Source of the DNA: an uncultured virus (IMG/VR IMGVR_UViG_3300009551_000011)
Lineage: Duplodnaviria > Heunggongvirae > Uroviricota > Caudoviricetes
Direction: 5' to 3' (one strand)
Length of the DNA: 64,000 bases
Virus record (IMG/VR): IMGVR_UViG_3300009551_000011
Shown here piece after piece: positions 1 through 64,000 of this stretch (its first letter is position 1; each line of letters starts with the position of its first letter). Under the pieces are notes generated by a model. That model ran no database searches and had not been told where the DNA came from. It saw nothing but the letters and a program-made list of their open reading frames with translations. The translations under genes and the position numbers were made by a program.

Positions 1-270
1 CCGCGAAGGTTCAACCTTCGAAACTGCTACAGGTAAGAGTACGAGAATTCCTCCGCAGGCTTCCATGCCCTTCCGTGTCTACGGTGTTGTTATAAGGCCG
101 ATTGAATGAACCGACAACTCACAGAAGAGCGGGCGCAATGTACGCTGCCATCAGACAGTAGGAAGTACTTTGAGGAGGTCTATCACTCGAAGAAGCGTCA
201 ATATGCCGCGAAAGAGGCCGAGTTAAAAGGGCTTGCACAGGAAATTGCTGCATACAGAAAACTTGCAGGG

Positions 271-299
271 TTGACAGACAAACATTAAAACCATATACT
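271..299 (+). promoter_or_regulatory. sigma70-type promoter for the head/tail operon (P1)
   Basis: TTGACA (271-276), 17-nt spacer, TATACT (294-299). Confidence 0.8.
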
Positions 300-346
300 A
301 ACCGTGACGCAATCTTAACCTAATATCGGGGAAGTAGACTTTTTAC

Positions 347-404
347 AGCCCGCCTTTGTTCTCGCAGCCATCACCGGCAGCGAGAACGAGGGCGGGCTTT
401 TCTG
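347..404 (+). terminator. intrinsic terminator/attenuator in the P1 leader
   Basis: long GC stem AGCCCGCC...GGCGGGCT followed by TTTTCT, between the promoter and the protease start. Confidence 0.7.
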
Positions 405-427
405 CGTTTGGGCTCAATGAGGCAACG

Positions 428-1636
428 ATGGCCGACTCTCTAATACTCTTCGGCGGGGCTGTTAAAGCTCTGGGCAATGGCAAAGTTGGCGGTCACCTTG
501 TACTGTTCTCAACTTCGAAGGACCCGGACATTTCGGTGTATCGGGACTTCTTTACGGCGAAGACAGACTACGACCTCGAGGAGCATACATCCACCCCCAT
601 CTACTACCAGCACGGTCAAGACGACACGTTGAAATACCGCAAGCTCGGACGTGGCGAGATGAAGATGGACGACGTAGGCATCTGGCTGGAGGCTCAACTT
701 GAACTCCGAGATGACTACGAAAAAGAGATTTACAAGCTGGCTGAGGCTGGCAAGTTGGGTTGGTCAAGCGGCACTGCTCCTCACCTGGTGGAGCGCAAGA
801 AAGTCGGAGAGGCGCACGAAGTCACCCGCTGGCCATTGGGCCTTGATGCAAGCCTGACGCCTAATCCTGCCGAACCGCGAACAACTGCCGTCGCAATCAA
901 GAGCCTTGCGGAGTTCAAGTCTGAGATCGTGGAAACCAAAGGCGATCTGCTTGGCGGCGACTACCTTGATGCTCAGATAACAATCGGCGCCCTATCCTCC
1001 CTCTATGACGCGCTCATGAACCGCGTTTACGGTGCGCTCTATGGCTGGGATTACACGGATGACGGAGAGACTGCACCGCTTGGCGATCGACTAAATTCAG
1101 TTACGGACTATTTCAACGAATACCGAGACGATGCAATCCGAATTGTTGACGCTTTAATGCGTGAGCCTTCTACCGATACCTCATCGACGAAGCGACTCCG
1201 CGACATGTTGTTCTATTCGCCTGCCGCTAAAAAGCAGGCCAAACCTGGCGATGCTCGAGCGTTTGAGCGACTCCTGAGAGATTCAGGATTCTCCCGAACC
1301 GAGGCTGTCGCCCTCACCAACCACGGCTTTAAGGCGTTCCTGCGAGATGCTGCGGACGACGATGCCGGAACTACGCCGGGCACACCTGACAACTCAGAGT
1401 CCACGAAGACCGATGCGAGCGAGACGCCTGCGGAGGACGCTATCGAGACTCCTGAGACAGAGAGTGACCTGGCTCCGACAACCGTCACCGCAGCTGATGC
1501 AGAAACGCCCGAAGAAGACCCGATTGCCGAAGAGGTACGGATCCGAAGAGAGCGTCTGACATTGGCTATGACCAGGCGAGCTTTGAGCCTAGACGCACAG
1601 ATAGGTGCGAACCTGGCTCGCTCTGCCGGAGCCTAA
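428..1636 (+). CDS. HK97-type prohead protease with C-terminal acidic (scaffold-like) extension
   Basis: YYQHG, GWSSG and DASLTPNPAEPR motifs; FERLLRDSGFSRTEA motif; sits directly before the capsid gene; ATG at 428 preferred. Confidence 0.8.
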   Translation: MADSLILFGGAVKALGNGKVGGHLVLFSTSKDPDISVYRDFFTAKTDYDLEEHTSTPIYYQHGQDDTLKYRKLGRGEMKMDDVGIWLEAQLELRDDYEKEIYKLAEAGKLGWSSGTAPHLVERKKVGEAHEVTRWPLGLDASLTPNPAEPRTTAVAIKSLAEFKSEIVETKGDLLGGDYLDAQITIGALSSLYDALMNRVYGALYGWDYTDDGETAPLGDRLNSVTDYFNEYRDDAIRIVDALMREPSTDTSSTKRLRDMLFYSPAAKKQAKPGDARAFERLLRDSGFSRTEAVALTNHGFKAFLRDAADDDAGTTPGTPDNSESTKTDASETPAEDAIETPETESDLAPTTVTAADAETPEEDPIAEEVRIRRERLTLAMTRRALSLDAQIGANLARSAGA

Positions 1637-1637
1637 A

Positions 1638-2924
1638 ATGAAGACTGCTCTGGAAGTAGGCCGCGAACTACAGGCAAAGCGCCAGCAGCTTGCCGAGATT
1701 CAGGCCAAGTATGACACCGGGCGCGTTCACGCCACCCTCGGCGTGCCGGTTTACGATTACCCCGATGGCGTTGAGAGAGACATTGACTCTCGTCTAACCG
1801 AGTTGTCAAATCTCAACGATGACTATGTTGCGCTCAGTCGAGCTGAGGTCGCCGCCAAGAACATGGCGGCAATCGCGGACATGAACACCCTTGAGCGCAA
1901 GTATATTGACACAGGCGCCCCTGCTGGTTATGGCGTTCGTGGGCTTGACCCTCACAACGGCATGAAGACCCTCGGTCAGCGTGTAGTCGAAAGCCGTCAA
2001 TTTAAGATGCGTCACGACAATCGCGGGCACTTCGTGTACGACGCCGAAGATCTGACGTTAGATCGGCAAATTGCCCTAAAGACACTAATGGTGTCAAGCG
2101 GCCTTGGCCCTGGCTTCATTCCTGCTAACCCTCGCACCGACCTGGTAATTCCATTCCCGAACCGCCCTCTGCGCGTAGTAGACCTCATTCCAATTGTGCC
2201 GACCACTCTCGGTACGGTCTATTGGATGCAGGAAGACCAGTTCACAAACAACGCGTCGATGACCGGTGAAGGCTACACCAAGCCCGAATCGACCGTGAAC
2301 TACTCGCAGCAGTCTCAGCCGGTCCGCAAGATCGCGCACATCATGTCACTCACTCAGGAGATCGTGGACGATAATCCCGGTTTCATCTCCCTGATTGACA
2401 ACGACATGACGCTCATGCTCGGCTTGAAGGAAGAGCAGCAGATACTTTCGGGTACTGGCGTTGGCCAAGAGCTTACCGGCATCCTGAACGCTTCAAACCT
2501 TCAGTCGCAGGCGTTCTCTACCAACAACGCGGACACGATCCTGAAGTGTATGACGAAGGTCGGGTGGACGGGCTACGGCAACGTTACGGCCGTAATCATG
2601 CACCCTTCCAACTGGGAAACGACCCGACTTATCAAGGGTGCGACCAACCAGGATTACGTCCTTGGTTCGCCGTTGATTGATGTGGCTCCGCGCCTGTGGG
2701 GCGTTCCGGTTGTCGTGACAAACGCCATTTCTCAGGGCACGGCGCTTGTCGGTGACTTCTCGATGTTCGTTGAGATCCGCCGGCGCCAGGGCATGACGGT
2801 AGACGTTTCGGATTCGCACAGCACGTACTTCGCTGAGAACAAGCTGGCGGTTCGCGCCGAAATGCGCGAGGCGTTGCTCATCAAGCGAGGTTCGGCCTTC
2901 TGCCAGGCAACGTCGCTCACCTAA
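1638..2924 (+). CDS. major capsid protein, HK97 fold
   Basis: EGYTKPES, VRKIAH, LSGTGVG, VIMHPSNW, LWGVPVV, GDF and F.ENK.AVRAE.R motifs. Confidence 0.93.
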   Translation: MKTALEVGRELQAKRQQLAEIQAKYDTGRVHATLGVPVYDYPDGVERDIDSRLTELSNLNDDYVALSRAEVAAKNMAAIADMNTLERKYIDTGAPAGYGVRGLDPHNGMKTLGQRVVESRQFKMRHDNRGHFVYDAEDLTLDRQIALKTLMVSSGLGPGFIPANPRTDLVIPFPNRPLRVVDLIPIVPTTLGTVYWMQEDQFTNNASMTGEGYTKPESTVNYSQQSQPVRKIAHIMSLTQEIVDDNPGFISLIDNDMTLMLGLKEEQQILSGTGVGQELTGILNASNLQSQAFSTNNADTILKCMTKVGWTGYGNVTAVIMHPSNWETTRLIKGATNQDYVLGSPLIDVAPRLWGVPVVVTNAISQGTALVGDFSMFVEIRRRQGMTVDVSDSHSTYFAENKLAVRAEMREALLIKRGSAFCQATSLT

Positions 2925-2983
2925 TAGTGGTTGATGGGCGGTCTTAACCGACCGCCCTATGCCGATAAAGGAGGCGATTTAAG

Positions 2984-3682
2984 ATGCCATGGCCAGACGC
3001 AGACGAGTTTGCGAACTTCCTCGTCGGCTGTGGACTGCGCGATAATCCACCAACTGCGATTCAGCAGGGAATGGATTTGGACGATGCTCTCAATTCTGCG
3101 GTGGAGAAGTGGAACGGACTGACGCACTATTGGCCTTTCCTTTCAACAGGTGTAGACGAGACTCGGCAGTTTGACCCGCCGACAGGGAGGGTTTTAGATT
3201 TACGTGGAGGCTTGGTGTCTTTCACCAGCCTGTACACCGACCAGGTGTTTCAATCCACGGACTCTTTGGCAACCGGCAATCAGCGAGAGAACCTTCGGGA
3301 TTTCAGGCTGATGCCAAATGACGCACCGCAGGAAAACAAGCCTTGGACATATATCGTCACCGGCTGGCCGAGTTCCATTGATTACGGCTTTCCGGGAGCC
3401 TACGGGGTTTCACCGGTTGCCGGGAGTATCGGGATCACTGGCAAGTGGGGCTACTGCCTTGATGCCAATCTGCCGAGATCCGCACGACGCGGGGTGATGG
3501 CCTTAGCCGCACAAGAGCTAATGCCTCAAATCATCCTGGAGAAGACGAGAGGCGGCCTAAAGCGGTTAAGCCAGGGGGATAGTACCAAAGAGTGGGACTT
3601 CAACGCTGCAAACGACCTGCTTGACGGCATGGTCAAAAAGGCGCTGAAAGACGGCGGTTTTGTAAGGAAGCGCATCGCATGA
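2984..3682 (+). CDS. head-tail connector/adaptor
   Basis: follows the capsid gene; ITGKWGY motif typical of gp6/gp15-like adaptors. Confidence 0.65.
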   Translation: MPWPDADEFANFLVGCGLRDNPPTAIQQGMDLDDALNSAVEKWNGLTHYWPFLSTGVDETRQFDPPTGRVLDLRGGLVSFTSLYTDQVFQSTDSLATGNQRENLRDFRLMPNDAPQENKPWTYIVTGWPSSIDYGFPGAYGVSPVAGSIGITGKWGYCLDANLPRSARRGVMALAAQELMPQIILEKTRGGLKRLSQGDSTKEWDFNAANDLLDGMVKKALKDGGFVRKRIA

Positions 3683-4047
3683 GCCTGATACCGTTCATAT
3701 GCTCAGTGGAGCGCGATACAGTCACACTGGACGATTATGGCGGCGAGACTGCGGTCTCAGCAACTATCTATTCCGGGCTCAGTGCCACCTTCAACTATCT
3801 GAAGCAGACGTCAATGAGGACGTCACGCCATGAATCGTTTGGAGGTGGCACCCGGAGCCCGGGCGTTCAGACGAAAAACGCCGGCGTCGTGTTCTTTGAC
3901 CCGTGGCCTAATGGTTTAGAGATTTTGGAGGACGACCGAATAGTTGCAAGCGGCAATCCTACGGATGTACCGGGAGTGTTGAACGTAATCGGGGTTCGCG
4001 GTTATGAGAATGAGCTGCAGTTAGATGTTGAGGTGGTGAAGACGTGA
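3679..4047 (+). CDS. putative head-closure protein
   Basis: synteny; DDYGGE motif; ATGA overlap with the previous gene. Confidence 0.55.
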   Translation: MSLIPFICSVERDTVTLDDYGGETAVSATIYSGLSATFNYLKQTSMRTSRHESFGGGTRSPGVQTKNAGVVFFDPWPNGLEILEDDRIVASGNPTDVPGVLNVIGVRGYENELQLDVEVVKT

Positions 4048-4472
4048 GCCTTGAAGGCCTGGGCGACGTTCAGCGCAACCTCGCGGAAGCGATTGCCCGA
4101 ATGCACCATCAGGCGGCGCAGGCGGCTGATGAAAGCGCGCTGCTTCTGGAAGCGGCCAGCAAACAAACAACGGTTTTCCGGGATGTAACAGGGCTATTAA
4201 GAGGAAGCATCCGAGGCGGCAGTGCCGTTACGGAAGATGTAGTCAGGATAGTGCTTTCCGCAAACAAGACGTATGCGCTGTTTGTCGAGCAGGGTCATTT
4301 TGCCAAGCGAAACACAACGCGCTATTCAGTCCGCAAAGGACGAGCAACTTCGATGCGGGTTAGCGATAGGGCTTATGGCACAGCCGTCCAGTCCAGGTCC
4401 TACATTTGGGCCACCGTCATAAACCAACAGGGCAATGTCATGAAGATATTTCGCAATAGGCTCGCTCTGTGA
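4044..4472 (+). CDS. HK97 gp10-like neck/tail-completion protein
   Basis: TGLLRGSI and YALFVEQGH motifs. Confidence 0.75.
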   Translation: MSLEGLGDVQRNLAEAIARMHHQAAQAADESALLLEAASKQTTVFRDVTGLLRGSIRGGSAVTEDVVRIVLSANKTYALFVEQGHFAKRNTTRYSVRKGRATSMRVSDRAYGTAVQSRSYIWATVINQQGNVMKIFRNRLAL

Positions 4473-4936
4473 GTGCCGCACTTGAGAAGGCGATTATAGC
4501 CAGGGTTCGAGGAACAGAGACGCTCACCGGCGACATGCTCCTCGCGCAACAGTACTTGGTTGAGTTGCTGGGTGCCGACCCGCCGACGATCGTGAAGAAC
4601 AGCTTGAAGAGTAAGGCGACATTGCCCTGTATAACCTTCGGCTTTGACCCAGGCCCGGAAGCAATGGGCGGAGTCGACGTTGGCGAGGTCCGCTGGGTGA
4701 TTGGACGCTTTTACATATGGACGAAGGCCAGGGGCGGAAGCTTCTTCTCAGAAGTAGCGGACGCCCTGGAGCATCTTTTCAATGGACGTCGAGGCGCATC
4801 TAACCTTACGCTTGAAGGTGATGACCGGACTTACTGGAGCGATCTGTTTGTGGATTTACAGGAGCCGGATCACGAGGACAGCACTAACGACTTTTACGCG
4901 ACACTTTCATTCAAGTTTGTAGAAGCTCGCCCATAA
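4469..4936 (+). CDS. putative tail terminator
   Basis: synteny; LPCITF motif; size. Confidence 0.55.
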   Translation: MSAALEKAIIARVRGTETLTGDMLLAQQYLVELLGADPPTIVKNSLKSKATLPCITFGFDPGPEAMGGVDVGEVRWVIGRFYIWTKARGGSFFSEVADALEHLFNGRRGASNLTLEGDDRTYWSDLFVDLQEPDHEDSTNDFYATLSFKFVEARP

Positions 4937-4960
4937 GCGCGCTCGGTAACGGAGAAACCA

Positions 4961-5521
4961 ATGCCACCACCAACCTATTCAGCCAACGGCGCAGCTATCG
5001 CAAACCTCGATCAGCTCGTTTTCAATAAGGGCTATGCCTACGGGTCCATCCAGAACAACACCAACGATGCGATCCCGTTCGGTGCGCTTCAGAACATAGG
5101 ACTGAATCACAATTTCGGGTTCTCTGAACTAATTGGCCCTGAATCTCTTTCGCCTGTCGGCGTCGGCGTTAAATCCGAAGAGCTAACCGGCACATGGGAC
5201 TACGGTGTCATCGACACCGAGCAATTCATCATGTTCATGGGTGGCACACAGGCCTACAACGCCGGCGCGAACAAAACCACGTTCACGAAGCTCGTTGACC
5301 AGGAGCCGCAGCCCTTCGACTTCCACCTGAAGAGCGCGCTTGCTTCTCCGGACCTTGAAATATTCCTTTACCGGTGCCTGTCGCCATCGTTCAGCCTGAA
5401 GGCTGGCAACCGTGAGTTCGTAACTGGCTCTGGGAACTTCCGCTGTTATGGACAGGACGCAGCGGCCGGCGGACTGCTCTTCCAGGTAGTTAAACCGGGT
5501 AACCGGGCCAACACTTCTTAA
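4961..5521 (+). CDS. major tail (tube) protein
   Basis: synteny, size, beta-rich composition, strong GGAG RBS. Confidence 0.65.
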   Translation: MPPPTYSANGAAIANLDQLVFNKGYAYGSIQNNTNDAIPFGALQNIGLNHNFGFSELIGPESLSPVGVGVKSEELTGTWDYGVIDTEQFIMFMGGTQAYNAGANKTTFTKLVDQEPQPFDFHLKSALASPDLEIFLYRCLSPSFSLKAGNREFVTGSGNFRCYGQDAAAGGLLFQVVKPGNRANTS

Positions 5522-5628
5522 ACAGAACGCACGGGGCCGAGAGAACGCTAACCGCCTCCAACTCTCGGCCCTGATGCGCTTTACATTGGAGGCGGAATAT
5601 TCGCTGTTGGGAGGCGGCGACAGTCCCC

Positions 5629-7719
5629 ATGAATCAACTTCGTCTGATAGGTCCATTCACACCGAACACTGGCTACGCGAAAATGACGCGGGCTGTTCTC
5701 CACTGCGCGGTACTCGCTGGCTACGAAGTCCAGGCTATCGAATCCGATCTCCGCAAGGTCTCCAAGCACTATATTGACGGGCGGGTGGTCGAAGAGTTCA
5801 AGCCGTACGAGCGCAATCTTCCTCTTCCTGAATTCCAGCAGAAGGAGTTGGATGAGGCGTTTGCCACGGTGGTAGACGCAGACGCGCCGACCCTCATGAT
5901 TCAACTGCCCGGCAACTTCTCCGATCCCCGATGGAGGGAGTTCGCGAACGGTCCAATGCTAGGTTGGACCATGACCGAATCGGATAACCTCTGCCCTTAT
6001 TGGCAATTCGGGATCCGTCACCTTGATATGGTCATTGCCCCGACATCCTACGTGCGCGACACCTTCCAGCGAGTACTTCCCGATGTGACCTCTACCCGCT
6101 TGCCAATCCCTGTTGATGAGCGTCTATGGTCACCGGATGAGTACCGCGAGCAGATATCCAATGAGCGCCCGCCCTTCCTGTTCTACTCCATGTTCACCAT
6201 GCAGGAGCGTAAGCAGTGGCGTGTGATGATGCAGGCGTTTGCCGAGGAGTTTTGCAAGGAAAGCGACAAAGTCGGGCTCGTCGTGAAACCCACCAACGGT
6301 GGGCCTGTCGCTGAGATGGCCGGGTGGTGCCGGGAAATGGGCGCATGGGTAGTTGTGGACCACGAGGAGCGCACCGACTGGACGCTCGGCGCCATGTACC
6401 GCGCGTGCGATGTTTACGTTCAAGTAGCAAGCGAGGGCCAAGGCCTCACCTACATCGAAGCCGGTCTTTGCGGTAAGCCATCAATCGCCCTCGACAAGAG
6501 CGGCTCGGTAGACGTTGTCAGCGACCTGAACGGATACCTTGTTCCGAGCCAAATGAAACCGCTTATCGGACACATGCCGATGTGGTATCCGCGGACTCAC
6601 AACTTCGCCCAGTGCGATATTGACGACCTGCGCCTAGTGATGCGCCAGGCTTACGAGCGCGAATCTTCGGGTAATCGGAAGGGCGGTGCGGCGTTGATGT
6701 CGGCGCGCGAGTTTACTTGTGAGGCGATTGCTCCTCAACTAAGAAGAACCATTGAGCGCGGGGCTGAGGCGCACGAACACCGGAAGATGTATCCTTCCGC
6801 GACAAAACCGAGTACGGCCGTGGTGGCCGGGGCGTGGGGCGATGTCTTTTGCGCATGTGGCAAGGTCGTCGAAATGCTCAATTCATACAGCATGGACGAG
6901 ATCGACATCATCTACTACGGACGTGATCCGAAGATCACAGATTGGCTCGGAAGGCAGACGTGGTGCCGCAAAGTCATTCCGATGATCGAATCTAGTGTCG
7001 ATGAAATGACGAAGCAGTACGCCATGGCTTGCCAGGTTCGAGCGTACCACTCTCGCGAATGGCTAAGCGACATGCTCGACAAATACGGTCACCATGTCGG
7101 ATTCGCTGGACCTACCGATGTGGCGCTCACTCAGCTTCGCCTTAACGAGTTTGAGCAGCCGAAGTTTTGGAAGAACCCGCGTCTATCGCCTGACGCTCGC
7201 CTATGGGCTCATGAAGTCGCAGCCGAGGTTGGCAGTCCGTTCTACGTCCTCAATCCCTTGTCCATAGCCTCTAACAAAATGCGCGATCATTGGCGATTCT
7301 GGAATGACGCCATCGTCTGGCTGCTGGATGATGCAAGGTGTGGCAATGCGGTCTTCGTGCTGGTTGGTGAGAAGCCGATTGATTGGCCCGACCACCCGCG
7401 ACTTCGGAACTATGCCGGCCAATCCAAAAGCATGGAAGACGTGCTGGCGCTGGCCGAAGAATCGCTCGGTGTCATCACAACATCGAACAACCTCGGAATC
7501 TATACGCCGCTGGCTGAGATTCCAGCGGTAGTGGTCTGTGCCAGGACTTGCGGACCCGAGACGTTTTATCATCGCTGGTACACCAACGATGATACGTACC
7601 TGGTCGAATGGTTGGACGCGATGAACCAATTTACAGATGCGTGTGAGGCGTTGTTTTCGAGGTGCGTGACATCTTCACATCATGGAAGAGAGACCGCAGA
7701 AATGGCGGTAGCAACATGA
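5629..7719 (+). CDS. two-domain glycosyltransferase (GT4-like N-terminus, GT9/heptosyltransferase-like C-terminus)
   Basis: TGYA N-terminal motif; EX7E motif EGQGLTYIE; second domain has GAWGDV and AG.SKSMEDVLAL...IPAVVV. Confidence 0.8.
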   Translation: MNQLRLIGPFTPNTGYAKMTRAVLHCAVLAGYEVQAIESDLRKVSKHYIDGRVVEEFKPYERNLPLPEFQQKELDEAFATVVDADAPTLMIQLPGNFSDPRWREFANGPMLGWTMTESDNLCPYWQFGIRHLDMVIAPTSYVRDTFQRVLPDVTSTRLPIPVDERLWSPDEYREQISNERPPFLFYSMFTMQERKQWRVMMQAFAEEFCKESDKVGLVVKPTNGGPVAEMAGWCREMGAWVVVDHEERTDWTLGAMYRACDVYVQVASEGQGLTYIEAGLCGKPSIALDKSGSVDVVSDLNGYLVPSQMKPLIGHMPMWYPRTHNFAQCDIDDLRLVMRQAYERESSGNRKGGAALMSAREFTCEAIAPQLRRTIERGAEAHEHRKMYPSATKPSTAVVAGAWGDVFCACGKVVEMLNSYSMDEIDIIYYGRDPKITDWLGRQTWCRKVIPMIESSVDEMTKQYAMACQVRAYHSREWLSDMLDKYGHHVGFAGPTDVALTQLRLNEFEQPKFWKNPRLSPDARLWAHEVAAEVGSPFYVLNPLSIASNKMRDHWRFWNDAIVWLLDDARCGNAVFVLVGEKPIDWPDHPRLRNYAGQSKSMEDVLALAEESLGVITTSNNLGIYTPLAEIPAVVVCARTCGPETFYHRWYTNDDTYLVEWLDAMNQFTDACEALFSRCVTSSHHGRETAEMAVAT

Positions 7720-8024
7720 TCGACCTCGGCAAAATGACTGTTTCGCTGGACACTTCGTTGCTGATTGCCGAGATACAATCCTTGTCCGGTTTTGTAGATG
7801 TATTAGCCTCCGAGATTCTTGCGCACTCGGAAAGCGAAGGCGGCAGTGATAAAATCCTGCCAATTCTCGAATGGACTATTAGCGGCGACAAACGAGTTCC
7901 ATCCCTCTCCAGTGAGTTCGCTGGAATCCTGGATGCTGCCTGCCGCAAGCATATCGTCAATCGTCTGGAATTTAGTGTTCGTTTGGATGAATTCGGGCGT
8001 CAGGAGATCGCGAACATCGGATGA
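7716..8024 (+). CDS. hypothetical protein (overlapped on the opposite strand)
   Basis: ATGA-coupled to the GT stop, but overlaps the minus-strand ORF 7803-8111. Confidence 0.35.
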   Translation: MIDLGKMTVSLDTSLLIAEIQSLSGFVDVLASEILAHSESEGGSDKILPILEWTISGDKRVPSLSSEFAGILDAACRKHIVNRLEFSVRLDEFGRQEIANIG

Positions 8025-8111
8025 CTCTTCGACTGTGTCTCGTATGTCCTGTACACGTCGCTTGAGGTTTCGCTGTACAGCATCCAGACCTTCGAGATTG
8101 TTATCGCTCAT
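7803..8111 (-). CDS. conserved-looking small acidic hypothetical protein
   Basis: LLTPEFIQTNTKF...FVAANSPFENWQDF pattern resembles a widespread prophage hypothetical family (recalled, not searched). Confidence 0.6.
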   Translation of the reverse strand: MSDNNLEGLDAVQRNLKRRVQDIRDTVEESSDVRDLLTPEFIQTNTKFQTIDDMLAAGSIQDSSELTGEGWNSFVAANSPFENWQDFITAAFAFRVRKNLGG

Positions 8112-8297
8112 AGCACGTTGACCTTTACACCGAAAAGGCCCGCCTCGCACCCCGGCACAGGGGCAAGACGAGCCTATCGGGTACGCGAGGTAACCCTCGC
8201 AACCGGTACAAGATTTCGAGACTTCACGGTGCCGCGTGATATCTCTGACAGATTGTTCTTTGAGTAGTGATTCGATTCCTTTGGGAGGTGGGCGGTT

Positions 8298-8759
8298 ATG
8301 GAAGACGTTTTAGAAGAGCCGATTGGCATCAAGGTTAACGAGGAGGCCGAGTCCGCCTTAGACAAACTGCTGGAACAGATGGCTCCCTGGCAAGATGCGA
8401 TCAAAGACGCGATGACCTTGGATCAGATGCTTACTGGATTGACGCCTATTACCGAGGTTTGGCCGGGGGCGTTCTACCAGAGCCCGAAGATTAAGCACAT
8501 CAAGACGGTCGGCGCGTTTATGACTGCCCTGCGGGAAAGCGAAACGGCTACTGTTCTTGATATCCAGGAGGGGCTGCTCTGCTTCCTTGTATGCGTGCCT
8601 GATGCAGATAGTGGCCAAATGCGGCGCGTCACGCCTGAGGAAATCGAGGAAAGGTTCCACCCCGACGAGTTACAGCCCATCATCGACAAACTGCTCGAGC
8701 GAGACGGGTTCAAAAGAGCGCCTGAGGGAAACGCAGCGGCCCCGACGATTGGGGCCTGA
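8298..8759 (+). CDS. tail assembly chaperone (gpG-like)
   Basis: acidic ORF upstream of the tape measure gene, with a slippery site near its 3' end. Confidence 0.75.
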   Translation: MEDVLEEPIGIKVNEEAESALDKLLEQMAPWQDAIKDAMTLDQMLTGLTPITEVWPGAFYQSPKIKHIKTVGAFMTALRESETATVLDIQEGLLCFLVCVPDADSGQMRRVTPEEIEERFHPDELQPIIDKLLERDGFKRAPEGNAAAPTIGA

Positions 8760-8911
8760 TCTACTGGCGGATGCGCGACCGGTTTCCAGGATTGACAATT
8801 GCAGAGTTTGGTGAGATGCATTGGTGCGCTGTGAATGCTGGAATCGACTACGCACTTGAACATCCGTTCCCGATTCGGATTATGACGGACCCGCCAAAGA
8901 AGAAGCGTTAA
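8726..8911 (+). CDS. -1 frameshift extension of the tail chaperone (gpGT-like)
   Basis: G GGA AAC at 8726-8732, then a GGCCCC/GGGGCC hairpin 5 nt later; -1 frame reads ...DDWGLIYWRMRDRFPGLTIAEF...KKKR* to 8911. Confidence 0.75.
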   Translation, partial: GKRSGPDDWGLIYWRMRDRFPGLTIAEFGEMHWCAVNAGIDYALEHPFPIRIMTDPPKKKR

Positions 8912-9138
8912 GGCGGCGTCTGCAACTTCTGGATCTCGCGCTGGGCATCACTGATTGACTGCGATACTTGGCTTGCTTGGTTTATGACATCAAAGAGGCA
9001 ATATCCAGAAATCAATACCGCCAAGGTTGCTAATGACTTTATAAACCACGGCACAGGCTTCCCGTCTTCTCGCGTGCCGACATAAGCCATTAAGACCAAT
9101 CCAAAAGCAAAAACCATTATCGCGATATCTGGGATCAA
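8908..9138 (-). CDS. small two-TM membrane protein (moron-like)
   Basis: two hydrophobic segments; GGAG RBS; opposite strand to the tail operon. Confidence 0.55.
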   Translation of the reverse strand: MIPDIAIMVFAFGLVLMAYVGTREDGKPVPWFIKSLATLAVLISGYCLFDVINQASQVSQSISDAQREIQKLQTPP

Positions 9139-9169
9139 CGCAATCTCCTTTTAACAAATAGATACTAGC

Positions 9170-12091
9170 ATGGCAAACCCAATCGACCTCGGAACCTTAT
9201 ACGCCAGCATCGAAGTCCGCACCTCTAAATTAGAGCAAAGTGCTAAGCAATCTGTCGGCATCTTCGAGAAAATGTCGGTGGACATTGGCCGCATTTCCGA
9301 GACATTGAACAAGAAACTTGAATTGCAGCAGTCTCAGGCAGTGGCATCGGCAGGTCGCCGGTCCGCTGCTGAATTATCTGCTCGCCAGCGACAATTCGAC
9401 GATTTTGCCAAAACAGCAGGCCGAAGTATGCAGGTAGCGGGTGCTGCAATATCGGTTCCTCTAGGCATTGCAATAAATAAGGCCGCCGAGTTTGATCAGT
9501 CCATGAGAAACACGAACTCATTACTGAAATTAAACGAAGCCGGTTTCCAGGATCTTAAAAAGTCGGTAATGGGCGTTGTCGATGATCCAAAGATTCGGCA
9601 AGGGCCAATCGACCTTGCAAAGGGAATGTACGACATCGCCTCATCCGGGTTTACAGGACAGAAGGCCCTCGATATCCTGCGTCAGTCCGCCTATGGCGCG
9701 TCAGCTGGCATGACGGACACGGCTACCAGTTCACGGGCATTAATGGCGGTTTTGAACTCTGGGATCGGGGGAGTGAAAGACGCACGGGAGGCCATGGACG
9801 TGCTCTTCAGAGCCGTAGACCGTGGTGTTTTCTCATTCTCGGATTTAGCAAACAACATCGGCGATGTTCTCCCGACAGCCAAGATCATGAAGGTCAACAT
9901 CCAGGAGATTACAGCCGCCTACGCTGTCATGACCAAGCAGGGATTGAATGTAGCGGAGGCCCAAACGGCCCTAAATAACCTCTTGATTCATGTGGCCAAA
10001 CCGTCCAAAGAAGCTAAGGAGTTAATGGATGAACTTGGTATTTCATATGGCGTTACTGCCATGGAAGGTAAAGGGCTTTCCGGCTGGCTCCAAGAGGTTA
10101 TAGACAAAACCCACGGCAATACGCAAGCCATGATCAAACTTATGCCTGAAATGCGAGGCATGAAGGGTGAACTCCTGCTTGCTGGTGACGGGCTTAAATC
10201 GTACCGTGAGGAATTAGCTGCAGCATCGACCGCAACAGACGGATTGGGGGCAACTCAGGCAGCGTTAACCGAGCAAAACAAAGGTGCCCAGGCGCAGTTC
10301 GAGATGCTCAAAAAAGAGATTGAAAAGCTGAGCATAGATATCGGAAATAAATTACTGCCTGCCTTTAGGGACGTATTGACGCATGTTAAGAGCGCAGTAG
10401 AAAGATTTGACGATTTACCGGATAGCATCAAGGGGGCAACAGTTGAACTTGCTGCATTCGGCGCAGTAGCCCTGACCGTAGGGGGCTCCATTCTCACATT
10501 GATTGTGAGACTGAAAGAACTGGCAGCGCTTCCAATAGCTGGAAGATTGCTAGGTATCGGTGGTGGAGCAACAGCGGTTATTGCTACTGGCAAAATGATT
10601 TACGATATGGCGAGTGACCCTACAAGCCCGTCCGTGCAGGGGTTTGGAGCTCTTGGAGGTAGTGCAGGTGGTCAGGGCTATTATGCGTTACAGGAGAAAC
10701 TAAAAAAGCAGTACATCCTAGACGATATCATAAGAAGCGGTTCGGGGGATATGGCCGAACAACGCATGCTTAGAGATCGCGTTGCGCCTGCTGCTGTAGG
10801 AGCAGTGCGGCCTATTAAAAAAACGCCTGCTCCCATAGACCAAGATGCCATAGACGAAGCGCGTAACAAGGCAAAGGACATCGCTACCGCCAACCGCGAA
10901 GCCGCAATCGAAGCCCTTCGGCTGTCAGAAGACGCCAACAAGAAACGCACCGCCGCCGAGATGGCCGCCGCAGACGAATACAAGCGGATGATTAATGAGA
11001 GCGGGGTCGAGCAAGTCACCGCGTTCAAAGTCTACCAGGCCAAAATGCAGGAGGCTTACAAAGAGTGGCATGATACCGTTGTTGCCGCTGGGGTGAAAGC
11101 TTACGAGGCCGAGACTGAAGCCATTGAGAAGGCGACAAAAGCACGAGACGACGCGGCAAATGCCATCACCGACCCTGACGAGTTCAAGAAACAAATCGAG
11201 GCCAATGCTCCCGCAATGCTCGCGGATGCGTTCAGGATAATTACTGAAGAAACTCAGCGCCAAGCTTTTGAGGAGTTCGACAAAACCCAAGCATTTAACG
11301 AGGTCGGACGGCAATACGCAGACCACATCCTTGAAGGCCTGCAGGCAGTGCTTGATAACATCCCATTGGAAGACTTGCCACCGGTTTATGACACCATTGA
11401 CGCATTGCTGAAAAAGGGCGTGGACGCAATCGGGTACGCCAAGGCTGGTAATCAAGTCGACTCAATGAAGCCGGTGAAAGACAAGATCAACTACACGAAA
11501 GAGCTTTTAAAGGGGCTGCAGCGGGATGCATCCCAGGTATTCGCCGGATTGTTTGAAGACCTCTTAAACGGCAGCAAGAACCCGTTTGATAGCTTTGCAA
11601 AAGCCTTCAAGAACATGCTGATTCGGATGACGGCCGAATTGGCCGCGTCTAAGCTCATGGAGATGATGAACGGGTTAGTATCCGGCAGAGGCGGAAAGAT
11701 GCCATGGGATGAGAAAATGCCTGGCATATCAGGCGGTGGTGGTGGCATTGGCGGAACGCTAGGCGGCTTAATAGGCGCATCCGCAGGCGGACCGCTCGGA
11801 GGGCTGATAGGCGGAGCCCTTGGCGGCATCCTCGGCTTCGCTGACGGCGGCCGCCCACCCGTCGGCCGCTTCTCGCTCGTCGGCGAGCGAGGCCCGGAGC
11901 TCGTCAAGTTTGACCGACCGGCGACTGTCTACCCGAATGGGGTTATGCCTACTGGTGTTGATAGTTTGGGTGGCGGACAACACTTCCACGGCGATATTCA
12001 CGTCCACGGTGTGCAGAATGTGGCTGAGCTATGGCGGCAGTTAGGCGAGCACGGTCGGCGGATGGATCGATTCCGAAGGGGTAGCGGCTAA
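9170..12091 (+). CDS. tail tape measure protein (TP901-type core)
   Basis: 973 aa, Ala-rich and helical; EFDQSMRN...IASSG core; C-terminal FADGGRPP..SLVGERGPEL motif. Confidence 0.93.
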   Translation: MANPIDLGTLYASIEVRTSKLEQSAKQSVGIFEKMSVDIGRISETLNKKLELQQSQAVASAGRRSAAELSARQRQFDDFAKTAGRSMQVAGAAISVPLGIAINKAAEFDQSMRNTNSLLKLNEAGFQDLKKSVMGVVDDPKIRQGPIDLAKGMYDIASSGFTGQKALDILRQSAYGASAGMTDTATSSRALMAVLNSGIGGVKDAREAMDVLFRAVDRGVFSFSDLANNIGDVLPTAKIMKVNIQEITAAYAVMTKQGLNVAEAQTALNNLLIHVAKPSKEAKELMDELGISYGVTAMEGKGLSGWLQEVIDKTHGNTQAMIKLMPEMRGMKGELLLAGDGLKSYREELAAASTATDGLGATQAALTEQNKGAQAQFEMLKKEIEKLSIDIGNKLLPAFRDVLTHVKSAVERFDDLPDSIKGATVELAAFGAVALTVGGSILTLIVRLKELAALPIAGRLLGIGGGATAVIATGKMIYDMASDPTSPSVQGFGALGGSAGGQGYYALQEKLKKQYILDDIIRSGSGDMAEQRMLRDRVAPAAVGAVRPIKKTPAPIDQDAIDEARNKAKDIATANREAAIEALRLSEDANKKRTAAEMAAADEYKRMINESGVEQVTAFKVYQAKMQEAYKEWHDTVVAAGVKAYEAETEAIEKATKARDDAANAITDPDEFKKQIEANAPAMLADAFRIITEETQRQAFEEFDKTQAFNEVGRQYADHILEGLQAVLDNIPLEDLPPVYDTIDALLKKGVDAIGYAKAGNQVDSMKPVKDKINYTKELLKGLQRDASQVFAGLFEDLLNGSKNPFDSFAKAFKNMLIRMTAELAASKLMEMMNGLVSGRGGKMPWDEKMPGISGGGGGIGGTLGGLIGASAGGPLGGLIGGALGGILGFADGGRPPVGRFSLVGERGPELVKFDRPATVYPNGVMPTGVDSLGGGQHFHGDIHVHGVQNVAELWRQLGEHGRRMDRFRRGSG

Positions 12092-13278
12092 TGGCCAACC
12101 GTCTCCTCCAATTTGGTACCTATACGTTCCCCTCTGGCTGGAAGGTGGTAGAGGACGCAAATACCCGCGTAGTTCCCAGCCAGAAGCTTGCGCGGCAGGA
12201 TGGAGCGCGCGTCCAACAAGGGTATATGGACGCCAAGCAGATTACTGTTCAGGGAAGCTTTATCAAAGGTCCGCTTTCACGAAACAACGACGTCCGCGCC
12301 CTTCTGGATGGCTTGCACCTCGCTCTGGAGCAAGGCCCTGCCAATCTCTATCTTTACGAAGACCGATATTATCGAAATATGCAGGCGGTGGAGTTCCCAG
12401 ACACCTACTCAGAAACAGGCTTCAATCGCCACGCGGACACGAGGGTCAGATTCATTGGGCCTGAACCCTTCTCAGTCTCTACCATCAATAGCTCGGACAC
12501 ATGGACGAATCCAGGCGGCGGGCAGTCTCACCTCATTGCAGTTGAAGGCTCTGTTCCGGTTCCGCCTGTTTTCACGATCACGTTGTCAGGTAGCGGGGCG
12601 GTCGATGTAAACATAACGGTTACTAACTCTACGACCGGCGAATCGTTCGTGATCGTCACCGATGACACGACCGGGCAACTGCATGGCGGCGATGTGATCG
12701 TGGTGGATACTGAGGCCCAGACGATTACTGTCAACGGCGTTCTTATGATGGGGCTGTTTGATGGCCAATGGTTCACGCTTGCCCCTGGCCAGATAAACCA
12801 GATTGACCTCACGATTACCGGCGAAACGATTCCTGGACAGGTTATCCCGAACACTGCAGCGTTCAACCTCAATCAGGCAAACGGATGGAGCCAGAACCTA
12901 ACGCTTGTGGCACCATCGATCACCCCTGTCGCTGGCGAGTGGCAAGTGGTGGCCATATACACTACTTCGGCTGTTTCGCATCTTGTGATTTCGACTGCCG
13001 GCGGCACTCATCCCATCTCCTTGAACGATGTACCAGCCTATATTGGCGGGGAGCACGTCTACGGCAGAGTCAAGGCTGCATCCGGTGCGCAGGTGTCGGA
13101 TATCGCAGGGGCGGTTGGCACGTTCACAGTCCAGGTGTCGGCAGTCTTTACCGGTTCTCACAGCAATTCGGACATCATTTCAGGTGGAATAAATGACCTG
13201 GTACTCGCGCTCTATGCGAGCGGCGGCGGCGCGACAATCTCAAGCTTTGTGACTTCATGGAATGCGAGGTACAGATAG
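12091..13278 (+). CDS. distal tail protein (Dit) with insertion
   Basis: follows the tape measure gene; PEPF, VDTEAQTITVNG, WFTLAPGQIN and terminal W..RY motifs. Confidence 0.7.
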   Translation: MANRLLQFGTYTFPSGWKVVEDANTRVVPSQKLARQDGARVQQGYMDAKQITVQGSFIKGPLSRNNDVRALLDGLHLALEQGPANLYLYEDRYYRNMQAVEFPDTYSETGFNRHADTRVRFIGPEPFSVSTINSSDTWTNPGGGQSHLIAVEGSVPVPPVFTITLSGSGAVDVNITVTNSTTGESFVIVTDDTTGQLHGGDVIVVDTEAQTITVNGVLMMGLFDGQWFTLAPGQINQIDLTITGETIPGQVIPNTAAFNLNQANGWSQNLTLVAPSITPVAGEWQVVAIYTTSAVSHLVISTAGGTHPISLNDVPAYIGGEHVYGRVKAASGAQVSDIAGAVGTFTVQVSAVFTGSHSNSDIISGGINDLVLALYASGGGATISSFVTSWNARYR

Positions 13279-13869
13279 ATGTCGGAGCAACTAAGAGACT
13301 TCCTCGCAATCACAACGTTGGCGGTGGCCATTACATCGGGCGCGACCACGCTGACGGTCAATTCTGCGGCCAACTTCCCGAGCTCCGGGACGTTCGACGT
13401 CCGGATTGATGATGAGATACTGACTGTAACCAACGTTTCTGGTTCTATCTTCACAGTTACGCGAGCTGCAGGCACACCATCGACAACCGCCGCAGCACAT
13501 GCGGGTAATGCTGTGGTTCGAATGGTGCTCACCAAGCGCCAACTCGAATCCCTGATGACTACCTTGTTCGCCAATAACCAGACAGGTACGAGTTATACGC
13601 TTGTGCTGGGGGATGCCGGCTTGGTAGTTGAATGCAACAATGGAAGTGCGGTAACGCTCACGGTCCCGCCTAACTCGTCTGTTGCATTCCCTGTTGGCAC
13701 CGTTCTTGAAGTCTTTCAACAGGGAGCCGGACAGGTAACTATTACGGCCGGTGTCGGTGTAACGATTCGGAGTCGGAATGGACTGAAACTCGCAGGGCAG
13801 TACGCAGTCGCCTCGCTCCGGAAGCGCGCAACCGATGAATGGGTCTGCGCTGGGGATACAACAACCTAA
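13279..13869 (+). CDS. minor tail/fibre protein
   Basis: Thr/Ala-rich; YTLVLGDAG..TVPPNSSVAFPVGT..QGAGQVTI and W..AGD pattern of fibre C-terminal domains. Confidence 0.65.
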   Translation: MSEQLRDFLAITTLAVAITSGATTLTVNSAANFPSSGTFDVRIDDEILTVTNVSGSIFTVTRAAGTPSTTAAAHAGNAVVRMVLTKRQLESLMTTLFANNQTGTSYTLVLGDAGLVVECNNGSAVTLTVPPNSSVAFPVGTVLEVFQQGAGQVTITAGVGVTIRSRNGLKLAGQYAVASLRKRATDEWVCAGDTTT

Positions 13870-14603
13870 TGCCGCCACCAATCGCAGCTCAAAGGCGCGT
13901 GTTGCGTCCGGCTTCCGGAATTACGATTCCGACTCCAACCCTCTTCTTTAACTGCAATGAAGGAAGCGGAAATCTCCTTGAAACAGTTAGTAGCCTGGAC
14001 ATGACCGACTTCAATACGGTGGGGGCGACTACTGGTATCGTCAGCGGTTGCCGATCCTTTATTCGCACCAATTCCGAATGCTTCTTTCGCGCATCCGATA
14101 ATGCAGCATTTCAACTTCAATCCACAGGTTCGATTGTATTATGGGTCTACGTTACAAGCTCGACGGGAGTCCAATATTTTGTAGCTAGGGACAAGAACAA
14201 CTCTGGTGGAGATTATCACATATGGTTTGATTCTTCTGGAAACACTCTAAAATTCAACTATAGATACCTAACCACCAATTACTTCACTATCACCATAGCA
14301 TCAGGAATATCGACCGGAACATGGTACTGCATTGGAGTGAAGTGGGATGGCGTCAATATTTACTCGTCTCTAAACGGAGCCGCGTGGGGAGGAGCGGTTT
14401 CTGCAATAGTTGCCCCTATTACTGATGCTACATTCACGCCCATTTTCGGCGGACGAAGAGTCACGGGCTCTCTCGGCGATTGTGTCAACGGGCGCATGGA
14501 CATCATCTCGTTTTTCAACGGAATATTACTTACTGACGCGCAAATCAGCCAATTTTATAATAGCGGGTCCGGCAAAGAATATTCGGGCGGTGTATGGAGT
14601 TGA
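13869..14603 (+). CDS. LamG/concanavalin-like domain tail protein
   Basis: SIVLWV, TGTWYCIGVKWDG, NGRMD and LTDAQISQFYNSG motifs. Confidence 0.7.
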   Translation: MPPPIAAQRRVLRPASGITIPTPTLFFNCNEGSGNLLETVSSLDMTDFNTVGATTGIVSGCRSFIRTNSECFFRASDNAAFQLQSTGSIVLWVYVTSSTGVQYFVARDKNNSGGDYHIWFDSSGNTLKFNYRYLTTNYFTITIASGISTGTWYCIGVKWDGVNIYSSLNGAAWGGAVSAIVAPITDATFTPIFGGRRVTGSLGDCVNGRMDIISFFNGILLTDAQISQFYNSGSGKEYSGGVWS

Positions 14604-16861
14604 CCACAAACACAATCGGACAACTCGGTCACGTCTATGCTCAACTCGGCAGCTTCGTGCTTGGCGGCACGGATGACGATAACGCGTCTACTGTCCCCTC
14701 TTCATCTTCAAGCACGACCAAAGAGTTTCGCCTTTACTCTCCGACTGACGGCGTCTTTAAGCGTACATTCTTTCCCGAAACATGGATTGACCAGCTGGAT
14801 TTTGAGATCGAGGAGCGCGGAGGCTGCGGGAAAGGCACGGCCCATGCGCTTGTGACGTGGGAAGAAATGACGCTCGTCGGGGGTGAGAGGATGGACGTGT
14901 ACCTCTTCGGCACTCTTGTCTACCGCGGATTCGTTCGCATCCCTCATATCTCTGTCGGTTCAAGGCAGGAAGCAAGAATCCAATTCGGCGGACATATGGA
15001 GACGGTGAGCTATTATCAGGCCCATTGTCGGTATGCCTATGGAGCGCCGGTAGACCTTTCGGTAATCGCGGCCGAGATCATTAACGACCATGTAAAGGTA
15101 GCAGGGAGGCTTCCCGATCTTGTTTTGGATATGCAGATGATCGGGGTCACCGCCGATAGGTTCGATTCGACAGGGAAGGACGTTGCCCAGGCGCTTAACG
15201 CCCTTTGTGACCTCGCACCAGGTCAAGCAATCTGGGGATTTGACGTAGATGAAAGCGGGAATGATCGCGCGTACATCCGTCCTAAATCCACTGCAATCAC
15301 CCATCGCTACAGCATCGGCGGAAATGCTGTTTCTTTCGATTACCCGAAGGACCTAAGCGAGATCGTTAATCGTCTCTATCTCAAGGGCGGAAAGGTCATT
15401 CAGCCGAACTTGCTGACTGATGGTTCATTCGAAAACCCGCTACCTAATAGCGAGACGAATGGAAATCTGCTCGGTGACTATTCCTTTGAGGCTGGATCCG
15501 GAGGCGCTACTTTAGGAGGCGGCGCCACACGCAAAGGCCCAGGCGACCACGGAGGAGCGCGAACCGGAAGCTATTGGGCGGAACTCGATTCCAATGGGGA
15601 ATCCGCAACATGGACCGAGCCAGTAGATCACAGCATTCCACTGGTTGCGAGCTTTTGGGCGCGGCGTGAAGACAATGCGATTGCCCGGCAGGTGCGTGGG
15701 GTTGTTGATGGCCTCGACGCAGGCAACAACGTAGTCGTCACTTACTATGTGCCCTCCGCCGGATACAGCGACCCTGGCAGCGATATCTACGTCCGATACC
15801 AGAACGATGAGATCGACTTCACCTCCTATCCGACCGTCACCCAGGCGAGGGTTAAAATCGAGACGAATGGTGGCACCTCATCTGATGATGGAATCGACGT
15901 CGACGACGTGGCGCTTTACGAACGCGCTGGCAGCCCTGGTGCATGGACCTACACATTAGCCGGTTCCGCCACCCGTGCTCAGCTTAACTGGATGCAGCGC
16001 ACTCTGCCCAATGGCGACACGGAGCCTTTTCACGGTTGTTATTGCGTGCTGGTAGAGGCGGCCAACATTTCGACCGGTTCCGATTATCTGGAGATCGTTA
16101 CTGCTGACACCTCGCGAATCTCAGTCCGTCCTAACAATCCGTACACGTTCATCGTGTTTCTTCGGGGAGCCAATCTATCAGATGCTTATTCAGTCGAGTT
16201 AGTGATTCGCGAATACGATTCAAGTAACACGCTTCAACACACGAATGTGGGTTCTGCGGTAACGGCTACCAGTATCGCATGGACCGCTACTCAATATGCT
16301 GTGCAAACCGCTCCTGACACCGCGACAATTAGCGTAGCCGTTCGGATAATCAACAACAATCCCGTCTATATTGATGCGGCTTTCCTCGCCTATGGGACCG
16401 CGCCGGCTGAACTCTTCGGAACAAATGGAGCGGGCGGATATTGGGAAGGCGATACATACGAGCGCGTTTGTGATGTGGAGAATGCTTCTCTCTCTGGACT
16501 GAGTGCTGACGCCCTGACCAGTATTGCCACGTATGGAGAGCATGAGCAGGCGGTAGAGGTGAATTCTGTTGTAGACTGGGAGACAGCTAAGCCCTACTTC
16601 TCCGACTACTTCAATGCGCATGCCTCACCATCGACCCGCGCATCATTGCAAGTTTGGCCGACTTCAGCAGATGAGCTTTTGACTTGTGACGGAAAGGTTA
16701 AAGTGCTGAATCTGCCAGACCGAATCGACGGACTCTTTCCGAGTAGGATTCAATACAGCATATCGAATCAGGTGGAGTTCACGGCAGAACTTGGCGACAA
16801 TCGGGAGGATGTGAGCGACTTGCTGAAGGTGACAGAAGAGCGGGCAAAACGCGGACTCTAA
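14600..16861 (+). CDS. Tal/central tail protein with inserted carbohydrate-binding modules
   Basis: hub-like N- and C-termini; internal NLLTDGSFE, NLLGDYSFE and DVDDV CBM4/9-like motifs. Confidence 0.65.
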   Translation: MTTNTIGQLGHVYAQLGSFVLGGTDDDNASTVPSSSSSTTKEFRLYSPTDGVFKRTFFPETWIDQLDFEIEERGGCGKGTAHALVTWEEMTLVGGERMDVYLFGTLVYRGFVRIPHISVGSRQEARIQFGGHMETVSYYQAHCRYAYGAPVDLSVIAAEIINDHVKVAGRLPDLVLDMQMIGVTADRFDSTGKDVAQALNALCDLAPGQAIWGFDVDESGNDRAYIRPKSTAITHRYSIGGNAVSFDYPKDLSEIVNRLYLKGGKVIQPNLLTDGSFENPLPNSETNGNLLGDYSFEAGSGGATLGGGATRKGPGDHGGARTGSYWAELDSNGESATWTEPVDHSIPLVASFWARREDNAIARQVRGVVDGLDAGNNVVVTYYVPSAGYSDPGSDIYVRYQNDEIDFTSYPTVTQARVKIETNGGTSSDDGIDVDDVALYERAGSPGAWTYTLAGSATRAQLNWMQRTLPNGDTEPFHGCYCVLVEAANISTGSDYLEIVTADTSRISVRPNNPYTFIVFLRGANLSDAYSVELVIREYDSSNTLQHTNVGSAVTATSIAWTATQYAVQTAPDTATISVAVRIINNNPVYIDAAFLAYGTAPAELFGTNGAGGYWEGDTYERVCDVENASLSGLSADALTSIATYGEHEQAVEVNSVVDWETAKPYFSDYFNAHASPSTRASLQVWPTSADELLTCDGKVKVLNLPDRIDGLFPSRIQYSISNQVEFTAELGDNREDVSDLLKVTEERAKRGL

Positions 16862-16871
16862 ACGAACAGTA

Positions 16872-16900
16872 TTGCAATTCGCCGCTAAACCCGTTAAACT
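16872..16900 (+). promoter_or_regulatory. sigma70-type promoter for the lysis operon (P2)
   Basis: TTGCAA, 17-nt spacer, TAAACT. Confidence 0.65.
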
Positions 16901-16968
16901 GTAGGCATCAGACAACTTTATATCCAGGCAGTAGGTTTTCTACAGCCAGGGCCGTATACGTTTACACC

Positions 16969-17017
16969 GCCCGTTCTCTCCCTTCAGCTTCGGCAGCAGG
17001 GGAAAGGACGGGCTTTT
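16969..17017 (+). terminator. intrinsic terminator/attenuator in the P2 leader
   Basis: GCCCGTTC...GGACGGGC stem followed by TTTT. Confidence 0.7.
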
Positions 17018-17127
17018 GTCGTTTTAAGCGGATTCAGCAGTCCATACGCACCACCCTAGACGGAGATGCACAACCAATGGTCACGCTGTACTGGACAGAT
17101 CGACCGATTAAACGCGGAGTCTGGCAC

Positions 17128-17715
17128 GTGGATGGAAACAGTTCCAGCGGAATAGTTACCGCCATCGCAACAGTCACGGCGGCTGTATTGGGCGCAAGTG
17201 CAGTTATTTGGGCGGCAATCGTAGCCATCAAAGGGAAGCGAATACCAGACGTTACGGCTCTCGAAACCGCGAAGATCGCCGCAAACACCGCGCTTACTGA
17301 GAGGCTGAGCAAGGAGATTGATTCTCTTCACGCCATCCAGGCGCAGCAGGCCAAAGACCTCAAGGAAGCGCGAGACGAGAACTTTGCCACGCAGCGCAAG
17401 ATGCTCGAGCAGGAGGTTGCTTTCACAAAGCAGATTGCCGAGCTCCAAGACGGTACCAGGGCACAGCGCATCCAGTACGAGGAAACGGTCTCCAAGCTTC
17501 AAGACGACATCGTAGACCTGAAGACGGAAAACGAGAATCTTAAAACCAGCAACGCACTTCTCACGAGCGACAATTCCACGTTGCGGGAACAGGTTAGCAC
17601 GCTGCAGAGAAATCTTGAATCGGTTTCAGCGGCGCTTCGTGCAAAAGGCGGTAGCCCTGAGGAAGCGGTAAAAGCTAATCGACGCTCCACTGACAAGAAA
17701 GGATCGGAATCATAA
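17128..17715 (+). CDS. single-TM coiled-coil protein, possibly holin-like
   Basis: N-terminal TM helix and long coiled coil; first gene of the lysis unit; GTG start with GGAG RBS. Confidence 0.55.
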   Translation: MDGNSSSGIVTAIATVTAAVLGASAVIWAAIVAIKGKRIPDVTALETAKIAANTALTERLSKEIDSLHAIQAQQAKDLKEARDENFATQRKMLEQEVAFTKQIAELQDGTRAQRIQYEETVSKLQDDIVDLKTENENLKTSNALLTSDNSTLREQVSTLQRNLESVSAALRAKGGSPEEAVKANRRSTDKKGSES

Positions 17716-17906
17716 TGGCAGATGCAATTTCAACCGCACTTCACATAGTTACCGACATCGCGATTGCCGATGCGAAGATCAGCGCAACGGCAGTTGGTGA
17801 CACCTGCGACATCGACATCGACCCAGGCCTTGATGTTGGATTCGTCCGGCTGAAAGGCAACAAGAAGGTCAGAATTGTCGGGCTTGTGTTGGAGCGGACG
17901 CAGTAA
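17715..17906 (+). CDS. hypothetical protein
   Basis: TAATG coupling to the previous gene. Confidence 0.5.
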   Translation: MADAISTALHIVTDIAIADAKISATAVGDTCDIDIDPGLDVGFVRLKGNKKVRIVGLVLERTQ

Positions 17907-17909
17907 GCC

Positions 17910-18125
17910 TTAAGCGTGATCGTACAGCCAAAATCCAATTTGCTCTTCCGTCATGGCGATTTCACCGGAAGGGTCCAGGATTCGAAGCGGGATGCCGTAA
18001 GAAGCGCCGAACGTGCTCTCGCGGTCATCTGCATCCCAACCGCGAGCGCCTGCAAGAGCTTCTTCTAGCGTGTCGTATTCTTCGCTGATTTCGGCGCCGT
18101 GACTTAGTGTGATGAGTGTGTACAT
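17910..18125 (-). CDS. small acidic hypothetical protein
   Basis: fills the gap exactly; protein-like composition. Confidence 0.5.
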   Translation of the reverse strand: MYTLITLSHGAEISEEYDTLEEALAGARGWDADDRESTFGASYGIPLRILDPSGEIAMTEEQIGFWLYDHA

Positions 18126-18141
18126 AGATGGATTTTAACAC

Positions 18142-18675
18142 ATGAACCCAGCCTTCCGACTCCAACTCCTTGCCGTCGCACAGCACTACGCGAGCGCCGG
18201 CGTCAAGGAGCATGGCGGCAACAATCGCGGTCCGGAGGTTGAACACTTCCTCAGGGTGGTAGACGTTCCGCCGGGTGAGCCGTGGTGCGCTGCAGCGGTT
18301 GTTACGTGGGCATGTGAAGCCTATCTGAAATCAGAAGGCGATTCAACACCGACGGCTGCCGACTTCAAAGGCGCGAAGGTTTGGTTGGGGCTGAACTACT
18401 TCATTCCCTCACCCGCCGTCGCTGCCATTGAAGCCAATGCGAAGAGGCGGGGGATATTCAAGCCTAAGACGTGGACGCCTACGCCGGGCAGTCTGGTGAT
18501 TTACCACTTCCCAACGGGGAATCACATTGGGGTGGTTGACCAGATGGTGGGTAAGACTCTCCACACCATCGAGGGAAACACCGGCAACGGCTCAGACCGA
18601 GACGGTGACGGCGTTTTTCGCAAGAAGCGGGATTTGACGTATGTTGCCGGGTTTGTAGACCTCGGCAATCAGTAG
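18142..18675 (+). CDS. CHAP-domain endolysin
   Basis: NNRGPEV, PWCAA, HIGVV and TIEGNT motifs. Confidence 0.88.
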   Translation: MNPAFRLQLLAVAQHYASAGVKEHGGNNRGPEVEHFLRVVDVPPGEPWCAAAVVTWACEAYLKSEGDSTPTAADFKGAKVWLGLNYFIPSPAVAAIEANAKRRGIFKPKTWTPTPGSLVIYHFPTGNHIGVVDQMVGKTLHTIEGNTGNGSDRDGDGVFRKKRDLTYVAGFVDLGNQ

Positions 18676-18763
18676 CATGTAGTTGATGTGACAAATTCTG
18701 TCACGTTAGTAGTTCGAACTCTTCGAATTTCTCGATCAGTTCATTGTAGCAAGGAGTAAGAAG

Positions 18764-19165
18764 ATGTCCGCGACCAAGACAGTAAAGAAAGCAACCGGTG
18801 TCTATTTGGATACCGGGTTCGGTGAAAATGTTGCCTACTTGCGAGGCCTCGCTCTGATGGTAGGCGATTCGTTGGCAGTTGAAACTAACGAGCGATTCTA
18901 TCAGGTGAACGTTGAAAAACTGAAGGTAACAGGCTTTCAGGGTGAGGTAGGCACTGCTGATATTGAGGCCAGCGGAATCGCCATTAATACCCTGAGCGAG
19001 AACGGCGATCCGATTCCCGGGCTCACGGTCGCAGTTAAGATCGGCCTTGTAAATCAGGATCTCACGCTCAATGTCACAGAGACGCTGAACGACAGCCAGA
19101 CGAAGCTGCCAGAGGCTAAGGCAACTTACAACGGGGTAGTCGGCAGTCTTGTGCGATACGTTTAA
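18764..19165 (+). CDS. hypothetical protein, probably structural
   Basis: strong AAGGAG RBS; beta-rich composition. Confidence 0.6.
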   Translation: MSATKTVKKATGVYLDTGFGENVAYLRGLALMVGDSLAVETNERFYQVNVEKLKVTGFQGEVGTADIEASGIAINTLSENGDPIPGLTVAVKIGLVNQDLTLNVTETLNDSQTKLPEAKATYNGVVGSLVRYV

Positions 19166-19189
19166 GTAGTTCTCAGGAAGGGCGGTTCG

Positions 19190-19705
19190 ATGTCCAATTA
19201 CAACGTAGGCGGAGGGGCAATCAGCGGATACCTAGCAGACAATCCTGCCTACGTTAGCGGCAGCAGTACTGTTCCGTCTCCTAGAGGAACGTTGCCCGCG
19301 CCATACGATACCGGACGCTACACCAATGGCGCATCGTTCACCTATACGATTCCGGCTACCAATGGACCGCACCGTCTTGTATGCTGGCTTGTTGAGAATG
19401 CCGGATATACGACCGGCGGCCGCAAGTTCCATGTAGACGTGAATGGCCAGAGGTGGCTTACGGACCTCGACATCTACAGTGAGGTCGGCGCCAACGTCGC
19501 ACTTCCAAAAACTATAGATACCCAGGCGGTAGGTGGATTCATCACCATAACGATTACACCACACGTTGGAAACGGTATGCTCGCCGCAATTCAGATTGAC
19601 CAGGGGCTTAGTATTTTTGAGCAGATTCTAAACGAACTGCGATTCCAAACGCCACATATTCAACGATTGGCAGACGAGCTGCTGCCGCCACCAATAGGAG
19701 ACTAA
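19190..19705 (+). CDS. malectin-like carbohydrate-binding protein
   Basis: FTYTIP..NG, E....GGRKFHVDVNG...LTDLDIYSEVG..VAL pattern. Confidence 0.75.
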   Translation: MSNYNVGGGAISGYLADNPAYVSGSSTVPSPRGTLPAPYDTGRYTNGASFTYTIPATNGPHRLVCWLVENAGYTTGGRKFHVDVNGQRWLTDLDIYSEVGANVALPKTIDTQAVGGFITITITPHVGNGMLAAIQIDQGLSIFEQILNELRFQTPHIQRLADELLPPPIGD

Positions 19706-19707
19706 AA

Positions 19708-20187
19708 ATGCTAGAGAATCTATCGCCGACCGAAAAGCATGACGCTGCGGTACGCATACTCGCAATCATCAACGCAGACGCGAAAAGCCTTGGGCTTGGT
19801 ACGGATTTCTCCGCTGGTGATGACGGTCCCCTTAACCACAAGCTTAATGCATCGGATTACGATGACGCTTATAACGTCCCAAACGATCCGATTCAAACGG
19901 ATGATTTTCTCACTTTGATTAATGGCGACGAATCCGAGCAGATCGGCATCCCGGAGAGCGCGCGTTTGTCGATGTATTTGACGCCCGGTTCTATCCGAAT
20001 CGGTGATTCTAACATTCAATCAATGCTTGGGAAGATATTCACTCCAGGTGCAACCCCGATCAGTCATGCGGCCATTGTGGCAAAGGGAACTCGCCCGGGC
20101 TCGCTAATTGAGCATGAATTTGGTACTGGCTTTCGCACAACAGACGATGATGTTGCATACGTTCGACAGAATCAAGGATCCCTATGA
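19708..20187 (+). CDS. hypothetical protein
   Basis: ORF in operon with RBS. Confidence 0.6.
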   Translation: MLENLSPTEKHDAAVRILAIINADAKSLGLGTDFSAGDDGPLNHKLNASDYDDAYNVPNDPIQTDDFLTLINGDESEQIGIPESARLSMYLTPGSIRIGDSNIQSMLGKIFTPGATPISHAAIVAKGTRPGSLIEHEFGTGFRTTDDDVAYVRQNQGSL

Positions 20188-20459
20188 TCGACCGTGATAA
20201 GTTAACCGAATACCTGAAGGAGGACCCCGATAAAATGGGGTTCGCCGCGCTCATTGAAGAAGGACGGCCAAATGCGTTGGCTGCGCTTATGAACGCCAAG
20301 CCAGACGAGGAGACACCGAGCAAAGCAGAAGAGATGTTCGGCACAGGTGCCTTCGTGAGCGACGAGGACTGCTCGCTGGTGGTGTTTTCCTACTACGAGG
20401 AGATCGCGCCTGAGCATGGCGGCGCAAACGGTCCGATTGAGGCAGGAGAACCTGAGTAA
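20184..20459 (+). CDS. hypothetical protein
   Basis: ATGA-coupled ORF. Confidence 0.55.
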   Translation: MIDRDKLTEYLKEDPDKMGFAALIEEGRPNALAALMNAKPDEETPSKAEEMFGTGAFVSDEDCSLVVFSYYEEIAPEHGGANGPIEAGEPE

Positions 20460-20956
20460 TGGCGACTACCTTCAAAAAGGTACGAGGAACACTTGTTACG
20501 GCGACTATTACCCAGGCATCCCTCGCCAACTCGGCCGGACGCGTAAGCGCACAGATTGACTTGCAAGATGGAAACAGTCAACTACCAGATGAACTCCTGA
20601 TTGAGTGGTTCTTCACCGCTGGCACGTCTCCGACTTCTGGTAACGCTACAGAGCTCCATCAAGTTTGGGGCGACGATGAAGGAACCCCGCACATTGACGG
20701 TGGCTTGGCGGCAACAGACACCGGATATACAACCGGGCCGCCTTCCGCCTCTACAATCCGCAGTTTGGGAATCGAGCAGCTCTTGGCGTTTATCTCAGGA
20801 GGCACGACAGGCGAAGCGTTCAAAGGTTCAATTCTTGTTCCTGTACGCGCTCGGTATTGGAGCGGATTCGTTTATAACGGCTCCGGCGTAACCGCCAACG
20901 GTACAGGTACGAACTTCTGGCTCCGGGTGACACCGATTTACTACAGTACAACCTAA
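20459..20956 (+). CDS. putative virion beta-sandwich protein
   Basis: SLANSAGR.S motif; Thr/Gly-rich; coupled ORF. Confidence 0.6.
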   Translation: MATTFKKVRGTLVTATITQASLANSAGRVSAQIDLQDGNSQLPDELLIEWFFTAGTSPTSGNATELHQVWGDDEGTPHIDGGLAATDTGYTTGPPSASTIRSLGIEQLLAFISGGTTGEAFKGSILVPVRARYWSGFVYNGSGVTANGTGTNFWLRVTPIYYSTT

Positions 20957-21798
20957 TGCCATTACAGCGGCCCCTACTTATCCCGAAGAATGCGATTTTG
21001 CACCCGGAGTTTTGTGATCGCTTTGGGCGGCCGGTTCTGGCTTTTCATTCGCAGTCCGGAGCAATCGCGCCAGCTGGCGGAGGGGTTGTGTTCAACCGGG
21101 GCGCTTCTGGCGGGCGGGGTGCAGCGCATACAGATTACACATTCGACCGCGGCGGCATCCGTAAGGCGTCTGCAACTACAAGCGCTGTGGATTTCGGGAG
21201 ATCGAAGCAATGGGAAGACGGTGGCGCAGTTACCATTTGGGCGCACCATATGCCGACGAACTTTGCCGGATTCCCGACTCCCCTTAGCTGCTGTGCTTCC
21301 GGCGCTTTGAATGGATGGGAACTCGGAATCAATTCTTCGGGCAATGCTCGCCTGTTCTGCTCGAGCGGAACGAGCGCGTCAATCGTTTCTACTGCATCCC
21401 TATCTACCAACCAGATTATTACCCAGATGGGAGTAGTGCTGCCGGGTGTCGCATGGGGTGGGCTTTACATTAACGGAGTGCTTCAGACTGTGACAGGTTC
21501 GGCGACTCCGAACAGTCCGACATATGCTACTTCGTTGAAGATCGCCAATAGGGCCGGTACCAACTTCGGCAATCTCATCGTGTGGCAGGCGCTTGTTTGG
21601 AATAAAGTGCAGTCTCAGCAGTTAGCCGTCCTGCTGGATAGGGATCCGGACCTCATGTGGTGGTGGCCAGGCAAAGAGGCGAACAGAACGATATTCCTAC
21701 CGGGTGCGGCAGCAGGAAGCGGAGCAGGCCCGCTAATAGGGCCAGGCAGGCTAATCGTTGGAGGCATTCATAATTCCGGAAGGTTGGTTAGATGTTAG
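20956..21798 (+). CDS. LamG-like domain protein
   Basis: NGWELG, LYINGV, LKIANR and C-terminal DP..MW pattern. Confidence 0.65.
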   Translation: MPLQRPLLIPKNAILHPEFCDRFGRPVLAFHSQSGAIAPAGGGVVFNRGASGGRGAAHTDYTFDRGGIRKASATTSAVDFGRSKQWEDGGAVTIWAHHMPTNFAGFPTPLSCCASGALNGWELGINSSGNARLFCSSGTSASIVSTASLSTNQIITQMGVVLPGVAWGGLYINGVLQTVTGSATPNSPTYATSLKIANRAGTNFGNLIVWQALVWNKVQSQQLAVLLDRDPDLMWWWPGKEANRTIFLPGAAAGSGAGPLIGPGRLIVGGIHNSGRLVRC

Positions 21799-23171
21799 CA
21801 CTTGGCAACGTCCATCCCGGCAGCACTCTATATATTCCCTTCGAAACCTTCGCGGGCGCAACCGGCGCGCCGATCACCATGACCGGCTTTGCGGTGGGCG
21901 ACATCAAGATATATAAGGACGGCTCAACCACCGAACGCGCCTCCACCTCCGGCTTCACCCTTCTGGATACAGACGGGACCGATTTTGACGGCATCACAGG
22001 CATTCAAGGATTCTCGATCGACCTGAGCGACAACACGACCGCCGACTTTTACAAATGCGGATCCAAATATTTCGTTGTAATCTCGACCGTGACTGTAGAC
22101 GGCCAAACGATGAGCTTCATCGCGGCTCACTTCCGGATCGCCTACGAGAACGCGTTTCTTTCCACGTTTATAGCCACCCTGAGCAGTCAGACCTCATTCA
22201 CACTAAGCGCAGGACCTGCTGAGGACAACGCGCTTAAGGGAATGCAGGTAATCGTTCAGAATGCCGCTTCCGGCGTCCAGAAGTCGATGTGCGTCATATC
22301 GGCGTATACCGGCAGCACAAAGACTGTGACGCTTGCGGCAGGAGCTACGTTTACCGCGGCGGTTGGCGATAATATTTCGGTATTGAATCTTGCTCCACTG
22401 CAACCGGTTACACCAGGTCGTACCGTTGTAGTGGACGCTAACGGGGTCGCTGATGCAAACCTGATTCGAATCCTTGGAACACTTCTAACTGAAACCGCTG
22501 GCCAATTAGCAGCCGGTTTTAAGAAGTTCTTTAATGTTACGGCGCCTACTGCACAAGCCGACAATCTACCATTGAATACTGACTATACTTCTGCTCGAGC
22601 TACGAAGATCGACTTCCTGACAGGAGACGCATACGCAAGAATCGGAGCAGCAGGTGCCGGACTTACCGCGTTGGGAGACACTCGAATCGCGAATCTGGAT
22701 GCGGCAGTATCAACAAGGCTAGCTAGCGCGTCCTACACCGCGCCTCCAACCGCTGCACAGAATCGCGCCGAAATGGATGCCAATTCCACGAAGCTTGCAA
22801 ATCTAGATGCCACCGTCTCATCTAGGTTGGCCTCTGGCTCATATACGGCACCGCCTTCTGCCGCGGCTAACCGTGCGGAAATGGATTCGAACTCTACCCA
22901 GTTGGCAAAAATTGGAACGCCAGCCGGCGCATCACTCGCAGCAGATATTGCAGGAGTTCCGACCGCATTGCTTGACCTTGCTAACGGCGTTGAAACCGGC
23001 TTAACACTCCGCCAGGCCATGCGCCTGATTGCAGCTGCAGAGGCCGGACAGATAAGCGGAGCGGCAACAACAACCATTGTAATCAAGGCGGCCGGCGTTC
23101 CCGGTACGACCAGAATCACGGCTACCGTTGACGCGGACGGGAATCGCTCGTCACTTACCTTGAATCCATAA
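21792..23171 (+). CDS. putative fibre/virion protein with internal repeats
   Basis: Ala/Thr-rich; 36-aa tandem repeat; C-terminal LTLRQAMRL...RITATVDADGNRS. Confidence 0.65.
   Translation: MLALGNVHPGSTLYIPFETFAGATGAPITMTGFAVGDIKIYKDGSTTERASTSGFTLLDTDGTDFDGITGIQGFSIDLSDNTTADFYKCGSKYFVVISTVTVDGQTMSFIAAHFRIAYENAFLSTFIATLSSQTSFTLSAGPAEDNALKGMQVIVQNAASGVQKSMCVISAYTGSTKTVTLAAGATFTAAVGDNISVLNLAPLQPVTPGRTVVVDANGVADANLIRILGTLLTETAGQLAAGFKKFFNVTAPTAQADNLPLNTDYTSARATKIDFLTGDAYARIGAAGAGLTALGDTRIANLDAAVSTRLASASYTAPPTAAQNRAEMDANSTKLANLDATVSSRLASGSYTAPPSAAANRAEMDSNSTQLAKIGTPAGASLAADIAGVPTALLDLANGVETGLTLRQAMRLIAAAEAGQISGAATTTIVIKAAGVPGTTRITATVDADGNRSSLTLNP
22692..22907 (+). repeat. 108-bp (36-aa) tandem repeat, 2 copies
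   Basis: NLDAAVSTRLASASYTAPPTAAQNRAEMDANSTKLA followed by NLDATVSSRLASGSYTAPPSAAANRAEMDSNSTQLA. Confidence 0.85.
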
Positions 23172-23172
23172 A

Positions 23173-23358
23173 ATGTGGCCACGAAGATACTTTTCAGTTA
23201 GATATTGGGCTGCGCGGTATTGGCCAAAGGTTGGCGGCGGTTCACCTGTCACCAATGCCGAGCCCGTCTGCGTCACGCTCACCGCTCGAGCTAAGCCAGT
23301 CGTGACCTTGACAGCCCGTTCTAAGCCTGTGGTAACGCTAACCAAGAGGGAATGCTAA
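23173..23358 (+). CDS. small basic protein with three ~10-aa PVVTLTAR repeats
   Basis: translation; coupled to its neighbours. Confidence 0.55.
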   Translation: MWPRRYFSVRYWAARYWPKVGGGSPVTNAEPVCVTLTARAKPVVTLTARSKPVVTLTKREC

Positions 23359-23720
23359 TGGCCACGTTAGAGCTAACCAGGGGTGATACCAACATATGGG
23401 ACGGGGTAGCGAAGATTGACGGCGCGGAGATAGACCTTAACCAGTACGCCGTTTGGTTTACTGCGAAGAAGAACCAAAACGATCTCGATTCCGCCGCCGT
23501 CTTTATGAAGACCGTAGGCAGCGGAATCACGCTTAAAACGCAGTCTGGTGGTACTCTCGGCGGCTTCGTGATTGAACTACCACCGAGCGACACATTAGGG
23601 CTCGTGTATGCGTTTCCGCTCTGGTACGACGTTCAGGTAAAGGGCTCCGACAACAAGGTTTATACAGCGGACTCCGGCACCCTCTCCGTCGCGCTGGACG
23701 TTACGCGGGCGACGAGTTAG
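23358..23720 (+). CDS. BppU-N-like virion protein
   Basis: RGDT, FTAKK, YDVQV and DVTR motifs. Confidence 0.65.
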   Translation: MATLELTRGDTNIWDGVAKIDGAEIDLNQYAVWFTAKKNQNDLDSAAVFMKTVGSGITLKTQSGGTLGGFVIELPPSDTLGLVYAFPLWYDVQVKGSDNKVYTADSGTLSVALDVTRATS

Positions 23721-23964
23721 CCTCTGGCCCTACCTTCTTCAAGGCTTCTGCCAATTTACGAACCTCCGTAGTTGCCCGTCCTGCGTGGAGTGCGGACAAA
23801 TGCCATTGAGATGTCGCTGCGGTCAACGCTAAACAGGCTTTCGCCATGCCTCGTCTATACTCTAGCGAAATTATAGGATTTCCCCTGTAGATTCTCATAT
23901 CGTTCTCCTTTGCATCATTCTACCATAGCAGGAACCCCGCTCCCTCACGCCTAATCTTCGCCGC

Positions 23965-24201
23965 ATGGATTACCTGCCCGGCACCGTCCTTCGCCTCCTA
24001 CCGAACCAACTCCAAGGCTTTCCCTCTGCCTGCTATGTCGTTCTTCACGTCGAGGGTGCCACCGCTCAACTCTGCCTCGCCGGAGAAGACGAGAACGGCG
24101 ACGTTTGCACAACCGAAATTCTATTAACTACTAACATCTACAATCTGTCGTTCTTCAAGATTCTGCCGGTGGTTGTGCCGATGAACATTGAACCTGAGTA
24201 A
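23965..24201 (+). CDS. hypothetical protein, probably leaderless
   Basis: TAATCT 7 nt before the ATG. Confidence 0.45.
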   Translation: MDYLPGTVLRLLPNQLQGFPSACYVVLHVEGATAQLCLAGEDENGDVCTTEILLTTNIYNLSFFKILPVVVPMNIEPE

Positions 24202-24271
24202 CTCCGTGGTAAACAGTGGCTATTTGTATACTCGTACAGGATTGTCTACTCATGCCGCATAATCCCGGTTC

Positions 24272-24694
24272 ATGCTTAACAGAATCATCCTCGTCGGGCG
24301 TGTGGACCAAAAGTACGGACTGACGTACAACAAAGGCGGCATTCCCAGAGTAGAGTTTCCGCTGACTTTTGAGAAGCTCGAAAAGCCAGCGGATGACAAC
24401 GAGTATATCGTGAGCTTTATTGATGTGAAGCTTGTACGGCAGCCAGCAGTATTCTTTGACAAATACGTGAAGCAGTTAGCCCTGGTTATGGTTGAAGGCA
24501 GGCTGCAAGTCAAACGGTATACCCGGCGGGATGGGGGCAAAGGAATCTACTACTCCATCATTGGCAGCAATATTGAGATTATTGACAACGTCGGACCCTG
24601 GGAACATCTACGGAAGACTGATACCGGCAGGCAATATGATTATGATGACGTTGATCCCTTCGCTGATGAGCCGGGAGGCGGGAATCCAGGCTGA
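24272..24694 (+). CDS. ssb: divergent single-stranded DNA-binding protein
   Basis: MLNRIILVGR, VMVEGRLQ..Y..RDG and acidic DPF tail. Confidence 0.75.
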   Translation: MLNRIILVGRVDQKYGLTYNKGGIPRVEFPLTFEKLEKPADDNEYIVSFIDVKLVRQPAVFFDKYVKQLALVMVEGRLQVKRYTRRDGGKGIYYSIIGSNIEIIDNVGPWEHLRKTDTGRQYDYDDVDPFADEPGGGNPG

Positions 24695-24700
24695 GGATTA

Positions 24701-24731
24701 AAAGCCCCGCCTGACTTACCAGACGGGGCTC
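24701..24731. terminator. hairpin between convergent genes
   Basis: AAAGCCCCG...CGGGGCT. Confidence 0.5.
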
Positions 24732-24761
24732 CCTGATTGGCCGACTAGGAGGAGGGCGCAA

Positions 24762-25022
24762 TCAAGCTTTACGAAGCAGTAAGGGTATCACGCGGGACTC
24801 TACGAACTCGCGGACTCGCGCCTCTTTTTCGTCCTCATCATTTACCATCACAATGCCGCCAGCCTCCTGGTAGAGTGCGCCGATCTCGTCTGAGGTAACG
24901 ATCTTGCCGCCGTCCTGTGTCTCATCTACGAAGGCGCTCCATCCGACCAACATATCTAAGAGGTGAGAGGTGGGGGATTCTCCCCTCACCTCCTCTTCAA
25001 TTTTCTTCTCTTCTGTCTTCAT
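24762..25022 (-). CDS. acidic protein coupled to HicA, putative antitoxin
   Basis: ATGA overlap with hicA; acidic; no clear canonical HicB motif. Confidence 0.5.
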   Translation of the reverse strand: MKTEEKKIEEEVRGESPTSHLLDMLVGWSAFVDETQDGGKIVTSDEIGALYQEAGGIVMVNDEDEKEARVREFVESRVIPLLLRKA

Positions 25023-25207
25023 GGCTTACCCCATCCTGCTTCTCGGTAGATACTTCTGAGTGTTCCGGGCTTGATGTCTCCGTGGTGTCTAGGGACTATC
25101 ACCCTGCCCGGCCTCTCCGGGTGCGTATAAACATCGTGCGGTCCGTCTTGTCGGGCTAACTCCCATCCGTCGGCGGTTAGAAGTTTCTTGAGTTCTCGAA
25201 CCTTCAT
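25019..25207 (-). CDS. hicA: HicA-family toxin (mRNA interferase)
   Basis: L..DGW...RQ.G.H..Y.HP...G.V.VP.H..DI..GTL.SI...AG signature. Confidence 0.9.
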   Translation of the reverse strand: MKVRELKKLLTADGWELARQDGPHDVYTHPERPGRVIVPRHHGDIKPGTLRSIYREAGWGKP

Positions 25208-25412
25208 GCTATTCCCTCCTCCTTACTTATCTACTCGCTCGGCTGGAAGGGATTAGGAAAGGGAGGCGGAATATTATTTGGAATATTTTCTGTAGATTTT
25301 GCAGTGCAGAATGGTGTTTTAGCGCCCGATAATATCTGACAAACAATGTTGACAAATGAAGGAATAAATAGCGGTGGCATGAAATTAGACTCGCACACTC
25401 TTACTGATCAGG

Positions 25413-25838
25413 TTGCCGCATTCGATGAAGATACCTACGCCGAAAGAGTCGGCATACCATCTTATCCATGAACTCTGTTTTCTTGGTGCGATTGCGTTTT
25501 CTCTATTGTCCGTTGCAGGACTGACACACCTGCTGCTGTGGTTGCTATCGAAAATCACACTACACGAAACCCCTGTGTGGTTGCTAGCGTTCGTATATGG
25601 CTGTGACATCGTTTTGTCTGCAATCTTCGTAGTATTATGTGTAGCGCTACATACAACGCAGATGAGCCAATGGTTTGAAGAAATTATCCAGACATGGCGT
25701 GCCAAGTTTGAAAAAGCTAAGGGCGAAGCAGAAAACCGGCAAGTCATAATAGACGGACACAGTGGAGTGCCCGCCTTGGAGAAACCCCAAAATGACAACC
25801 AATCAGAAGAACCTCAAACGAATATTCTCGGTAAATAA
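25413..25838 (+). CDS. two-TM membrane protein
   Basis: two hydrophobic helices; start uncertain. Confidence 0.5.
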   Translation: MPHSMKIPTPKESAYHLIHELCFLGAIAFSLLSVAGLTHLLLWLLSKITLHETPVWLLAFVYGCDIVLSAIFVVLCVALHTTQMSQWFEEIIQTWRAKFEKAKGEAENRQVIIDGHSGVPALEKPQNDNQSEEPQTNILGK

Positions 25839-26223
25839 CACTTCGGGTATGCTCGCTGGTGTGTGGGGGTTCCTGCTTGGCGGGGCGCTCGTAAATACGA
25901 CCAGTGTAGGTGTTCTTTACACAGTAGGGGCTCCACAGTGGCTTATCTATTCGGCAGGAGCAGTGGTAACGGTCTCCGTTTTAATAGCCGGCGTCTTCAT
26001 GCTTTGCATGGAATACGTTAACCCATCGGTCCGAAATACAAAGGAATTTTGCCACATCGTGGTTCTTGCAGGCAAGTATGCGTTGCTCAGTCCTTTGGTT
26101 GTCCCTGCGTTATTAATCCTCTTGCTTACGTGGCGATGGCTTATGCTGGCATTTATCTGGGTGTACTTAGTCCCGAAGATAAGGCGTGATATCTCGTTCG
26201 CCCGGAGCGCAGCATCAATTTAG
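25792..26223 (+). CDS. multi-TM membrane protein
   Basis: several hydrophobic helices; GGAG before the ATG at 25792. Confidence 0.5.
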   Translation: MTTNQKNLKRIFSVNNTSGMLAGVWGFLLGGALVNTTSVGVLYTVGAPQWLIYSAGAVVTVSVLIAGVFMLCMEYVNPSVRNTKEFCHIVVLAGKYALLSPLVVPALLILLLTWRWLMLAFIWVYLVPKIRRDISFARSAASI

Positions 26224-26257
26224 CCACCGATACAACGCCACCTTTATTCCAGGCAAC

Positions 26258-26284
26258 AAAAAGGGCCGGGGATTAACCCGGCCC
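26258..26284 (-). terminator. intrinsic terminator
   Basis: minus strand GGGCCGGG-TTAATC-CCCGGCCC-TTTTT. Confidence 0.8.
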
Positions 26285-26351
26285 TCTCTGCTTTCGCGAT
26301 CAGGAATAAATCCCTCTCGCTGTCTCGTGCCCTTAGAGGGCTATGGTTAGG

Positions 26352-26430
26352 TGAATCCGGATGGGTTCGAGCCATCTCCTCCTAGCGGTTTTTACACTGC
26401 TAGGCGTTCCCCGTTTGTCACTTCGGACTC
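26352..26430 (-). other. tRNA-like element (non-canonical)
   Basis: 7-bp acceptor GAGTCCG/CGGATTC plus A; T-arm GATGG-CTCGAAC-CCATC; extended anticodon-like arm CCTAGC/GCTAGG; poor D-arm; no CCA. Confidence 0.55.
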
Positions 26431-26589
26431 ATGTTGCAGAACTCTTACGCGGTCCTGCGTACGGCTTGGATGTACGCCGATTTATTCCATCCCAAGCGAG
26501 GGTATCTATCCCTGCCGCGCCTTGCTCTACGTCGTCACGTAAAGCGTAATTCCGGCCGCATTCTCTACCGGCACCGTCTATACAGGCAA

Positions 26590-26618
26590 ATAATACTAAA
26601 TCCCCGCAATCCTGTCAA
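26590..26618 (-). promoter_or_regulatory. sigma70-type promoter
   Basis: minus strand TTGACA, 17-nt spacer, TATTAT. Confidence 0.8.
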
Positions 26619-26694
26619 GTAGACACAGCAAAGCCCGCTGACGGGGCATCTCGCCAACGGGCTTCACTTTCCTTCGTTCAACCAGATTATACCG

Positions 26695-26856
26695 CTAAAT
26701 GGTCATCGGTCGCAGGAGTTTGCCGACGTCCACTACCTGAGCCTTCCGCAACTCCATAGACATCTTCGCGGCCATTTGTGCGCCTTCCTGAACGGCTTGC
26801 TGTCCTTCGGGTGATTTGACCCAGTCCTGCGCTGCTTTGGCTAAATCTTTGTCCAT
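26695..26856 (-). CDS. small leaderless hypothetical protein
   Basis: TATAAT 6 nt before the ATG. Confidence 0.5.
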   Translation of the reverse strand: MDKDLAKAAQDWVKSPEGQQAVQEGAQMAAKMSMELRKAQVVDVGKLLRPMTI

Positions 26857-26863
26857 AACTCGA

Positions 26864-27028
26864 TTATACTGTCGCAATATCGTCGTTCATCACATGCGGA
26901 AAACACAGCTTGAACTGCTTGACTAGTTCATCCCCATCACACCCGTTCTCCTGAAGAATACTCAGTAAGAGTTTTGGCGATAACACTTCAAGCATGCCGA
27001 GCGGTTTTAGTTTTTGACCCTTTTTCAT
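26864..27028 (-). CDS. small leaderless hypothetical protein
   Basis: TATAAT 6 nt before the ATG. Confidence 0.45.
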   Translation of the reverse strand: MKKGQKLKPLGMLEVLSPKLLLSILQENGCDGDELVKQFKLCFPHVMNDDIATV

Positions 27029-27116
27029 GCCCCGATTATACCGTAAACTGGAAAAACGCCTTTTTCCTGATTCCGCCTCCGCCAACCTCCCGCGAGTAGA
27101 ACCACAGGAGGGCAAC

Positions 27117-27371
27117 ATGCTACCACTCAAACAGATACTCATCCTCGCATCCATCTACAACGGGCGCAACAGCCATGCCGGCCTAACTCACGGGCTCGAA
27201 GGTGAGCCGAAGCGGGAGATCGAACGCCACATTGCTCACATGGTGACCGCAGGATTCATTAAGGTCTGCGGAGGCAGCATCCCTTACTTTATGCTCACGA
27301 AATTGGGACACGAGAGGCTGATCGAGGCGTCGGCGCCGTTTGCGGAGACCTCCGCCTCCCTGAGCGCTTGA
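27117..27371 (+). CDS. small winged-helix-like protein
   Basis: AGGAGG RBS; M..AGFI...LTKLG pattern. Confidence 0.5.
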   Translation: MLPLKQILILASIYNGRNSHAGLTHGLEGEPKREIERHIAHMVTAGFIKVCGGSIPYFMLTKLGHERLIEASAPFAETSASLSA

Positions 27372-27375
27372 CATC

Positions 27376-28371
27376 TCAAGCCCGCGTTCGCTTCTTCTGC
27401 GCCTCCACCGGGCTATATAGGCGGTGTTGCACCTCAATGTCCGCCTGGGCGAAGGCGACGTATCTCTGCGTCATTTGCAGGTTCGTGTGACCGAGGAGCA
27501 TTTGAAGAGAAAAGACGTTGCCGCCTGCGCGTAGGAACTCCACGGCGAATGTGTGCCGGTAGCGGTGCGGATGCGCATTGTCGACGCTGGCACGCTCGCC
27601 CCATCGGACGACGAGTTGCAGAAGGCCGCTGCGGGTAAACGGGCCGCGCTCCCCCATAAACAGCATATCCTCAGTCGTCCGGCCTTCTGATCGGACATAG
27701 TCGAGGATCGCCTTTGTTGTCGTCTTGTGGAACGGCAGCGAGCGGGTTTTACCCCCTTTCCCCAAAACCATCACCCTCTTGCCCAAAATGTTCAGGTCCT
27801 TGTAAGGCAATCCGCAAAGCTCAGTCGCCCTCAAGCCAGTATCCAACATAAGGTAGTGCATCGCTACATCTCGCTTTGGGTAGTTGCCGGCTTTGGCCGC
27901 CTTCAGGAGCTTGTCGCATTCTTCAGCGGTGTACGGCCGAATCTGATCGGCCCTGGCGATGGGCGCCGCGATCCGATCCATTGGTGAGACCGACAGAATC
28001 CCCTCTTCGATGCACCAGTTGAAGAAACTGCGAAGGTGTCCGTGAACGGTGTGGACAGTGCGAGGGCGCACAGCCTTTGTGCATTGAGGATTCCCCCAGC
28101 GCCCACCTTCTTCTTCATGGCCATGGGTCAGGTAATGGAGGTAGCCGCGCAGCGCCGTACGGTCAATGACCTGGATGTTCTTCTTCTTCAGGAACCAATC
28201 CAGCTTATTGAGGATATCCCGGCGGCGTTCTATGGTGCGGGAGGAGTGTTGTTCGATGTCGCAGGAGAGATGCCAGCCTTCCGCAGTTTGCTCTAATTCT
28301 GAAGTGGCGAGCAATTCGGAGGCGTCTGGCGCGCTTGACAAAATCTTCAAACGCGGAGCTGAGTTGAGCAT
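27376..28371 (-). CDS. int: tyrosine integrase
   Basis: DTGLRATE (R), GKGGK (K), HRYRH (HxxR), LLGH and TQRY (Y) motifs. Confidence 0.95.
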   Translation of the reverse strand: MLNSAPRLKILSSAPDASELLATSELEQTAEGWHLSCDIEQHSSRTIERRRDILNKLDWFLKKKNIQVIDRTALRGYLHYLTHGHEEEGGRWGNPQCTKAVRPRTVHTVHGHLRSFFNWCIEEGILSVSPMDRIAAPIARADQIRPYTAEECDKLLKAAKAGNYPKRDVAMHYLMLDTGLRATELCGLPYKDLNILGKRVMVLGKGGKTRSLPFHKTTTKAILDYVRSEGRTTEDMLFMGERGPFTRSGLLQLVVRWGERASVDNAHPHRYRHTFAVEFLRAGGNVFSLQMLLGHTNLQMTQRYVAFAQADIEVQHRLYSPVEAQKKRTRA

Positions 28372-28590
28372 TTTGGTCCCTTTTCTTGGCAGAGAATCGG
28401 GACCGCAACCTAAAACGCGGAAGTCAATTTGAGCGTGAAACTTGATTTTTGTATGGAGCTGAGGGGATTCGAACCCCTGACCTCCGCGATGCGAACAAGG
28501 ATTTTGAATCCGTGCTCGAATCGATCACATTCACGCTCAAATGACTTTGCTGAACGGTCCCATTTTTGATTAACGCGGAGCTTAGTTGAG
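28350..28590. repeat. direct and inverted repeats flanking the att core (arm-type sites)
   Basis: AACGCGGAGCT(G/T)AGTTGAG at 28350 and 28572; AAGTCA(A)TTTGAGCGTGAA at 28421 and its inverse at 28530-28547. Confidence 0.75.
28454..28496 (-). other. attP core: 3' 43 nt of tRNA-Ala(CGC)
   Basis: GTTCGCAT-CGCGG-AGGTC-AGGGG-TTCGAAT-CCCCT-CAGCTCC-A; U70 Ala determinant; 5' half absent; adjacent to int. Confidence 0.88.
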
Positions 28591-28607
28591 GTGGCTGGTT
28601 TTTGGAC

Positions 28608-29018
28608 TTACAAATCTAATCTGGTTTGCGACCGCTCGGCCATGTACTTATCAACCATGCTTTCCATCAGCACTGCCGCATAATGGGCATCGTCGCCCGT
28701 GCGCGGCCAATCGTGGATATACCAGGGCGGATCCGTCTGGTAAAGAATCACGTGCGCTAGTTCATGCGCCATGCGCCGATGTCGGATGATCGGATTCGGA
28801 TGATGCTCGATTCGGATTACCTTCCGCTTGTGGCAAGTCCCAGACTCCCCTTCATCGCCGATCCACATGTCGTATTTGTAATGGCGGGCTACGAATTCAT
28901 ATTCCTGATCGCTGCGCGGCCATATCCAGTGGTTGACCCGTCGCAGCCTGCGAGTACACACGCGAACGACTGATTCATAGTGCCTGACGCATATAAGATT
29001 GGTTGGTACGATTCCCAT
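28608..29018 (-). CDS. ImmA/IrrE-like metallopeptidase
   Basis: R...AHELAH zinc motif; lies between int and the repressor. Confidence 0.7.
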   Translation of the reverse strand: MGIVPTNLICVRHYESVVRVCTRRLRRVNHWIWPRSDQEYEFVARHYKYDMWIGDEGESGTCHKRKVIRIEHHPNPIIRHRRMAHELAHVILYQTDPPWYIHDWPRTGDDAHYAAVLMESMVDKYMAERSQTRLDL

Positions 29019-29108
29019 ACCGAGTCACTCGCTGGACGATGTGGTTTCGGTAGTGGTAAAAGCGGGTTAAGTTTGGTATGATGAACGGTAATAGGAGGAT
29101 CTCCTTCC

Positions 29109-29366
29109 ATGCCTGGGATTAATAGCATTCGCGATCTCTCGCCCGGCGATCTCTACACCCAAACTGGACGCGATGTTTACGAATTGGTGGCTATATGCGA
29201 GCGGCCAACACTAGTGATGCGCAACATCGTTACCGGGGACGAAATCCGGGGTGCTTATGATGGCCCCAACTTTGGAAAGATGATTAGGCTGATTCCTTCC
29301 GAAGCAGTTACGGCACAACCGCTTGGTTGTGTGGATCATACACAAGAGTCAGGAGGCGCTCCGTAA
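29109..29366 (+). CDS. hypothetical protein
   Basis: AGGAGG RBS. Confidence 0.5.
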   Translation: MPGINSIRDLSPGDLYTQTGRDVYELVAICERPTLVMRNIVTGDEIRGAYDGPNFGKMIRLIPSEAVTAQPLGCVDHTQESGGAP

Positions 29367-29895
29367 ACATGGCTGTATCCTTCGCCCTGTCCTGATCTGG
29401 AGGATCGATTTCGTGGGCGCATTTATTGGCATTTTGTCGAATTTTGTCAACCCAAGGCTTCATCGCAGGTGTAATGAATCCGGCTGTTGTAAGTGCGTCT
29501 ATACAGGCGGCGAAAGTATCGCCGGCCTTTGCTCCAGCCTTATCCACCGCTGCATGCATCAACAACGTTCGACACGACAATTCGGCCGACGTGAACGCTC
29601 CAATACCTATGCATCGCCTGACCTCTTGATATAAAAGTTCTACGGTGGGCGGTAGGTTTACAACTGGACTCCCAAAGGTCACTGGCGGCCAGATCGTGCC
29701 ATCTGATCTGATGGCCACGGGCTCAGCGCAACCAGGGCATATCAGCCATTTTCCGTGCGAATGTGGGTAATAAGCGATTAGCGGCGAACTTACTTTGCCG
29801 CAGTCGGGACAATTAAACTCAACCCAATCCTTCTTGGTGTGAATGCTGAAGAACTGAAAATCTGCATATCCTCGAAACTGTCCTTTTGCCAACAA
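29308..29895 (-). CDS. DUF4145/HEPN-like protein with N-terminal Zn ribbon
   Basis: CPDC/CPGC; LYQEVRRC..GAFT..L.CR.LL; IRQNANKCAH (RxxxNxxAH). Confidence 0.75.
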   Translation of the reverse strand: MLAKGQFRGYADFQFFSIHTKKDWVEFNCPDCGKVSSPLIAYYPHSHGKWLICPGCAEPVAIRSDGTIWPPVTFGSPVVNLPPTVELLYQEVRRCIGIGAFTSAELSCRTLLMHAAVDKAGAKAGDTFAACIDALTTAGFITPAMKPWVDKIRQNANKCAHEIDPPDQDRAKDTAMFTERLLTLVYDPHNQAVVP

Positions 29896-30041
29896 CCACC
29901 TCCCTATTCGCGGTCCTCATCCCACTCATCCCAAAACAGAATCCGGTAATCAAACTGCTGCGGCAGACTCCATGCCACCAATGAAAAGTTAAACTCTGCC
30001 GGCCAGCTGGTACGCCACCTACTTGCCATCGTCAAGTCTCC

Positions 30042-30530
30042 TCATTTCGGATCAGGATTGTGATCCACGAATACAGGGCGAATTTCGATCTTCTCAACGA
30101 CGCCTAGTACGTCAGGGAAAATGAACCCTTCATCCGGGCCCGGCTTATGCGTTTCGCCTGGCTGCACAGGTTTGTCGTCCCAGTAAATAGCATAATCTTT
30201 GGCACTCATCTCGTTCTTGTTACCCGCAGCGTCATAACCCGTGATATCCGCGCTCACATGGAAAATGGGCTGTTTACTGATGTTTTTCCAAACGATTTTT
30301 GCTTGACGCGCAGGTTTGCCATTGCTTGCCATTGTGAAGGGCGCCGGCTTGACAGAGATGATTTCAACCTCTTGTTCCGCAGGTATTCCGCTCTCGACCC
30401 TCGGAGGCGGAGGCTTGAATGCTTCGGCGTTGTTGGTGGAATTCGTAGGTGCATTACTGCTGGAATCGGCACACCCTGCCGCGAACACGACAATGGGTAA
30501 TAGAGCGACAGCAATCGATCTACTTCTCAT
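30042..30530 (-). CDS. lipoprotein, possibly superinfection exclusion
   Basis: signal peptide with AAGC lipobox; Ig-like body; downstream of the repressor. Confidence 0.65.
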   Translation of the reverse strand: MRSRSIAVALLPIVVFAAGCADSSSNAPTNSTNNAEAFKPPPPRVESGIPAEQEVEIISVKPAPFTMASNGKPARQAKIVWKNISKQPIFHVSADITGYDAAGNKNEMSAKDYAIYWDDKPVQPGETHKPGPDEGFIFPDVLGVVEKIEIRPVFVDHNPDPK

Positions 30531-31200
30531 CGCCAACTCCTGGCCTCGGCACAAACTTGCTCGCCTTCCGCTTCTTTATCTCTTCGGCAGCCTCATCCAG
30601 CGATTCGGCGGTCTTCGCGTCGGGCTCGCCTTTGTACGCGGCCAAGTGTTCGTAATCTTCCTCTTGCTTATCCGGATCGAAAGTGATTCCGCGGATCGGA
30701 CGCTTGTTGCCGGGGTTCTGGCCGCCTTCCACTACGCGCAGAGGCGCCTTTCCTTGATTGCGGCTCGACTTGATCTGAATCAAGAGTCCGATTTCCTCCT
30801 GATCGTCTTCTGGCAGAGACTCGAACTGCTCGACCCACCTGCGAAAATGGGGGCTTACCGGAGCATCTTCGTCATTGAGAACATGCGAACTCTCTTCAGT
30901 CCAGATAGGCTCTTTAATTGAATAGGGGGTTTGAGCATAAATCGATCTCAGCAACTCCCTGTCATGGTCAAAGGCTAAGTTGAGGTTCAACCCTGTGATG
31001 TACTTTTCAACCGTCCTTACAGACGGAATCGGAGGCAACCCGTTGGAGCGCTTTGGCTCGTCAGCCTCGGCCCTGGACCATTGGCTGGCTTGCACTCCAG
31101 CCGCCTCCGCGCAAGCTACTACGCTTAACCGTTTGGATTCTCTCGCTCTTCTGAGGGCTTCCCCAAACGTCATGATGTGATTCCTTATGAGTGTTTGCAT
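30520..31200 (-). CDS. CI-like XRE repressor
   Basis: FGEALRRARE..LS...AEAAGV..SQWSRAE HTH; divergent from the cro-like gene. Confidence 0.8.
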   Translation of the reverse strand: MQTLIRNHIMTFGEALRRARESKRLSVVACAEAAGVQASQWSRAEADEPKRSNGLPPIPSVRTVEKYITGLNLNLAFDHDRELLRSIYAQTPYSIKEPIWTEESSHVLNDEDAPVSPHFRRWVEQFESLPEDDQEEIGLLIQIKSSRNQGKAPLRVVEGGQNPGNKRPIRGITFDPDKQEEDYEHLAAYKGEPDAKTAESLDEAAEEIKKRKASKFVPRPGVGDEK

Positions 31201-31222
31201 AGTCGAATATCACTACGGTTCA

Positions 31223-31642
31223 TAACAGAAATGTTACTGTGATTTAACACACAAAGCAAGATATGAATTCGTAACAATAATTAACACGTTTGTATTGATT
31301 TTCCGTAGCAAACATGTTACTATTTGGCATGAGCACACAAACCGAAACCCTATCAAACGGCGCAACACCGCAAGGCTCGCACCCCAACGGGATACGCGGG
31401 ATGCGCTTGCTGTTCGGCTACTCAATAGCTGAACTTGCCAGACACGTCGAACTAAAAGCCTCTGCAATCTCCCGATGTGAGGCACGAGGGATCGGAATTG
31501 GCCCCCGCAACTGGAAAAAGCTGGCCGATCACTTTGGTGTCGAAACGTGGGAACTGCACGATCCTAACCTCGCAGAAAAAAAATCGCATCAATTTGTCGA
31601 AAATCGTAACAAATCTGTTGCAATTCCATAACAAACGTGTTA
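31223..31642. promoter_or_regulatory. operator set TAACA-N4-TGTTA overlapping two rightward promoters
   Basis: copies at 31223, 31282, 31306, 31607 and 31629; promoters TTGATT-17-TACTAT (31295-31323) and TTGCAA-17-TATCAT (31618-31646). Confidence 0.75.
31329..31631 (+). CDS. Cro-like XRE regulator (leaderless)
   Basis: IR.MR...GYSIAELA....SAISRCE..KLADHFGV; ATG 5 nt after the -10 box. Confidence 0.75.
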   Translation: MSTQTETLSNGATPQGSHPNGIRGMRLLFGYSIAELARHVELKASAISRCEARGIGIGPRNWKKLADHFGVETWELHDPNLAEKKSHQFVENRNKSVAIP

Positions 31643-31685
31643 TCATCCTTCTGTAGTTGACCAAACGAACTCAGGAGGCGGCGCG

Positions 31686-31907
31686 ATGCGAGACTATCCC
31701 GAAGAGTACGACCAATCCCACTTTTGCCAGAACTGCTGGAAGCAGGGACGGGAAACGCTTCTGGACTTTGAAGGTGTTGAATGCGACGACTGCAAAGCCG
31801 CCCGCTTAGCCAGTGAAGCTGAATGGTCCGCCATCCGCAAAGAGTTCAAGCGAAATTCTCAGAGGTCAGTCAGGAAGTTCAACCGACGCATCGCAGCGAC
31901 GGCATAG
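31686..31907 (+). CDS. small Cys-rich hypothetical protein
   Basis: AGGAGG RBS; two CxxC motifs. Confidence 0.55.
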   Translation: MRDYPEEYDQSHFCQNCWKQGRETLLDFEGVECDDCKAARLASEAEWSAIRKEFKRNSQRSVRKFNRRIAATA

Positions 31908-32085
31908 CACTTAAGCAGTAGCGGGGAGCAAGGAAGAGGGACATGTTGAGATTTTTTGAGCGGTTAATGGTCGAGACGGCGTTGCGGCTCAACACTTACC
32001 AGCGCCGCCGCGAGAGTCGCAGGTTGGCACTCAGTATGGCGCGGCTGTATCAGATTGATTCCGACTGGCTTCGGCTGGCACCGCG

Positions 32086-32373
32086 ATGAGCCAAGACGAT
32101 TTCCCCGCCCGAACTGCACGCATCAAGGCGGGATTCAAAAGTGCAGCCGATTTGAGCCGGGTTATCCCCTACTCTGCGGCGCACATCCGCAACGTGGAGC
32201 GAGATGGCAGTCTCCTCACCGAGCGGTTTATGAAGCATTTCTGCAACGCCTGTAATTGCGGATCGGACGTGCTTCTATTTCGATCAGGGACCGTGACCCA
32301 GCGGAAGGGTCAAAAACGAGCAAGGAGACGGGCGGCTAATCGTCGCCCTACTCCGACTAAGGTTTCGAGATGA
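32086..32373 (+). CDS. XRE-like HTH protein
   Basis: ARIKAGF.S.ADL...YS..HIRNVE. Confidence 0.6.
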   Translation: MSQDDFPARTARIKAGFKSAADLSRVIPYSAAHIRNVERDGSLLTERFMKHFCNACNCGSDVLLFRSGTVTQRKGQKRARRRAANRRPTPTKVSR

Positions 32374-32591
32374 ACGTACCATCCCAAAACGCCCTATACC
32401 GCTCCGCCATCACAGGCATCGTGATCCGGGTCACCAACGTGTACGACGACCCTGCCATAAGTGAGACGGTGTATGTCGGTGTTGATCTGGTTGCTCCTCT
32501 GGAGTCGGGCTGGCGGTTAGCACCTGTTATTAGCCTGCAGCAGTTGAACGAGTGGTTTGTGGCGGTGCCTGTGTTGGCGGAGGCGGCTTAG
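32370..32591 (+). CDS. hypothetical protein
   Basis: coupled ORF. Confidence 0.5.
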   Translation: MNVPSQNALYRSAITGIVIRVTNVYDDPAISETVYVGVDLVAPLESGWRLAPVISLQQLNEWFVAVPVLAEAA

Positions 32592-32810
32592 ATGGCAGAG
32601 ACAAGATTCAGCAAGACAGCGCACTGCTGGTATTCGCAGAAGGCTGCAGATGCACAGGGCACCGCTCTGTACCAAATGGAGGACGGCTCCACAAAGCATG
32701 TGACTGCTGTTTACGAATCCGAGGAATCCGGAAAACGGAATTACCAGTGGGACGACAGGCAGTACCTCGGAATTGGGACTTATGTCGGCCAAGGGATGGC
32801 ACGGACATGA
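32592..32810 (+). CDS. hypothetical protein
   Basis: coupled ORF with GGAGG RBS. Confidence 0.5.
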   Translation: MAETRFSKTAHCWYSQKAADAQGTALYQMEDGSTKHVTAVYESEESGKRNYQWDDRQYLGIGTYVGQGMART

Positions 32811-33184
32811 ACCAGCCATCACTCGAATTCGAGACTGAGTATCAACCCAAATACCTTGCTTACTGCGCGGCCAACGGAAACACGCCGGAGCAGCAGTTAA
32901 AGGCAGACGCGAACGCTTACCCTGGCGGCAAGATGTGCGGATTCATTCTGTGGGTCACCCGCCAGTCACCTATTTCCGAAACGGAAACACCTTGAGGGTT
33001 TGATGATGAGCCTTACAACAGTCGAATTAGCCCAATCCTACGGCGACTACTGCGCCTCATGTGTTCGCAGCGGCATAGGCATCATAGCCTTTGCGGATTA
33101 GCCGTGGTTGCGGGAGACGGGCGCATTGGTGGTCTCTTCGACATGGACGCAGATCGGTGATGAGCGAAAGGTTCCGGTGGTTTC

Positions 33185-33934
33185 ATGAGCCATACACTTG
33201 AAAGCAAAATCTATCACGCGTTAAAAGAGCAGTTTCCTGGAGACTTTGCGTGGGCAGCGGGCGCGCAAACTGCAACTAAGATTGCCGAGGCTCACTATGC
33301 CAAGTCAGAGCCAGATCATGGCAACTTCAGGCTTGACGAACATATTGATCCTGCACTACTTGACCCTCTAGTTGAATCTTACATGCTTGACCGTGACGAG
33401 CGCGGCGCACAGATGGCCAACTTGCCGTCCTTCAGCGAGTGGTACGCGATGGCCTCGGATCCGAATGCACACCAAAAGATCGCGGAGCCGGATTGGTTCA
33501 AAGCGGCAGTCAGAACTGACGGCTGCGATTGGGAATGCATTCACTGCGGGGCTGGCTATCATATGCAGCCGGTTACGGAAACCTGCTCTGTTATAGACTG
33601 CCCAATGAACCTTTTACGGCCAACCGCCTCCATGGCCCAGCCGGTAGAGGGTGAGGTGGCTAAGCCTTCCGCTACTGATGGTGAGCGATGGTACCCCGAC
33701 ACAGGAGACCTTGCCGCGTTCGCGCGTCCGTATTCCAGGCATCCAGATGGATGGGAGCTAGCGGCACAGGAAGGGCTTACCAAGCGTGAGGCGTTCGCCA
33801 AGGCGGCTATGCAGGGAATTATCGCTGCGCAGTCAGGATTTATGATTGATGGCATCCCCGTTCTCCAATACCATGCCTGTGCCAGGGAATCTGTCAAGTA
33901 CGCCGATGCTTTACTTGAGGTTCTATCCAAATGA
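33185..33934 (+). CDS. mosaic phage hypothetical protein
   Basis: C-terminal GLTKREAFAKAAMQG..YADALL motif common in phage early proteins. Confidence 0.65.
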   Translation: MSHTLESKIYHALKEQFPGDFAWAAGAQTATKIAEAHYAKSEPDHGNFRLDEHIDPALLDPLVESYMLDRDERGAQMANLPSFSEWYAMASDPNAHQKIAEPDWFKAAVRTDGCDWECIHCGAGYHMQPVTETCSVIDCPMNLLRPTASMAQPVEGEVAKPSATDGERWYPDTGDLAAFARPYSRHPDGWELAAQEGLTKREAFAKAAMQGIIAAQSGFMIDGIPVLQYHACARESVKYADALLEVLSK

Positions 33935-34052
33935 GCCACATCTTCAAGTCCGACCCCGTTACCGGCGATCTCATTCACGATGGGCTCATCCGGCAAGGCT
34001 GTGATTGTCGAGTCTGCGTGGCCCGCGTCGTAATCGCTGAGGCAGAAGGCCG

Positions 34053-34382
34053 ATGAGCACCTACGACTACTGGCGCGAAGCCGTCGAAATCGGATTGGAG
34101 GAGATTGACGTCCGCCTGACACCCGATCAGGTTGAATCGCTTTCGCGATCGGTGGAGCATTCCCACGAAATGTATGGCATGGCAACCGGGCGAGACTGCA
34201 TCCCTAATCCGATGGTCACGGAAATCAATGAGCAGAAGCGGCTGCATAAGGCGGAGGTTGAGATAACTGACCGCCAGCATTCAGAAGCGATCAAGGAGCT
34301 GCGAGACGAGAACTGCCGGCTTAGATGCCGCCTTCAGGACATGGGCCGAGAGTTGCAGGAGGCAAAGCGTAATGTTCGTTGA
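34053..34382 (+). CDS. hypothetical protein
   Basis: ORF with coiled-coil C-terminus. Confidence 0.6.
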   Translation: MSTYDYWREAVEIGLEEIDVRLTPDQVESLSRSVEHSHEMYGMATGRDCIPNPMVTEINEQKRLHKAEVEITDRQHSEAIKELRDENCRLRCRLQDMGRELQEAKRNVR

Positions 34383-34572
34383 CTACTCCGACTGCGCCGC
34401 CACCGCCAACGATGAGGCCATCCGCGACCGCAACCAGATAGAAGGCCGCGCCTGCCATGTTTGCCCGACCGGGGTCACGGAGCCCGGTGAAGAGATATGC
34501 CCGGATTGTACGGCGGACGAGACCGCCGATATCACACACGAGATAATGGAGGCCTTAAAAGATGCCGCGTAG
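34372..34572 (+). CDS. small Zn-finger-like protein
   Basis: two CxxC motifs; RBS. Confidence 0.5.
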   Translation: MFVDYSDCAATANDEAIRDRNQIEGRACHVCPTGVTEPGEEICPDCTADETADITHEIMEALKDAA

Positions 34573-35021
34573 ATCGAACAAAGCCAATCAACAGCCCCCC
34601 CCTGCCTGCCGAAGAATTCAAAGCGCCTGCATGGTGGGAGAAGATCAAGCCATTTGCCAAGGCTTATGTTCAGGCTCGAAACACACGCCAAGAAGCAACG
34701 GAAGCCGAAGTGTCCGCCAAAGACCTTCTGATGTTTAACTTGCGGTTCTTCAATGGCGAGGTTCTGCCTATGGGTAAGTACGACTTCGACGGCGTTTGCA
34801 TTGAGCTATCGGCGGAAAAGATCAAGATGCGTGTTCAGGTTGAGGAGGAGCCAGCCAAGGAATCCGATCCCAACCAGACCGTGATTGACGGCACCGTTCA
34901 CCCTGAGGACGAGGAAGAAGGCGACGGCCCAACCGGTGACCTTTCGCCTCTCGCTCAAAGCCTTCAGGACATCAAGGACCGCGTAGACGCTAATTTGGCC
35001 GACGACGGAGACGCGGCCTAA
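34562..35021 (+). pseudogene. acidic hypothetical protein apparently frameshifted at a C8 run
   Basis: RBS and ATG at 34562 are out of frame with the long ORF; removing one C at 34595-34602 fuses them. Confidence 0.5.
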
Positions 35022-35213
35022 CCACTTTCCGGGCGGATCATCAAACTACACAAGCCGTGATATTGGTGGCTTTACACCGCCCGGAATTCAACTTACAGGC
35101 AGCCCGCGAAACCGGTTCGTGGGAGCGCTCCGGCCAATACGTGAGGTGCGTTGTGGAAGTCAGAGTGTTCATGATTCACCTGCCTGGGATTACTTTGTTT
35201 GGGAGAAGATGCG

Positions 35214-36548
35214 ATGACTGCATTAACCGAAAGACCAAAGACCGAAAAGGCGCCTGTCCGCTTACTCTCCATCACAGCGGAGAACGTCAAGCGACTGCAT
35301 ACCGTTTTTATTGAGTTCGGCCCGGGTGTCACTGTTATCGGTGGCAAGAATGGAGCAGGCAAAAGCTCCACGATTGACGCGATATCCTATGCCATTGGCG
35401 GCGAGAAACTGATCTGCGAGCGCCCTATTCGCGATGGCGAGTTAGAGGCATTCGTCCGGTTGGACATGGGCGAGTACATCGTTACCCGGACATGGAAGCG
35501 CGACACGGTAGACGGTCCGGTGCGAACGAACCTGATCGTTGCTAATCCAGAAGGCGCGAAGTATCAAGCACAGCAGACACTCCTGAACAGCTTCTATTGT
35601 TCGTTCACGTTCGACCCGCTGGAGTTTTCCCGCCAAGACCCAAAGAAGCAGCTCGAAACGCTAAAGGCGCTTGTCGGTTTGGACCTCTCCGAATTGGACC
35701 GGGAGCGGGCAGCACTTTACGAGGAACGGACGCTTACCGGGCGTGACCTGACAGCGAAGAAGGGACAACTCACTTCCTGCGTTTTCCATGAGGATGCGCC
35801 GGCGGAAGAGGTGGATGTTCAAGCCCTCCAAGATAGACTCGCCGCGGCTTACGAGCATAACGGCGAGTATGACCGGTTCGCTGCAAGAATAGACGCGATG
35901 CGCACAGAGACAGAGCGGCGCAAGAACCATGTCGAGAATTACAAGGCTCAGATCAAGGAAACAGAGCGGCAGTTGCAGTTGCTTCGGGACGCATGCAAAG
36001 ACGCCACCACAGATTACGAAAACGCTGTAAGGCAAACCGAAGAGGCAATTGGCAAACAGGGCACGATGGAGCGCAAAGACACCTCCGCCATTGCCGCCCA
36101 ATTGACAGCCGCCCGCGACATCAATGCCAGGGTGCGAGACAACGCCCAACGTACCCGGGTTCAGTCCGAAGTGGACAAGATGAATGCCAGGTACGAAGAG
36201 TTCACCGCCAAGATCAACGGCGTAGAAGAGCGCAAGCGGCAGGCATTGGCCGCAGTCACCTTCCCGGTAGAGGGCTTGTCGTTCGATGAAACCGGCGTCC
36301 TCTTTAACGGAATTCCCTTCTCGCAGGCATCCTCCGCAGAATCACTTCGGGTTAGTGTGGCGATGGGCGCGGCAATGTCACCCAGGTTCCGAACGATGTT
36401 CGTCAAGGATGGCAGCCTGTTAGATACCGATTCAATGCGGCTTATGGCCGAACTCGCTGCGGAGCATGACTTCCAGATTCTAATGGAAAGAGTCGGAACG
36501 GGCGAAGAGGTCAATGTTGTGATTGAGGAAGGGTTGGTGGCGGCATGA
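35214..36548 (+). CDS. SMC/Rad50-like AAA ATPase
   Basis: Walker A GKNGAGKSS; coiled coil; SQASSAE signature; DGSLLD. Confidence 0.85.
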   Translation: MTALTERPKTEKAPVRLLSITAENVKRLHTVFIEFGPGVTVIGGKNGAGKSSTIDAISYAIGGEKLICERPIRDGELEAFVRLDMGEYIVTRTWKRDTVDGPVRTNLIVANPEGAKYQAQQTLLNSFYCSFTFDPLEFSRQDPKKQLETLKALVGLDLSELDRERAALYEERTLTGRDLTAKKGQLTSCVFHEDAPAEEVDVQALQDRLAAAYEHNGEYDRFAARIDAMRTETERRKNHVENYKAQIKETERQLQLLRDACKDATTDYENAVRQTEEAIGKQGTMERKDTSAIAAQLTAARDINARVRDNAQRTRVQSEVDKMNARYEEFTAKINGVEERKRQALAAVTFPVEGLSFDETGVLFNGIPFSQASSAESLRVSVAMGAAMSPRFRTMFVKDGSLLDTDSMRLMAELAAEHDFQILMERVGTGEEVNVVIEEGLVAA

Positions 36549-37522
36549 CCGCCCTACTTACCGAGCGCGAACAGTTCCTGAAAGAGCGGCAGACGCGTAT
36601 CGGCGGCACGGACATCGCCGCCCTCCTTCAGGTTCATCCGAATCGCGGGCCGGTACAGGTGTATCTCGAGAAGATTGGCAAGGCCAAGGCGGTTGAACCA
36701 AATGACCAAATGAAGCGGGGCACACGTGCCGAGCCTTATCTTGCCCAAACCTACACAGAATTGACCGGCAGGGAATTGGCGAAGTGTCCGACATATCGAC
36801 ACCCTGAATACCCTGAGTGCGGCGTAAGTCCCGATTACATGACGTCCGATGAAGCACTTTTGGTTGAGATCAAGTCGCACGAGTTCTTTGTTTCAAACCA
36901 GTACGGCGAATCTGGGTCGGATGTGTTTCCGCAGCACGAAGAAGCCCAATGTATGTGGGAAATGCACATCACGGGGATTCATCAGTGCGAGCTATTCGTC
37001 GGGTTTAGCTGGAGCGACTTGCGTACTTATCCGATTCGCTACGACCGCGAAGTTGCGCTCGGCATGGAGGAGGTTGCCCGCAAGTTCTGGCGCGATAATG
37101 TCCTCGCTGGTGTTGAGCCGGATATCACAGGCCTTGCAGCCGACACTGCCTACCTAAAAGAGCGAATGCGCAAGGATTCCGGCGCTACCATCAAGGCCGA
37201 TTACCAGACGGAATTGTTAATTCTAGAGCTTCGTGAAGCCATCACCAACTTCAATATTGCTGAGATGGAGAAAGAACGCCTCTCCAACTCAATCAAGAAG
37301 TTTATGCAAGACAACCAGAACGCCGCGATTTTACAGTGGAGCGGTGGCAAGCCAATCACATACAAGACAGACCGCGATTCGGTGGCCGAAACCTGCGACA
37401 CGGCAATGCTTAAAGCTAAGGCCCCTGAGATTTACAAGCAGTTGAAAGAACTCGGAATCATTGCAGATAGGGTGACGCGAAAAGGCGCCCGCAAACTCTG
37501 CCCAAACTTCCCAAAGGAATAG
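36545..37522 (+). CDS. YqaJ-like recombination exonuclease
   Basis: IGGTDIAA, G...EP, SPD, EIK and Q..W.M motifs. Confidence 0.88.
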   Translation: MTALLTEREQFLKERQTRIGGTDIAALLQVHPNRGPVQVYLEKIGKAKAVEPNDQMKRGTRAEPYLAQTYTELTGRELAKCPTYRHPEYPECGVSPDYMTSDEALLVEIKSHEFFVSNQYGESGSDVFPQHEEAQCMWEMHITGIHQCELFVGFSWSDLRTYPIRYDREVALGMEEVARKFWRDNVLAGVEPDITGLAADTAYLKERMRKDSGATIKADYQTELLILELREAITNFNIAEMEKERLSNSIKKFMQDNQNAAILQWSGGKPITYKTDRDSVAETCDTAMLKAKAPEIYKQLKELGIIADRVTRKGARKLCPNFPKE

Positions 37523-37526
37523 ACCG

Positions 37527-38621
37527 ATGACAATGACTGAACGCGGCTCCGCGCTTATGGAGCGCGAGGGTTTCAATGACGACGACATCACCATTATAGA
37601 CAATTCTGGTGCGGGGCTCATGGAGGCCCAAACACGCGGCGAGATTGATATCCAAATATCAACAGCGCGCAGGTTCCCGCGATCTATTCGCCTATTCCGT
37701 GATACAGCACTTGAGATGGCGACCCTTGATGAGCCAACCGCCGATTCATGCTTCTATGTTCTTCCGCGGTCTGGCAAGAACATAGAAGGACCCAGCGTCC
37801 GCTTAGCTGAGATTTGTGCTTCTGCCTGGGGGCACATGAGGGTCGAATCCCGAGTCGTTGCGGAGGATGAAAAGTTCCTGGTTGCACGAGCTGCGGCTTG
37901 GGACCTCCAAAACAATGTAGCCATTTCAATTGAGGTGCGTCGACGCATAACGGACAAGGGCGGTAAGCGTTATAACGACGACATGATCAGTACAACGGCG
38001 AATGCCGCCATCTCTATTGCTCTTCGTAACGCTGTATTCAAGGTTATTCCTGCTGCCTATACCAGAGCAATTTACATGGAATGCCGGCGCGTGGCAATTG
38101 GCGACGCCGCAACCCTGGCTGACAAGAGAGCTAAAGTGCTGGTTGCTCTTGCAAAAATGGGGGCCACCAATGACCGCGTATTCATGATGCTCGGCATTCG
38201 CGGTGAAGAAGACATCACCCTTGACCACCTCGGAACACTTAAAGGCATTGGAACTGCGATTCGCGATGGCGACACGACCGTTGACGAGGCGTTCCCCCTT
38301 CCCGGTGCAGTAGCGGCGGAATTGAAGCCTGAAAGCAAGCTGGCAGAGACGGTTAAGCGTGCCACTAAGAAGCAGGAGGCGCCTGTCGCAGAAGCCGCAC
38401 AAGAACCAATCTCAGCCCCGCCCCTCTCCGGCAGAGAGCAATTCCGTAACGCCGCGAATGCCATGAACTATCCGGTTCAAGGTGATGAGGATGTGAGGCT
38501 TCTGGCTGTCCAGTTCCTCGGCATTGACCGGGATACCGTGCTTACGGATGAGCAGTACATTGCGGCGATTGCTGAGTTGCCGAAGCCGGGGCCGAACGAA
38601 AAGCTGTTCGATGACCAGTAA
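37527..38621 (+). CDS. putative single-strand annealing/recombination protein
   Basis: follows YqaJ; QISTARRFPR, GPSVRLAE and ALRNAVFKVIP motifs. Confidence 0.6.
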   Translation: MTMTERGSALMEREGFNDDDITIIDNSGAGLMEAQTRGEIDIQISTARRFPRSIRLFRDTALEMATLDEPTADSCFYVLPRSGKNIEGPSVRLAEICASAWGHMRVESRVVAEDEKFLVARAAAWDLQNNVAISIEVRRRITDKGGKRYNDDMISTTANAAISIALRNAVFKVIPAAYTRAIYMECRRVAIGDAATLADKRAKVLVALAKMGATNDRVFMMLGIRGEEDITLDHLGTLKGIGTAIRDGDTTVDEAFPLPGAVAAELKPESKLAETVKRATKKQEAPVAEAAQEPISAPPLSGREQFRNAANAMNYPVQGDEDVRLLAVQFLGIDRDTVLTDEQYIAAIAELPKPGPNEKLFDDQ

Positions 38622-38663
38622 CCGAACCTGGGCGCATTTTGACCTACTACAAAGGAGACGACA

Positions 38664-39062
38664 TTGGGAGTATTGTCAGCAGAATTTGAGTTTGAGATTG
38701 GCGATGAGGTCATGCACGCGAACGCCTCACTCGGTTCTGACTCGCTGCTAGGAGTAACACCAGCAAAACTGATCGTTGTTGAACGAGTCATTCAGCAGTG
38801 CCACGGAGGGATTCAGAAATTCTGTAAGGTGCGAGGAGTGCAGGCAGACGGCAATTTCAGTGGACTGGTAGACATTTGCACCTTTGAGTTACGCCCTTAT
38901 CCGACTCAATGCGAATTGGACAAGATTAGCGATGCTGCAGAGGAAGCAAGAGACGCCCGGAGTGCCGCCAGACGCATGAGACGCCAGGCTCAGGCAGCAG
39001 AAACGGTTGCGGCTAACGCTGAAGCGCGCTGCGAAGAGGTCAAGAGGCCGAGCAGGGATTAG
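38664..39062 (+). CDS. hypothetical protein
   Basis: AAGGAG RBS with TTG start. Confidence 0.55.
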   Translation: MGVLSAEFEFEIGDEVMHANASLGSDSLLGVTPAKLIVVERVIQQCHGGIQKFCKVRGVQADGNFSGLVDICTFELRPYPTQCELDKISDAAEEARDARSAARRMRRQAQAAETVAANAEARCEEVKRPSRD

Positions 39063-39456
39063 GAGGCGGTTCACATGCCACGAAGCCCGCCTTCAATGGC
39101 CCCACCTATTACTTGAGTGATGTCTTAACCGGATGACTGGCCGGGATGACGTAGCATTCCGGCCAACTAACAGATTTTCAGATGAGCCACATCAAGAGCA
39201 GCGAGTAAACGTTGATCCTCAGCATGAGGGCGCGATCTCACATGCGCTCAGGCAATAGTGCGAAATAGCAACGTGACTGCCGTGAGAGTGCGGCACTGAT
39301 TTCAAGAGTTGAGGGGAAGAGAACGCCGGATGCATACGGCGGCGGGCAGGGAAGATTGGATTCCCGCATCGCTGATAAACGATACTTGCTACGCCCCTCA
39401 ATCGGACTTGCCGCGCATGGCGATCGGGTGGCTACGTTACAGCCCTCTTCTCCTTC

Positions 39457-39488
39457 AGCCGGGAGAACTGCAACTCCCGGCTCTTTTT
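39457..39488 (+). terminator. intrinsic terminator
   Basis: AGCCGGGAG/CTCCCGGCT stem followed by CTTTTT. Confidence 0.75.
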
Positions 39489-39500
39489 AAGATTTGACCT

Positions 39501-40232
39501 ATGAAGCACATCGTTGCCCTATCAGGCGGAAAAGACAGTACGGCAATGACTCTTCTGTTGAGGGAATTACACCCTGACAGGGAGTTTGAGTATGTCTACA
39601 CGCCGACCGGTGACGAACTTCCAGCCATGCAGATATTTTGGGTCGAACTTGGGCAGATACTCGGAAAACCGCTCATCCCGATTACCTGCGGCGAAACGCT
39701 CACATCGCTGATCGTGAAGCAGAATGCCATTCCTAACTTTCGGATGAGATGGTGTACACGGATGCTCAAACTTGAACCGTTCATCGCCTACGCCTTGAGC
39801 AATCTTCCGGCAACGCTCTATGTAGGCCTCCGGGCTGATGAGGATCTCCGAGACGGAGCAGTTTACGGCAAGGTTGAAGGCATCACTCAGTCGTACCCAC
39901 TTCAAGATAACGGCTTCACGCTGGCAAAGGTCTGGGATATCCTAGGCAGATATGGGATCGAGATTCCAGAGCGAACCGATTGCGCTCTCTGCTTCTTCCA
40001 GCGGCTTGCCGAGTGGTGGCGCTTATGGGCTTTTAACCGCGACCGATTCAATCTGGGCGTTGCTCTTGAGAAGCTGACGGGTCACACGTTCCGAACACCA
40101 GGGCGCGACACATGGCCCGTTTCACTTGAGGATTTAGGCAAACGATTCGAGGCTGGTGACATCCCAAAAGGGGCTGCGCAGATTCAGCTCATTTCCGACC
40201 GCCCGCAGATGTGCCGGGCATGCAGTTTATAA
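39501..40232 (+). CDS. PAPS-reductase-family (PP-loop) protein
   Basis: ALSGGKDSTA, RWCTRMLKLEP, VGLRADE and RTDCALCFFQ motifs. Confidence 0.85.
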   Translation: MKHIVALSGGKDSTAMTLLLRELHPDREFEYVYTPTGDELPAMQIFWVELGQILGKPLIPITCGETLTSLIVKQNAIPNFRMRWCTRMLKLEPFIAYALSNLPATLYVGLRADEDLRDGAVYGKVEGITQSYPLQDNGFTLAKVWDILGRYGIEIPERTDCALCFFQRLAEWWRLWAFNRDRFNLGVALEKLTGHTFRTPGRDTWPVSLEDLGKRFEAGDIPKGAAQIQLISDRPQMCRACSL

Positions 40233-40241
40233 GGATTTTGC

Positions 40242-40773
40242 ATGCTCTTCTTGCTCGACATGAACGGCGGCTACGACGAAGCAGCGGGAGAGTTAGGCGT
40301 TAAGCCTGCGGATGTCGGGCAACTGATTACGCCGCTGACGAGGTTCAAGAACCATGGACGCCAGCACTTCGGGATAGACAACGGTGCATTCAGCAGGTTC
40401 GACCCGAAGGCGTTCCGCAGTCTCCTGAAGCGTGAAGAACCTAACCGCAGCAAATGCCGGTTTGTGGTCGCAGAGGTGTTTGAACGGTGGAAACACCAGC
40501 TGGCAGGTTGGCCTATCGCATTAGCTTGTCAGGACGGGCAAGAGGACCTGCCGATTCCGATGGAAGATGAGCCGCCACGCTCATGCGATTGTGAAGGCGG
40601 CGCAGGCACTCGGTAAATGGACGCACGTCGGGCGCGTCAACACTCCTGCGAGGCTGGAAATACTGGAGGCCTGGGGTGTCAAGAGCGTGGACGGGAGCGG
40701 GATTAGCCAGTACAGCGACATGCGCAGGGATATGGCGACGAGACATGAGCAACTTAGTTTGATGGAGGTTTGA
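40242..40773 (+). pseudogene. split TGT/DpdA-like TIM-barrel gene
   Basis: IDNGAF and QDG in the first frame; HVGRVNT and SVDGSG in a second frame; frame change near 40560. Confidence 0.6.
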
Positions 40774-40777
40774 GCAA

Positions 40778-41077
40778 ATGAAGAACCTGCGCGACCTACA
40801 CGAAATACCCTACAACGATTGGCCCGGCTCCGCACCGCGTGAGCAACTGGTTATCCGCGGCGACGAGATTGGAATCGTTGAGGTAGAGCCAAAGGAGGCT
40901 GCCATGCCACCGGAGAGAGACGAGCACGATGAAGAACCCGCTGACATGACGCTCTGGGAAACCGTGCTGTGTTTTGTGTTCTGCCGCCCTGGTGCCACGC
41001 TCTGCGCCGTTGTGACATTCTGTTGCGCTGCGTTCGTGGTGTTCGCGCTGATGATGGGATGGAGGCCTTTTCGATGA
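40778..41077 (+). CDS. hypothetical membrane protein
   Basis: GGAGG RBS; C-terminal TM segment. Confidence 0.5.
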   Translation: MKNLRDLHEIPYNDWPGSAPREQLVIRGDEIGIVEVEPKEAAMPPERDEHDEEPADMTLWETVLCFVFCRPGATLCAVVTFCCAAFVVFALMMGWRPFR

Positions 41078-41324
41078 GCTTTGAAACCTACCTGATTACT
41101 CAATGCAAGATGACGTGGCTCCAGTGGAGCTGCCTGCCGTCAGAGACGCGCGTTCTGCTCCATGCGGATTGGTTGAAGGCATACTCGCCGCTTGACCAAT
41201 CGGCAGTTAAGGCTGCGTCAGCTTCATTCGAGTGGCCGAGCCTAAAGGTCTGTGCCGCTGCCCTGATGGCTAGTGCGATCGTGCTCGCCATGATCAGTGC
41301 GTTTATTCGCGGGGTGAATGGGCA

Positions 41325-41942
41325 GTGAGACGGGTCCTAGTCCTGGATACCGAAACCGGCGGACTCGATCCTGCGACCTGCGCCCTCACTGAGATTGGTG
41401 CGGTCGTTGCTGAGTACGACGACAAATGGGACGGTCCAACGATTCTGGACAAGTTCGACGTGTTGATTGTGCCGCCGGATGACCTCCACTTCACGCCCAA
41501 AGCGCTCAAGACGCAGGGCCGATCCATGGGCCTCCTTTCACGCGATGGTATCCCGGAGGCAGACGCAATCCGGCAGTTCTCGGCGTTCGTGAAGCGCAAT
41601 TTCAGCGGCTGGGCGGGCGACATTGACACGGCTATGCACAACTCGTCGTTCGACTTTGGGTTCTTCCTGGCAGCGTTTCGGCGCCATGGCATTGAATGGC
41701 CTCCGTTCAGCGCACAACACCTTTGCACGATGCATTGGTTCCGGCTTCTGCGATTTAAGGGACACCATCAGGTGAAGAAGGCCAAACTACACGACCATGT
41801 TTGCCCACACTACGGAATCGACATCGACCCGGCGAAGAGCCATGAAGCTTGGTACGACTGCGAGCTGACGGCGATTGCGCTCGGCCACATGATGCGCGAC
41901 CTGGCGCGGGTGCAGGTGGCTGAGTTGGAGGCGGCGGCTTAA
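41325..41942 (+). CDS. DEDDh 3'-5' exonuclease (DnaQ-like)
   Basis: LDTETGG, HNSSFD and HEAWYD motifs. Confidence 0.88.
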   Translation: MRRVLVLDTETGGLDPATCALTEIGAVVAEYDDKWDGPTILDKFDVLIVPPDDLHFTPKALKTQGRSMGLLSRDGIPEADAIRQFSAFVKRNFSGWAGDIDTAMHNSSFDFGFFLAAFRRHGIEWPPFSAQHLCTMHWFRLLRFKGHHQVKKAKLHDHVCPHYGIDIDPAKSHEAWYDCELTAIALGHMMRDLARVQVAELEAAA

Positions 41943-41943
41943 G

Positions 41944-42228
41944 ATGGGCAGCAGTCGGCCAGAGGCTCTGGCGCTCACTAATTGGCGGTGTTGGTATTGC
42001 GGCGTCCATCTCACAGAGGCGACAGCAACGATTGACCATGTTCTGCCGAGAGCGTTTGGCAACAAGGCCGAGAACAACGTGGTTGCTGCCTGCTTTCCCT
42101 GCAACAACTCGAAAGGGAGCCTGGGTGTTCGGAAGTGGCGGAAGCTGTTCGAGACAATTCACCGGAACACTGTGTTCTATGGCGAGACTATCGGACTGTC
42201 TTTGAAGCGGAAGAAGGTGGCCGCGTGA
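41944..42228 (+). CDS. HNH endonuclease
   Basis: CWYCG, TIDHVLP and N..AACFPCNNSKG motifs. Confidence 0.85.
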   Translation: MGSSRPEALALTNWRCWYCGVHLTEATATIDHVLPRAFGNKAENNVVAACFPCNNSKGSLGVRKWRKLFETIHRNTVFYGETIGLSLKRKKVAA

Positions 42229-43481
42229 CCACCCACTCCGCGCCGACAAGGCCTTCCGCCTGCCTCCTGCTCGGTGACGTTATAGAGCAGTTGAAGACGC
42301 TTCCTGCCGAGTCGGTTCACACAGTTGTTACCTCGCCTCCTTATTGGGGTTTGCGAGACTACGGCGTTGATGGGCAAATCGGACTTGAAGAATCTCCTCA
42401 TGCCCACATCGACCGCATGGTGGAAGTGTTTCGGGAGATCCGGCGAGTACTGCGCAAGGATGGAACGGTCTGGATGAATTACGGGGATTGCTACGCGACG
42501 GGCGCTGGAAAGGTTGGAGAGCATCCGGGAGGCGGGAAGCAGGGCGAACGCTGGGCGTCTAAACAGGCATTCTTCGGCGGATCAGGTGTTACAGGTGTCG
42601 GTCCAATGACACAGCCTAACCGGTTGCCACAGCCAGGGCTCAAGCCGAAAGACCTCTGTATGATGCCTCACCGGCTGGCAATCGCTCTTCAAGACGACGG
42701 ATGGTGGATACGCTGCGACATTGTTTGGAGCAAGCCAGATCCAATGCCCGAGAGTATAAAGGACCGGCCTGCTAAGTCTCATGAGTACATTTTCTTGATG
42801 AGTAAATCAGAGCGCTATTTCTACGATGCTGAGGCTGTCAAAGAGCCCGTAACCGGTAACACTCATTCTCGAGGTAATGGATTGAATCCGAAAGCCATGG
42901 GCACTGGTGTCGGATGGGATTACGACAAGCCGAACGGTAAATCACGTGTAAAGCAGAATGAGAGCTTTTCCGCTGCGACCGCGGGGATGGTTTCCTCTAG
43001 GAACCGTAGGTCGGTGTGGACCATTCCGACCGAAAGCTACGCAGAGGCACACTTTGCCACATATCCACGCGACCTGGTGCGTCCGTGTATTTTGGCCGGT
43101 ACGAGTGAGAAGGGCTGCTGCTCGAGCTGTGGTGCGCCGTTAACGCGAGTCATTCAGGCTGGAAGCGGATTCATGTACGGGAAAGAGGCGCGTAGCACAG
43201 GGCGACCAGATGGAGCGGACAGACGCAATCCTCGAGGAGGCCAGAAGGAATGGGATTCGTACATCCCTGCAGTCACCTTGGATTGGCAGCCCTCCTGTAA
43301 GTGCGCTGCAGACGTGGTTCCGTGCACCGTTCTTGACCCGTTCTTTGGCTCTGGAACTAGCGGTTGCGTGGCTCTCGAATATGGCCGCAATATTATCGGG
43401 ATTGAGATCAACCCGGCTTACATGGAGTTAGCGAAGTGCCGCATCGCGCCGTATTTGGCTCAAGGAACGATGCAGTTTTAG
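42225..43481 (+). CDS. N4-C/N6-A DNA methyltransferase (beta class)
   Basis: TSPPYW, HFATYP and VLDPFFGSGT motifs; Cys-flanked insertion. Confidence 0.92.
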   Translation: MTTHSAPTRPSACLLLGDVIEQLKTLPAESVHTVVTSPPYWGLRDYGVDGQIGLEESPHAHIDRMVEVFREIRRVLRKDGTVWMNYGDCYATGAGKVGEHPGGGKQGERWASKQAFFGGSGVTGVGPMTQPNRLPQPGLKPKDLCMMPHRLAIALQDDGWWIRCDIVWSKPDPMPESIKDRPAKSHEYIFLMSKSERYFYDAEAVKEPVTGNTHSRGNGLNPKAMGTGVGWDYDKPNGKSRVKQNESFSAATAGMVSSRNRRSVWTIPTESYAEAHFATYPRDLVRPCILAGTSEKGCCSSCGAPLTRVIQAGSGFMYGKEARSTGRPDGADRRNPRGGQKEWDSYIPAVTLDWQPSCKCAADVVPCTVLDPFFGSGTSGCVALEYGRNIIGIEINPAYMELAKCRIAPYLAQGTMQF

Positions 43482-43536
43482 GCTGCCGCAAGGCACTCTC
43501 GGAATCTGAATCGCGCACGGGCGCGGGAGTCTGTAC

Positions 43537-43890
43537 ATGGAAACTCGGATGAAGAACCATTGCGCGACGTGCGCCTTCAGGAACGGCACGGAGGCGAATA
43601 AAGATGACCTCACGCAGCAGAAGGTTGAACTCTGTATTGGCTCAGGCACGCCTTTCTTCTGCCACGAGGAAGGCACATCTCATCATCTTTGTGCGGGGTT
43701 CGCGAACGCTTTAGATGCCAAAGTAAAGCGCGGAGACTACAAGCCGGAGGACCAGTGGCGGCGGGATGTTCAGGTCGGATTACTGGCACTCATTACCGAG
43801 GCTGAGGAGTTTGACTGCACTCCTGAAGAGATAGACGCCATGCTGCGCAGGGTGCTTGTGCGTTGTTTTAATGAGATGCCGATCCGCTAG
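43537..43890 (+). CDS. Cys-rich hypothetical protein
   Basis: CATCAFR, FFCH and LCAG motifs. Confidence 0.6.
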   Translation: METRMKNHCATCAFRNGTEANKDDLTQQKVELCIGSGTPFFCHEEGTSHHLCAGFANALDAKVKRGDYKPEDQWRRDVQVGLLALITEAEEFDCTPEEIDAMLRRVLVRCFNEMPIR

Positions 43891-43981
43891 TTCAGGGTGC
43901 AAATTAGTTAGACAGAATTCACACATGAGGCTTGCCTGTGGTGGGCAGGAGGGTGACGCCCTGAACAGTCAGACAGACCTT

Positions 43982-44022
43982 GGCCGGAAGTTATGTTTGT
44001 CGGGCTTACCGGCCGCTTTTTT
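43982..44022 (+). terminator. intrinsic terminator
   Basis: GGCCGG-AAG...CTT-A-CCGGCC followed by T6. Confidence 0.6.
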
Positions 44023-44266
44023 AGTCTACTAATTAAGTTCAAATTATAGTAGACAAACACTTGATTTTTGCTGTCATATATGCGATAATAATCATGGCTT
44101 CCAACCAAAAAGACAACCCTATATTTGGCACTTTCCGCGCCCGATTCTTCACAGATTCGGCGTCGTTGCGCTATACTTACTCCCGGCCCCTTTTGGGTTC
44201 TCACATGGTTGGAAGCCTGTTGAGAATTCAATTGTGGGCCATTTTTGTGTCTGGCGGTTTTCGCAT

Positions 44267-44923
44267 ATGAAATCATCGCAATACATAGACGAGAATCCAT
44301 TCGGCGAGTACATGCCGTCGAACCCATTACAGCGCCAATCTGTGCCCGAATGCGGGAATCATGAGCGCGCCATTCTGGGATACTTGACGCTCATTCCGGT
44401 TTGCGATGCGCTCCTGATAAGTAACGTGCTTCACCCGAAGGACTTGCAGTTTCCTCTTCATGCCGCTATCTACAGGCGAATCGTTATACATGCCCGCGCC
44501 GGGAGAATGGTGGTTGAGGCCGTCACAAACGGCGTAGATCGCTGGCTAACTACCGATATCGGATACGTAAATCCTCGTCGTTATTTAGGATTTTGTATTG
44601 AAATTGCTTGCGACAACAACGAAGAAGCGATGGTTTGTGTTGAGTGGATTCAGGAATGCGCTGCACGTAGACGCCGATTTGAAGCGTTACGAAAAGCACT
44701 TGAGATGGTGACGAATCTTGACAAACCCGTTGAGCAAATTGACAGGGCAATCGATGCACTCAACTTCGAAGCCCGCAAGGTAAACCAGGGGCTTTCAGTC
44801 TCAAAATCAACGACCGCGATTCCGGTTGCTAAGTCCAGCACGGTCGTTCCATACAACCAAAATCCTCGCTACGAACTGAAGGGAACGAATACTGGAAGCC
44901 CGAGCCATTCAAGCGTGAAGTAG
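44267..44923 (+). CDS. stand-alone DnaB N-terminal-domain-like protein
   Basis: ERAILG.L, L.P.D...PLHAAIY and I.E.AARRR pattern; no ATPase domain. Confidence 0.6.
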   Translation: MKSSQYIDENPFGEYMPSNPLQRQSVPECGNHERAILGYLTLIPVCDALLISNVLHPKDLQFPLHAAIYRRIVIHARAGRMVVEAVTNGVDRWLTTDIGYVNPRRYLGFCIEIACDNNEEAMVCVEWIQECAARRRRFEALRKALEMVTNLDKPVEQIDRAIDALNFEARKVNQGLSVSKSTTAIPVAKSSTVVPYNQNPRYELKGTNTGSPSHSSVK

Positions 44924-45291
44924 TAGACGAGTTAGTAGACGAGTTGTTATACGGTATGTAACAGATCCGCAAACGGTGTTTTCCCAGGCTGACCGAAACT
45001 CAAGCCGCCGAGACTGTATAGCGCATCCGGGCAATGGCAGGATGCAACTGTAGGCGAGACAAGCGCAAATCATCTGGAAGTATGACGGGTTTCGGTGTAA
45101 AGGCCGATTCGACCAACTGTGTTCTCCTATGCACGCTGCGAAACAGCGGGAGTTTTGTGAGTTGGCAGTCCAGGTGTCCTATGTGTAGTTAGTGCAGTTT
45201 GACACGGCAAGTCAAATGCATAAAAACACAGGGTCAAAGAACCCGTAGGAATCAAAGTTAGAACTCATTAGTCCTATTTTGGAGGTATGGC

Positions 45292-46152
45292 GTGGATATT
45301 GAAGTGTATCAGTTTACTCGGAAGGAAGCAGAGGCGGCTGTTGAGCGGTTCTTTGCAGTAGGTGTCCAAGTTCGGCACCTTATTTTGGAGATGCACGAAC
45401 GCAAGGCGGATAAGGCTCTCGGATACTCCACCTTTGAAGAGTTCACACGGGACAGGCTCGGCGCAGATTGGAACGATGGTTACCTTCGACAGCTTCGAAT
45501 GTGGGCGAGTGTAGAGCGGCAGGTTTTGGTCGATGTGGAGAAACAGCGACTTACAAAACGGATGGTTGACGAGCTTCTGCGGCTTCCAGATGAGAAGCGC
45601 AAGCAGGCTTTTGAAGAAGCGTCCATGCTGCACGCGGATAATCCGCTGCGCGACCTGAAGCATATCGTCAACCGGATGCTCGGCACATCGGACAAATACG
45701 GCAAAGCGAGGGAGACGACTGCTTCTCCTGAGCCGGAGGTGCCGGTCGGAGCGATTGTTGATGTTCATACCGGCAGACCAGTTGTTGAGGTTCATTCTAC
45801 GCCAACTCCAGCCAGAGAAGATGCCAAACCGATCATCGCTGATTTTGGAAAAGGCAATCACACCTTTGAGATCAAGAAGGAAGCGAATCAAGCGCCAATC
45901 ATAGAGGCAATACCAGAGGAACCGCGCGACCCGTTTGCAGATGAAGCGGAGGGTGACGAAGTGCTACATGACGAGGAGCTTTATTACCTATCCGATGAGA
46001 CTCAGAAGAAGCTCGCACAGTTCCGCAAGTTTTGGAACATGACCAGCGACCTTGAAACGGTCGAGAAGATTATCAACCAGCTTTACACGACGTACAGCAA
46101 CAAGCCGAACTTTGCCAAGCTCGCGGAGCAGACCCATGACGCAAATTCTTAG
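45292..46152 (+). CDS. hypothetical DNA-associated protein
   Basis: GGAGG RBS; KALGYSTFEEF motif. Confidence 0.6.
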   Translation: MDIEVYQFTRKEAEAAVERFFAVGVQVRHLILEMHERKADKALGYSTFEEFTRDRLGADWNDGYLRQLRMWASVERQVLVDVEKQRLTKRMVDELLRLPDEKRKQAFEEASMLHADNPLRDLKHIVNRMLGTSDKYGKARETTASPEPEVPVGAIVDVHTGRPVVEVHSTPTPAREDAKPIIADFGKGNHTFEIKKEANQAPIIEAIPEEPRDPFADEAEGDEVLHDEELYYLSDETQKKLAQFRKFWNMTSDLETVEKIINQLYTTYSNKPNFAKLAEQTHDANS

Positions 46153-47956
46153 ACCTTACCAGCATGGAACCGTGGAGGCGGTCTTTGATGCCATGGACCC
46201 GTTCGGCGAATCGTTGAACCGGGTGCTCTATGTGCTTTGCACAGGCGCGGGAAAGACAACAACCTTCTCCGAGATTATCAAGCGGTTCCTAGACGATGAC
46301 AAAAAGGTTCTCGTTCTCGCGCACCGCAAAGAGCTAATCACTCAGGCATACAACCGCATCAAAGACCACTGCGAATTGACCCCCTGGGAGATTGGCATAG
46401 AGTTGGCTGAACATCGGGCGCATACGAGTAACCGGGTAATCGTTGGGTCAGTTCAGACATGCGCGAAGGAAGGGCGACCTGGCACAGCTTTCCAGCCGGA
46501 TGTGATTATTGTTGATGAGGCGCACCATGCAAGTAGTAACAGCTATCGGAAGATTGCCACGCGGTACGGCGTAGATGAGGGCCGGTGCATGTACATAGGA
46601 TGCACAGCCACCGCAAAGCGTACGGACAGGATGAGCTTGTATGCAAAACACCTAGACGGCTCGCCTGTTATGTTGGAGCGCAAGGGAAGGCCGGCGCGGC
46701 CTGCGTGTGAGACTGAATCAGTATTCCAGCGGCTTGTGTATGAGTACGGAATGCTTGCTGCCGTGGATGAAGGCTGGTTGACTCCTATCATCGGTCATGT
46801 GGTTGAGACAGAGACCGACATCAATGAAGTGGAGACAGCCCGCGATGGTGATTTCAACGAAGGTCAACTTGCAAAGGTAGTTGATGATAAGCAGCGTACT
46901 TTGCTGGCTATCAACGCATGGAAAAAGCTTGCCGCGGATCGGCCAACCCTCGTATTTTGTGCGTCCGTAGAACATGCACACCATGCGGCAGACCTGTGGA
47001 GGCAGGCAGGATACACGGCCCAGGCTATAGATGGTGAAACCGAAAACTGGGATCGGACTACCTACTTTAGCAACTTCAAGGAAGGGCGCCTTCAGGTTAT
47101 TACCAACATGGGTGTTGCTACTGAAGGGACCGACCTGCCGACATGTTCCTGCATCGTCCATCTTCGGCCAACAAAGAGTTGGAACCTGTACGTCCAGATG
47201 AGCGGGCGCGGCACAAGAGCGTTACCCGGTGTGTTGGACCACCTACAGGAAGCGGAACCGATTGAGCGGTTGCGAGCAATCGAAAGCAGCGCGAAACCGA
47301 ATTGCTACGTTATTGACATGGTGGACCTGTACGACAAGTGCGGCGACATTTGTACTGTTCCGTCCATCCTTGATTTGCCGGTGAAACTGGATCTTCAGGG
47401 GCACAGTTTGACGGAAGCAAAGAAGCTGCTGGATGAATTTGCAGAGGTCAAAGATCGCGTTATTGGAGAGTGTCCAACAACATACAAGGACCTTGAAGTT
47501 CGTCTGTCGGAGGTGAATCTGATGCGAACAAGCGGTGCGAGATCTACTCAGGATTGGAAGGCGACGGATACTGGATACCGGTTTATGAAGGTGCCGCCCG
47601 CTTATACCTGCGAGATGCTCCGTAACGGTGAAGGGTATCAGCTCATCGTAAAGCACAAGAGCGAAACCATATTGGATAAGACAGGCAAAGAAGGTCACGA
47701 CATGAGGTCCTATCTGGACAAAGCGCAAGAACGGGCAACGCAAGCCATAACTGCGCATCGCGAAGCACAGCCGAAAATATCACGCGGAACGCTCAATCGG
47801 TTGACGCCAAAGCAGGCGTCGGTTCTACGCCGTAACGGACATAACAATGTTGAGATCGATTCGTTTCCATATGCTAAGGCCAAGGCGCTTATTCAGACGT
47901 ACATGAACGCTTGGCGGGCTTCACAGGCACAGCAATCCGAGACGGTGGCAGCATAG
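46136..47956 (+). CDS. superfamily 2 (DEAH) helicase
   Basis: LRPYQ, TGAGKT, DEAHH, TAT, TEGTD and QMSGRGTR motifs. Confidence 0.92.
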   Translation: MTQILRPYQHGTVEAVFDAMDPFGESLNRVLYVLCTGAGKTTTFSEIIKRFLDDDKKVLVLAHRKELITQAYNRIKDHCELTPWEIGIELAEHRAHTSNRVIVGSVQTCAKEGRPGTAFQPDVIIVDEAHHASSNSYRKIATRYGVDEGRCMYIGCTATAKRTDRMSLYAKHLDGSPVMLERKGRPARPACETESVFQRLVYEYGMLAAVDEGWLTPIIGHVVETETDINEVETARDGDFNEGQLAKVVDDKQRTLLAINAWKKLAADRPTLVFCASVEHAHHAADLWRQAGYTAQAIDGETENWDRTTYFSNFKEGRLQVITNMGVATEGTDLPTCSCIVHLRPTKSWNLYVQMSGRGTRALPGVLDHLQEAEPIERLRAIESSAKPNCYVIDMVDLYDKCGDICTVPSILDLPVKLDLQGHSLTEAKKLLDEFAEVKDRVIGECPTTYKDLEVRLSEVNLMRTSGARSTQDWKATDTGYRFMKVPPAYTCEMLRNGEGYQLIVKHKSETILDKTGKEGHDMRSYLDKAQERATQAITAHREAQPKISRGTLNRLTPKQASVLRRNGHNNVEIDSFPYAKAKALIQTYMNAWRASQAQQSETVAA

Positions 47957-48017
47957 AATTAGCCTCTCCGCCCCGAAACCGAGGGCTGCGGAGTAGGGAG
48001 ATTGAGGGAGTAGAGAG

Positions 48018-48185
48018 ATGGCGTACGTAGAAGTCCAAACACACCGCGGAACTCAGAAGGTCAAGGTATGCGATTACTGCCGAGTGTGTTGCTGCCAATC
48101 TCGGTTCTGCTCTTCCCGATGTTATCACGAATACGAGCGACACGAAGAGTTGAGGCGCAAGCAGAATTCCGAGGCCAAATCATGA
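48018..48185 (+). CDS. small Cys-rich protein (55 aa, below the ORF-track cutoff)
   Basis: GGGAG RBS; CDYC..FCSSRC; ATGA overlap with the next gene. Confidence 0.45.
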   Translation: MAYVEVQTHRGTQKVKVCDYCRVCCCQSRFCSSRCYHEYERHEELRRKQNSEAKS

Positions 48186-48799
48186 CCGCCGAGACGCTCG
48201 AGGAGTTCAACCTCACTCTAAAACCCAACAAGAGGCGGACGCGTAAGCCGAAGCCAATGACCGGTTGCAGCGAGAAACGGGCCGAGGAAGGCGGAGATGA
48301 TTTCCAGACGCCGCCAGAAGCGCTCAGCGTTCTCTACCCGTATCTACCGGCCGGCAAAACGATTTGGGAACCGGCCATGGGCGAGGGCAACCTAGTCAGT
48401 GCGCTCATGAAGCGGGGATATCCGGTAATCGGTTCGGATATCAAGACAGGCCAGAACTTCTTCAGTTATCGACCGGCGGATCCTTGGGATATCCAGGTAA
48501 CGAACCCTCCGTTCAGCGTGAAAGATGGCTGGATTGCGGAGTCTTACCGGTGGCTGGTTGAGTACGGAAAACCGTTTGCGCTCCTGTTGCCGTTCGCTGC
48601 GCTGGAAGGGGCGAAGCGGCAGCCGTTATACATTCAGCACGGCGTAGAGCTGATTTTCCTTGACCGCAGATTGAATTTTCAGACGCCGAGCGGCGAGGGC
48701 GATGGTTCATGGTTCGCTACGATGTGGCTTACGGCAGGATTGAACATTGGGCGGCAGTTGACCTTCGCCACGGTGGAGGATGAGAAGCAGGCAGACTGA
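48182..48799 (+). CDS. small N6-adenine DNA methyltransferase-like protein
   Basis: DDFQTP, IWEPAMGEG, TNPPFS and PFALLLP motifs. Confidence 0.8.
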   Translation: MTAETLEEFNLTLKPNKRRTRKPKPMTGCSEKRAEEGGDDFQTPPEALSVLYPYLPAGKTIWEPAMGEGNLVSALMKRGYPVIGSDIKTGQNFFSYRPADPWDIQVTNPPFSVKDGWIAESYRWLVEYGKPFALLLPFAALEGAKRQPLYIQHGVELIFLDRRLNFQTPSGEGDGSWFATMWLTAGLNIGRQLTFATVEDEKQAD

Positions 48800-49126
48800 A
48801 TCTTTGCACAATGCTTTGCCCTCATAAAGGCATACCTTTGAGAGGAATTCCTGTTGATAGTGAGGGCTGTATAACCTGTCCAGGGCACGGATTGAGATTT
48901 AACGTGACTACCGGCGAAATGGTTACATACGAATAATGGGCCGCGAAGTCGAACCGCTCTGCCCTCACCCGCGCAAGGGCCGAGTGACCAATCAGGCATG
49001 GGGCTATGACGAGAAGCGGCCCTTCATGTGCGTTCCGGTGTGCGAGAGGCTTGTCTGCCAGCGGGTGGCCAGGGTGAAGGTTCAGGCGAATACCGGGGAA
49101 GAGGCGGTTTTTGTGGAGGATGAGTA

Positions 49127-49594
49127 ATGGCGGGTCAATATGCTGTAGACACCAAGATCGATTCGATGAAGACGCGCAACGATATTGAGAAACTGCTCAT
49201 GAAGTACGGCGCGACAGGCTTCCTGTACGGTTCGGCAGAGTCGGCTGCGCTCATCGGGTTTACAATCAACAATCGGCAGTTCCGGATCGTCCTGCCGCTG
49301 CCAGACAGGACTAGCAAGAGTATTACACATCATTCAAGGGGCGTACGCAATGCCGATGCTCAGGCGGCGGCTTATGAGCAGGCTTGCAGGAGCAGTTGGC
49401 GCTCTCTTTTCCTTATCATCAAGGCCAAACTTGAAGCCGTGGCAACTGGCATCAGCACGGTTGAACGCGAGTTCCTTCCTGACCTTGTTATGCCTGATGG
49501 TCAAACGGTGAGCCAGTGGGCCGCGCCACAAGTCGAGCAAATGTACCTTACTGGACGGATGCCTGCTTTGTTGCCGATGTTGGAGGCAAAATAG
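49127..49594 (+). CDS. conserved phage hypothetical protein
   Basis: WRSLFLIIKAKLEAV.TGI...EREFL motif. Confidence 0.7.
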   Translation: MAGQYAVDTKIDSMKTRNDIEKLLMKYGATGFLYGSAESAALIGFTINNRQFRIVLPLPDRTSKSITHHSRGVRNADAQAAAYEQACRSSWRSLFLIIKAKLEAVATGISTVEREFLPDLVMPDGQTVSQWAAPQVEQMYLTGRMPALLPMLEAK

Positions 49595-49785
49595 ATGGTC
49601 AGAACTTTAGTGATGCTTGTCGAAGTGCCAGACGACATGCCTCTAGAGGAAATCAAACCATTAACCGAGCGTGCTTTAGGAGTTCACTTTCCATTGCTTA
49701 CTTCGGCAAGGGCGATAGTCCATGAGAGCGTGGAGTGTGTTGCCCAGGCACTAAGCAATGATTTTACAGTGGAGTCTTTTGAAGA

Positions 49786-50256
49786 ATGACAAACCTGTTC
49801 GCCGAGGAAGAGACGGTCAAATCCGTCAAGCTAACGTTCCCGCCGGTGCCGCGTTCGCTCAAGCCTAACGAGAACATCCATTGGCGCATCAAGAGCGAGC
49901 CTACCAAGCAGTATCGGGCTTTGTGCAAAGAGGAGACCGAAAAGCAGTTGGCACGTGTCGATCTGGTGGGCGCCAAGTTCAAGTTATCCTACCGATTCTG
50001 CATCGGCGGATCTCGAGGTGATTGTCCGCATACTCGCAGAGCCCGGACTGATGGTAAGCCACTCAAGCCATGCCGTAGGTGCCCGTATGCACCGAGAGAC
50101 GCGAGCAACGCCCTGGCCTCGTTCAAGGCTGGGCAGGACGGGCTGTGCGATGCGCTGGGGATTGAGGATAGCCGCAAATTCGTGACGGTTGGTTCGATTG
50201 ATATTGACCCGAAGCAGGGGCCTTGGGTGGAAGTCTTGGTGGAGGTCATATCATGA
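49786..50256 (+). CDS. RusA-like Holliday junction resolvase
   Basis: L.PN..HW, RDASN..SFKA..DG..DALGIED. Confidence 0.7.
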   Translation: MTNLFAEEETVKSVKLTFPPVPRSLKPNENIHWRIKSEPTKQYRALCKEETEKQLARVDLVGAKFKLSYRFCIGGSRGDCPHTRRARTDGKPLKPCRRCPYAPRDASNALASFKAGQDGLCDALGIEDSRKFVTVGSIDIDPKQGPWVEVLVEVIS

Positions 50257-50597
50257 TACTCACACCCGAACAAATCAATGAACTCCTAGTTGCAAATTGG
50301 GGTGAGGTAGGCGTGAATGGCTCAGACTTCTCTCGGGTGATTGAGAGCCATGAGGAGTTGAGGGCGGACCTTCGCCTTGCGGTCAGATCAGCTTATCTGA
50401 ACTGTGCTGCTGATGCGTGTGTTTACTGTCTCAGTGATTGGCCTATTCAATATCATGGTTCCAAGTTTAGGCACTTAGCGCCTTATGATTCGAAGCAGCA
50501 TCAAACATGTAGGGCGCAGTATGAGCGGCTTCGGATAGCAGAGATAGATATGGCTATGGCGGAGACAGACGAGGACGCGAGGAGGGCGGAAGGGTGA
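50253..50597 (+). CDS. hypothetical protein
   Basis: ATGA-coupled ORF. Confidence 0.5.
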   Translation: MILTPEQINELLVANWGEVGVNGSDFSRVIESHEELRADLRLAVRSAYLNCAADACVYCLSDWPIQYHGSKFRHLAPYDSKQHQTCRAQYERLRIAEIDMAMAETDEDARRAEG

Positions 50598-50772
50598 ACA
50601 TTACGAGACCCTGTGCTTGTGCTAAAGGCATGGATGAAACAGTCCGCGTGCCCGCTCCTAATGGGGACATAAAGCAGGCTTCTAACATTTGGGGTCCAGT
50701 GCCAGGGCTGTACAGATGCACAGATTGTGGCTCTTTGAAAAACTTAACTGTTCCTAAAGAGGCGGATTCCCC

Positions 50773-50988
50773 ATGACTCCTCTCCTCTCCTGCCACCAAT
50801 GCCAGACCGTGGTAGTCTCCGAATCGCAGGGACGTGTCAACTATCGCGGCTCCGACATCGGCTCATACCCCGACACAGGCAAGGTCACAGGGAAGTGCCC
50901 GCGCTGCCAAAAGCGATGGGAGTTTGTCCTTACCTCCTCCTCATTGACAACCAAGCACAACTTGGCTATACTTCAATCTAACAAGTAG
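50773..50988 (+). CDS. Com-like zinc-ribbon regulator
   Basis: CHQC...KCPRC; last early gene, overlapping the late promoter. Confidence 0.55.
   Translation: MTPLLSCHQCQTVVVSESQGRVNYRGSDIGSYPDTGKVTGKCPRCQKRWEFVLTSSSLTTKHNLAILQSNK
50944..50972 (+). promoter_or_regulatory. sigma70-type promoter for the packaging operon (P3)
   Basis: TTGACA, 17-nt spacer, TATACT. Confidence 0.8.
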
Positions 50989-51015
50989 CACCAATTTTAT
51001 ACGTACACGGCTGGT

Positions 51016-51058
51016 AGCCGCTCACTTCGGTCTGGGAGATCGAGGCGGGCGGCTTTTT
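51016..51058 (+). terminator. intrinsic terminator/attenuator in the P3 leader
   Basis: AGCCGCTC...GGGCGGCT stem followed by a T run. Confidence 0.7.
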
Positions 51059-51129
51059 GCTTTCTCCAGTGCAGGAGTTATTGCCATGGCGGGCATGAGC
51101 CGGTTGGTTGGGATGTGGTGAGTCAGTAA

Positions 51130-51726
51130 ATGTCAGCACATCGTGCTTCTAATTCATTAACAACCAGGCAGGAAAAGGCGGCCGCCCTACTCGCTGTTGA
51201 TAGCATTTCAGATGTCGAAATCGCTGCCAAATGTGGGATTACGGATCGGTCACTCAACCGATGGAAATCTAACCCGCAATTCGCCGCTCGCGTTCAAAAG
51301 TTACGCGATGAAGCCGCCGAGCGCATCAGGGAAGAGGTCATAACTACTGGCATAGCCGACCGGGTAAACCGCGTCAAGCGCCTGAACGATGACTGGATCC
51401 GAATGCAGCAGGTAATCAAAGAGCGCGGCGAATCGGCTGAGATGGAGGAGATACCTGGCGGTCAAACCGGCCTCCTGGTTCGCCAAATCAAGGGTATTGG
51501 CAAGGGTGAAGATTTCCAGATTGTTGAGATGTACGCCGTTGATGCCGCTCTACTCTCCCAGTTAACTGCACATGAGGCGGCGGCGGCTAAGGAACTCGGA
51601 CAAACCATTGACCGCCACGAGATAGATGTCAGAGATACAACTGCTGCAGACTCGCTTGACCGCAAACTGGCTGGCCTCGCTGCCCGAATCGGAGCGCCTC
51701 CAGTTCCTAGCGAGCCTGAGCCATGA
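51130..51726 (+). CDS. terS: terminase small subunit
   Basis: N-terminal HTH (EIAAKCGITDRSLNRWK..PQF); AAKELGQ; directly upstream of terL. Confidence 0.75.
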   Translation: MSAHRASNSLTTRQEKAAALLAVDSISDVEIAAKCGITDRSLNRWKSNPQFAARVQKLRDEAAERIREEVITTGIADRVNRVKRLNDDWIRMQQVIKERGESAEMEEIPGGQTGLLVRQIKGIGKGEDFQIVEMYAVDAALLSQLTAHEAAAAKELGQTIDRHEIDVRDTTAADSLDRKLAGLAARIGAPPVPSEPEP

Positions 51727-52972
51727 GGAGCGGGAAGAGCTCTTCTACAAGTGGAGTTTCTGGGCCCGAGACGCACAAATCAGTCCGCCAGGCGATTGGC
51801 GCTGCTGGCTCATCCTTGCAGGCAGAGGATTCGGTAAGACGCGGATTGGCGCCGAAGTCGTAAGGGCTATAGCTGAGACCGGCGAGGTTGGACGAATTGG
51901 TCTAATCGGGCAGACTGCGGCCGACGTGCGCGACGTTATGGTTGAAGGAGAGAGCGGGATACTCGAAATCTCTCCTCCATGGTTCAGGCCGAAGTACGAG
52001 CCATCAAAGCGCCGCCTGACATGGCCGAACGGAGTCAAGGCGACAACCTTCTCAGGTGATGAGCCCGACCAGCTCCGCGGACCGCAGCATGGCTTAGTCT
52101 GGGCAGATGAGCCGGCCAAATGGAAGTACCCGGATGACGCATGGTCCAACATGGAATTCGGTCTGCGTACCGGAGATCATCCGAGGGTAGTGGCAACAAC
52201 CACGCCCAGGCCGATAAAGCTGATCCGTGAACTGGTGAATGACCCGACGACACACGTCACACGCGGTTCGACCTATGACAATTACGGCAACCTTGCTCCA
52301 TCGTTCATTCAAAAGGTTCTCACCCGTTACGAGGGCACGAGACTCGGCAGGCAGGAGCTTCTAGCCGAAATCCTTGACGACAATCCGGGCGCATTGTGGC
52401 AGCGCTCTATGATAGACGCGCTCCGGGTTAAGACCGCTCCGGACCTATTCAGAATTGTTGTTGCTGTTGACCCGATGGTGGCCGATGTGAATACCGCCGC
52501 CAATCTCGAGGATGAAGGCTCAGCCTGCGGGATCGTGGTGTTTGGCGTGACGGAAGGCCCAGACGGGCACGGGTATGTGCTTGAAGACAAGACGGTCTTC
52601 GGTTCACCGAACGAATGGGCGGCTACCGCGGTCAACGCCTATCTTGAGCATAAGGCGGATCGGATAGTCGCAGAAACAAATCAGGGCGGCGCGATGGTCG
52701 ATTTCACCATTCGGACGGTTGCCCGCGATATGGGCGTAAGGGTTTCGTACCGGGGTGTCCATGCATCCAGAGGCAAGTATGTACGAGCTGAGCCAGTCGC
52801 CGCTCTGTACGAGCAGAAGAGGGTTCATCACGTAGGCAGCATGCCCGACCTCGAGGATGAGCTTTGTAATTGGGAACCTGGACAACCTTCACCTAACCGG
52901 TTGGATGCCCTTGTATGGGGAGCGACCGACACGATGGTTGAGAACGTGAAGCGACAGGCACGGACGGCTTAA
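51626..52972 (+). CDS. terL: terminase large subunit
   Basis: AGRGFGKTR Walker A; VWADE Walker B; TTTP; VAVDP; NRLDALVW. Confidence 0.95.
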   Translation: MSEIQLLQTRLTANWLASLPESERLQFLASLSHEEREELFYKWSFWARDAQISPPGDWRCWLILAGRGFGKTRIGAEVVRAIAETGEVGRIGLIGQTAADVRDVMVEGESGILEISPPWFRPKYEPSKRRLTWPNGVKATTFSGDEPDQLRGPQHGLVWADEPAKWKYPDDAWSNMEFGLRTGDHPRVVATTTPRPIKLIRELVNDPTTHVTRGSTYDNYGNLAPSFIQKVLTRYEGTRLGRQELLAEILDDNPGALWQRSMIDALRVKTAPDLFRIVVAVDPMVADVNTAANLEDEGSACGIVVFGVTEGPDGHGYVLEDKTVFGSPNEWAATAVNAYLEHKADRIVAETNQGGAMVDFTIRTVARDMGVRVSYRGVHASRGKYVRAEPVAALYEQKRVHHVGSMPDLEDELCNWEPGQPSPNRLDALVWGATDTMVENVKRQARTA

Positions 52973-52987
52973 CCGTTGGGAGGCGGT
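52972..52987 (+). repeat. ACCGTTGGGAGGCGGT hairpin repeat, copy 1
   Basis: identical to the copies at 58925 and 62183. Confidence 0.85.
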
Positions 52988-52991
52988 AGAG

Positions 52992-53213
52992 ATGGATCAA
53001 GATGCGTACGGTGTGTGGCTAGGCGACACGATCAAAGATGGTCGATGGTTGTTCGATGACGCCAAGCGCCTAATTAGCTTCCCTACCTTCAATGAGGCAG
53101 AGGCGCAGGCGGTTATGCTCAGGAAGCGAGAGGGTGTTGACTGTATGGCCTGTCAAATCCTCCACAACGGATTACCTCCGCTCAGTGCATTCCGAAGTAA
53201 GGCGGTGGCCTAG
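52992..53213 (+). CDS. hypothetical protein
   Basis: RBS lies within the repeat; coupled to the next gene. Confidence 0.55.
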   Translation: MDQDAYGVWLGDTIKDGRWLFDDAKRLISFPTFNEAEAQAVMLRKREGVDCMACQILHNGLPPLSAFRSKAVA

Positions 53214-53744
53214 ATGAGCGAAACCGCAGCCGCCCGCGAAACCCTCGCTCCGTACTGCTCCGAGCCCATCGGTATCGACTTTGGATTCGGCGGCGACAAA
53301 ATCGTTCCTCACGCATGGGCGTTCGATATGTCGCAAGCTTACACATCGGTCGGAGGTGACAGGCAGCAGGTGATTGCCTACGCTGATCGCCCTCTTCAGT
53401 TTCTTGCCGATGGCGCGATGGATTGGATTTACTCCTCTCATCTTCTCGAAGATTTCCACTACTTTGAACTCTCTTCCGTGCTTCGTGAATGGCGGCGTGT
53501 CCTAAAGTCCGGCGGATTGCTCGTCACCAATTGCCCAGACCAACAGAAATTCGTCGCACACTGCACGGCACACATGGAACGCACCGGCCAGGATATCCGC
53601 AACCTGGCCCACAAGGAAGCCGATTTCAGCCTTGAGACGTTCCGCGCGGTCCTAAACCAGACGGGTGCATGGGAAGAGGTCTTTGTGCAACCGGAGGCGG
53701 GGGCGTACAGTTGGTATTTGGTTGTCCGAAAGGTTGGAGCATGA
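53214..53744 (+). CDS. class I SAM methyltransferase (Methyltransf_11-like)
   Basis: IDFGFGG, IYSSHLLED and EWRRVLKSGG motifs. Confidence 0.8.
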   Translation: MSETAAARETLAPYCSEPIGIDFGFGGDKIVPHAWAFDMSQAYTSVGGDRQQVIAYADRPLQFLADGAMDWIYSSHLLEDFHYFELSSVLREWRRVLKSGGLLVTNCPDQQKFVAHCTAHMERTGQDIRNLAHKEADFSLETFRAVLNQTGAWEEVFVQPEAGAYSWYLVVRKVGA

Positions 53745-54079
53745 CAAGCGCGCCTCAGTTCACATTGCCGCCCTTGACCCTTGACGGACTCCTTGATGTC
53801 ATGAAGCAGATTAGGACGCCTCCGCCTCTACCAAAACTGTTCGCTGGCGATCCGTGCGACAAGGTATTGGATGCCTTAGGCGTCCATAAAGTACCCGGCC
53901 CGTTCGAGCGATGGGCTTCAAATCACTACGAGATGGCTATCGTCACGGATCCATTCATGCCTGCCAACACTATACGGTTCGAGCATCCAGACGGGCGCAT
54001 CGATGTACTTGTCTTACAGGAGGATGGCTCCGTCGCTAACATCCCGGTTCCCTCTAGCCCGTTTACGGAGGTCAAATGA
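53741..54079 (+). CDS. hypothetical protein
   Basis: ATGA-coupled at both ends. Confidence 0.55.
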   Translation: MTSAPQFTLPPLTLDGLLDVMKQIRTPPPLPKLFAGDPCDKVLDALGVHKVPGPFERWASNHYEMAIVTDPFMPANTIRFEHPDGRIDVLVLQEDGSVANIPVPSSPFTEVK

Positions 54080-54795
54080 ACGCCCAAGTAGTCACGGTCT
54101 CGTCCCATGTTCCCACGCAAAGCTACTACCGCCCGGACGCTTACCTTGCGTCCCTTCATCGATTCGCAGAGGTGCCTACAATCCTCGGCGCCGGCGAAAC
54201 ATGGAGCGGTCTAATGACAAAGCCCTTCCTGCTCCGCGATTGGCTGCGCAAGGGCAACAACACGAGCGACCGGATCATCTTCACCGATGCGTGGGACATC
54301 CTCTTCCTCGCCCATCCTCACGGCATTGGAGACCGCTGTATTGAGTGGTTCGGTGCCGATGTGATCGTCTTCAATGGCGAGCGCAACATATGGCCGCGTG
54401 GTGACCTCAAAGAGCAGTTCCCGGACACCGGCCCATGGCGCTACCTCAACAGCGGGTTCATGTGCGGCAGCGCTGAGAACATCCTCAAACTGCTGGAGTC
54501 GATGGATCTCGAGAGTATCGGAGTGGACCGCACCAATCCAGACGGCAGCAAGACGGAGCCTAACGATCAGGCCTACTTCCAGGAAGCCTACACAAAGCAA
54601 GTAGTACCGATGGTGGTCGATGGCTCCTGCAAACTAGCGATGACCTTCTCCGCTACAGGTGACGAGGATTTCGATTTGCGCGACCGGGTTCTCACCAACA
54701 AGCTAACCGGCACCACTCCGGGCGTGGCTCACTTCAACGGGTCGGGTATGAACGACCACTTTCACAAGTTCCTTGCACATTGGGAGTTACCATGA
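54076..54795 (+). CDS. PLOD/LH3-type GT-A glycosyltransferase domain protein
   Basis: IIFTDAWD, VFNGERNIWP, RYLNSGF..G, DQ.YF and HFNG motifs. Confidence 0.8.
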   Translation: MNAQVVTVSSHVPTQSYYRPDAYLASLHRFAEVPTILGAGETWSGLMTKPFLLRDWLRKGNNTSDRIIFTDAWDILFLAHPHGIGDRCIEWFGADVIVFNGERNIWPRGDLKEQFPDTGPWRYLNSGFMCGSAENILKLLESMDLESIGVDRTNPDGSKTEPNDQAYFQEAYTKQVVPMVVDGSCKLAMTFSATGDEDFDLRDRVLTNKLTGTTPGVAHFNGSGMNDHFHKFLAHWELP

Positions 54796-55028
54796 ACAGA
54801 CGACAGGCGATTCAAGCGATAGGCGGCGGAACCTTAGCGGTCGCGATGGCGGGCAAGATAGACGCTAAAACTGTAGGTAGTGGCGACGTTGTTCTTATCA
54901 CTACACGAGAAGGGTCCACCTGCTCAATTGAAGATATTCGGGACGACATCATCAAGGCACTTCCGCAGTTGGCCGGGCGAGTGGTAATTCTCGACGGTTT
55001 TGACGTTACAGTGGTGTCTGCGAAATGA
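54792..55028 (+). CDS. small protein with twin-Arg-like N-terminus
   Basis: MNRRQAIQ followed by a hydrophobic stretch. Confidence 0.5.
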   Translation: MNRRQAIQAIGGGTLAVAMAGKIDAKTVGSGDVVLITTREGSTCSIEDIRDDIIKALPQLAGRVVILDGFDVTVVSAK

Positions 55029-55035
55029 GGACCGC

Positions 55036-55752
55036 TTGAATCCCTACACCATGCACGGCGTGACCTTCAACGTCAACGAAGAAGGAGAAGGTGCTTGCCA
55101 CGTCTTCAATCCTGATCGTCCAGAGGCTACCGACCGCGGCCCGGCTGGTATGGTTGCTGAGATGACGCGGTTCGTAGAGCTATCCAAAGATAAGCGGTCA
55201 CTACTGGATGTAGGCGCGCTGTTCGGCGTGTTCTCCATGGTCTTTTGTGCGCTTACCGGCGGCACGGCATACGCGATAGAGGCTTCACCGTGGGCGTTTC
55301 CGATTCTGATGGATCACGTGCGGGCAAACCCTACGCTAGACTTCGGTCATGGACAGTTCTTTCTAGGCGACACCCCATATCGTGAAGTGAACTGCGCTCG
55401 CGATTGGAAGCATGTCATTGCCAATCTGGACCGCCCAGACAGTGAGCAGATCACGATTTATGAGGCGCGACTCGACGACATCCTGCCCGCCGAATACTTC
55501 GTGGACATCATGAAGATTGACGTCGAGGCGTATGAGGTTCAGGTCTTGCGGGGTGCCGAGAACCTAATCCGGAGATGCCGCCCGCTGATGTTCATCGAAC
55601 TGCATACCGCGACCCTACCGGACAACGGCGAATCGCTTGAAAGTTTCATGGCGCTCATGGACGATTACGGATACACGACTCGAAATTATGACGGATCTCT
55701 GGCAAACGATATCCTGCCAAACAGCATGACGAGGGTGATTGCATGGCCATGA
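55036..55752 (+). CDS. FkbM-family methyltransferase
   Basis: LDVGALFGVFS, AIEASP, MKIDVEAYE..VLRGA and FIELH motifs. Confidence 0.88.
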   Translation: MNPYTMHGVTFNVNEEGEGACHVFNPDRPEATDRGPAGMVAEMTRFVELSKDKRSLLDVGALFGVFSMVFCALTGGTAYAIEASPWAFPILMDHVRANPTLDFGHGQFFLGDTPYREVNCARDWKHVIANLDRPDSEQITIYEARLDDILPAEYFVDIMKIDVEAYEVQVLRGAENLIRRCRPLMFIELHTATLPDNGESLESFMALMDDYGYTTRNYDGSLANDILPNSMTRVIAWP

Positions 55753-56291
55753 GCTACGTCGAGCGAGCCGCTGCCGCAGGCGTGACCGGCTTCCTCCATC
55801 CATGCGAGGCCGAGAAACTGCCGGAACTAGCACAGGGCCGCGTCTGCCTTGAGGTTGGCGCTTTCGAGGGCTATAGCACATGGTTGATGGCTCAGACGGC
55901 GGTAAGCGTATTCTCTGTGGATACCTTCCAAGCAAATACGGCCGGCACCGTCCAGATGGACGAGCTAACCACGCTCGACAAGTATAAGCGCACGATCGAG
56001 GGACTGCCGAACGTTGATTACTACATCGGCACGAGTGCACTGTATGCGGCAACTGCGCGGCGCGACAAGCAGGAATACGACCTCATCTTCCTTGACGCTG
56101 ACCATTCGTACGAGGCAGTGAAGCAGGACATCGCGCTCTGGTGGCCGCGTCTCAAGGACGGCGGCATCATGGCCTTCCACGACTACCACCCCGAGCATAG
56201 TTACTTCCCGGGCGTGTATCAGGCGGTGACGGAGCGGTTTGGGGAGTTGCCGAATCGCGAGATTACGCTGGGATGGATGGTGAAGGAATGA
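55749..56291 (+). CDS. class I SAM methyltransferase (Methyltransf_24-like)
   Basis: LEVGAFEGYST, DLIFLDADHSYE and LKDGG..AFHDY motifs. Confidence 0.88.
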   Translation: MSYVERAAAAGVTGFLHPCEAEKLPELAQGRVCLEVGAFEGYSTWLMAQTAVSVFSVDTFQANTAGTVQMDELTTLDKYKRTIEGLPNVDYYIGTSALYAATARRDKQEYDLIFLDADHSYEAVKQDIALWWPRLKDGGIMAFHDYHPEHSYFPGVYQAVTERFGELPNREITLGWMVKE

Positions 56292-57205
56292 GCACAATCG
56301 CAAATTCAGCTATCAAAAAAATGCAGGAAATTGGCAGTACGTTTATGCAGGAGCAAAGCCTAGATGATCTGCTCTATTACTCACGCATTGATATGGAGGA
56401 TACATCTTGGCGAAGCCTTATTTCCCGGCTTGGCCATCGGTTAATTACAGGCACTATTACGCCGGTAGTTTGGGATATGGAAATTTGGAAAGCGTCCCAA
56501 AACAATTACGAGTCGTTTCTTGGGCCTGAACCTCCTGTTCGGTCTTTCGAGAATTCAAACCAAGCCTTCGACATATTTAGCAAGAACCTGAAATCCCATG
56601 CCCACAACGACCCAGATATTCAATTGTGGTTGTTTTCCAGTGGTGACAGCCTTATCGATGCCACTGAAAGTGTTTGGACGAGTTTTGAATCAGAATCTTA
56701 TTTTCAGCAAAATCCAATCGACTCTTGTGAAGGGTTTGTTGTGTTCCCGAATAATCAGAACCTTTTGCTGCGAATTGTTTGGCAAACCATTATTGTTGAA
56801 AATGGTGGATTCCTCACGCGAACAATCAGTACGCCAAAGTACGCTGCCGATTGCCTCGGAGCGCGCGTTCAAGCGGGCCTTAAATACATGGCTCTCCCAT
56901 TTGTAGCTATGGAATGTCAGCGAGCCTCACATTCAACCCGCAAAGCATTCACGAGGATAAACCAGCAGTGCCCAGATATCCGAACGGTTACATTGCGAAG
57001 GCGGCAGACAAGTCTAAGGTCGGAAGAGACATCTGCCGGGTTTAAATATTCATGCCAGTGGCTAGTGGGCGGGCACTGGCGCAAACTGCATGAGCCTAGA
57101 AAGGCGGATGGCGCAGAAATAACATACGTGACACCGCACTTAAAAGGACCCGAAGGCAAGCCGTTTCGCGCTCCCAGGCAGACGGTTTATGCGGTGAACC
57201 GATGA
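56288..57205 (+). CDS. hypothetical protein with C-terminal V.GHWR...PH.KGP motif
   Basis: WLVGGHWRK..YVTPHLKGPEGKP; more AT-rich than its neighbours. Confidence 0.65.
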   Translation: MSTIANSAIKKMQEIGSTFMQEQSLDDLLYYSRIDMEDTSWRSLISRLGHRLITGTITPVVWDMEIWKASQNNYESFLGPEPPVRSFENSNQAFDIFSKNLKSHAHNDPDIQLWLFSSGDSLIDATESVWTSFESESYFQQNPIDSCEGFVVFPNNQNLLLRIVWQTIIVENGGFLTRTISTPKYAADCLGARVQAGLKYMALPFVAMECQRASHSTRKAFTRINQQCPDIRTVTLRRRQTSLRSEETSAGFKYSCQWLVGGHWRKLHEPRKADGAEITYVTPHLKGPEGKPFRAPRQTVYAVNR

Positions 57206-58692
57206 ATCAGCCAATCTGCCTAATAACCCCGCCCAGCCCGTTCCTTATGGATGAGCGCGTGTTTCTGTCCCTCGGCATCCTCCGCGTGGCCGCCGTGTTG
57301 GAGCAGGCAGGGCATACCGTAGAGATGATTGACCTCTCCGGGATTGAGAACTTCGAGCAGGCGGTCAATGCCCATGCTTCCCGCTCCTCCGCCTCTGTCT
57401 TCGGCCTAACAGCGACAACCCCGCAGATGCCCGCGACAACGCTGATTGTGCAGGCTATCCGATCCGTTCGGCCCGATGCACGCATCATCTTAGGCGGGCC
57501 GCACGTCACGCTGGTGAACGCGGCGAAGCGGAGGGAAGATAAGCGCGGAATCGTAGGCGGTCGCGCAGGCAAGGCGTTCTCGTCGCTTGAGACCATGTTT
57601 GATGTGTTGGTTGCTGGTGATGGTGAGGATGCGATATTTCACGCGCTTATGCCCGATGCGCCGAAGCTGATTGACGGGGATGACGCGGCGAGTCAGTTGT
57701 TCTTGACGAATGAGCGGTATGACAAACTGCCGCTGCCTGCGAGGCATTTGGTGGATGTGGACAGCTACCACTACAGCATTGACGGGGTGCCCGCGATCAG
57801 CCTTATTGCGCAGCTCGGTTGCCCTTATATGTGTTCTTTCTGCGGCGGCCGTAATAGCCCGATGCTGAGACGGATCCGAACGCGTACCACGGAGAGTGTA
57901 GTTGCCGAGATGCGGCACCTGTACGAAGCCCATGGGATGCGCGGCTTCATGATGTACGACGACGAGCTCAACGTAAACAAGCAGATCGTTGAACTGATGG
58001 ACGCGATTCATGCCCTTCAAGTGGAGTTAGGCGTAGAGTTCCGTCTCAGGGGTTTCATCAAGTCCAACCTATTCACAGATGCCCAGGCGGCGGCCATGTA
58101 CCGCGCTGGCTTCCGGTGGATTCTCGTCGGATTCGAATCAGGCTCGCCTCGCATCCTGGAGAACATCCAGAAGAAGGCGACACGCGAACAGAATACCGAG
58201 TGCATGGAGATTGCGCGGCGGCATGGGCTGAAGGTCAAAGCGTTGATGTCAGTCGGTCACGCTGGAGAGAGCGCCGAGACGATTCAGGATACGCAGGATT
58301 GGCTAATGGAGCAGAAGCCGGCCGATTTCGATTGCACGGTGATTTCGACGTATCCAGGGACCGCCTACTATGACGACGCAGAGGAAACCGAACTTGGGAT
58401 ATGGACGTACACCGCGCCGAAGTCAGGAGACCATCTCCATGCGGTGGAGATCGACTTCAATACGACCGCTGAGTATTACAAGGGCGTGCCGGGTGAATAC
58501 ACATCCTACGTCTACACCGATTATCTGAGCGCTGAGGAGATCGTCGCGCGGCGGGATAGGTTGGAAAACGATGTCCGCGCGGCCCTGAACATTCCCTTCA
58601 ATGCGGGTGCGCCAGGTCTTCGGTATGAAGCGAGCATGGGGCAGTTGCCGGGGCACATTCTGAGAACGAGTAACGAGTTGGTAGCTGCTTAG
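57202..58692 (+). CDS. cobalamin-binding radical SAM protein
   Basis: LGILRVAAVL, IILGGPH and GDGE (B12 domain); CPYMCSFC; YDDE; GFESGS. Confidence 0.92.
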   Translation: MNQPICLITPPSPFLMDERVFLSLGILRVAAVLEQAGHTVEMIDLSGIENFEQAVNAHASRSSASVFGLTATTPQMPATTLIVQAIRSVRPDARIILGGPHVTLVNAAKRREDKRGIVGGRAGKAFSSLETMFDVLVAGDGEDAIFHALMPDAPKLIDGDDAASQLFLTNERYDKLPLPARHLVDVDSYHYSIDGVPAISLIAQLGCPYMCSFCGGRNSPMLRRIRTRTTESVVAEMRHLYEAHGMRGFMMYDDELNVNKQIVELMDAIHALQVELGVEFRLRGFIKSNLFTDAQAAAMYRAGFRWILVGFESGSPRILENIQKKATREQNTECMEIARRHGLKVKALMSVGHAGESAETIQDTQDWLMEQKPADFDCTVISTYPGTAYYDDAEETELGIWTYTAPKSGDHLHAVEIDFNTTAEYYKGVPGEYTSYVYTDYLSAEEIVARRDRLENDVRAALNIPFNAGAPGLRYEASMGQLPGHILRTSNELVAA

Positions 58693-58702
58693 GTGGTAAG
58701 TT

Positions 58703-58912
58703 GTGGAAATGGTTCCTCACAGCGACATAGCCATACGGTCAAACAAATCGGAATTCCGTATTCCAATGATCGTGTTTATGCGGCTGGATGAAGAGACGTT
58801 GAACGATTTTTGGGCTAAGGTGTTCGCCGAAGCAAAGCGCGAAGGATACCAGACGGTACATCGTACGAGGGATGTTGCGGCCATGGAGTACGTTTTCACG
58901 TTCGTGCGGTAA
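58703..58912 (+). CDS. hypothetical protein
   Basis: ORF in operon. Confidence 0.45.
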   Translation: MEMVPHSDIAIRSNKSEFRIPMIVFMRLDEETLNDFWAKVFAEAKREGYQTVHRTRDVAAMEYVFTFVR

Positions 58913-58924
58913 GTTGTGGATTCA

Positions 58925-58940
58925 ACCGTTGGGAGGCGGT
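58925..58940 (+). repeat. ACCGTTGGGAGGCGGT hairpin repeat, copy 2
   Basis: exact copy, 5 nt before the ATG at 58946. Confidence 0.85.
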
Positions 58941-58945
58941 GAGGT

Positions 58946-59632
58946 ATGCCAATTAACACAAGGGAACATTTCGGGGAAGACCCAATCGGTTATGCGATGT
59001 CGCCCGAGTTCAGCAGACTCGTTCTTGAAAAGGTCCGTTTCGGCGTCAAGGCCTACATGTCACCTGCTATGCTTTCCGAACTGAGGATGAACCCAGACTA
59101 CTACGCGCAGCAGATGGCTGGTCAAATCGCTTATCAGGTCGAGGGCATGGTCTTCGGACGCGAGGCGCGAGAGCGCACCATAGACCGGCGAACAGTCAAA
59201 GAAAAGGAAGAGGTAAAAGAACCGGTCATCAAGACGGCCGAGCGGCAGCGGTCGTTTAACAAGACATGGCAAGACCACCTGAAAGACACGCTCGTAAGTT
59301 GGGCGGCCAAGCGTTCTGTCAAAGCCGAAGAGAACGCAATAGAGGGACATCCAGACGAGGATGATCCTGACTATTACCGATGGCGTCCGCGCCTTGGGCT
59401 GCGATTGCGACAGTGGTATTGGCAGAAGGTCTTCGATTTGACTTCAAAGATGACCGGCGACATCCAAAAGGAGATCGTGGAGATTGCCGTAACAAATGTA
59501 ACGAACATTCGGATCACACCGATCACGAAGCATATAGAGGTCCACAAACATTGGCACACCTGCCCGCATCTGGACATCGTAGCGCGTGATGCACATCTGG
59601 AGTTTCTGGCGGATGCCGGGCGGTTTGAATGA
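58946..59632 (+). CDS. hypothetical protein
   Basis: ORF with RBS; coupled to the next gene. Confidence 0.6.
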   Translation: MPINTREHFGEDPIGYAMSPEFSRLVLEKVRFGVKAYMSPAMLSELRMNPDYYAQQMAGQIAYQVEGMVFGREARERTIDRRTVKEKEEVKEPVIKTAERQRSFNKTWQDHLKDTLVSWAAKRSVKAEENAIEGHPDEDDPDYYRWRPRLGLRLRQWYWQKVFDLTSKMTGDIQKEIVEIAVTNVTNIRITPITKHIEVHKHWHTCPHLDIVARDAHLEFLADAGRFE

Positions 59633-60630
59633 AGATCGCCTTCTTCACCTCCAACAAAGGCGGATCGCCACTAATCGGCGGGCTTGAACGCGGCATGATG
59701 TCGTTGGGGCATCAGGTCCACGTCTACCGCCCAGGCGAGGGCTATGACCTAATCGTGATTTGCAATCAAGTGGCGCACGATGCCGACTACGTTTACCCGG
59801 AGTTTCCGCTGGGCAACACGCCGATTGCCTTCCTGGATAGCGCGGAGTTTGGCTATCACACCCGTCTGCCCGACCGTAGGCACCTGTACGCCAATACCTT
59901 CACCGAAGCGGCGATGGCCCACGACACGAAGAACCGAGGGCAGCAGGAGAGGTTGAGGCGGTTTCTGGAAGGCAGATCATTCCCCTACTTCCTCCGGGAG
60001 TACATGAAGGGGATCGACTACCCCGAGAGCTATCACCCGATTGACTACCCGCTCTACCATTTGAGCGAATGCCCGAAGGCTCCAAATCGAAATGAGTACT
60101 TGAGCCGTGACCTTGACCTGTTCCTGGCATGGGGGCACTCTCATCCGTGGAGGCCGCTGATTGAGCAGGAACTTCGCAACTGTCATACCAAGTGCGAGAT
60201 CTTCAAGCGGGATATGGGCGCGGGCGTGAACATGCCACAAGATGAGTATTTCCGAAGGCAGGAGGCGGCAAAGGTCGGCGTCAGCTTTGATGGGTACGGC
60301 AGTGGCTCGTTTCGCATGACCGAGGTGCTTGTGAGGAGTTGCTTGCTTATGGGGCCGTTGGGGATTGTGACGCGGGCGCCGCTTAAGCAAGGTGTAACAT
60401 GCCTTGGATATGGCGTTCGGAATGAGGGAGAGCAATTCATCTGTTCAAGTATTGCCACAGCCTTAGAATGTGCACTGCGAGACCGTGAGGGCGCATTTGA
60501 GATATACGAAGCTGGTTACCACCACTGCATGACCCACCTTACCGAGAGAGCGACTGCGCAGTACGTGATCGAGACCGTGGAGCGGCACGATTGGGGCAAG
60601 GCGACGGAGTTAACCATATGTCAGCAGTAA
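59629..60630 (+). CDS. putative GT-B glycosyltransferase
   Basis: MKIAFF start; LGHQV; EYF....AKVGVSFDGYG..SFRMTE C-terminal pattern. Confidence 0.65.
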   Translation: MKIAFFTSNKGGSPLIGGLERGMMSLGHQVHVYRPGEGYDLIVICNQVAHDADYVYPEFPLGNTPIAFLDSAEFGYHTRLPDRRHLYANTFTEAAMAHDTKNRGQQERLRRFLEGRSFPYFLREYMKGIDYPESYHPIDYPLYHLSECPKAPNRNEYLSRDLDLFLAWGHSHPWRPLIEQELRNCHTKCEIFKRDMGAGVNMPQDEYFRRQEAAKVGVSFDGYGSGSFRMTEVLVRSCLLMGPLGIVTRAPLKQGVTCLGYGVRNEGEQFICSSIATALECALRDREGAFEIYEAGYHHCMTHLTERATAQYVIETVERHDWGKATELTICQQ

Positions 60631-60977
60631 CGTTTGGCAGTACGGATATAGACGGGCACTTGTGCAACGTTCAGCAAATAGGCAAAAGCCCTAATCCTGA
60701 TGCGTGGATCGTCTACTTCTTCGACAAAGGGTTTCGGATCTTCGTTAACGTGTGCCCTGAGCCGCAAGAAAGTGAAGAGGGCGCGATTGAGATGGCCAAG
60801 ACGATTCTCGCCGATGCTGGACGCTATGCCCGATGCGTTGTCGCCATGTCGAACGAGTATTTTCAGGAGCGGTACAACGGACTTCCCGCTCAGGTTGACC
60901 AGCTGGATTCCAACATAAGGCATTTAAGGCGTAGAATCGCCCGTGTTGATGGCGGATCGGAAGAGTTCGATGCATAA
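60618..60977 (+). CDS. hypothetical protein
   Basis: GGAG RBS. Confidence 0.5.
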   Translation: MSAVTFGSTDIDGHLCNVQQIGKSPNPDAWIVYFFDKGFRIFVNVCPEPQESEEGAIEMAKTILADAGRYARCVVAMSNEYFQERYNGLPAQVDQLDSNIRHLRRRIARVDGGSEEFDA

Positions 60978-61668
60978 ACACTACCTCCGCCCTTCCTTTC
61001 ACCCTGACTACGAAGAGTGCGAAGACTGCGGCACGCTCATCAACCAGAAGCCCTTCGACCATGCGGCAGTCTACGGCGGTGACTACTGGAATCAGCCGGG
61101 GCGGTCTACGCTGGCCGAGCAGGTTTACAATGTTGCGACCTACGAGAACCCCGAGGGTGTGACGAAGATTCAGGCGGTCCTTGAACACTGCCCTGTTGGG
61201 GTAGCCGTTCTCGAAATTGCATGCGCTCCCGGTAGCCTAATGGAGCAACTGCATCGTAATTTCGACGAAATTCTTGGAATAGAGGTCGATGAGAGGTACC
61301 GTCAACAGATTCAAAAGATTGGAGGTCCGCGCTCCTATGTCTTTACGGGATATTTCCCCGAACTTACCAAATGCTGGCGAAGTGGTACTTATGACTGCAT
61401 CATCGGCATGGACATCCTTGAACACGCAGAGGACGGCGAAGCGTTCATGACCGAGGTTCACCGCCTACTCAAACCGGGCGGCGCTGGAATCTTCATGCTG
61501 CCAATGCTGATGGACGACGGGCAGCCGATTCCTGATGGGATGTTCTGTGACGAGCATCGGGCCATCTACACGCAGCGGTACGTCAAAGAGTGGATGGGCG
61601 AGATGTTCGGAGAAGTGAAGTTTGACCGGTGGGTTGCTGGTCATGAGATTGTAGTGGTGAAGAAATGA
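60970..61668 (+). CDS. class I SAM methyltransferase with N-terminal CxxC
   Basis: CEDCG, VLEIACAPG, DILEH and RLLKPGG motifs. Confidence 0.85.
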   Translation: MHKHYLRPSFHPDYEECEDCGTLINQKPFDHAAVYGGDYWNQPGRSTLAEQVYNVATYENPEGVTKIQAVLEHCPVGVAVLEIACAPGSLMEQLHRNFDEILGIEVDERYRQQIQKIGGPRSYVFTGYFPELTKCWRSGTYDCIIGMDILEHAEDGEAFMTEVHRLLKPGGAGIFMLPMLMDDGQPIPDGMFCDEHRAIYTQRYVKEWMGEMFGEVKFDRWVAGHEIVVVKK

Positions 61669-61868
61669 AGGCCTACGAGTGGGAAGACGACTTTGGCGAA
61701 AGTCATATCGTTGTAGTTGCAGAATCATTGGAGAAGGCGCGAGAACTGGCACAAGAAGAAGTCACCCGAATGTACGGAGATCCACCGGGGTCTTTCCATC
61801 GCGCACTACTGAATGAGCCTACTCAAAGTGACTTGCCTTTTGTTGTGACGTACTATACAGGTGAATAG
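61665..61868 (+). CDS. hypothetical protein
   Basis: VVAESLEKARELA motif; coupled ORF. Confidence 0.55.
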   Translation: MKAYEWEDDFGESHIVVVAESLEKARELAQEEVTRMYGDPPGSFHRALLNEPTQSDLPFVVTYYTGE

Positions 61869-61869
61869 G

Positions 61870-61885
61870 ACCGTTGGGAGGCGGG
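61870..61885 (+). repeat. hairpin repeat, copy 3 (ACCGTTGGGAGGCGGG)
   Basis: 15/16 match, just before the ATG at 61888. Confidence 0.85.
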
Positions 61886-61887
61886 GC

Positions 61888-62178
61888 ATGACGAAAGGTA
61901 AATACCGCAAGGAACTAGCAAATGTCCATAGGTGGGTAAGACAAAAAGGGTGGACTGAGGGGTTTTCGTCAGTAACGCTCCTTGAGCGCCTTGACTATCT
62001 GGTTGAGCAAGAGGCGAAAAAGAAGGCAAAAGTCCTAACCGAAGACCTTACCAAGAAGAACGATGAACTTCAGTTTGCGGTATGGGCGATGGCGCATTCG
62101 GTAGGCCTCACGCCGCAGGACTTCACACTTGAGAAACTGCAAGCCAGAGTCAGAGATTTGGCTGATAACAGCAAGTAG
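61888..62178 (+). CDS. hypothetical protein
   Basis: RBS lies within the repeat. Confidence 0.55.
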   Translation: MTKGKYRKELANVHRWVRQKGWTEGFSSVTLLERLDYLVEQEAKKKAKVLTEDLTKKNDELQFAVWAMAHSVGLTPQDFTLEKLQARVRDLADNSK

Positions 62179-62182
62179 GCAC

Positions 62183-62198
62183 ACCGTTGGGAGGCGGT
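62183..62198 (+). repeat. ACCGTTGGGAGGCGGT hairpin repeat, copy 4
   Basis: exact copy, 20 nt before the portal ATG. Confidence 0.85.
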
Positions 62199-62218
62199 AA
62201 CCAAAGGACTCCCTAACC

Positions 62219-63625
62219 ATGAAAATACTAGACCGTCTGAAATCAGCGTTGAAGTCCTTCAACTGGGCAGCGTCCGACCTGCCGGGGAATGTTTCCTCGT
62301 CTGGCGCGGCAGCTCGGTCTTTCTTCATCCCAGGCACCCGAATCAATTGGGATTTGATGACCGGCGAATTGTTGACATGCCCTGCGGTTCAAGCATGCTT
62401 CAATACCCTATTCCGGAACCTGCCGCAGTCGCCGCCCTACGTCCGCGAGAAGAACGCCGCGGGTGACTGGGAGGCGGTAGTCGGTCACCCTCTCACGTAT
62501 CTGCTAAACCGTCCGAATCCTCGCTACGATGGCGGCACGCTGCGCAACATGATCGCCTATTCGCTCTACACGAACGGGAACGCGTACGTCGTGATAGAGC
62601 GCACCAAGGGCAAGGAGCCTGCCGAGCTCTGGTATGTCCCACACGACCGAATTGAACTGCCGCCAAACACCGGCGAGATCATCACGACCTACATCATGAC
62701 CGACATGCGAGGCGTAAAGCATTACGTTCCTGCCGAGGACATGTGGCACATCAAGTTTGCACTGAATCCGAGGGATCCGCGATTCGGGCTGGCTCCGCTC
62801 ATGTCGTCCAAGCGCCCAACCTACTCACTCCAACTGTCGTCCAACTACCGCGCCAACATCATGCGGAACTTTGGAGTCGCCGGGAAGATCATCAGCGCAA
62901 AGGAAGGGGCTACGGACCAACTCGAATTCGACCCGAAGGAGCTGAAGGACCGAATCGACGATCAGTCCAAGGGTGACAACGTAGGGTCTACGGTCGTTAC
63001 AGAGATGCCGATTGATGTCCATTATCCGGCTGTCACCCCGAAGGACATGGCGTCAGACACCTTCGAGGATAGAGACGAGGCCTTGATCTGCGCGTTGTTC
63101 GGTGTACCGCCGCAAGTTGCGCTGCTGCTCGTTGGCCGCCTCATGAAGACCGACGCCAACTGGAAAGAGGCACGGGAACAGTTCTGGGAAGACTGCATCA
63201 TGCCTTTGAACTCACTCAATGGCACGCAGGCTACGCAGCGCCTTCTGCCGGAGTTCGAGCCGAACAAGGCGGTTCTTGACCGAATGGAAGTAGCGTTCGA
63301 CTACTCCGAGGTTCGGGCTCTGCAGCCAGACTTAGACAACCTGCACAATCGCGCTCGAGATGATTGGCTCGCCAACCTCATCAGCAAGGCCGAATGGAAG
63401 ATGGCGACGGGCGGCAAACCAGAACCGGGTGACGAGAATATCTATTACCGCGACATGAGCGCGCCGCCTGCCATAAGTGGAGATGGGCAGCCGTTAACTC
63501 CATTGCCGGGGAAGATGGTTGATCTCAAGATGAAATACCCGAACGTCTTTGCTCGGATTGAGGCGGAGATTGAGCGTCTGGACGTTGAGAATGAACCTGC
63601 ACCTGTGCTGAATGGAACGCACTGA
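62219..63625 (+). CDS. portal protein (HK97 family)
   Basis: HPL..LL.RPNP, GNAYV, GLAPL and ICALFGVPP motifs. Confidence 0.93.
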   Translation: MKILDRLKSALKSFNWAASDLPGNVSSSGAAARSFFIPGTRINWDLMTGELLTCPAVQACFNTLFRNLPQSPPYVREKNAAGDWEAVVGHPLTYLLNRPNPRYDGGTLRNMIAYSLYTNGNAYVVIERTKGKEPAELWYVPHDRIELPPNTGEIITTYIMTDMRGVKHYVPAEDMWHIKFALNPRDPRFGLAPLMSSKRPTYSLQLSSNYRANIMRNFGVAGKIISAKEGATDQLEFDPKELKDRIDDQSKGDNVGSTVVTEMPIDVHYPAVTPKDMASDTFEDRDEALICALFGVPPQVALLLVGRLMKTDANWKEAREQFWEDCIMPLNSLNGTQATQRLLPEFEPNKAVLDRMEVAFDYSEVRALQPDLDNLHNRARDDWLANLISKAEWKMATGGKPEPGDENIYYRDMSAPPAISGDGQPLTPLPGKMVDLKMKYPNVFARIEAEIERLDVENEPAPVLNGTH

Positions 63626-63831
63626 TGGAAGTCTATCCAATCGGCGCGGAAGTGACGCTTGCCCGCGACCCCAATTTCAAGGGAGTGGTTATCGGAATTT
63701 GCATCCGTGGCACAGGTGTGACCTACGATGTGGTTTGGTGGGATAACAGCACGCGATACCAAAGTTGGCTTGAGGAGATCGAAATCAACCATACAGGCAA
63801 GCGTGTAATGATAGGACTGAAGGTTAGCTGA
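63625..63831 (+). CDS. hypothetical protein
   Basis: TGATG coupling at both ends. Confidence 0.55.
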   Translation: MEVYPIGAEVTLARDPNFKGVVIGICIRGTGVTYDVVWWDNSTRYQSWLEEIEINHTGKRVMIGLKVS

Positions 63832-64000
63832 TGGGAACAACACCGCCGCCGATGGCGCGGTTGCCTCGCCCGTGGTCATTTCATCCGACATCGTATTTTG
63901 GGATGTCGGAACAAGGGCATAAGGCGCAGATTAGAAACGCAGCCGAGCGCAACCTCAGACAACTTGACGACAAAGCACTGTTGGCCTTCTGGCATTCCGA
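63831..64000 (+). CDS. partial ORF running off the window (possibly head morphogenesis)
   Basis: coupled ATG, open to the window end; product inferred from synteny only. Confidence 0.3.
   Translation, partial: MGTTPPPMARLPRPWSFHPTSYFGMSEQGHKAQIRNAAERNLRQLDDKALLAFWHS

Follow-up and report, generated by a model that had tools for sequence, protein, structure and literature searches.

The genome of a temperate siphophage carries a real, unclassified non-coding RNA gene on its minus strand, and the gene is modular. The window (the whole stretch of DNA that was analysed, 64 kb) holds this genome in circularly permuted form; all coordinates are those of its plus strand. The primary transcript would be about 328 nt long, starting at a strong housekeeping promoter and ending at an intrinsic terminator. 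It would consist of three modules: a pseudoknotted 5′ domain of about 150 nt, an exchangeable tRNA-shaped module and a trailer together with the terminator. The best explanation of the tRNA-shaped module, a tentative one, is a punctuation handle for RNase P, by which a conserved 5′ RNA would be released. This role in processing is a prediction from the predicted structure.

The transcription unit

A sigma-70-type promoter, TTGACA-17-TATTAT, is located at 26590-26618 on the minus strand, with a predicted start near 26583. It agrees with the consensus at 11 of 12 positions. Promoters of at least this quality occur three times in the whole window, both strands included, compared with a mean of 0.4 in 30 Markov shuffles. 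The intrinsic terminator (26256-26291, minus strand) forms 15 pairs in the fold, with its stem at 26262-26285 followed by a T-run. Promoter and strong terminator bracket ~328 nt in which neither strand has a credible ORF, in agreement with a preliminary description of this DNA, which had noted both signals around ~325 nt without a long sense ORF. Immediately before the promoter, a minus-strand hairpin at 26631-26664 closes an upstream operon of small ORFs; it has a 7-bp outer stem (26664-58/26637-31) and a T-rich tail. The RNA unit ends at its own terminator, facing convergent genes, and no same-strand operon lies downstream.

The sole minus-strand ORF of at least 40 aa (26375-26244, 43 aa) starts within the T-arm of the tRNA-shaped module and stops past the terminator. 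It was rejected as a type I toxin or other small protein, its Shine-Dalgarno sequence being 2 nt from the ATG and its stop lying beyond the end of the transcript. Another minus-strand frame is open for 51 codons, has no start codon and ends with the TGA at 26432-26430.

The promoter has no 7-mer in common with the cI-cro operator region, and control by cI was thereby ruled out. Expression of the RNA in the lysogen is therefore plausible. An antisense regulator of a phage gene was also ruled out. The search for antisense targets elsewhere in the phage returned none of significance, the best complementarity being a 13-nt match with an E value of 0.25.

Fold of the transcript

The whole transcript is predicted to fold at −137 kcal/mol (z −6.70), and none of 100 shuffles was equally stable. 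Without the terminator the z value is −4.52, again with no shuffle as stable (0/200), and the opposite strand reaches only −2.47. In a nested model, the 5′ domain by itself has no advantage over shuffles (z −1.79; 8/200 equally stable). By its sequence features, the locus is a stand-alone, tightly folded and unclassified non-coding RNA gene. The preliminary description had proposed an autonomous, ornate RNA of this kind with a tRNA-shaped module, which is borne out by the gene signals, the fold and the absence of any family match.

The conserved 5′ domain occupies 26433-26583 of the minus strand. It comprises a weak hairpin (26576-26553), a 9-bp hairpin with one G-U pair (26545-26537/26532-26524), a GGG/CCC hairpin (26512-26500), an H-type pseudoknot (26496-26457) and a further hairpin (26458-26452/26442-26436). 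The stems of the pseudoknot are 26496-88/26472-65, with one bulged G, and 26477-73/26461-57. A 6-nt loop complement links 26450-45 with 26549-44, and a 6-mer links 26500-495 with 26321-316. All of the hairpins, pseudoknot stems and complements that had been listed before were found in the sequence. The GAAA-capped hairpin is also present, with only 2-3 pairs.

The 3′ trailer (26286-26349, minus strand) contains a hairpin at 26341-26329, followed by a segment, 26321-26295, that is predicted to pair with the 5′ domain. In the minimum-energy fold this segment forms 23 pairs with 26519-26495, a pairing that is only marginal, as 26-28 of 500 shuffles do as well. A perfect 10-mer (26488-79/26312-03) had been taken as a tie across the scaffold. 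The match is indeed perfect; the tie is not upheld. As 12 of 200 shuffles contain a perfect helix of at least 10 nt, the 10-mer has no significance by itself. Its probability in the nested ensemble is 0.0, because its 3′ strand pairs instead with 26514-26505 (26514-05/26310-01, probability ~1.0).

The tRNA-shaped module

The tRNA-shaped module spans 26350-26431 on the minus strand, with U−1 at 26431 and G26430 as position +1. The acceptor consists of 7 bp (26430-24/26359-53; pair probability 0.90-0.94) and includes a G3-U70 pair. The T-arm (26376-26360) has a stem of 5 bp (26376-72/26364-60; pair probability 0.77-0.79) and the loop CTCGAAC. This 7-nt loop keeps T55, C56, G57 and A58, with a C at position 54. 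The window (both strands, 128 kb) has a single acceptor-on-T-arm minihelix with an NTCRANN loop, and 40 shuffled windows contain a mean of 0.075 each. The motif is not a chance feature, and the acceptor stem and T-arm that were initially described as good deserve that name.

The remainder of the module departs from a tRNA. The D-like region is unpaired, contains GGGG and finds no D-stem partner in the module. In place of an anticodon arm there is a long hairpin at 26404-26381 (6+2 pairs, 6-nt loop; probability 0.99-1.0). The aberrant D-arm and over-long anticodon arm that had been reported are both real. Measured against a tRNA, the module has the 7-bp acceptor, the 5-bp T-arm and the 7-nt T-loop, and it has neither a D-stem nor an anticodon arm of 5 bp and a 7-nt loop. 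As the D region is stemless and the anticodon arm is replaced by this hairpin, the module cannot decode. The idea of a decoy for anticodon nucleases, also raised in the preliminary description, fits poorly with such an arm, and no tRNA model scores the module.

The features of an RNase P substrate are present. These are a stacked minihelix of 12 bp (7+5), a 5′ leader, U−1, and A73 followed by CC at 26352-26350. It had been remarked that the module has no CCA, which is correct; an ACC nevertheless stands at this place. With a predicted U26431-A26352 pair the acceptor would have 8 bp, and cleavage by RNase P could be displaced or less efficient.

Phage genome and integration site

The phage is, as far as its sequence tells, a novel temperate soil siphophage that is far from described phages. 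Its integrase relatives in IMG/VR have at most 34% identity, the phage itself excepted. For the major capsid protein, the best phage matches are actinophage proteins with ~30% identity. The Atlas clusters of TerL are mostly from Pseudomonadota, and comparison of the SSB gave no useful host clue.

The structural genes include the major head protein (1605-2924), the tape measure (9170-12091) and a tail-fibre-like gene (21792-23171), with the endolysin at 18142-18675. A zone of morons follows, with the SSB (24272-24694), HicA (25019-25207, minus strand) and two hydrophobic plus-strand ORFs up to 26223. The tyrosine integrase is encoded on the minus strand at 27376-28371 (PHROG phrog_1, 1.1e-43; Pfam Phage_integrase, 4e-32). 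A divergent cI-like/cro-like pair is found around 31200-31314. Recombination, helicase and methylase genes lie between this pair and TerS/TerL (51130-52972), and the portal is at 62219-63625. The 96 ORFs that were scanned with PHROGs and Pfam (in batches of 20, 16, 50 and 30; small ORFs and six frames covered in part) include no member of the SmpB, Ro60 (TROVE), RtcB or CCA-enzyme families.

The attP region contains the 3′ end of a tmRNA (ssrA) gene at 28451-28600 on the minus strand. This stretch matches Rfam RF00023 with E 6.7e-07 and 20.9 bits over model positions 210-374, the 5′ end being absent, and has a canonical T-arm and acceptor strand. It had been considered as the 3′ half of a tRNA-Leu, an assignment that the RF00023 match replaced. 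Because the attP holds the 3′ end of the tmRNA gene, the phage is taken to integrate into ssrA. A phage inserted in ssrA normally rebuilds the 3′ end of the gene, and this attP would do so too. The best match of the ssrA piece among 401 Acidobacteriota genomes, a sample that includes the unpublished genome G051, is 91% over 43 nt.

The att fragment lies on the other side of the integrase from the RNA gene. An attP or host-RNA remnant was rejected on this ground as an identity for the RNA gene, which is therefore of the moron type. In the prophage it would lie ~1.8 kb inside the integrase end, among the morons.

Tests against known RNA families

ARAGORN at its default setting called neither a tRNA nor a tmRNA gene in the window. 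At thresholds of 60-80% it gave only mutually contradictory, unrelated or intron-spanning calls, with ‘tag not identified’. Rfam 15 gave no match in the whole window at the gathering score. With E values up to 10, the surrounding 1 kb returned only terminator-like noise, and the 176-nt 5′ domain alone returned nothing. The 111-nt tRNA-shaped part alone gave three unrelated matches at chance level (E 2.7-9.5), none of them to the tRNA (RF00005), tmRNA, tRNA-like or mascRNA-type models. The Rfam models work on this DNA, as the true tmRNA 3′ fragment in the window is scored at E 6.7e-07.

The preliminary description had seen no tmRNA, RNase P RNA or group I/II intron and had set the RNA apart from the large phage RNAs; Rfam has no match for any of these. 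The GOLLD and ROOL covariance models miss the RNA at the gathering score and at E values up to 10. A C4 antisense RNA is contradicted by the lack of a match to its Rfam family, of a same-strand operon downstream and of significant complementarity in the phage. For the Y RNA-like YrlA there is no Rfam match, and neither Ro60 (Rsr) nor RtcB was found among the ORFs scanned. Among these ORFs PHROGs and Pfam detected no reverse transcriptase family, which speaks against a retron. By the tests run, the RNA belongs to no described family.

It is hardly credible that the gene encodes a divergent or rearranged tmRNA-like RNA, in a phage that disrupts ssrA on integration. The ssrA 3′ end in attP would suit this idea, as would the pseudoknot, the G3-U70 and A73 of the module and the startless 51-codon frame. 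However, the standard and permuted tmRNA models of Rfam both miss the RNA gene, and the calls of ARAGORN contradict each other. The module is internal and self-closed, unlike the tRNA-like domain of tmRNA, which is formed by the 5′ and 3′ ends of the RNA. No frame with the usual alanine-rich tail of a tag is present in the RNA gene, and restoration of the ssrA 3′ end, normal for such phages, also counts against the idea.

Relatives in soil and modularity

Six sequencing runs share words with the window, one of them its probable source. Relatives were compared on contigs with a depth of 3-4 from four of the others, X2 to X5 (X2, X3 and X4 being from soil); X2 and X4 come from two different studies. 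The X2 contig of 600 nt matches 26435-26601 (167 nt, 13 differences) and also keeps the terminator, 26251-26285, with one difference. Between these it has 241 other letters where the window has 149 nt of tRNA-shaped part and trailer, and it rejoins the window at the terminator. The X4 contig of 162 nt matches 26433-26561 (129 nt, 2 differences) and is then unlike. The 5′ domain is thus 92-98% identical in the two contigs, and both diverge 2-4 nt before the tRNA-like +1 (G26430). The X3 contig has only 26594-26669 in common with the window, the upstream hairpin and promoter, at 100% identity and with unlike flanks on both sides. In X5 only the upstream ORF region is common. Sharp mosaic joints were also seen in other runs at 26594, 26623 and 26669.

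As conservation in X2 to X5 is blockwise, the locus is, to judge from these contigs, a series of blocks that can be exchanged: the hairpin with the promoter, the 5′ domain, the tRNA-shaped module together with the trailer, and the terminator. The RNA had earlier been described as a scaffold that displays a tRNA-shaped module. The module is real, but it is no part of a fixed core, being the exchangeable part in the soil contigs. Mosaic recombination of temperate phages alone can yield sharp breaks in identity, and the one where the tRNA-like part starts may therefore have no functional meaning.

The sequence with which X4 continues beyond the junction is 30 letters long. In the sense of the RNA it begins with two U and a 7-nt G-rich strand that resembles an acceptor; AA follows, then a 4-bp stem whose 7-nt loop includes GG, and finally G and CCU. 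This layout looks like the 5′ half of a regular tRNA, in the same register as the module of the window.

The substitution analysis of X2 covers the five listed of its 13 differences. In the sense of the RNA, A26490>G and U26470>C together replace an A-U pair in the pseudoknot stem by G-C, whichever of its two possible registers the stem adopts. C26500>U changes a G-C pair to G-U and so keeps the pair, U26504>C falls at a loop position, and the partner of G26475>A falls in the end zone, outside the part for which differences are listed. No change occurs in 26505-26566. The pattern is what would be expected of a structured RNA, on single contigs of low depth. The compensatory change from A-U to G-C is seen in one contig at a depth of 3.3 and could be an error.

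These differences also bear on the reading that there is no RNA gene at all, and that the locus is either a small plus-strand protein gene (26431-26622, 63 aa) or an element that acts as DNA, for example a linker for recombination or a site bound by protein. This reading is very improbable. The plus-strand ORF does nearly coincide with the promoter and the block that X2 and X4 retain, and the sharp joints in other runs would suit a DNA element. However, three of the five listed changes in X2 are non-synonymous in this ORF. Its product would be a basic, low-complexity peptide with no homologue among 5.8 billion clustered proteins (range 34-111 aa), and its ATG has no Shine-Dalgarno sequence. 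Both gene signals, promoter and terminator, lie on the minus strand, which is also the strand that folds better.

Wider searches found no further relatives. A blastn search with the 411-nt locus gave no match in 50,697 phage records or 20,395 E. coli records, and the 5′ domain alone gave none in the phage records at E values up to 5. Exact-word scans of IMG/VR with five pieces of the RNA and with the X4 continuation returned either nothing or only G001, which is the same phage at 100% identity and thus no independent relative. A 22-mer of the T-arm and acceptor had one match in 185,579 species genomes, dismissed as chance, in a coding region of a Bryobacteraceae MAG. Two 20-mers gave 0 and 30 matches in metagenome contigs, and all 30 were set aside as chance matches of 20-23 nt in coding DNA. 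Scans of 10 integrase relatives and 80 tail-fibre relatives (nhmmer, blastn) showed the RNA in none. It was not found in the 401 sampled Acidobacteriota genomes either, a blank that is uninformative. The RNA is so far an orphan, with relatives only as short contigs in two soil studies.

Proposed function of the module

RNase P punctuation is favoured because the features that RNase P uses are kept in the module and because conservation ends at the junction in two relatives. The module retains only what RNase P needs, namely the 7-bp acceptor on a 5-bp T-arm, U−1 and A73-C-C. A minihelix of acceptor and T-stem with a CCA-type 3′ end was reportedly found by McClain, Guerrier-Takada and Altman in 1987 to suffice as a substrate of RNase P. 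The host RNase P would cut between 26431 and 26430, giving the 5′ RNA of ~150 nt a defined 3′ end and releasing the 5′ domain as the effector. The trailer may stay bound to the 5′ domain or be cleaved by a double-strand-specific nuclease. A processing signal for RNase P or RNase Z had been one of two roles first suggested, and it suits the 12-bp minihelix, U−1, the ACC and the end of conservation better than the decoy does; the role itself is a predicted one.

X4, one of the two relatives, appears to carry a more regular tRNA at the junction. The 5′ domain could, however, be the better conserved because it is a carrier, and specificity could then reside in the variable module.

The latter arrangement is that of a rather unlikely alternative, in which the tRNA-shaped module is itself the effector, a tRNA mimic after processing and addition of a terminal A, for which the 5′ domain serves as carrier or as a platform of expression. 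The G3-U70/A73 minihelix could be charged by alanyl-tRNA synthetase and act as a sink similar to the tRNA-like domain of tmRNA. G3-U70 in a minihelix is said to be enough for alanylation, as described by Francklyn and Schimmel in 1989. In another version the mimic would be a decoy for host factors or defences that read the tRNA elbow and acceptor. Exchange of modules among phages would then change specificity. The third acceptor pair is G-T, followed at the 3′ end by a discriminator A and CC, and a constant 5′ domain with a variable tRNA-shaped part is the pattern expected of a scaffold with a specificity module. The integration of the phage into ssrA and the position of the gene among morons (HicA, membrane ORFs) also agree with a mimic. 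A G-U pair at one given position of a helix is, however, a weak signal. The T-loop has C54, and the module alone has no tRNA, tmRNA or tRNA-like match in Rfam at E values up to 10. The 6+2-pair arm with its 6-nt loop makes a decoy for anticodon nucleases improbable, and no SmpB, Ro60, RtcB or CCA-enzyme family was found in the 96 ORFs scanned.

The X4 continuation is an argument for a further reading, which is unlikely: a phage tRNA gene preceded by a structured and conserved leader, in which the tRNA has here decayed to a non-decoding relic without a function of its own. The continuation resembles a regular 5′ half, with a D-stem of 4 bp and GG in the loop, but it amounts to 30 letters of a candidate tRNA. 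The D and anticodon arms of the module in the window are aberrant, and phage tRNA genes are frequent in moron positions, as decay of such a gene would have it. Yet the acceptor and T-arm have no broken pairs, and the trailer has a predicted pairing with the 5′ domain, neither of which is expected under free decay. A leader that is more conserved than its tRNA would also be unusual.

A broader proposal is quite doubtful. The RNA would represent an undescribed modular family in temperate phages of soil, with a conserved pseudoknotted 5′ scaffold, a fixed promoter and terminator and interchangeable tRNA-shaped cargos, that is, cassettes for tRNA mimicry. In the window, whose phage is taken to integrate into ssrA, the cargo could be an alanine-accepting minihelix that resembles the tRNA-like domain of tmRNA. 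Alternatively, the cargos could serve as decoys for host defences directed at the acceptor and elbow of tRNA.

If the 5′ domain is the effector, the locus would represent a new class of pseudoknotted RNA from uncultured soil phages. The choice between punctuation and mimicry is tractable at this locus, because it is ~330 nt long, its parts are separable and natural variants exchange only the middle.

Comparison with known systems

The C4 RNA of phages P1 and P7 and the CI RNA of P4 are also non-coding RNAs of temperate phages. Both are excised from precursors by RNase P, a process that is said to have been described by Hartmann et al. and Forti et al. in 1995. The present RNA is similar to them in its tRNA-like fold, its complementarity within the transcript and its putative processing by RNase P. 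It differs in having no Rfam C4 match, no downstream operon under its control and no antisense target found in the phage.

The t-elements of plant mitochondria and the MALAT1-mascRNA system consist of tRNA-shaped RNAs that define the ends of adjacent RNAs. In both, a non-decoding tRNA shape sets the end of its neighbour through RNase P or RNase Z, as is proposed here. These systems are eukaryotic or organellar, whereas the present RNA is phage-encoded; the mascRNA-type models of Rfam do not match it, and its processing is predicted.

The tRNA-like domain of tmRNA has several features in common with the module, including G3-U70, A73, a T-arm, a stemless D-region and the absence of a decoding arm, and pseudoknots occur in the transcript of both. 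The self-closed module, the lack of a tag frame and the negative results of ARAGORN and Rfam separate the two.

The rnaC and rnaD of phage T4 are small stable structured RNAs that are transcribed and processed together with tRNAs. Like the present RNA, they are small structured phage RNAs of unassigned function and are associated with tRNA. They come from a virulent phage, where they are part of an operon of several tRNAs, and have no sequence relation to this RNA, which has one non-canonical module and is a moron of a temperate phage. To our knowledge, none of the T4 stable RNAs, GOLLD and ROOL has an assigned function, and they form a long-standing puzzle.

GOLLD and ROOL are likewise encoded by phages or prophages, ornate with pseudoknots and linked to tRNAs, and GOLLD is described as having one conserved and one less conserved half (bioRxiv 10.1101/2024.12.08.627333). 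The present RNA is smaller, at ~328 nt compared with >500-800 nt. Its tRNA-shaped part, unlike theirs, is non-canonical and is placed between the conserved 5′ domain and the terminator. By analogy, the mode of action would most nearly resemble tRNA-like punctuation processed by RNase P, and the genomic context most nearly resembles that of GOLLD and ROOL.

Promoter region of the RNA gene

A block of 76 nt (26594-26669) comprises the hairpin upstream of the RNA gene together with the -35 box and the spacer of the RNA promoter. This block is 100% identical to a contig of another soil sequencing run (X3), in which the flanking sequences are unlike those of the phage on both sides. The same promoter cassette thus appears to drive a different transcript in X3. 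A wastewater run (X5) retains the small ORF upstream, along with its hairpin (26623-26800, with 15 differences in 178 nt), and the similarity is lost just before the RNA promoter. Hence this neighbouring ORF is not tied to the RNA gene.

Besides the RNA promoter, only two sites in the window match the sigma-70 consensus at 11 of 12 positions, both on the plus strand and both of the form TTGACA-17-TATACT. The match at 271 lies ahead of ORF 356-1636, which opens the head module and has no assigned family, and that at 50944 precedes the small terminase gene.

An ORF of 43 codons (26244-26375, minus strand) begins within the RNA gene; its ATG falls within the T-arm and follows an AGGAGG run by 2 nt. 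As the stop codon is found only past the T-run of the terminator, a transcript ending at the terminator would lack it and form a non-stop message. This ORF is probably not translated.

The segment separating the RNA gene from the integrase contains three direct copies of a motif read on the minus strand as GGTATAATC (or CAGTATAATC), located at 26682-26702, 26849-26872 and 27021-27051 and spaced by 172-177 nt. The copies resemble -10 boxes immediately 5′ of small ORFs. Such an arrangement could give rise to leaderless transcripts; alternatively, the copies could be protein-binding repeats.

Accessory genes and probable integration site

A toxin-antitoxin moron (24762-25207, minus strand) is located approximately 1 kb from the RNA gene. 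It encodes a HicA-family toxin (Pfam, 4.3e-20), the end of which overlaps a neighbouring 86-aa ORF (24762-25022, minus strand), a possible partner of the toxin. An unusual block between TerL and portal (53214-61668, plus strand) encodes several methyltransferases, a PLOD-type glycosyltransferase and a B12-binding radical SAM enzyme (57202-58692, plus strand). The block may serve to modify DNA or the virion. The head-tail module contains another glycosyltransferase-like ORF (5629-7719).

On the upstream side of the integrase, the intergenic region includes the 3′-terminal part of a tmRNA (ssrA) gene (28451-28600, minus strand; Rfam RF00023, E 6.7e-07), the match being cut at its 5′ end. This segment is likely the attP core, in which case the phage would integrate into ssrA. 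The ssrA piece is also a possible handle for a host search.

Follow-up and report, generated by a model that had tools for sequence, protein, structure and literature searches.

We report a locus of a temperate soil siphophage in which a stand-alone N-terminal domain (NTD) of DnaB, confirmed as such by sequence profiles and a structural model, is followed by a non-coding spacer. This spacer, as sequence comparison confirms, is conserved as well as the genes flanking it; it probably serves as a site for replication or control and is not the large folded RNA that had been proposed first. All coordinates refer to the window, i.e. the whole stretch of 64,000 nt that was analysed. The locus is best read as the core of a replication/recombination operon and consists, in this order, of:

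44267 to 44923, plus strand: stand-alone DnaB N-terminal-domain protein, assigned by profile and fold
44924 to 45291, no strand assigned: conserved non-coding spacer of 368 nt (426 nt in L004), defined by alignment to L004
45292 to 46152, plus strand: 286-aa protein of no known family, belonging to a family of 11 clusters
46139 to 47956, plus strand: SF2 helicase (ResIII plus Helicase_C; phrog_16), assigned by Pfam and PHROGs

The helicase start (ATG 46139) was inferred from the homolog in L004, one distant syntenic locus that was found in a metagenome scan and shows ~40% (40-44%) protein identity. The order in L004 is RecT, DnaB-NTD, a 426-nt gap, 286-aa protein and SF2 helicase, the RecT-like gene immediately preceding the DnaB-NTD gene. 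The independent DNA loci compared are therefore two, the window and L004. Scans of viral contigs returned the identical twin contig of the window (43.5 kb, listed as L001, L002, L003 and L009, identical over 43880-45300) and no other usable relative. L007 and L008 from a DNA-pattern scan lie in high-GC structural genes of unrelated phages and were dropped as chance; L005 from a genome scan, a 27-residue match in a betaproteobacterial MAG, was dropped as well. No match was obtained with tblastn for the DnaB-NTD and 286-aa proteins against GenBank phages and a plasmid collection, nor with blastn for the spacer against phages. Closer relatives are encoded on Logan contigs, namely P0002 and P0013 (48,960-bp contig), P0015, P0018 and P0019. 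Among sequencing runs the stretch occurs in one DNA run, which may be the source sample, and no RNA run is listed.

ORF 44267-44923 encodes 218 aa, comprising a head and a helical hairpin (residues ~25-176) followed by a disordered tail of ~45 residues. Matches of the window protein alone are weak (phrog_19 with E 5e-4; PF00772 with E 0.15 and 12.6 bits at a cut-off of 23). Within its family, PF00772 is matched by 7 of 8 members (best E 4.5e-9), and the family profile matches the NTD of M. tuberculosis DnaB (2r5u) with E 5e-6. The single-sequence fold is uninformative (pLDDT 38); with the alignment as input, AF2 gives a model with pLDDT >84 at residues 30-170, in which a helical, globular head precedes a hairpin of two helices, as is typical of a DnaB NTD. 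This model resembles DnaB NTDs with Z scores of 14.5-15.8 (E. coli DnaB, 7t20_B, residues 25-176: Z 15.6, rmsd 2.2 A over 147 residues), and its best Foldseek matches are DnaB NTDs throughout. Moreover, Glu33, His65 and Arg137 of the core motif are invariant across the family. The preliminary description had noted a similarity to the DnaB NTD only, and family profile as well as predicted fold bear this out.

Bacterial DnaB NTDs (PF00772; PDB 2r5u, 7t20, 2r6a) share head and helical hairpin with the phage protein. In contrast to DnaB, its chain stops after the hairpin, with neither linker helix nor RecA-type C-terminal motor domain (TIGR00665; PF00772 + PF03796), and carries the extra disordered tail of ~45 residues. 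The C-domain of DnaG (PDB 5z51, 6cbr, 1z8s, 4im9) is a structural cousin with clearly poorer scores than the DnaB NTDs (Z 8.3-9.6), and the DnaG family is absent from the Pfam and NCBIfam results. The family is rare, with 7 representatives among 1.84 billion. PADLOC defence models yield 0 families for the protein, and a few shallow full-text searches of the literature turned up no account of a phage protein that is a stand-alone DnaB NTD. The front part of DnaB is primase-binding, and the C-terminal helicase-binding domain of DnaG is a free-swinging adaptor that binds the DnaB collar. By analogy to known DnaB biology, a primase-recruiting role of the phage protein is plausible.

The genome was initially described as having no initiator, loader, primase or polymerase. 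Our searches agree: none of these families was found among 75 ORFs of the window with PHROGs or 58 with Pfam, and in the 43.5-kb twin contig, searched in all six frames, DnaB_C, Toprim_2, Prim-Pol and IstB/DnaC each remained without a match at E<=1. A Toprim or Prim-Pol primase beside the helicase was likewise not found (75 ORFs with PHROGs, 58 with Pfam, six frames). Yet this may only mean that there is no recognisable initiator, and the 286-aa protein may be an unrecognised one.

The same kind of SF2 helicase (phrog_16, ~30% identity) is found in early operons of the Eru1 type of Stx phages and of the Tunturiibacter phages Tunturi_3/4, and HNH, methyltransferase and RusA genes lie nearby in those modules as well as in this phage. 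For the Eru1 module of Stx phages, the published account names a DEAD/DEAH helicase, a Toprim protein and DUF1367 (PMC8044961). Eru1 and Tunturi modules have a Toprim primase or a primase/helicase, whereas none is detectable in this phage, which instead possesses the DnaB-NTD protein, the conserved spacer and the 286-aa protein. The phages with the nearest helicases also encode a separate primase/helicase. In PADLOC, the helicase matches generic SF2 motor regions only.

The 286-aa protein has no match in Pfam, PDB sequences, NCBIfam, PHROG or PADLOC. A language model gives a lead to DUF3102 only, for which Pfam provides no confirmation at E<=1 and a few shallow full-text searches gave no account of a function. 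A sample of 401 genomes from one phylum yielded no member of the 286-aa family, which, for a sample, does not imply absence. A complex prediction with the DnaB-NTD protein gave no answer (score 0.04, mark 0.32). We consider the 286-aa protein a candidate DNA-binding or initiator protein; against this role it must be said that the sole link to DNA binding is the DUF3102 lead from the language model.

The spacer is bounded by the stop codon at 44923 and a GTG at 45292 preceded by GGAGG. In agreement with the earlier estimate of ~350 nt without a sense ORF, these 368 nt hold no credible ORF, and by a crude greedy ORF call no other part of the window is free of ORFs over such a length (350 nt; next 331 and 312). 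GC content is lower than in the respective genome, 48.4 vs 54.1% in the window (5.7 points) and 52.3 vs 59.5% in L004. The nucleotide identity to L004 is 0.58-0.73 over 44960-45290, compared to 0.42-0.82 (mostly 0.5-0.67) in the flanking genes. The local alignment of spacer and L004 gap scores 28, while 200 shuffles reach 18.0 +/- 2.2 with a maximum of 26. Perfect blocks alternate with fully diverged stretches, indels break the frame, and start and stop codons are not shared. A small protein-coding gene hidden in the spacer could account for a 26-residue stretch of 46% identity between one window frame and one L004 frame, and for an open frame of 108 codons in L004 (1685-2011) that spans the conserved blocks. 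However, the window frame has no start codon and is interrupted by stops, three frame changes are needed to follow L004, and PHROGs give no match for the 108-codon ORF. In the best block, mismatches amount to 7, 9 and 13 at codon positions 1, 2 and 3 (hand count), which is not clearly periodic. We regard such a gene as highly improbable.

A functional element beside the replication genes had been postulated, and indeed both the gap and its position are kept in L004 at ~40% protein identity. The conservation of two sequences could nevertheless overstate the constraint. Together with the fact that the adjoining gene encodes the N-terminal part of DnaB only, this would suit a functionless, decaying remnant, e.g. 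of a lost DnaB C-terminal domain. We think this distinctly unlikely, considering that DnaB_C is absent in six frames at E<=1, that the gap is conserved like its coding flanks at 40% protein identity and that one hairpin retains its pairing through double changes (see below). Moreover, the truncation is old and stable, because members of the stand-alone family with identities down to 26% end at the same point; longer fused forms were not found in the family, which is weak evidence.

The preliminary description folded the spacer into two multibranch domains and suggested, among other options, an origin with a folded primer RNA. The complementary stretches do exist, but the fold is neither stable beyond shuffled sequences nor conserved. 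The helix closing domain 1 (44992-45001 with 45087-45096) has 10 bp including one G-U, with a pair probability of ~0 in the 368-nt context. The whole spacer folds with z +0.50 on the plus and -1.06 on the minus strand; the proposed fold gives z -1.57 for domain 1 alone, -1.36 for domain 2 and -0.65 for both together. L004 keeps 4 of the 10 pairs of the closing helix, and the closing helices are not conserved. Altogether 17 of 33 pairs are kept in domain 1 (9 of 25 if one hairpin is left out) and 14 of 40 in domain 2, values near chance since a random base pair is a standard pair in ~6/16 of cases. The consensus fold of the whole spacer is not significant either (z -1.4), while columns 130-300 reach z -2.3 on the plus and -0.1 on the minus strand. 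Rfam families have 0 matches in the window at the gathering score; in 43890-45300, both strands remain without a match even at E<=1.

An origin of the ColE1 type, in which a large folded primer RNA would form an R-loop, shares with this locus just a non-coding region near replication genes. Neither gap contains a promoter-like site, an RNA I / RNA II family or a stable, conserved multi-stem fold was not detected, and RNase H families are missing from the Pfam and PHROG results. Among the readings considered here we give this one the least credence. No convincing terminator or sigma-70-like promoter lies inside either gap, hence the spacer is probably co-transcribed with its neighbours. Conserved non-coding sequence with one conserved hairpin would also fit a small non-coding RNA that is encoded independently, on one strand or the other, with a promoter and a terminator of its own, and weak terminator-like sites are present in the window (45134-45148 on the plus, 45244-45231 on the minus strand). 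Those hairpins have 5 bp, though, the L004 gap is devoid of terminator-like as well as promoter-like sites, and fold energies stay at shuffle level without an Rfam match, so that we deem such an RNA improbable. The hairpin 45134-45148 was also considered for conservation and discarded (consensus-fold z -1.8, not significant).

The one hairpin that is retained is:

45023 to 45045, no strand assigned: conserved hairpin/inverted repeat with a 6-bp stem and an 11-nt loop holding CAATGG

It is the sole such hairpin with a 6-bp stem in the window. In L004 three of its six stem pairs differ, each on both sides, as does one inner pair, and none is broken, resulting in 3-4 compensatory pairs around the conserved CAATGG loop. 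Column shuffling gives z -5.9 on the plus and -5.6 on the minus strand (0 of 150 shuffles as good); this covariation stems from one sequence pair, and the hairpin was selected after being seen. Of the helices for which covariation among homologous loci had been suggested as a check, it is this one that is kept and the remaining ones that are not. A varying, compensated stem combined with a conserved loop suggests that the strand folds, and makes a plain double-stranded operator less probable.

Apart from the hairpin, the spacer and its 5' edge contain the following repeats and conserved blocks:

44921 to 44944, plus strand: two tandem 12-mers TAGTAGACGAGT, overlapping the stop codon
44935 to 44967, no strand assigned: block GTAGACGA(G/C)TTGTTA ... 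TAACAGAT, from pairwise alignment to L004 1610-1644
45076 to 45089, plus strand: block GGAAGnATGACGGG, conserved in L004
45122, plus strand: block TTCTCCnATGCAC, conserved in L004
near 45215, plus strand: block ATGCA..AAA..ACAG, conserved in L004

The octamer TAGTAGAC has 5 copies in the 64 kb vs 0.6 expected, a number attained by 0 of 100 shuffles; four of these copies, at 44024-44940, bracket the DnaB-NTD gene. In the position of the tandem 12-mers, L004 has a related inverted repeat, GTCTACCT-N18-AGGTAGAC, located 6 nt past the stop codon at the 5' edge of the gap. Of the 23 copies with one mismatch in the window, 5 cluster at 44285-45573, which is a noisy signal. Hairpin and conserved spacer blocks are single copy in the phage, and the block at 44935-44967 is single copy in L004, too. 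An imperfect small palindrome inside this block (44944-44964) was rejected (consensus fold z -1.2, not significant). The distances to the GTG start in window and L004 are 216 and 219 nt for the GGAAGnATGACGGG block and 170 nt in both for the TTCTCCnATGCAC block.

Our favoured, though tentative, reading is that the spacer represents a cis-acting origin or a replisome-/primosome-assembly region. Iteron plasmids, phage-inducible islands and some phages have their origin beside the initiator gene, and such origins are likewise non-coding, located near replication genes, lower in G+C and equipped with short repeated motifs that bind proteins. In contrast to iteron-type origins, where at least three direct repeats and an AT-rich unwinding element would be expected, this locus offers just two tandem 12-mers plus an inverted repeat, with no marked AT-rich element inside the spacer and no recognised initiator family. 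The lack of a classical iteron array and of an AT-rich element counts against an origin. The same holds for the GC skew, proposed earlier as a means of locating the origin, which tracks transcription and has no switch at the locus.

The near-constant distances between blocks and start codon fit an mRNA leader equally. A control element of the mRNA is nearly as likely as an origin, and we see it as a serious possibility that the spacer is a leader or processing element in the intercistronic part of a polycistronic mRNA, by which translation, stability or read-through is set for both the 286-aa protein and the helicase. In that case, the hairpin 45023-45045 would function as an RNA stem-loop, serving as a protein-binding or RNase cleavage site. 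The inner hairpin pair in L004, a U-G on the plus strand and an A-C on the other, points in this direction, as do the plus-strand bias of the consensus fold and the probable co-transcription mentioned above. On the other hand, the z score for the whole gap, single-sequence folds at shuffle level and the missing Rfam family speak against an RNA element, ~400 nt is long for a leader, and the GTAGAC repeats resemble DNA sites.

If the spacer is an origin or assembly region, it would act in cis as a single-copy site at which the replication proteins assemble. At the 5' edge, the GTAGAC repeats would serve as binding sites of a phage protein, for which the 286-aa protein is the most likely candidate. 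Recognition of the stem-loop 45023-45045 with its conserved loop would take place after the DNA has been unwound or transcribed; the sequence blocks at fixed distance are found downstream of it. The phage may borrow DnaB, DnaG and Pol III from its host. As an adaptor, the DnaB-NTD protein would bind the host primase or heterodimerise with the collar of host DnaB and thereby bring it to the phage DNA. A more specific version is a hybrid replisome, in which the SF2 motor and a free DnaB collar that docks host primase (or captures DnaB) are assembled by the 286-aa protein on the hairpin-bearing origin. We judge this version unlikely.

In every bacterial replisome studied, to our knowledge, the DnaB collar is the docking platform for primase, and it is also on or near this collar that helicase loaders act. 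We also know of no bacterial replisome in which helicase-primase coupling is not kept within one DnaB chain. The hybrid replisome, if true, would be a split form of this coupling. That a phage encodes the collar platform alone, and does so in a conserved operon together with an SF2 helicase and a conserved non-coding site, suggests that this coupling can be hijacked or rebuilt in a manner not yet described. Should the free collar bind DnaG or DnaB of the host, this interface would gain a natural tool or inhibitor. For a group of soil phages without recognisable initiator, the locus also provides a concrete candidate for the origin, in a case limited to a rare family and two compared loci.

Upstream of the DnaB-NTD gene, the start of the operon is marked by:

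43975 to 44020, plus strand: terminator-like hairpin with T-run, closing the upstream transcription unit after ORF 43537-43890
44024 to 44054, no strand assigned: inverted repeat GTCTACTA-N15-TAGTAGAC, just 5' of the -35 hexamer
44061 to 44089, plus strand: promoter-like site TTGATT-17-GATAAT with extended -10 TG, 9 of 12 matches
44096 to 44217, plus strand: structured 5' leader with a perfect 12-bp stem (44096-44107 with 44206-44217)

The terminator-like site (43999-44013 plus T-run) has a GGCCGG/CCGGCC stem, and the region 43970-44030 folds with -19.0 kcal/mol. It is followed by an AT-rich stretch (44020-44100, 27% GC). The promoter-like site is a consensus match, and 2 such sites occur in the region vs 1.7 expected. 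Judged by sequence, the inverted repeat is operator- or activator-like. A new transcription unit would accordingly begin behind the terminator at a promoter-like site guarded by the GTCTACTA/TAGTAGAC repeat, and the first product of this unit would be the free N-terminal collar domain of DnaB.

An 11-nt inverted repeat (44078-44088/44258-44268) was discarded as unsupported in P0002 (of 11 pairs, 7 are compatible and 3 are not, and 1 falls in a gap), and a 10-nt complement between 44167-44176 and 45016-45025 is at about chance level by our rough estimate. The leader begins approximately at the expected transcript start. The region 44070-44275 folds with z -2.87 on the plus and -3.50 on the minus strand, with 0 of 200 shuffles as good. 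The back-translated N-extension of P0002 is compatible with all 12 pairs of the leader stem; five pairs are fixed by the protein sequence, and all five pair, one of them via a change from T-A to A-T.

Profile scans identify the window as a temperate siphophage, with the following genes recognised:

1605-2924, major head protein
9170-12091, tape measure
18142-18675, endolysin
24272-24694, SSB
27376-28371, minus strand, integrase
30520-31200, minus strand, HTH repressor-like protein
35199-36548, SbcC-like ATPase
36545-37522, RecE/YqaJ exonuclease
51130, small terminase subunit
51626-52972, large terminase subunit
62219-63625, portal

The SSB gene is located beside the lysogeny region, ~20 kb from the helicase module and apart from the other replication and recombination genes. 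Scanning 75 ORFs with PHROGs and 58 with Pfam revealed no initiator, DnaC-type loader, primase or polymerase. Six-frame searches of the twin contig (a 43.5-kb IMG/VR contig, G001/L001) found neither the DnaB_C motor domain nor Toprim_2, Prim-Pol or IstB. These results are consistent with the absence noted in the preliminary description, although for the initiator it may mean no more than an unrecognised family. For temperate phages it is ordinary to encode neither a primase nor a polymerase; lambda is the textbook case. The twin contig extends past the window end and is identical over 43880-45300, therefore giving no comparative information.

ORF 44267-44923 encodes 218 aa, and the DnaB match of the single sequence is weak (phrog_19 E 5e-4; PF00772 E 0.15). 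Searching 1.84 billion representatives exhaustively with HMMER returned seven proteins at E<=0.001, the query counted, to which a word-based search added P0002, a relative with 68% identity. Family members are mostly 155-172 aa long and end directly past a helical hairpin; the window's copy carries a ~45-residue disordered tail. The family profile matches Bacillus-type DnaBs and, at E 5e-6, the NTD of M. tuberculosis DnaB (2r5u), PF00772 is matched by 7 of 8 members, and NCBIfam DnaB models are matched by members as well. In the AlphaFold model built with the alignment, residues 30-170 have a pLDDT >84. The best Foldseek matches are all DnaB NTDs, none at E<=0.001, and VIA-align gives Z 14.5-15.8 for DnaB NTDs (7t20_B: 2.2 A over 147 residues) and 8.3-9.6 for DnaG C-domains. 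This evidence makes the product a free-standing DnaB collar domain consisting of head and hairpin, which confirms the DnaB-N-only protein claimed before. The stand-alone family is rare and apparently undescribed; a longer fused form was not found among its relatives, which is weak evidence.

Between the stop codon (44921-44923) and the next start, GTG 45292 following GGAGG, lies a gap of 368 nt. It holds the window's longest ORF-free stretch by a narrow margin (350 nt, then 331 and 312, by a crude greedy ORF call). A distant syntenic metagenome contig of 3.2 kb, L004, comprises a RecT-like gene (phrog_561, E 5e-22), the DnaB-NTD gene, a 426-nt gap, a homolog of the 286-aa protein encoded at 45292-46152 and the start of the SF2 helicase gene. 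Protein identities to the window are 40% (DnaB-NTD) and 44% (286-aa protein), and the latter homolog likewise starts with GTG, after AGGAGG. In L004 the gene of the RecT-like annealing protein (73-1056) is followed by a 2-nt spacer and the DnaB-NTD gene, whereas in the window 5.6 kb of other genes separate the recombination genes from the latter. The window protein at the position equivalent to RecT (37527-38621, phrog_3657) is not homologous to it.

Identity to L004 in 60-nt windows is 0.58-0.73 across 44960-45290 versus mostly 0.5-0.67 in the coding flanks; judged by sequence, the gap is as well conserved as the genes. A strict local alignment joins 44975-45089 with L004 1684-1798 at 67% identity and a score of 28 (200 shuffles: 18.0 +/- 2.2, maximum 26). 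Exact conserved blocks alternate with fully diverged stretches, namely GTAGACGA(G/C)TTGTTA...TAACAGAT, a hairpin at 45023-45045, GGAAGnATGACGGG, TTCTCCnATGCAC and ATGCA..AAA..ACAG. Each block is single copy in the phage, and its spacing from the start codon that follows is near-constant between window and L004 (216 and 219; 170 and 170). That the spacer is a relic appears improbable. No reading frame is common to both gaps, hence we treat the gap as non-coding. Over the best-matching 26 residues the window lacks a start codon, and tracking the L004 frame takes three frame changes; a hidden small gene is accordingly a poor candidate. We conclude that this replication and recombination operon contains, in the spacer, a cis element that is under selection, single-copy and non-coding.

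The preliminary description proposed two large multibranch domains here. The complementary stretches named exist in the sequence. By minimum free energy the gap does no better than its dinucleotide shuffles (z +0.50 on the plus, -1.06 on the minus strand), the domains give z -1.57 (domain 1) and -1.36 (domain 2) singly and -0.65 together, and the 10-bp closing helix 44992-45001/45087-45096 has a pair probability of ~0 in the whole-gap fold. Standard pairs kept in L004 amount to 17/33 in domain 1 (9/25 without hairpin 45023-45045), 14/40 in domain 2 and 4/10 in the closing helix; all of these counts are near chance, since two random bases form a standard pair at a rate of 6/16 (own arithmetic). 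The large two-domain region is hence not confirmed, and a separate small RNA or a ColE1-like primer RNA would each be a distinctly unlikely reading of the spacer. Of the proposed fold, one element is conserved between the two loci, the hairpin 45023-45045 within the conserved spacer. L004 preserves its 8 pairs without exception, four via two-sided changes, and the loop retains CAATGG. Its column-shuffle z is -5.9 (plus) and -5.6 (minus), with 0/150 shuffles as good, versus -1.4 and -0.6 for the whole gap. As the hairpin was chosen after inspection and only two sequences are compared, its conserved pairing is suggestive, not proof.

A varying, compensated stem around an unchanged loop is easier to reconcile with a folded single strand, either RNA or unwound DNA, than with a plain double-stranded operator. 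We tentatively read the spacer as an origin or replisome-assembly site, in preference to an mRNA leader or processing element, which we regard as only slightly less likely. The DnaB NTD docks the DnaG C-domain and forms collar dimers (entries 2r6c, 7t22); owing to these roles, the free collar would be a putative adaptor. The weight of the case is capped by the two comparable loci.

The 286-aa protein has 11 relatives, none named, and no match in Pfam, PDB sequences, NCBIfam, PHROG or PADLOC; the sole lead is language-model similarity to DUF3102 clusters. In most of its 11 members, the family conserves a motif, EPEVPVGA(V/I)VDVxTGRPV (residues ~145-165), within an otherwise variable proline-rich linker, possibly as a docking peptide that binds a partner protein. 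The nearest GenBank-phage helicases are ~30% identical to the window's SF2 helicase (46139-47956). Tunturiibacter phages have a separate primase/helicase close by. In Stx phages of the Eru1 type, a DEAD/DEAH helicase is paired with a Toprim protein (PMC8044961).

Upstream of the DnaB-NTD gene, a terminator-like hairpin and a promoter-like site (44061-44089) precede a 122-nt leader (44096-44217), absent from the preliminary description. It begins near the predicted transcript start and is closed by a perfect 12-bp stem. On each strand the fold of this region beats 200/200 shuffles (z -2.87 and -3.50). The P0002 leader was inferred by back-translating the gene caller's N-terminal extension, which reads through the homologous leader and aligns with 44048-44274, crossing frame shifts. 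All 12 stem pairs are compatible with this back-translation; five are fixed by the protein sequence and 5/5 pair, one by a T-A to A-T change. L004 has no such leader because its DnaB-NTD gene abuts recT. The repeat TAGTAGAC occurs five times in 64 kb (0.6 expected; 0/100 shuffles attain five), and four of the five copies bracket the DnaB-NTD gene. An inverted pair (44024-44054) is located immediately upstream of the promoter-like site, and two 12-mers in tandem overlap the DnaB-NTD stop codon. L004 shows GTCTACCT-N18-AGGTAGAC six bases past the stop codon. These repeats resemble sites bound by a phage protein.

Elsewhere, two ORFs adjoining a PAPS-reductase-like gene (39501-40232) overlap out of frame with each other, at 40242-40616 and 40567-40773. 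The latter corresponds to the C-terminal part of phrog_15826, and the pair may be a single frameshifted gene. A group-1 glycosyltransferase of 696 aa (5629-7719) is located amid head-tail connector and tail genes. Between large terminase and portal lie ~9 kb of modification enzymes (53214-61668), unusual in position and number: methyltransferases at 53214, 55000 (FkbM-type), 55743 and 60943, a PLOD-type glycosyltransferase (54076-54795) and a B12-binding radical SAM enzyme (57202-58692).
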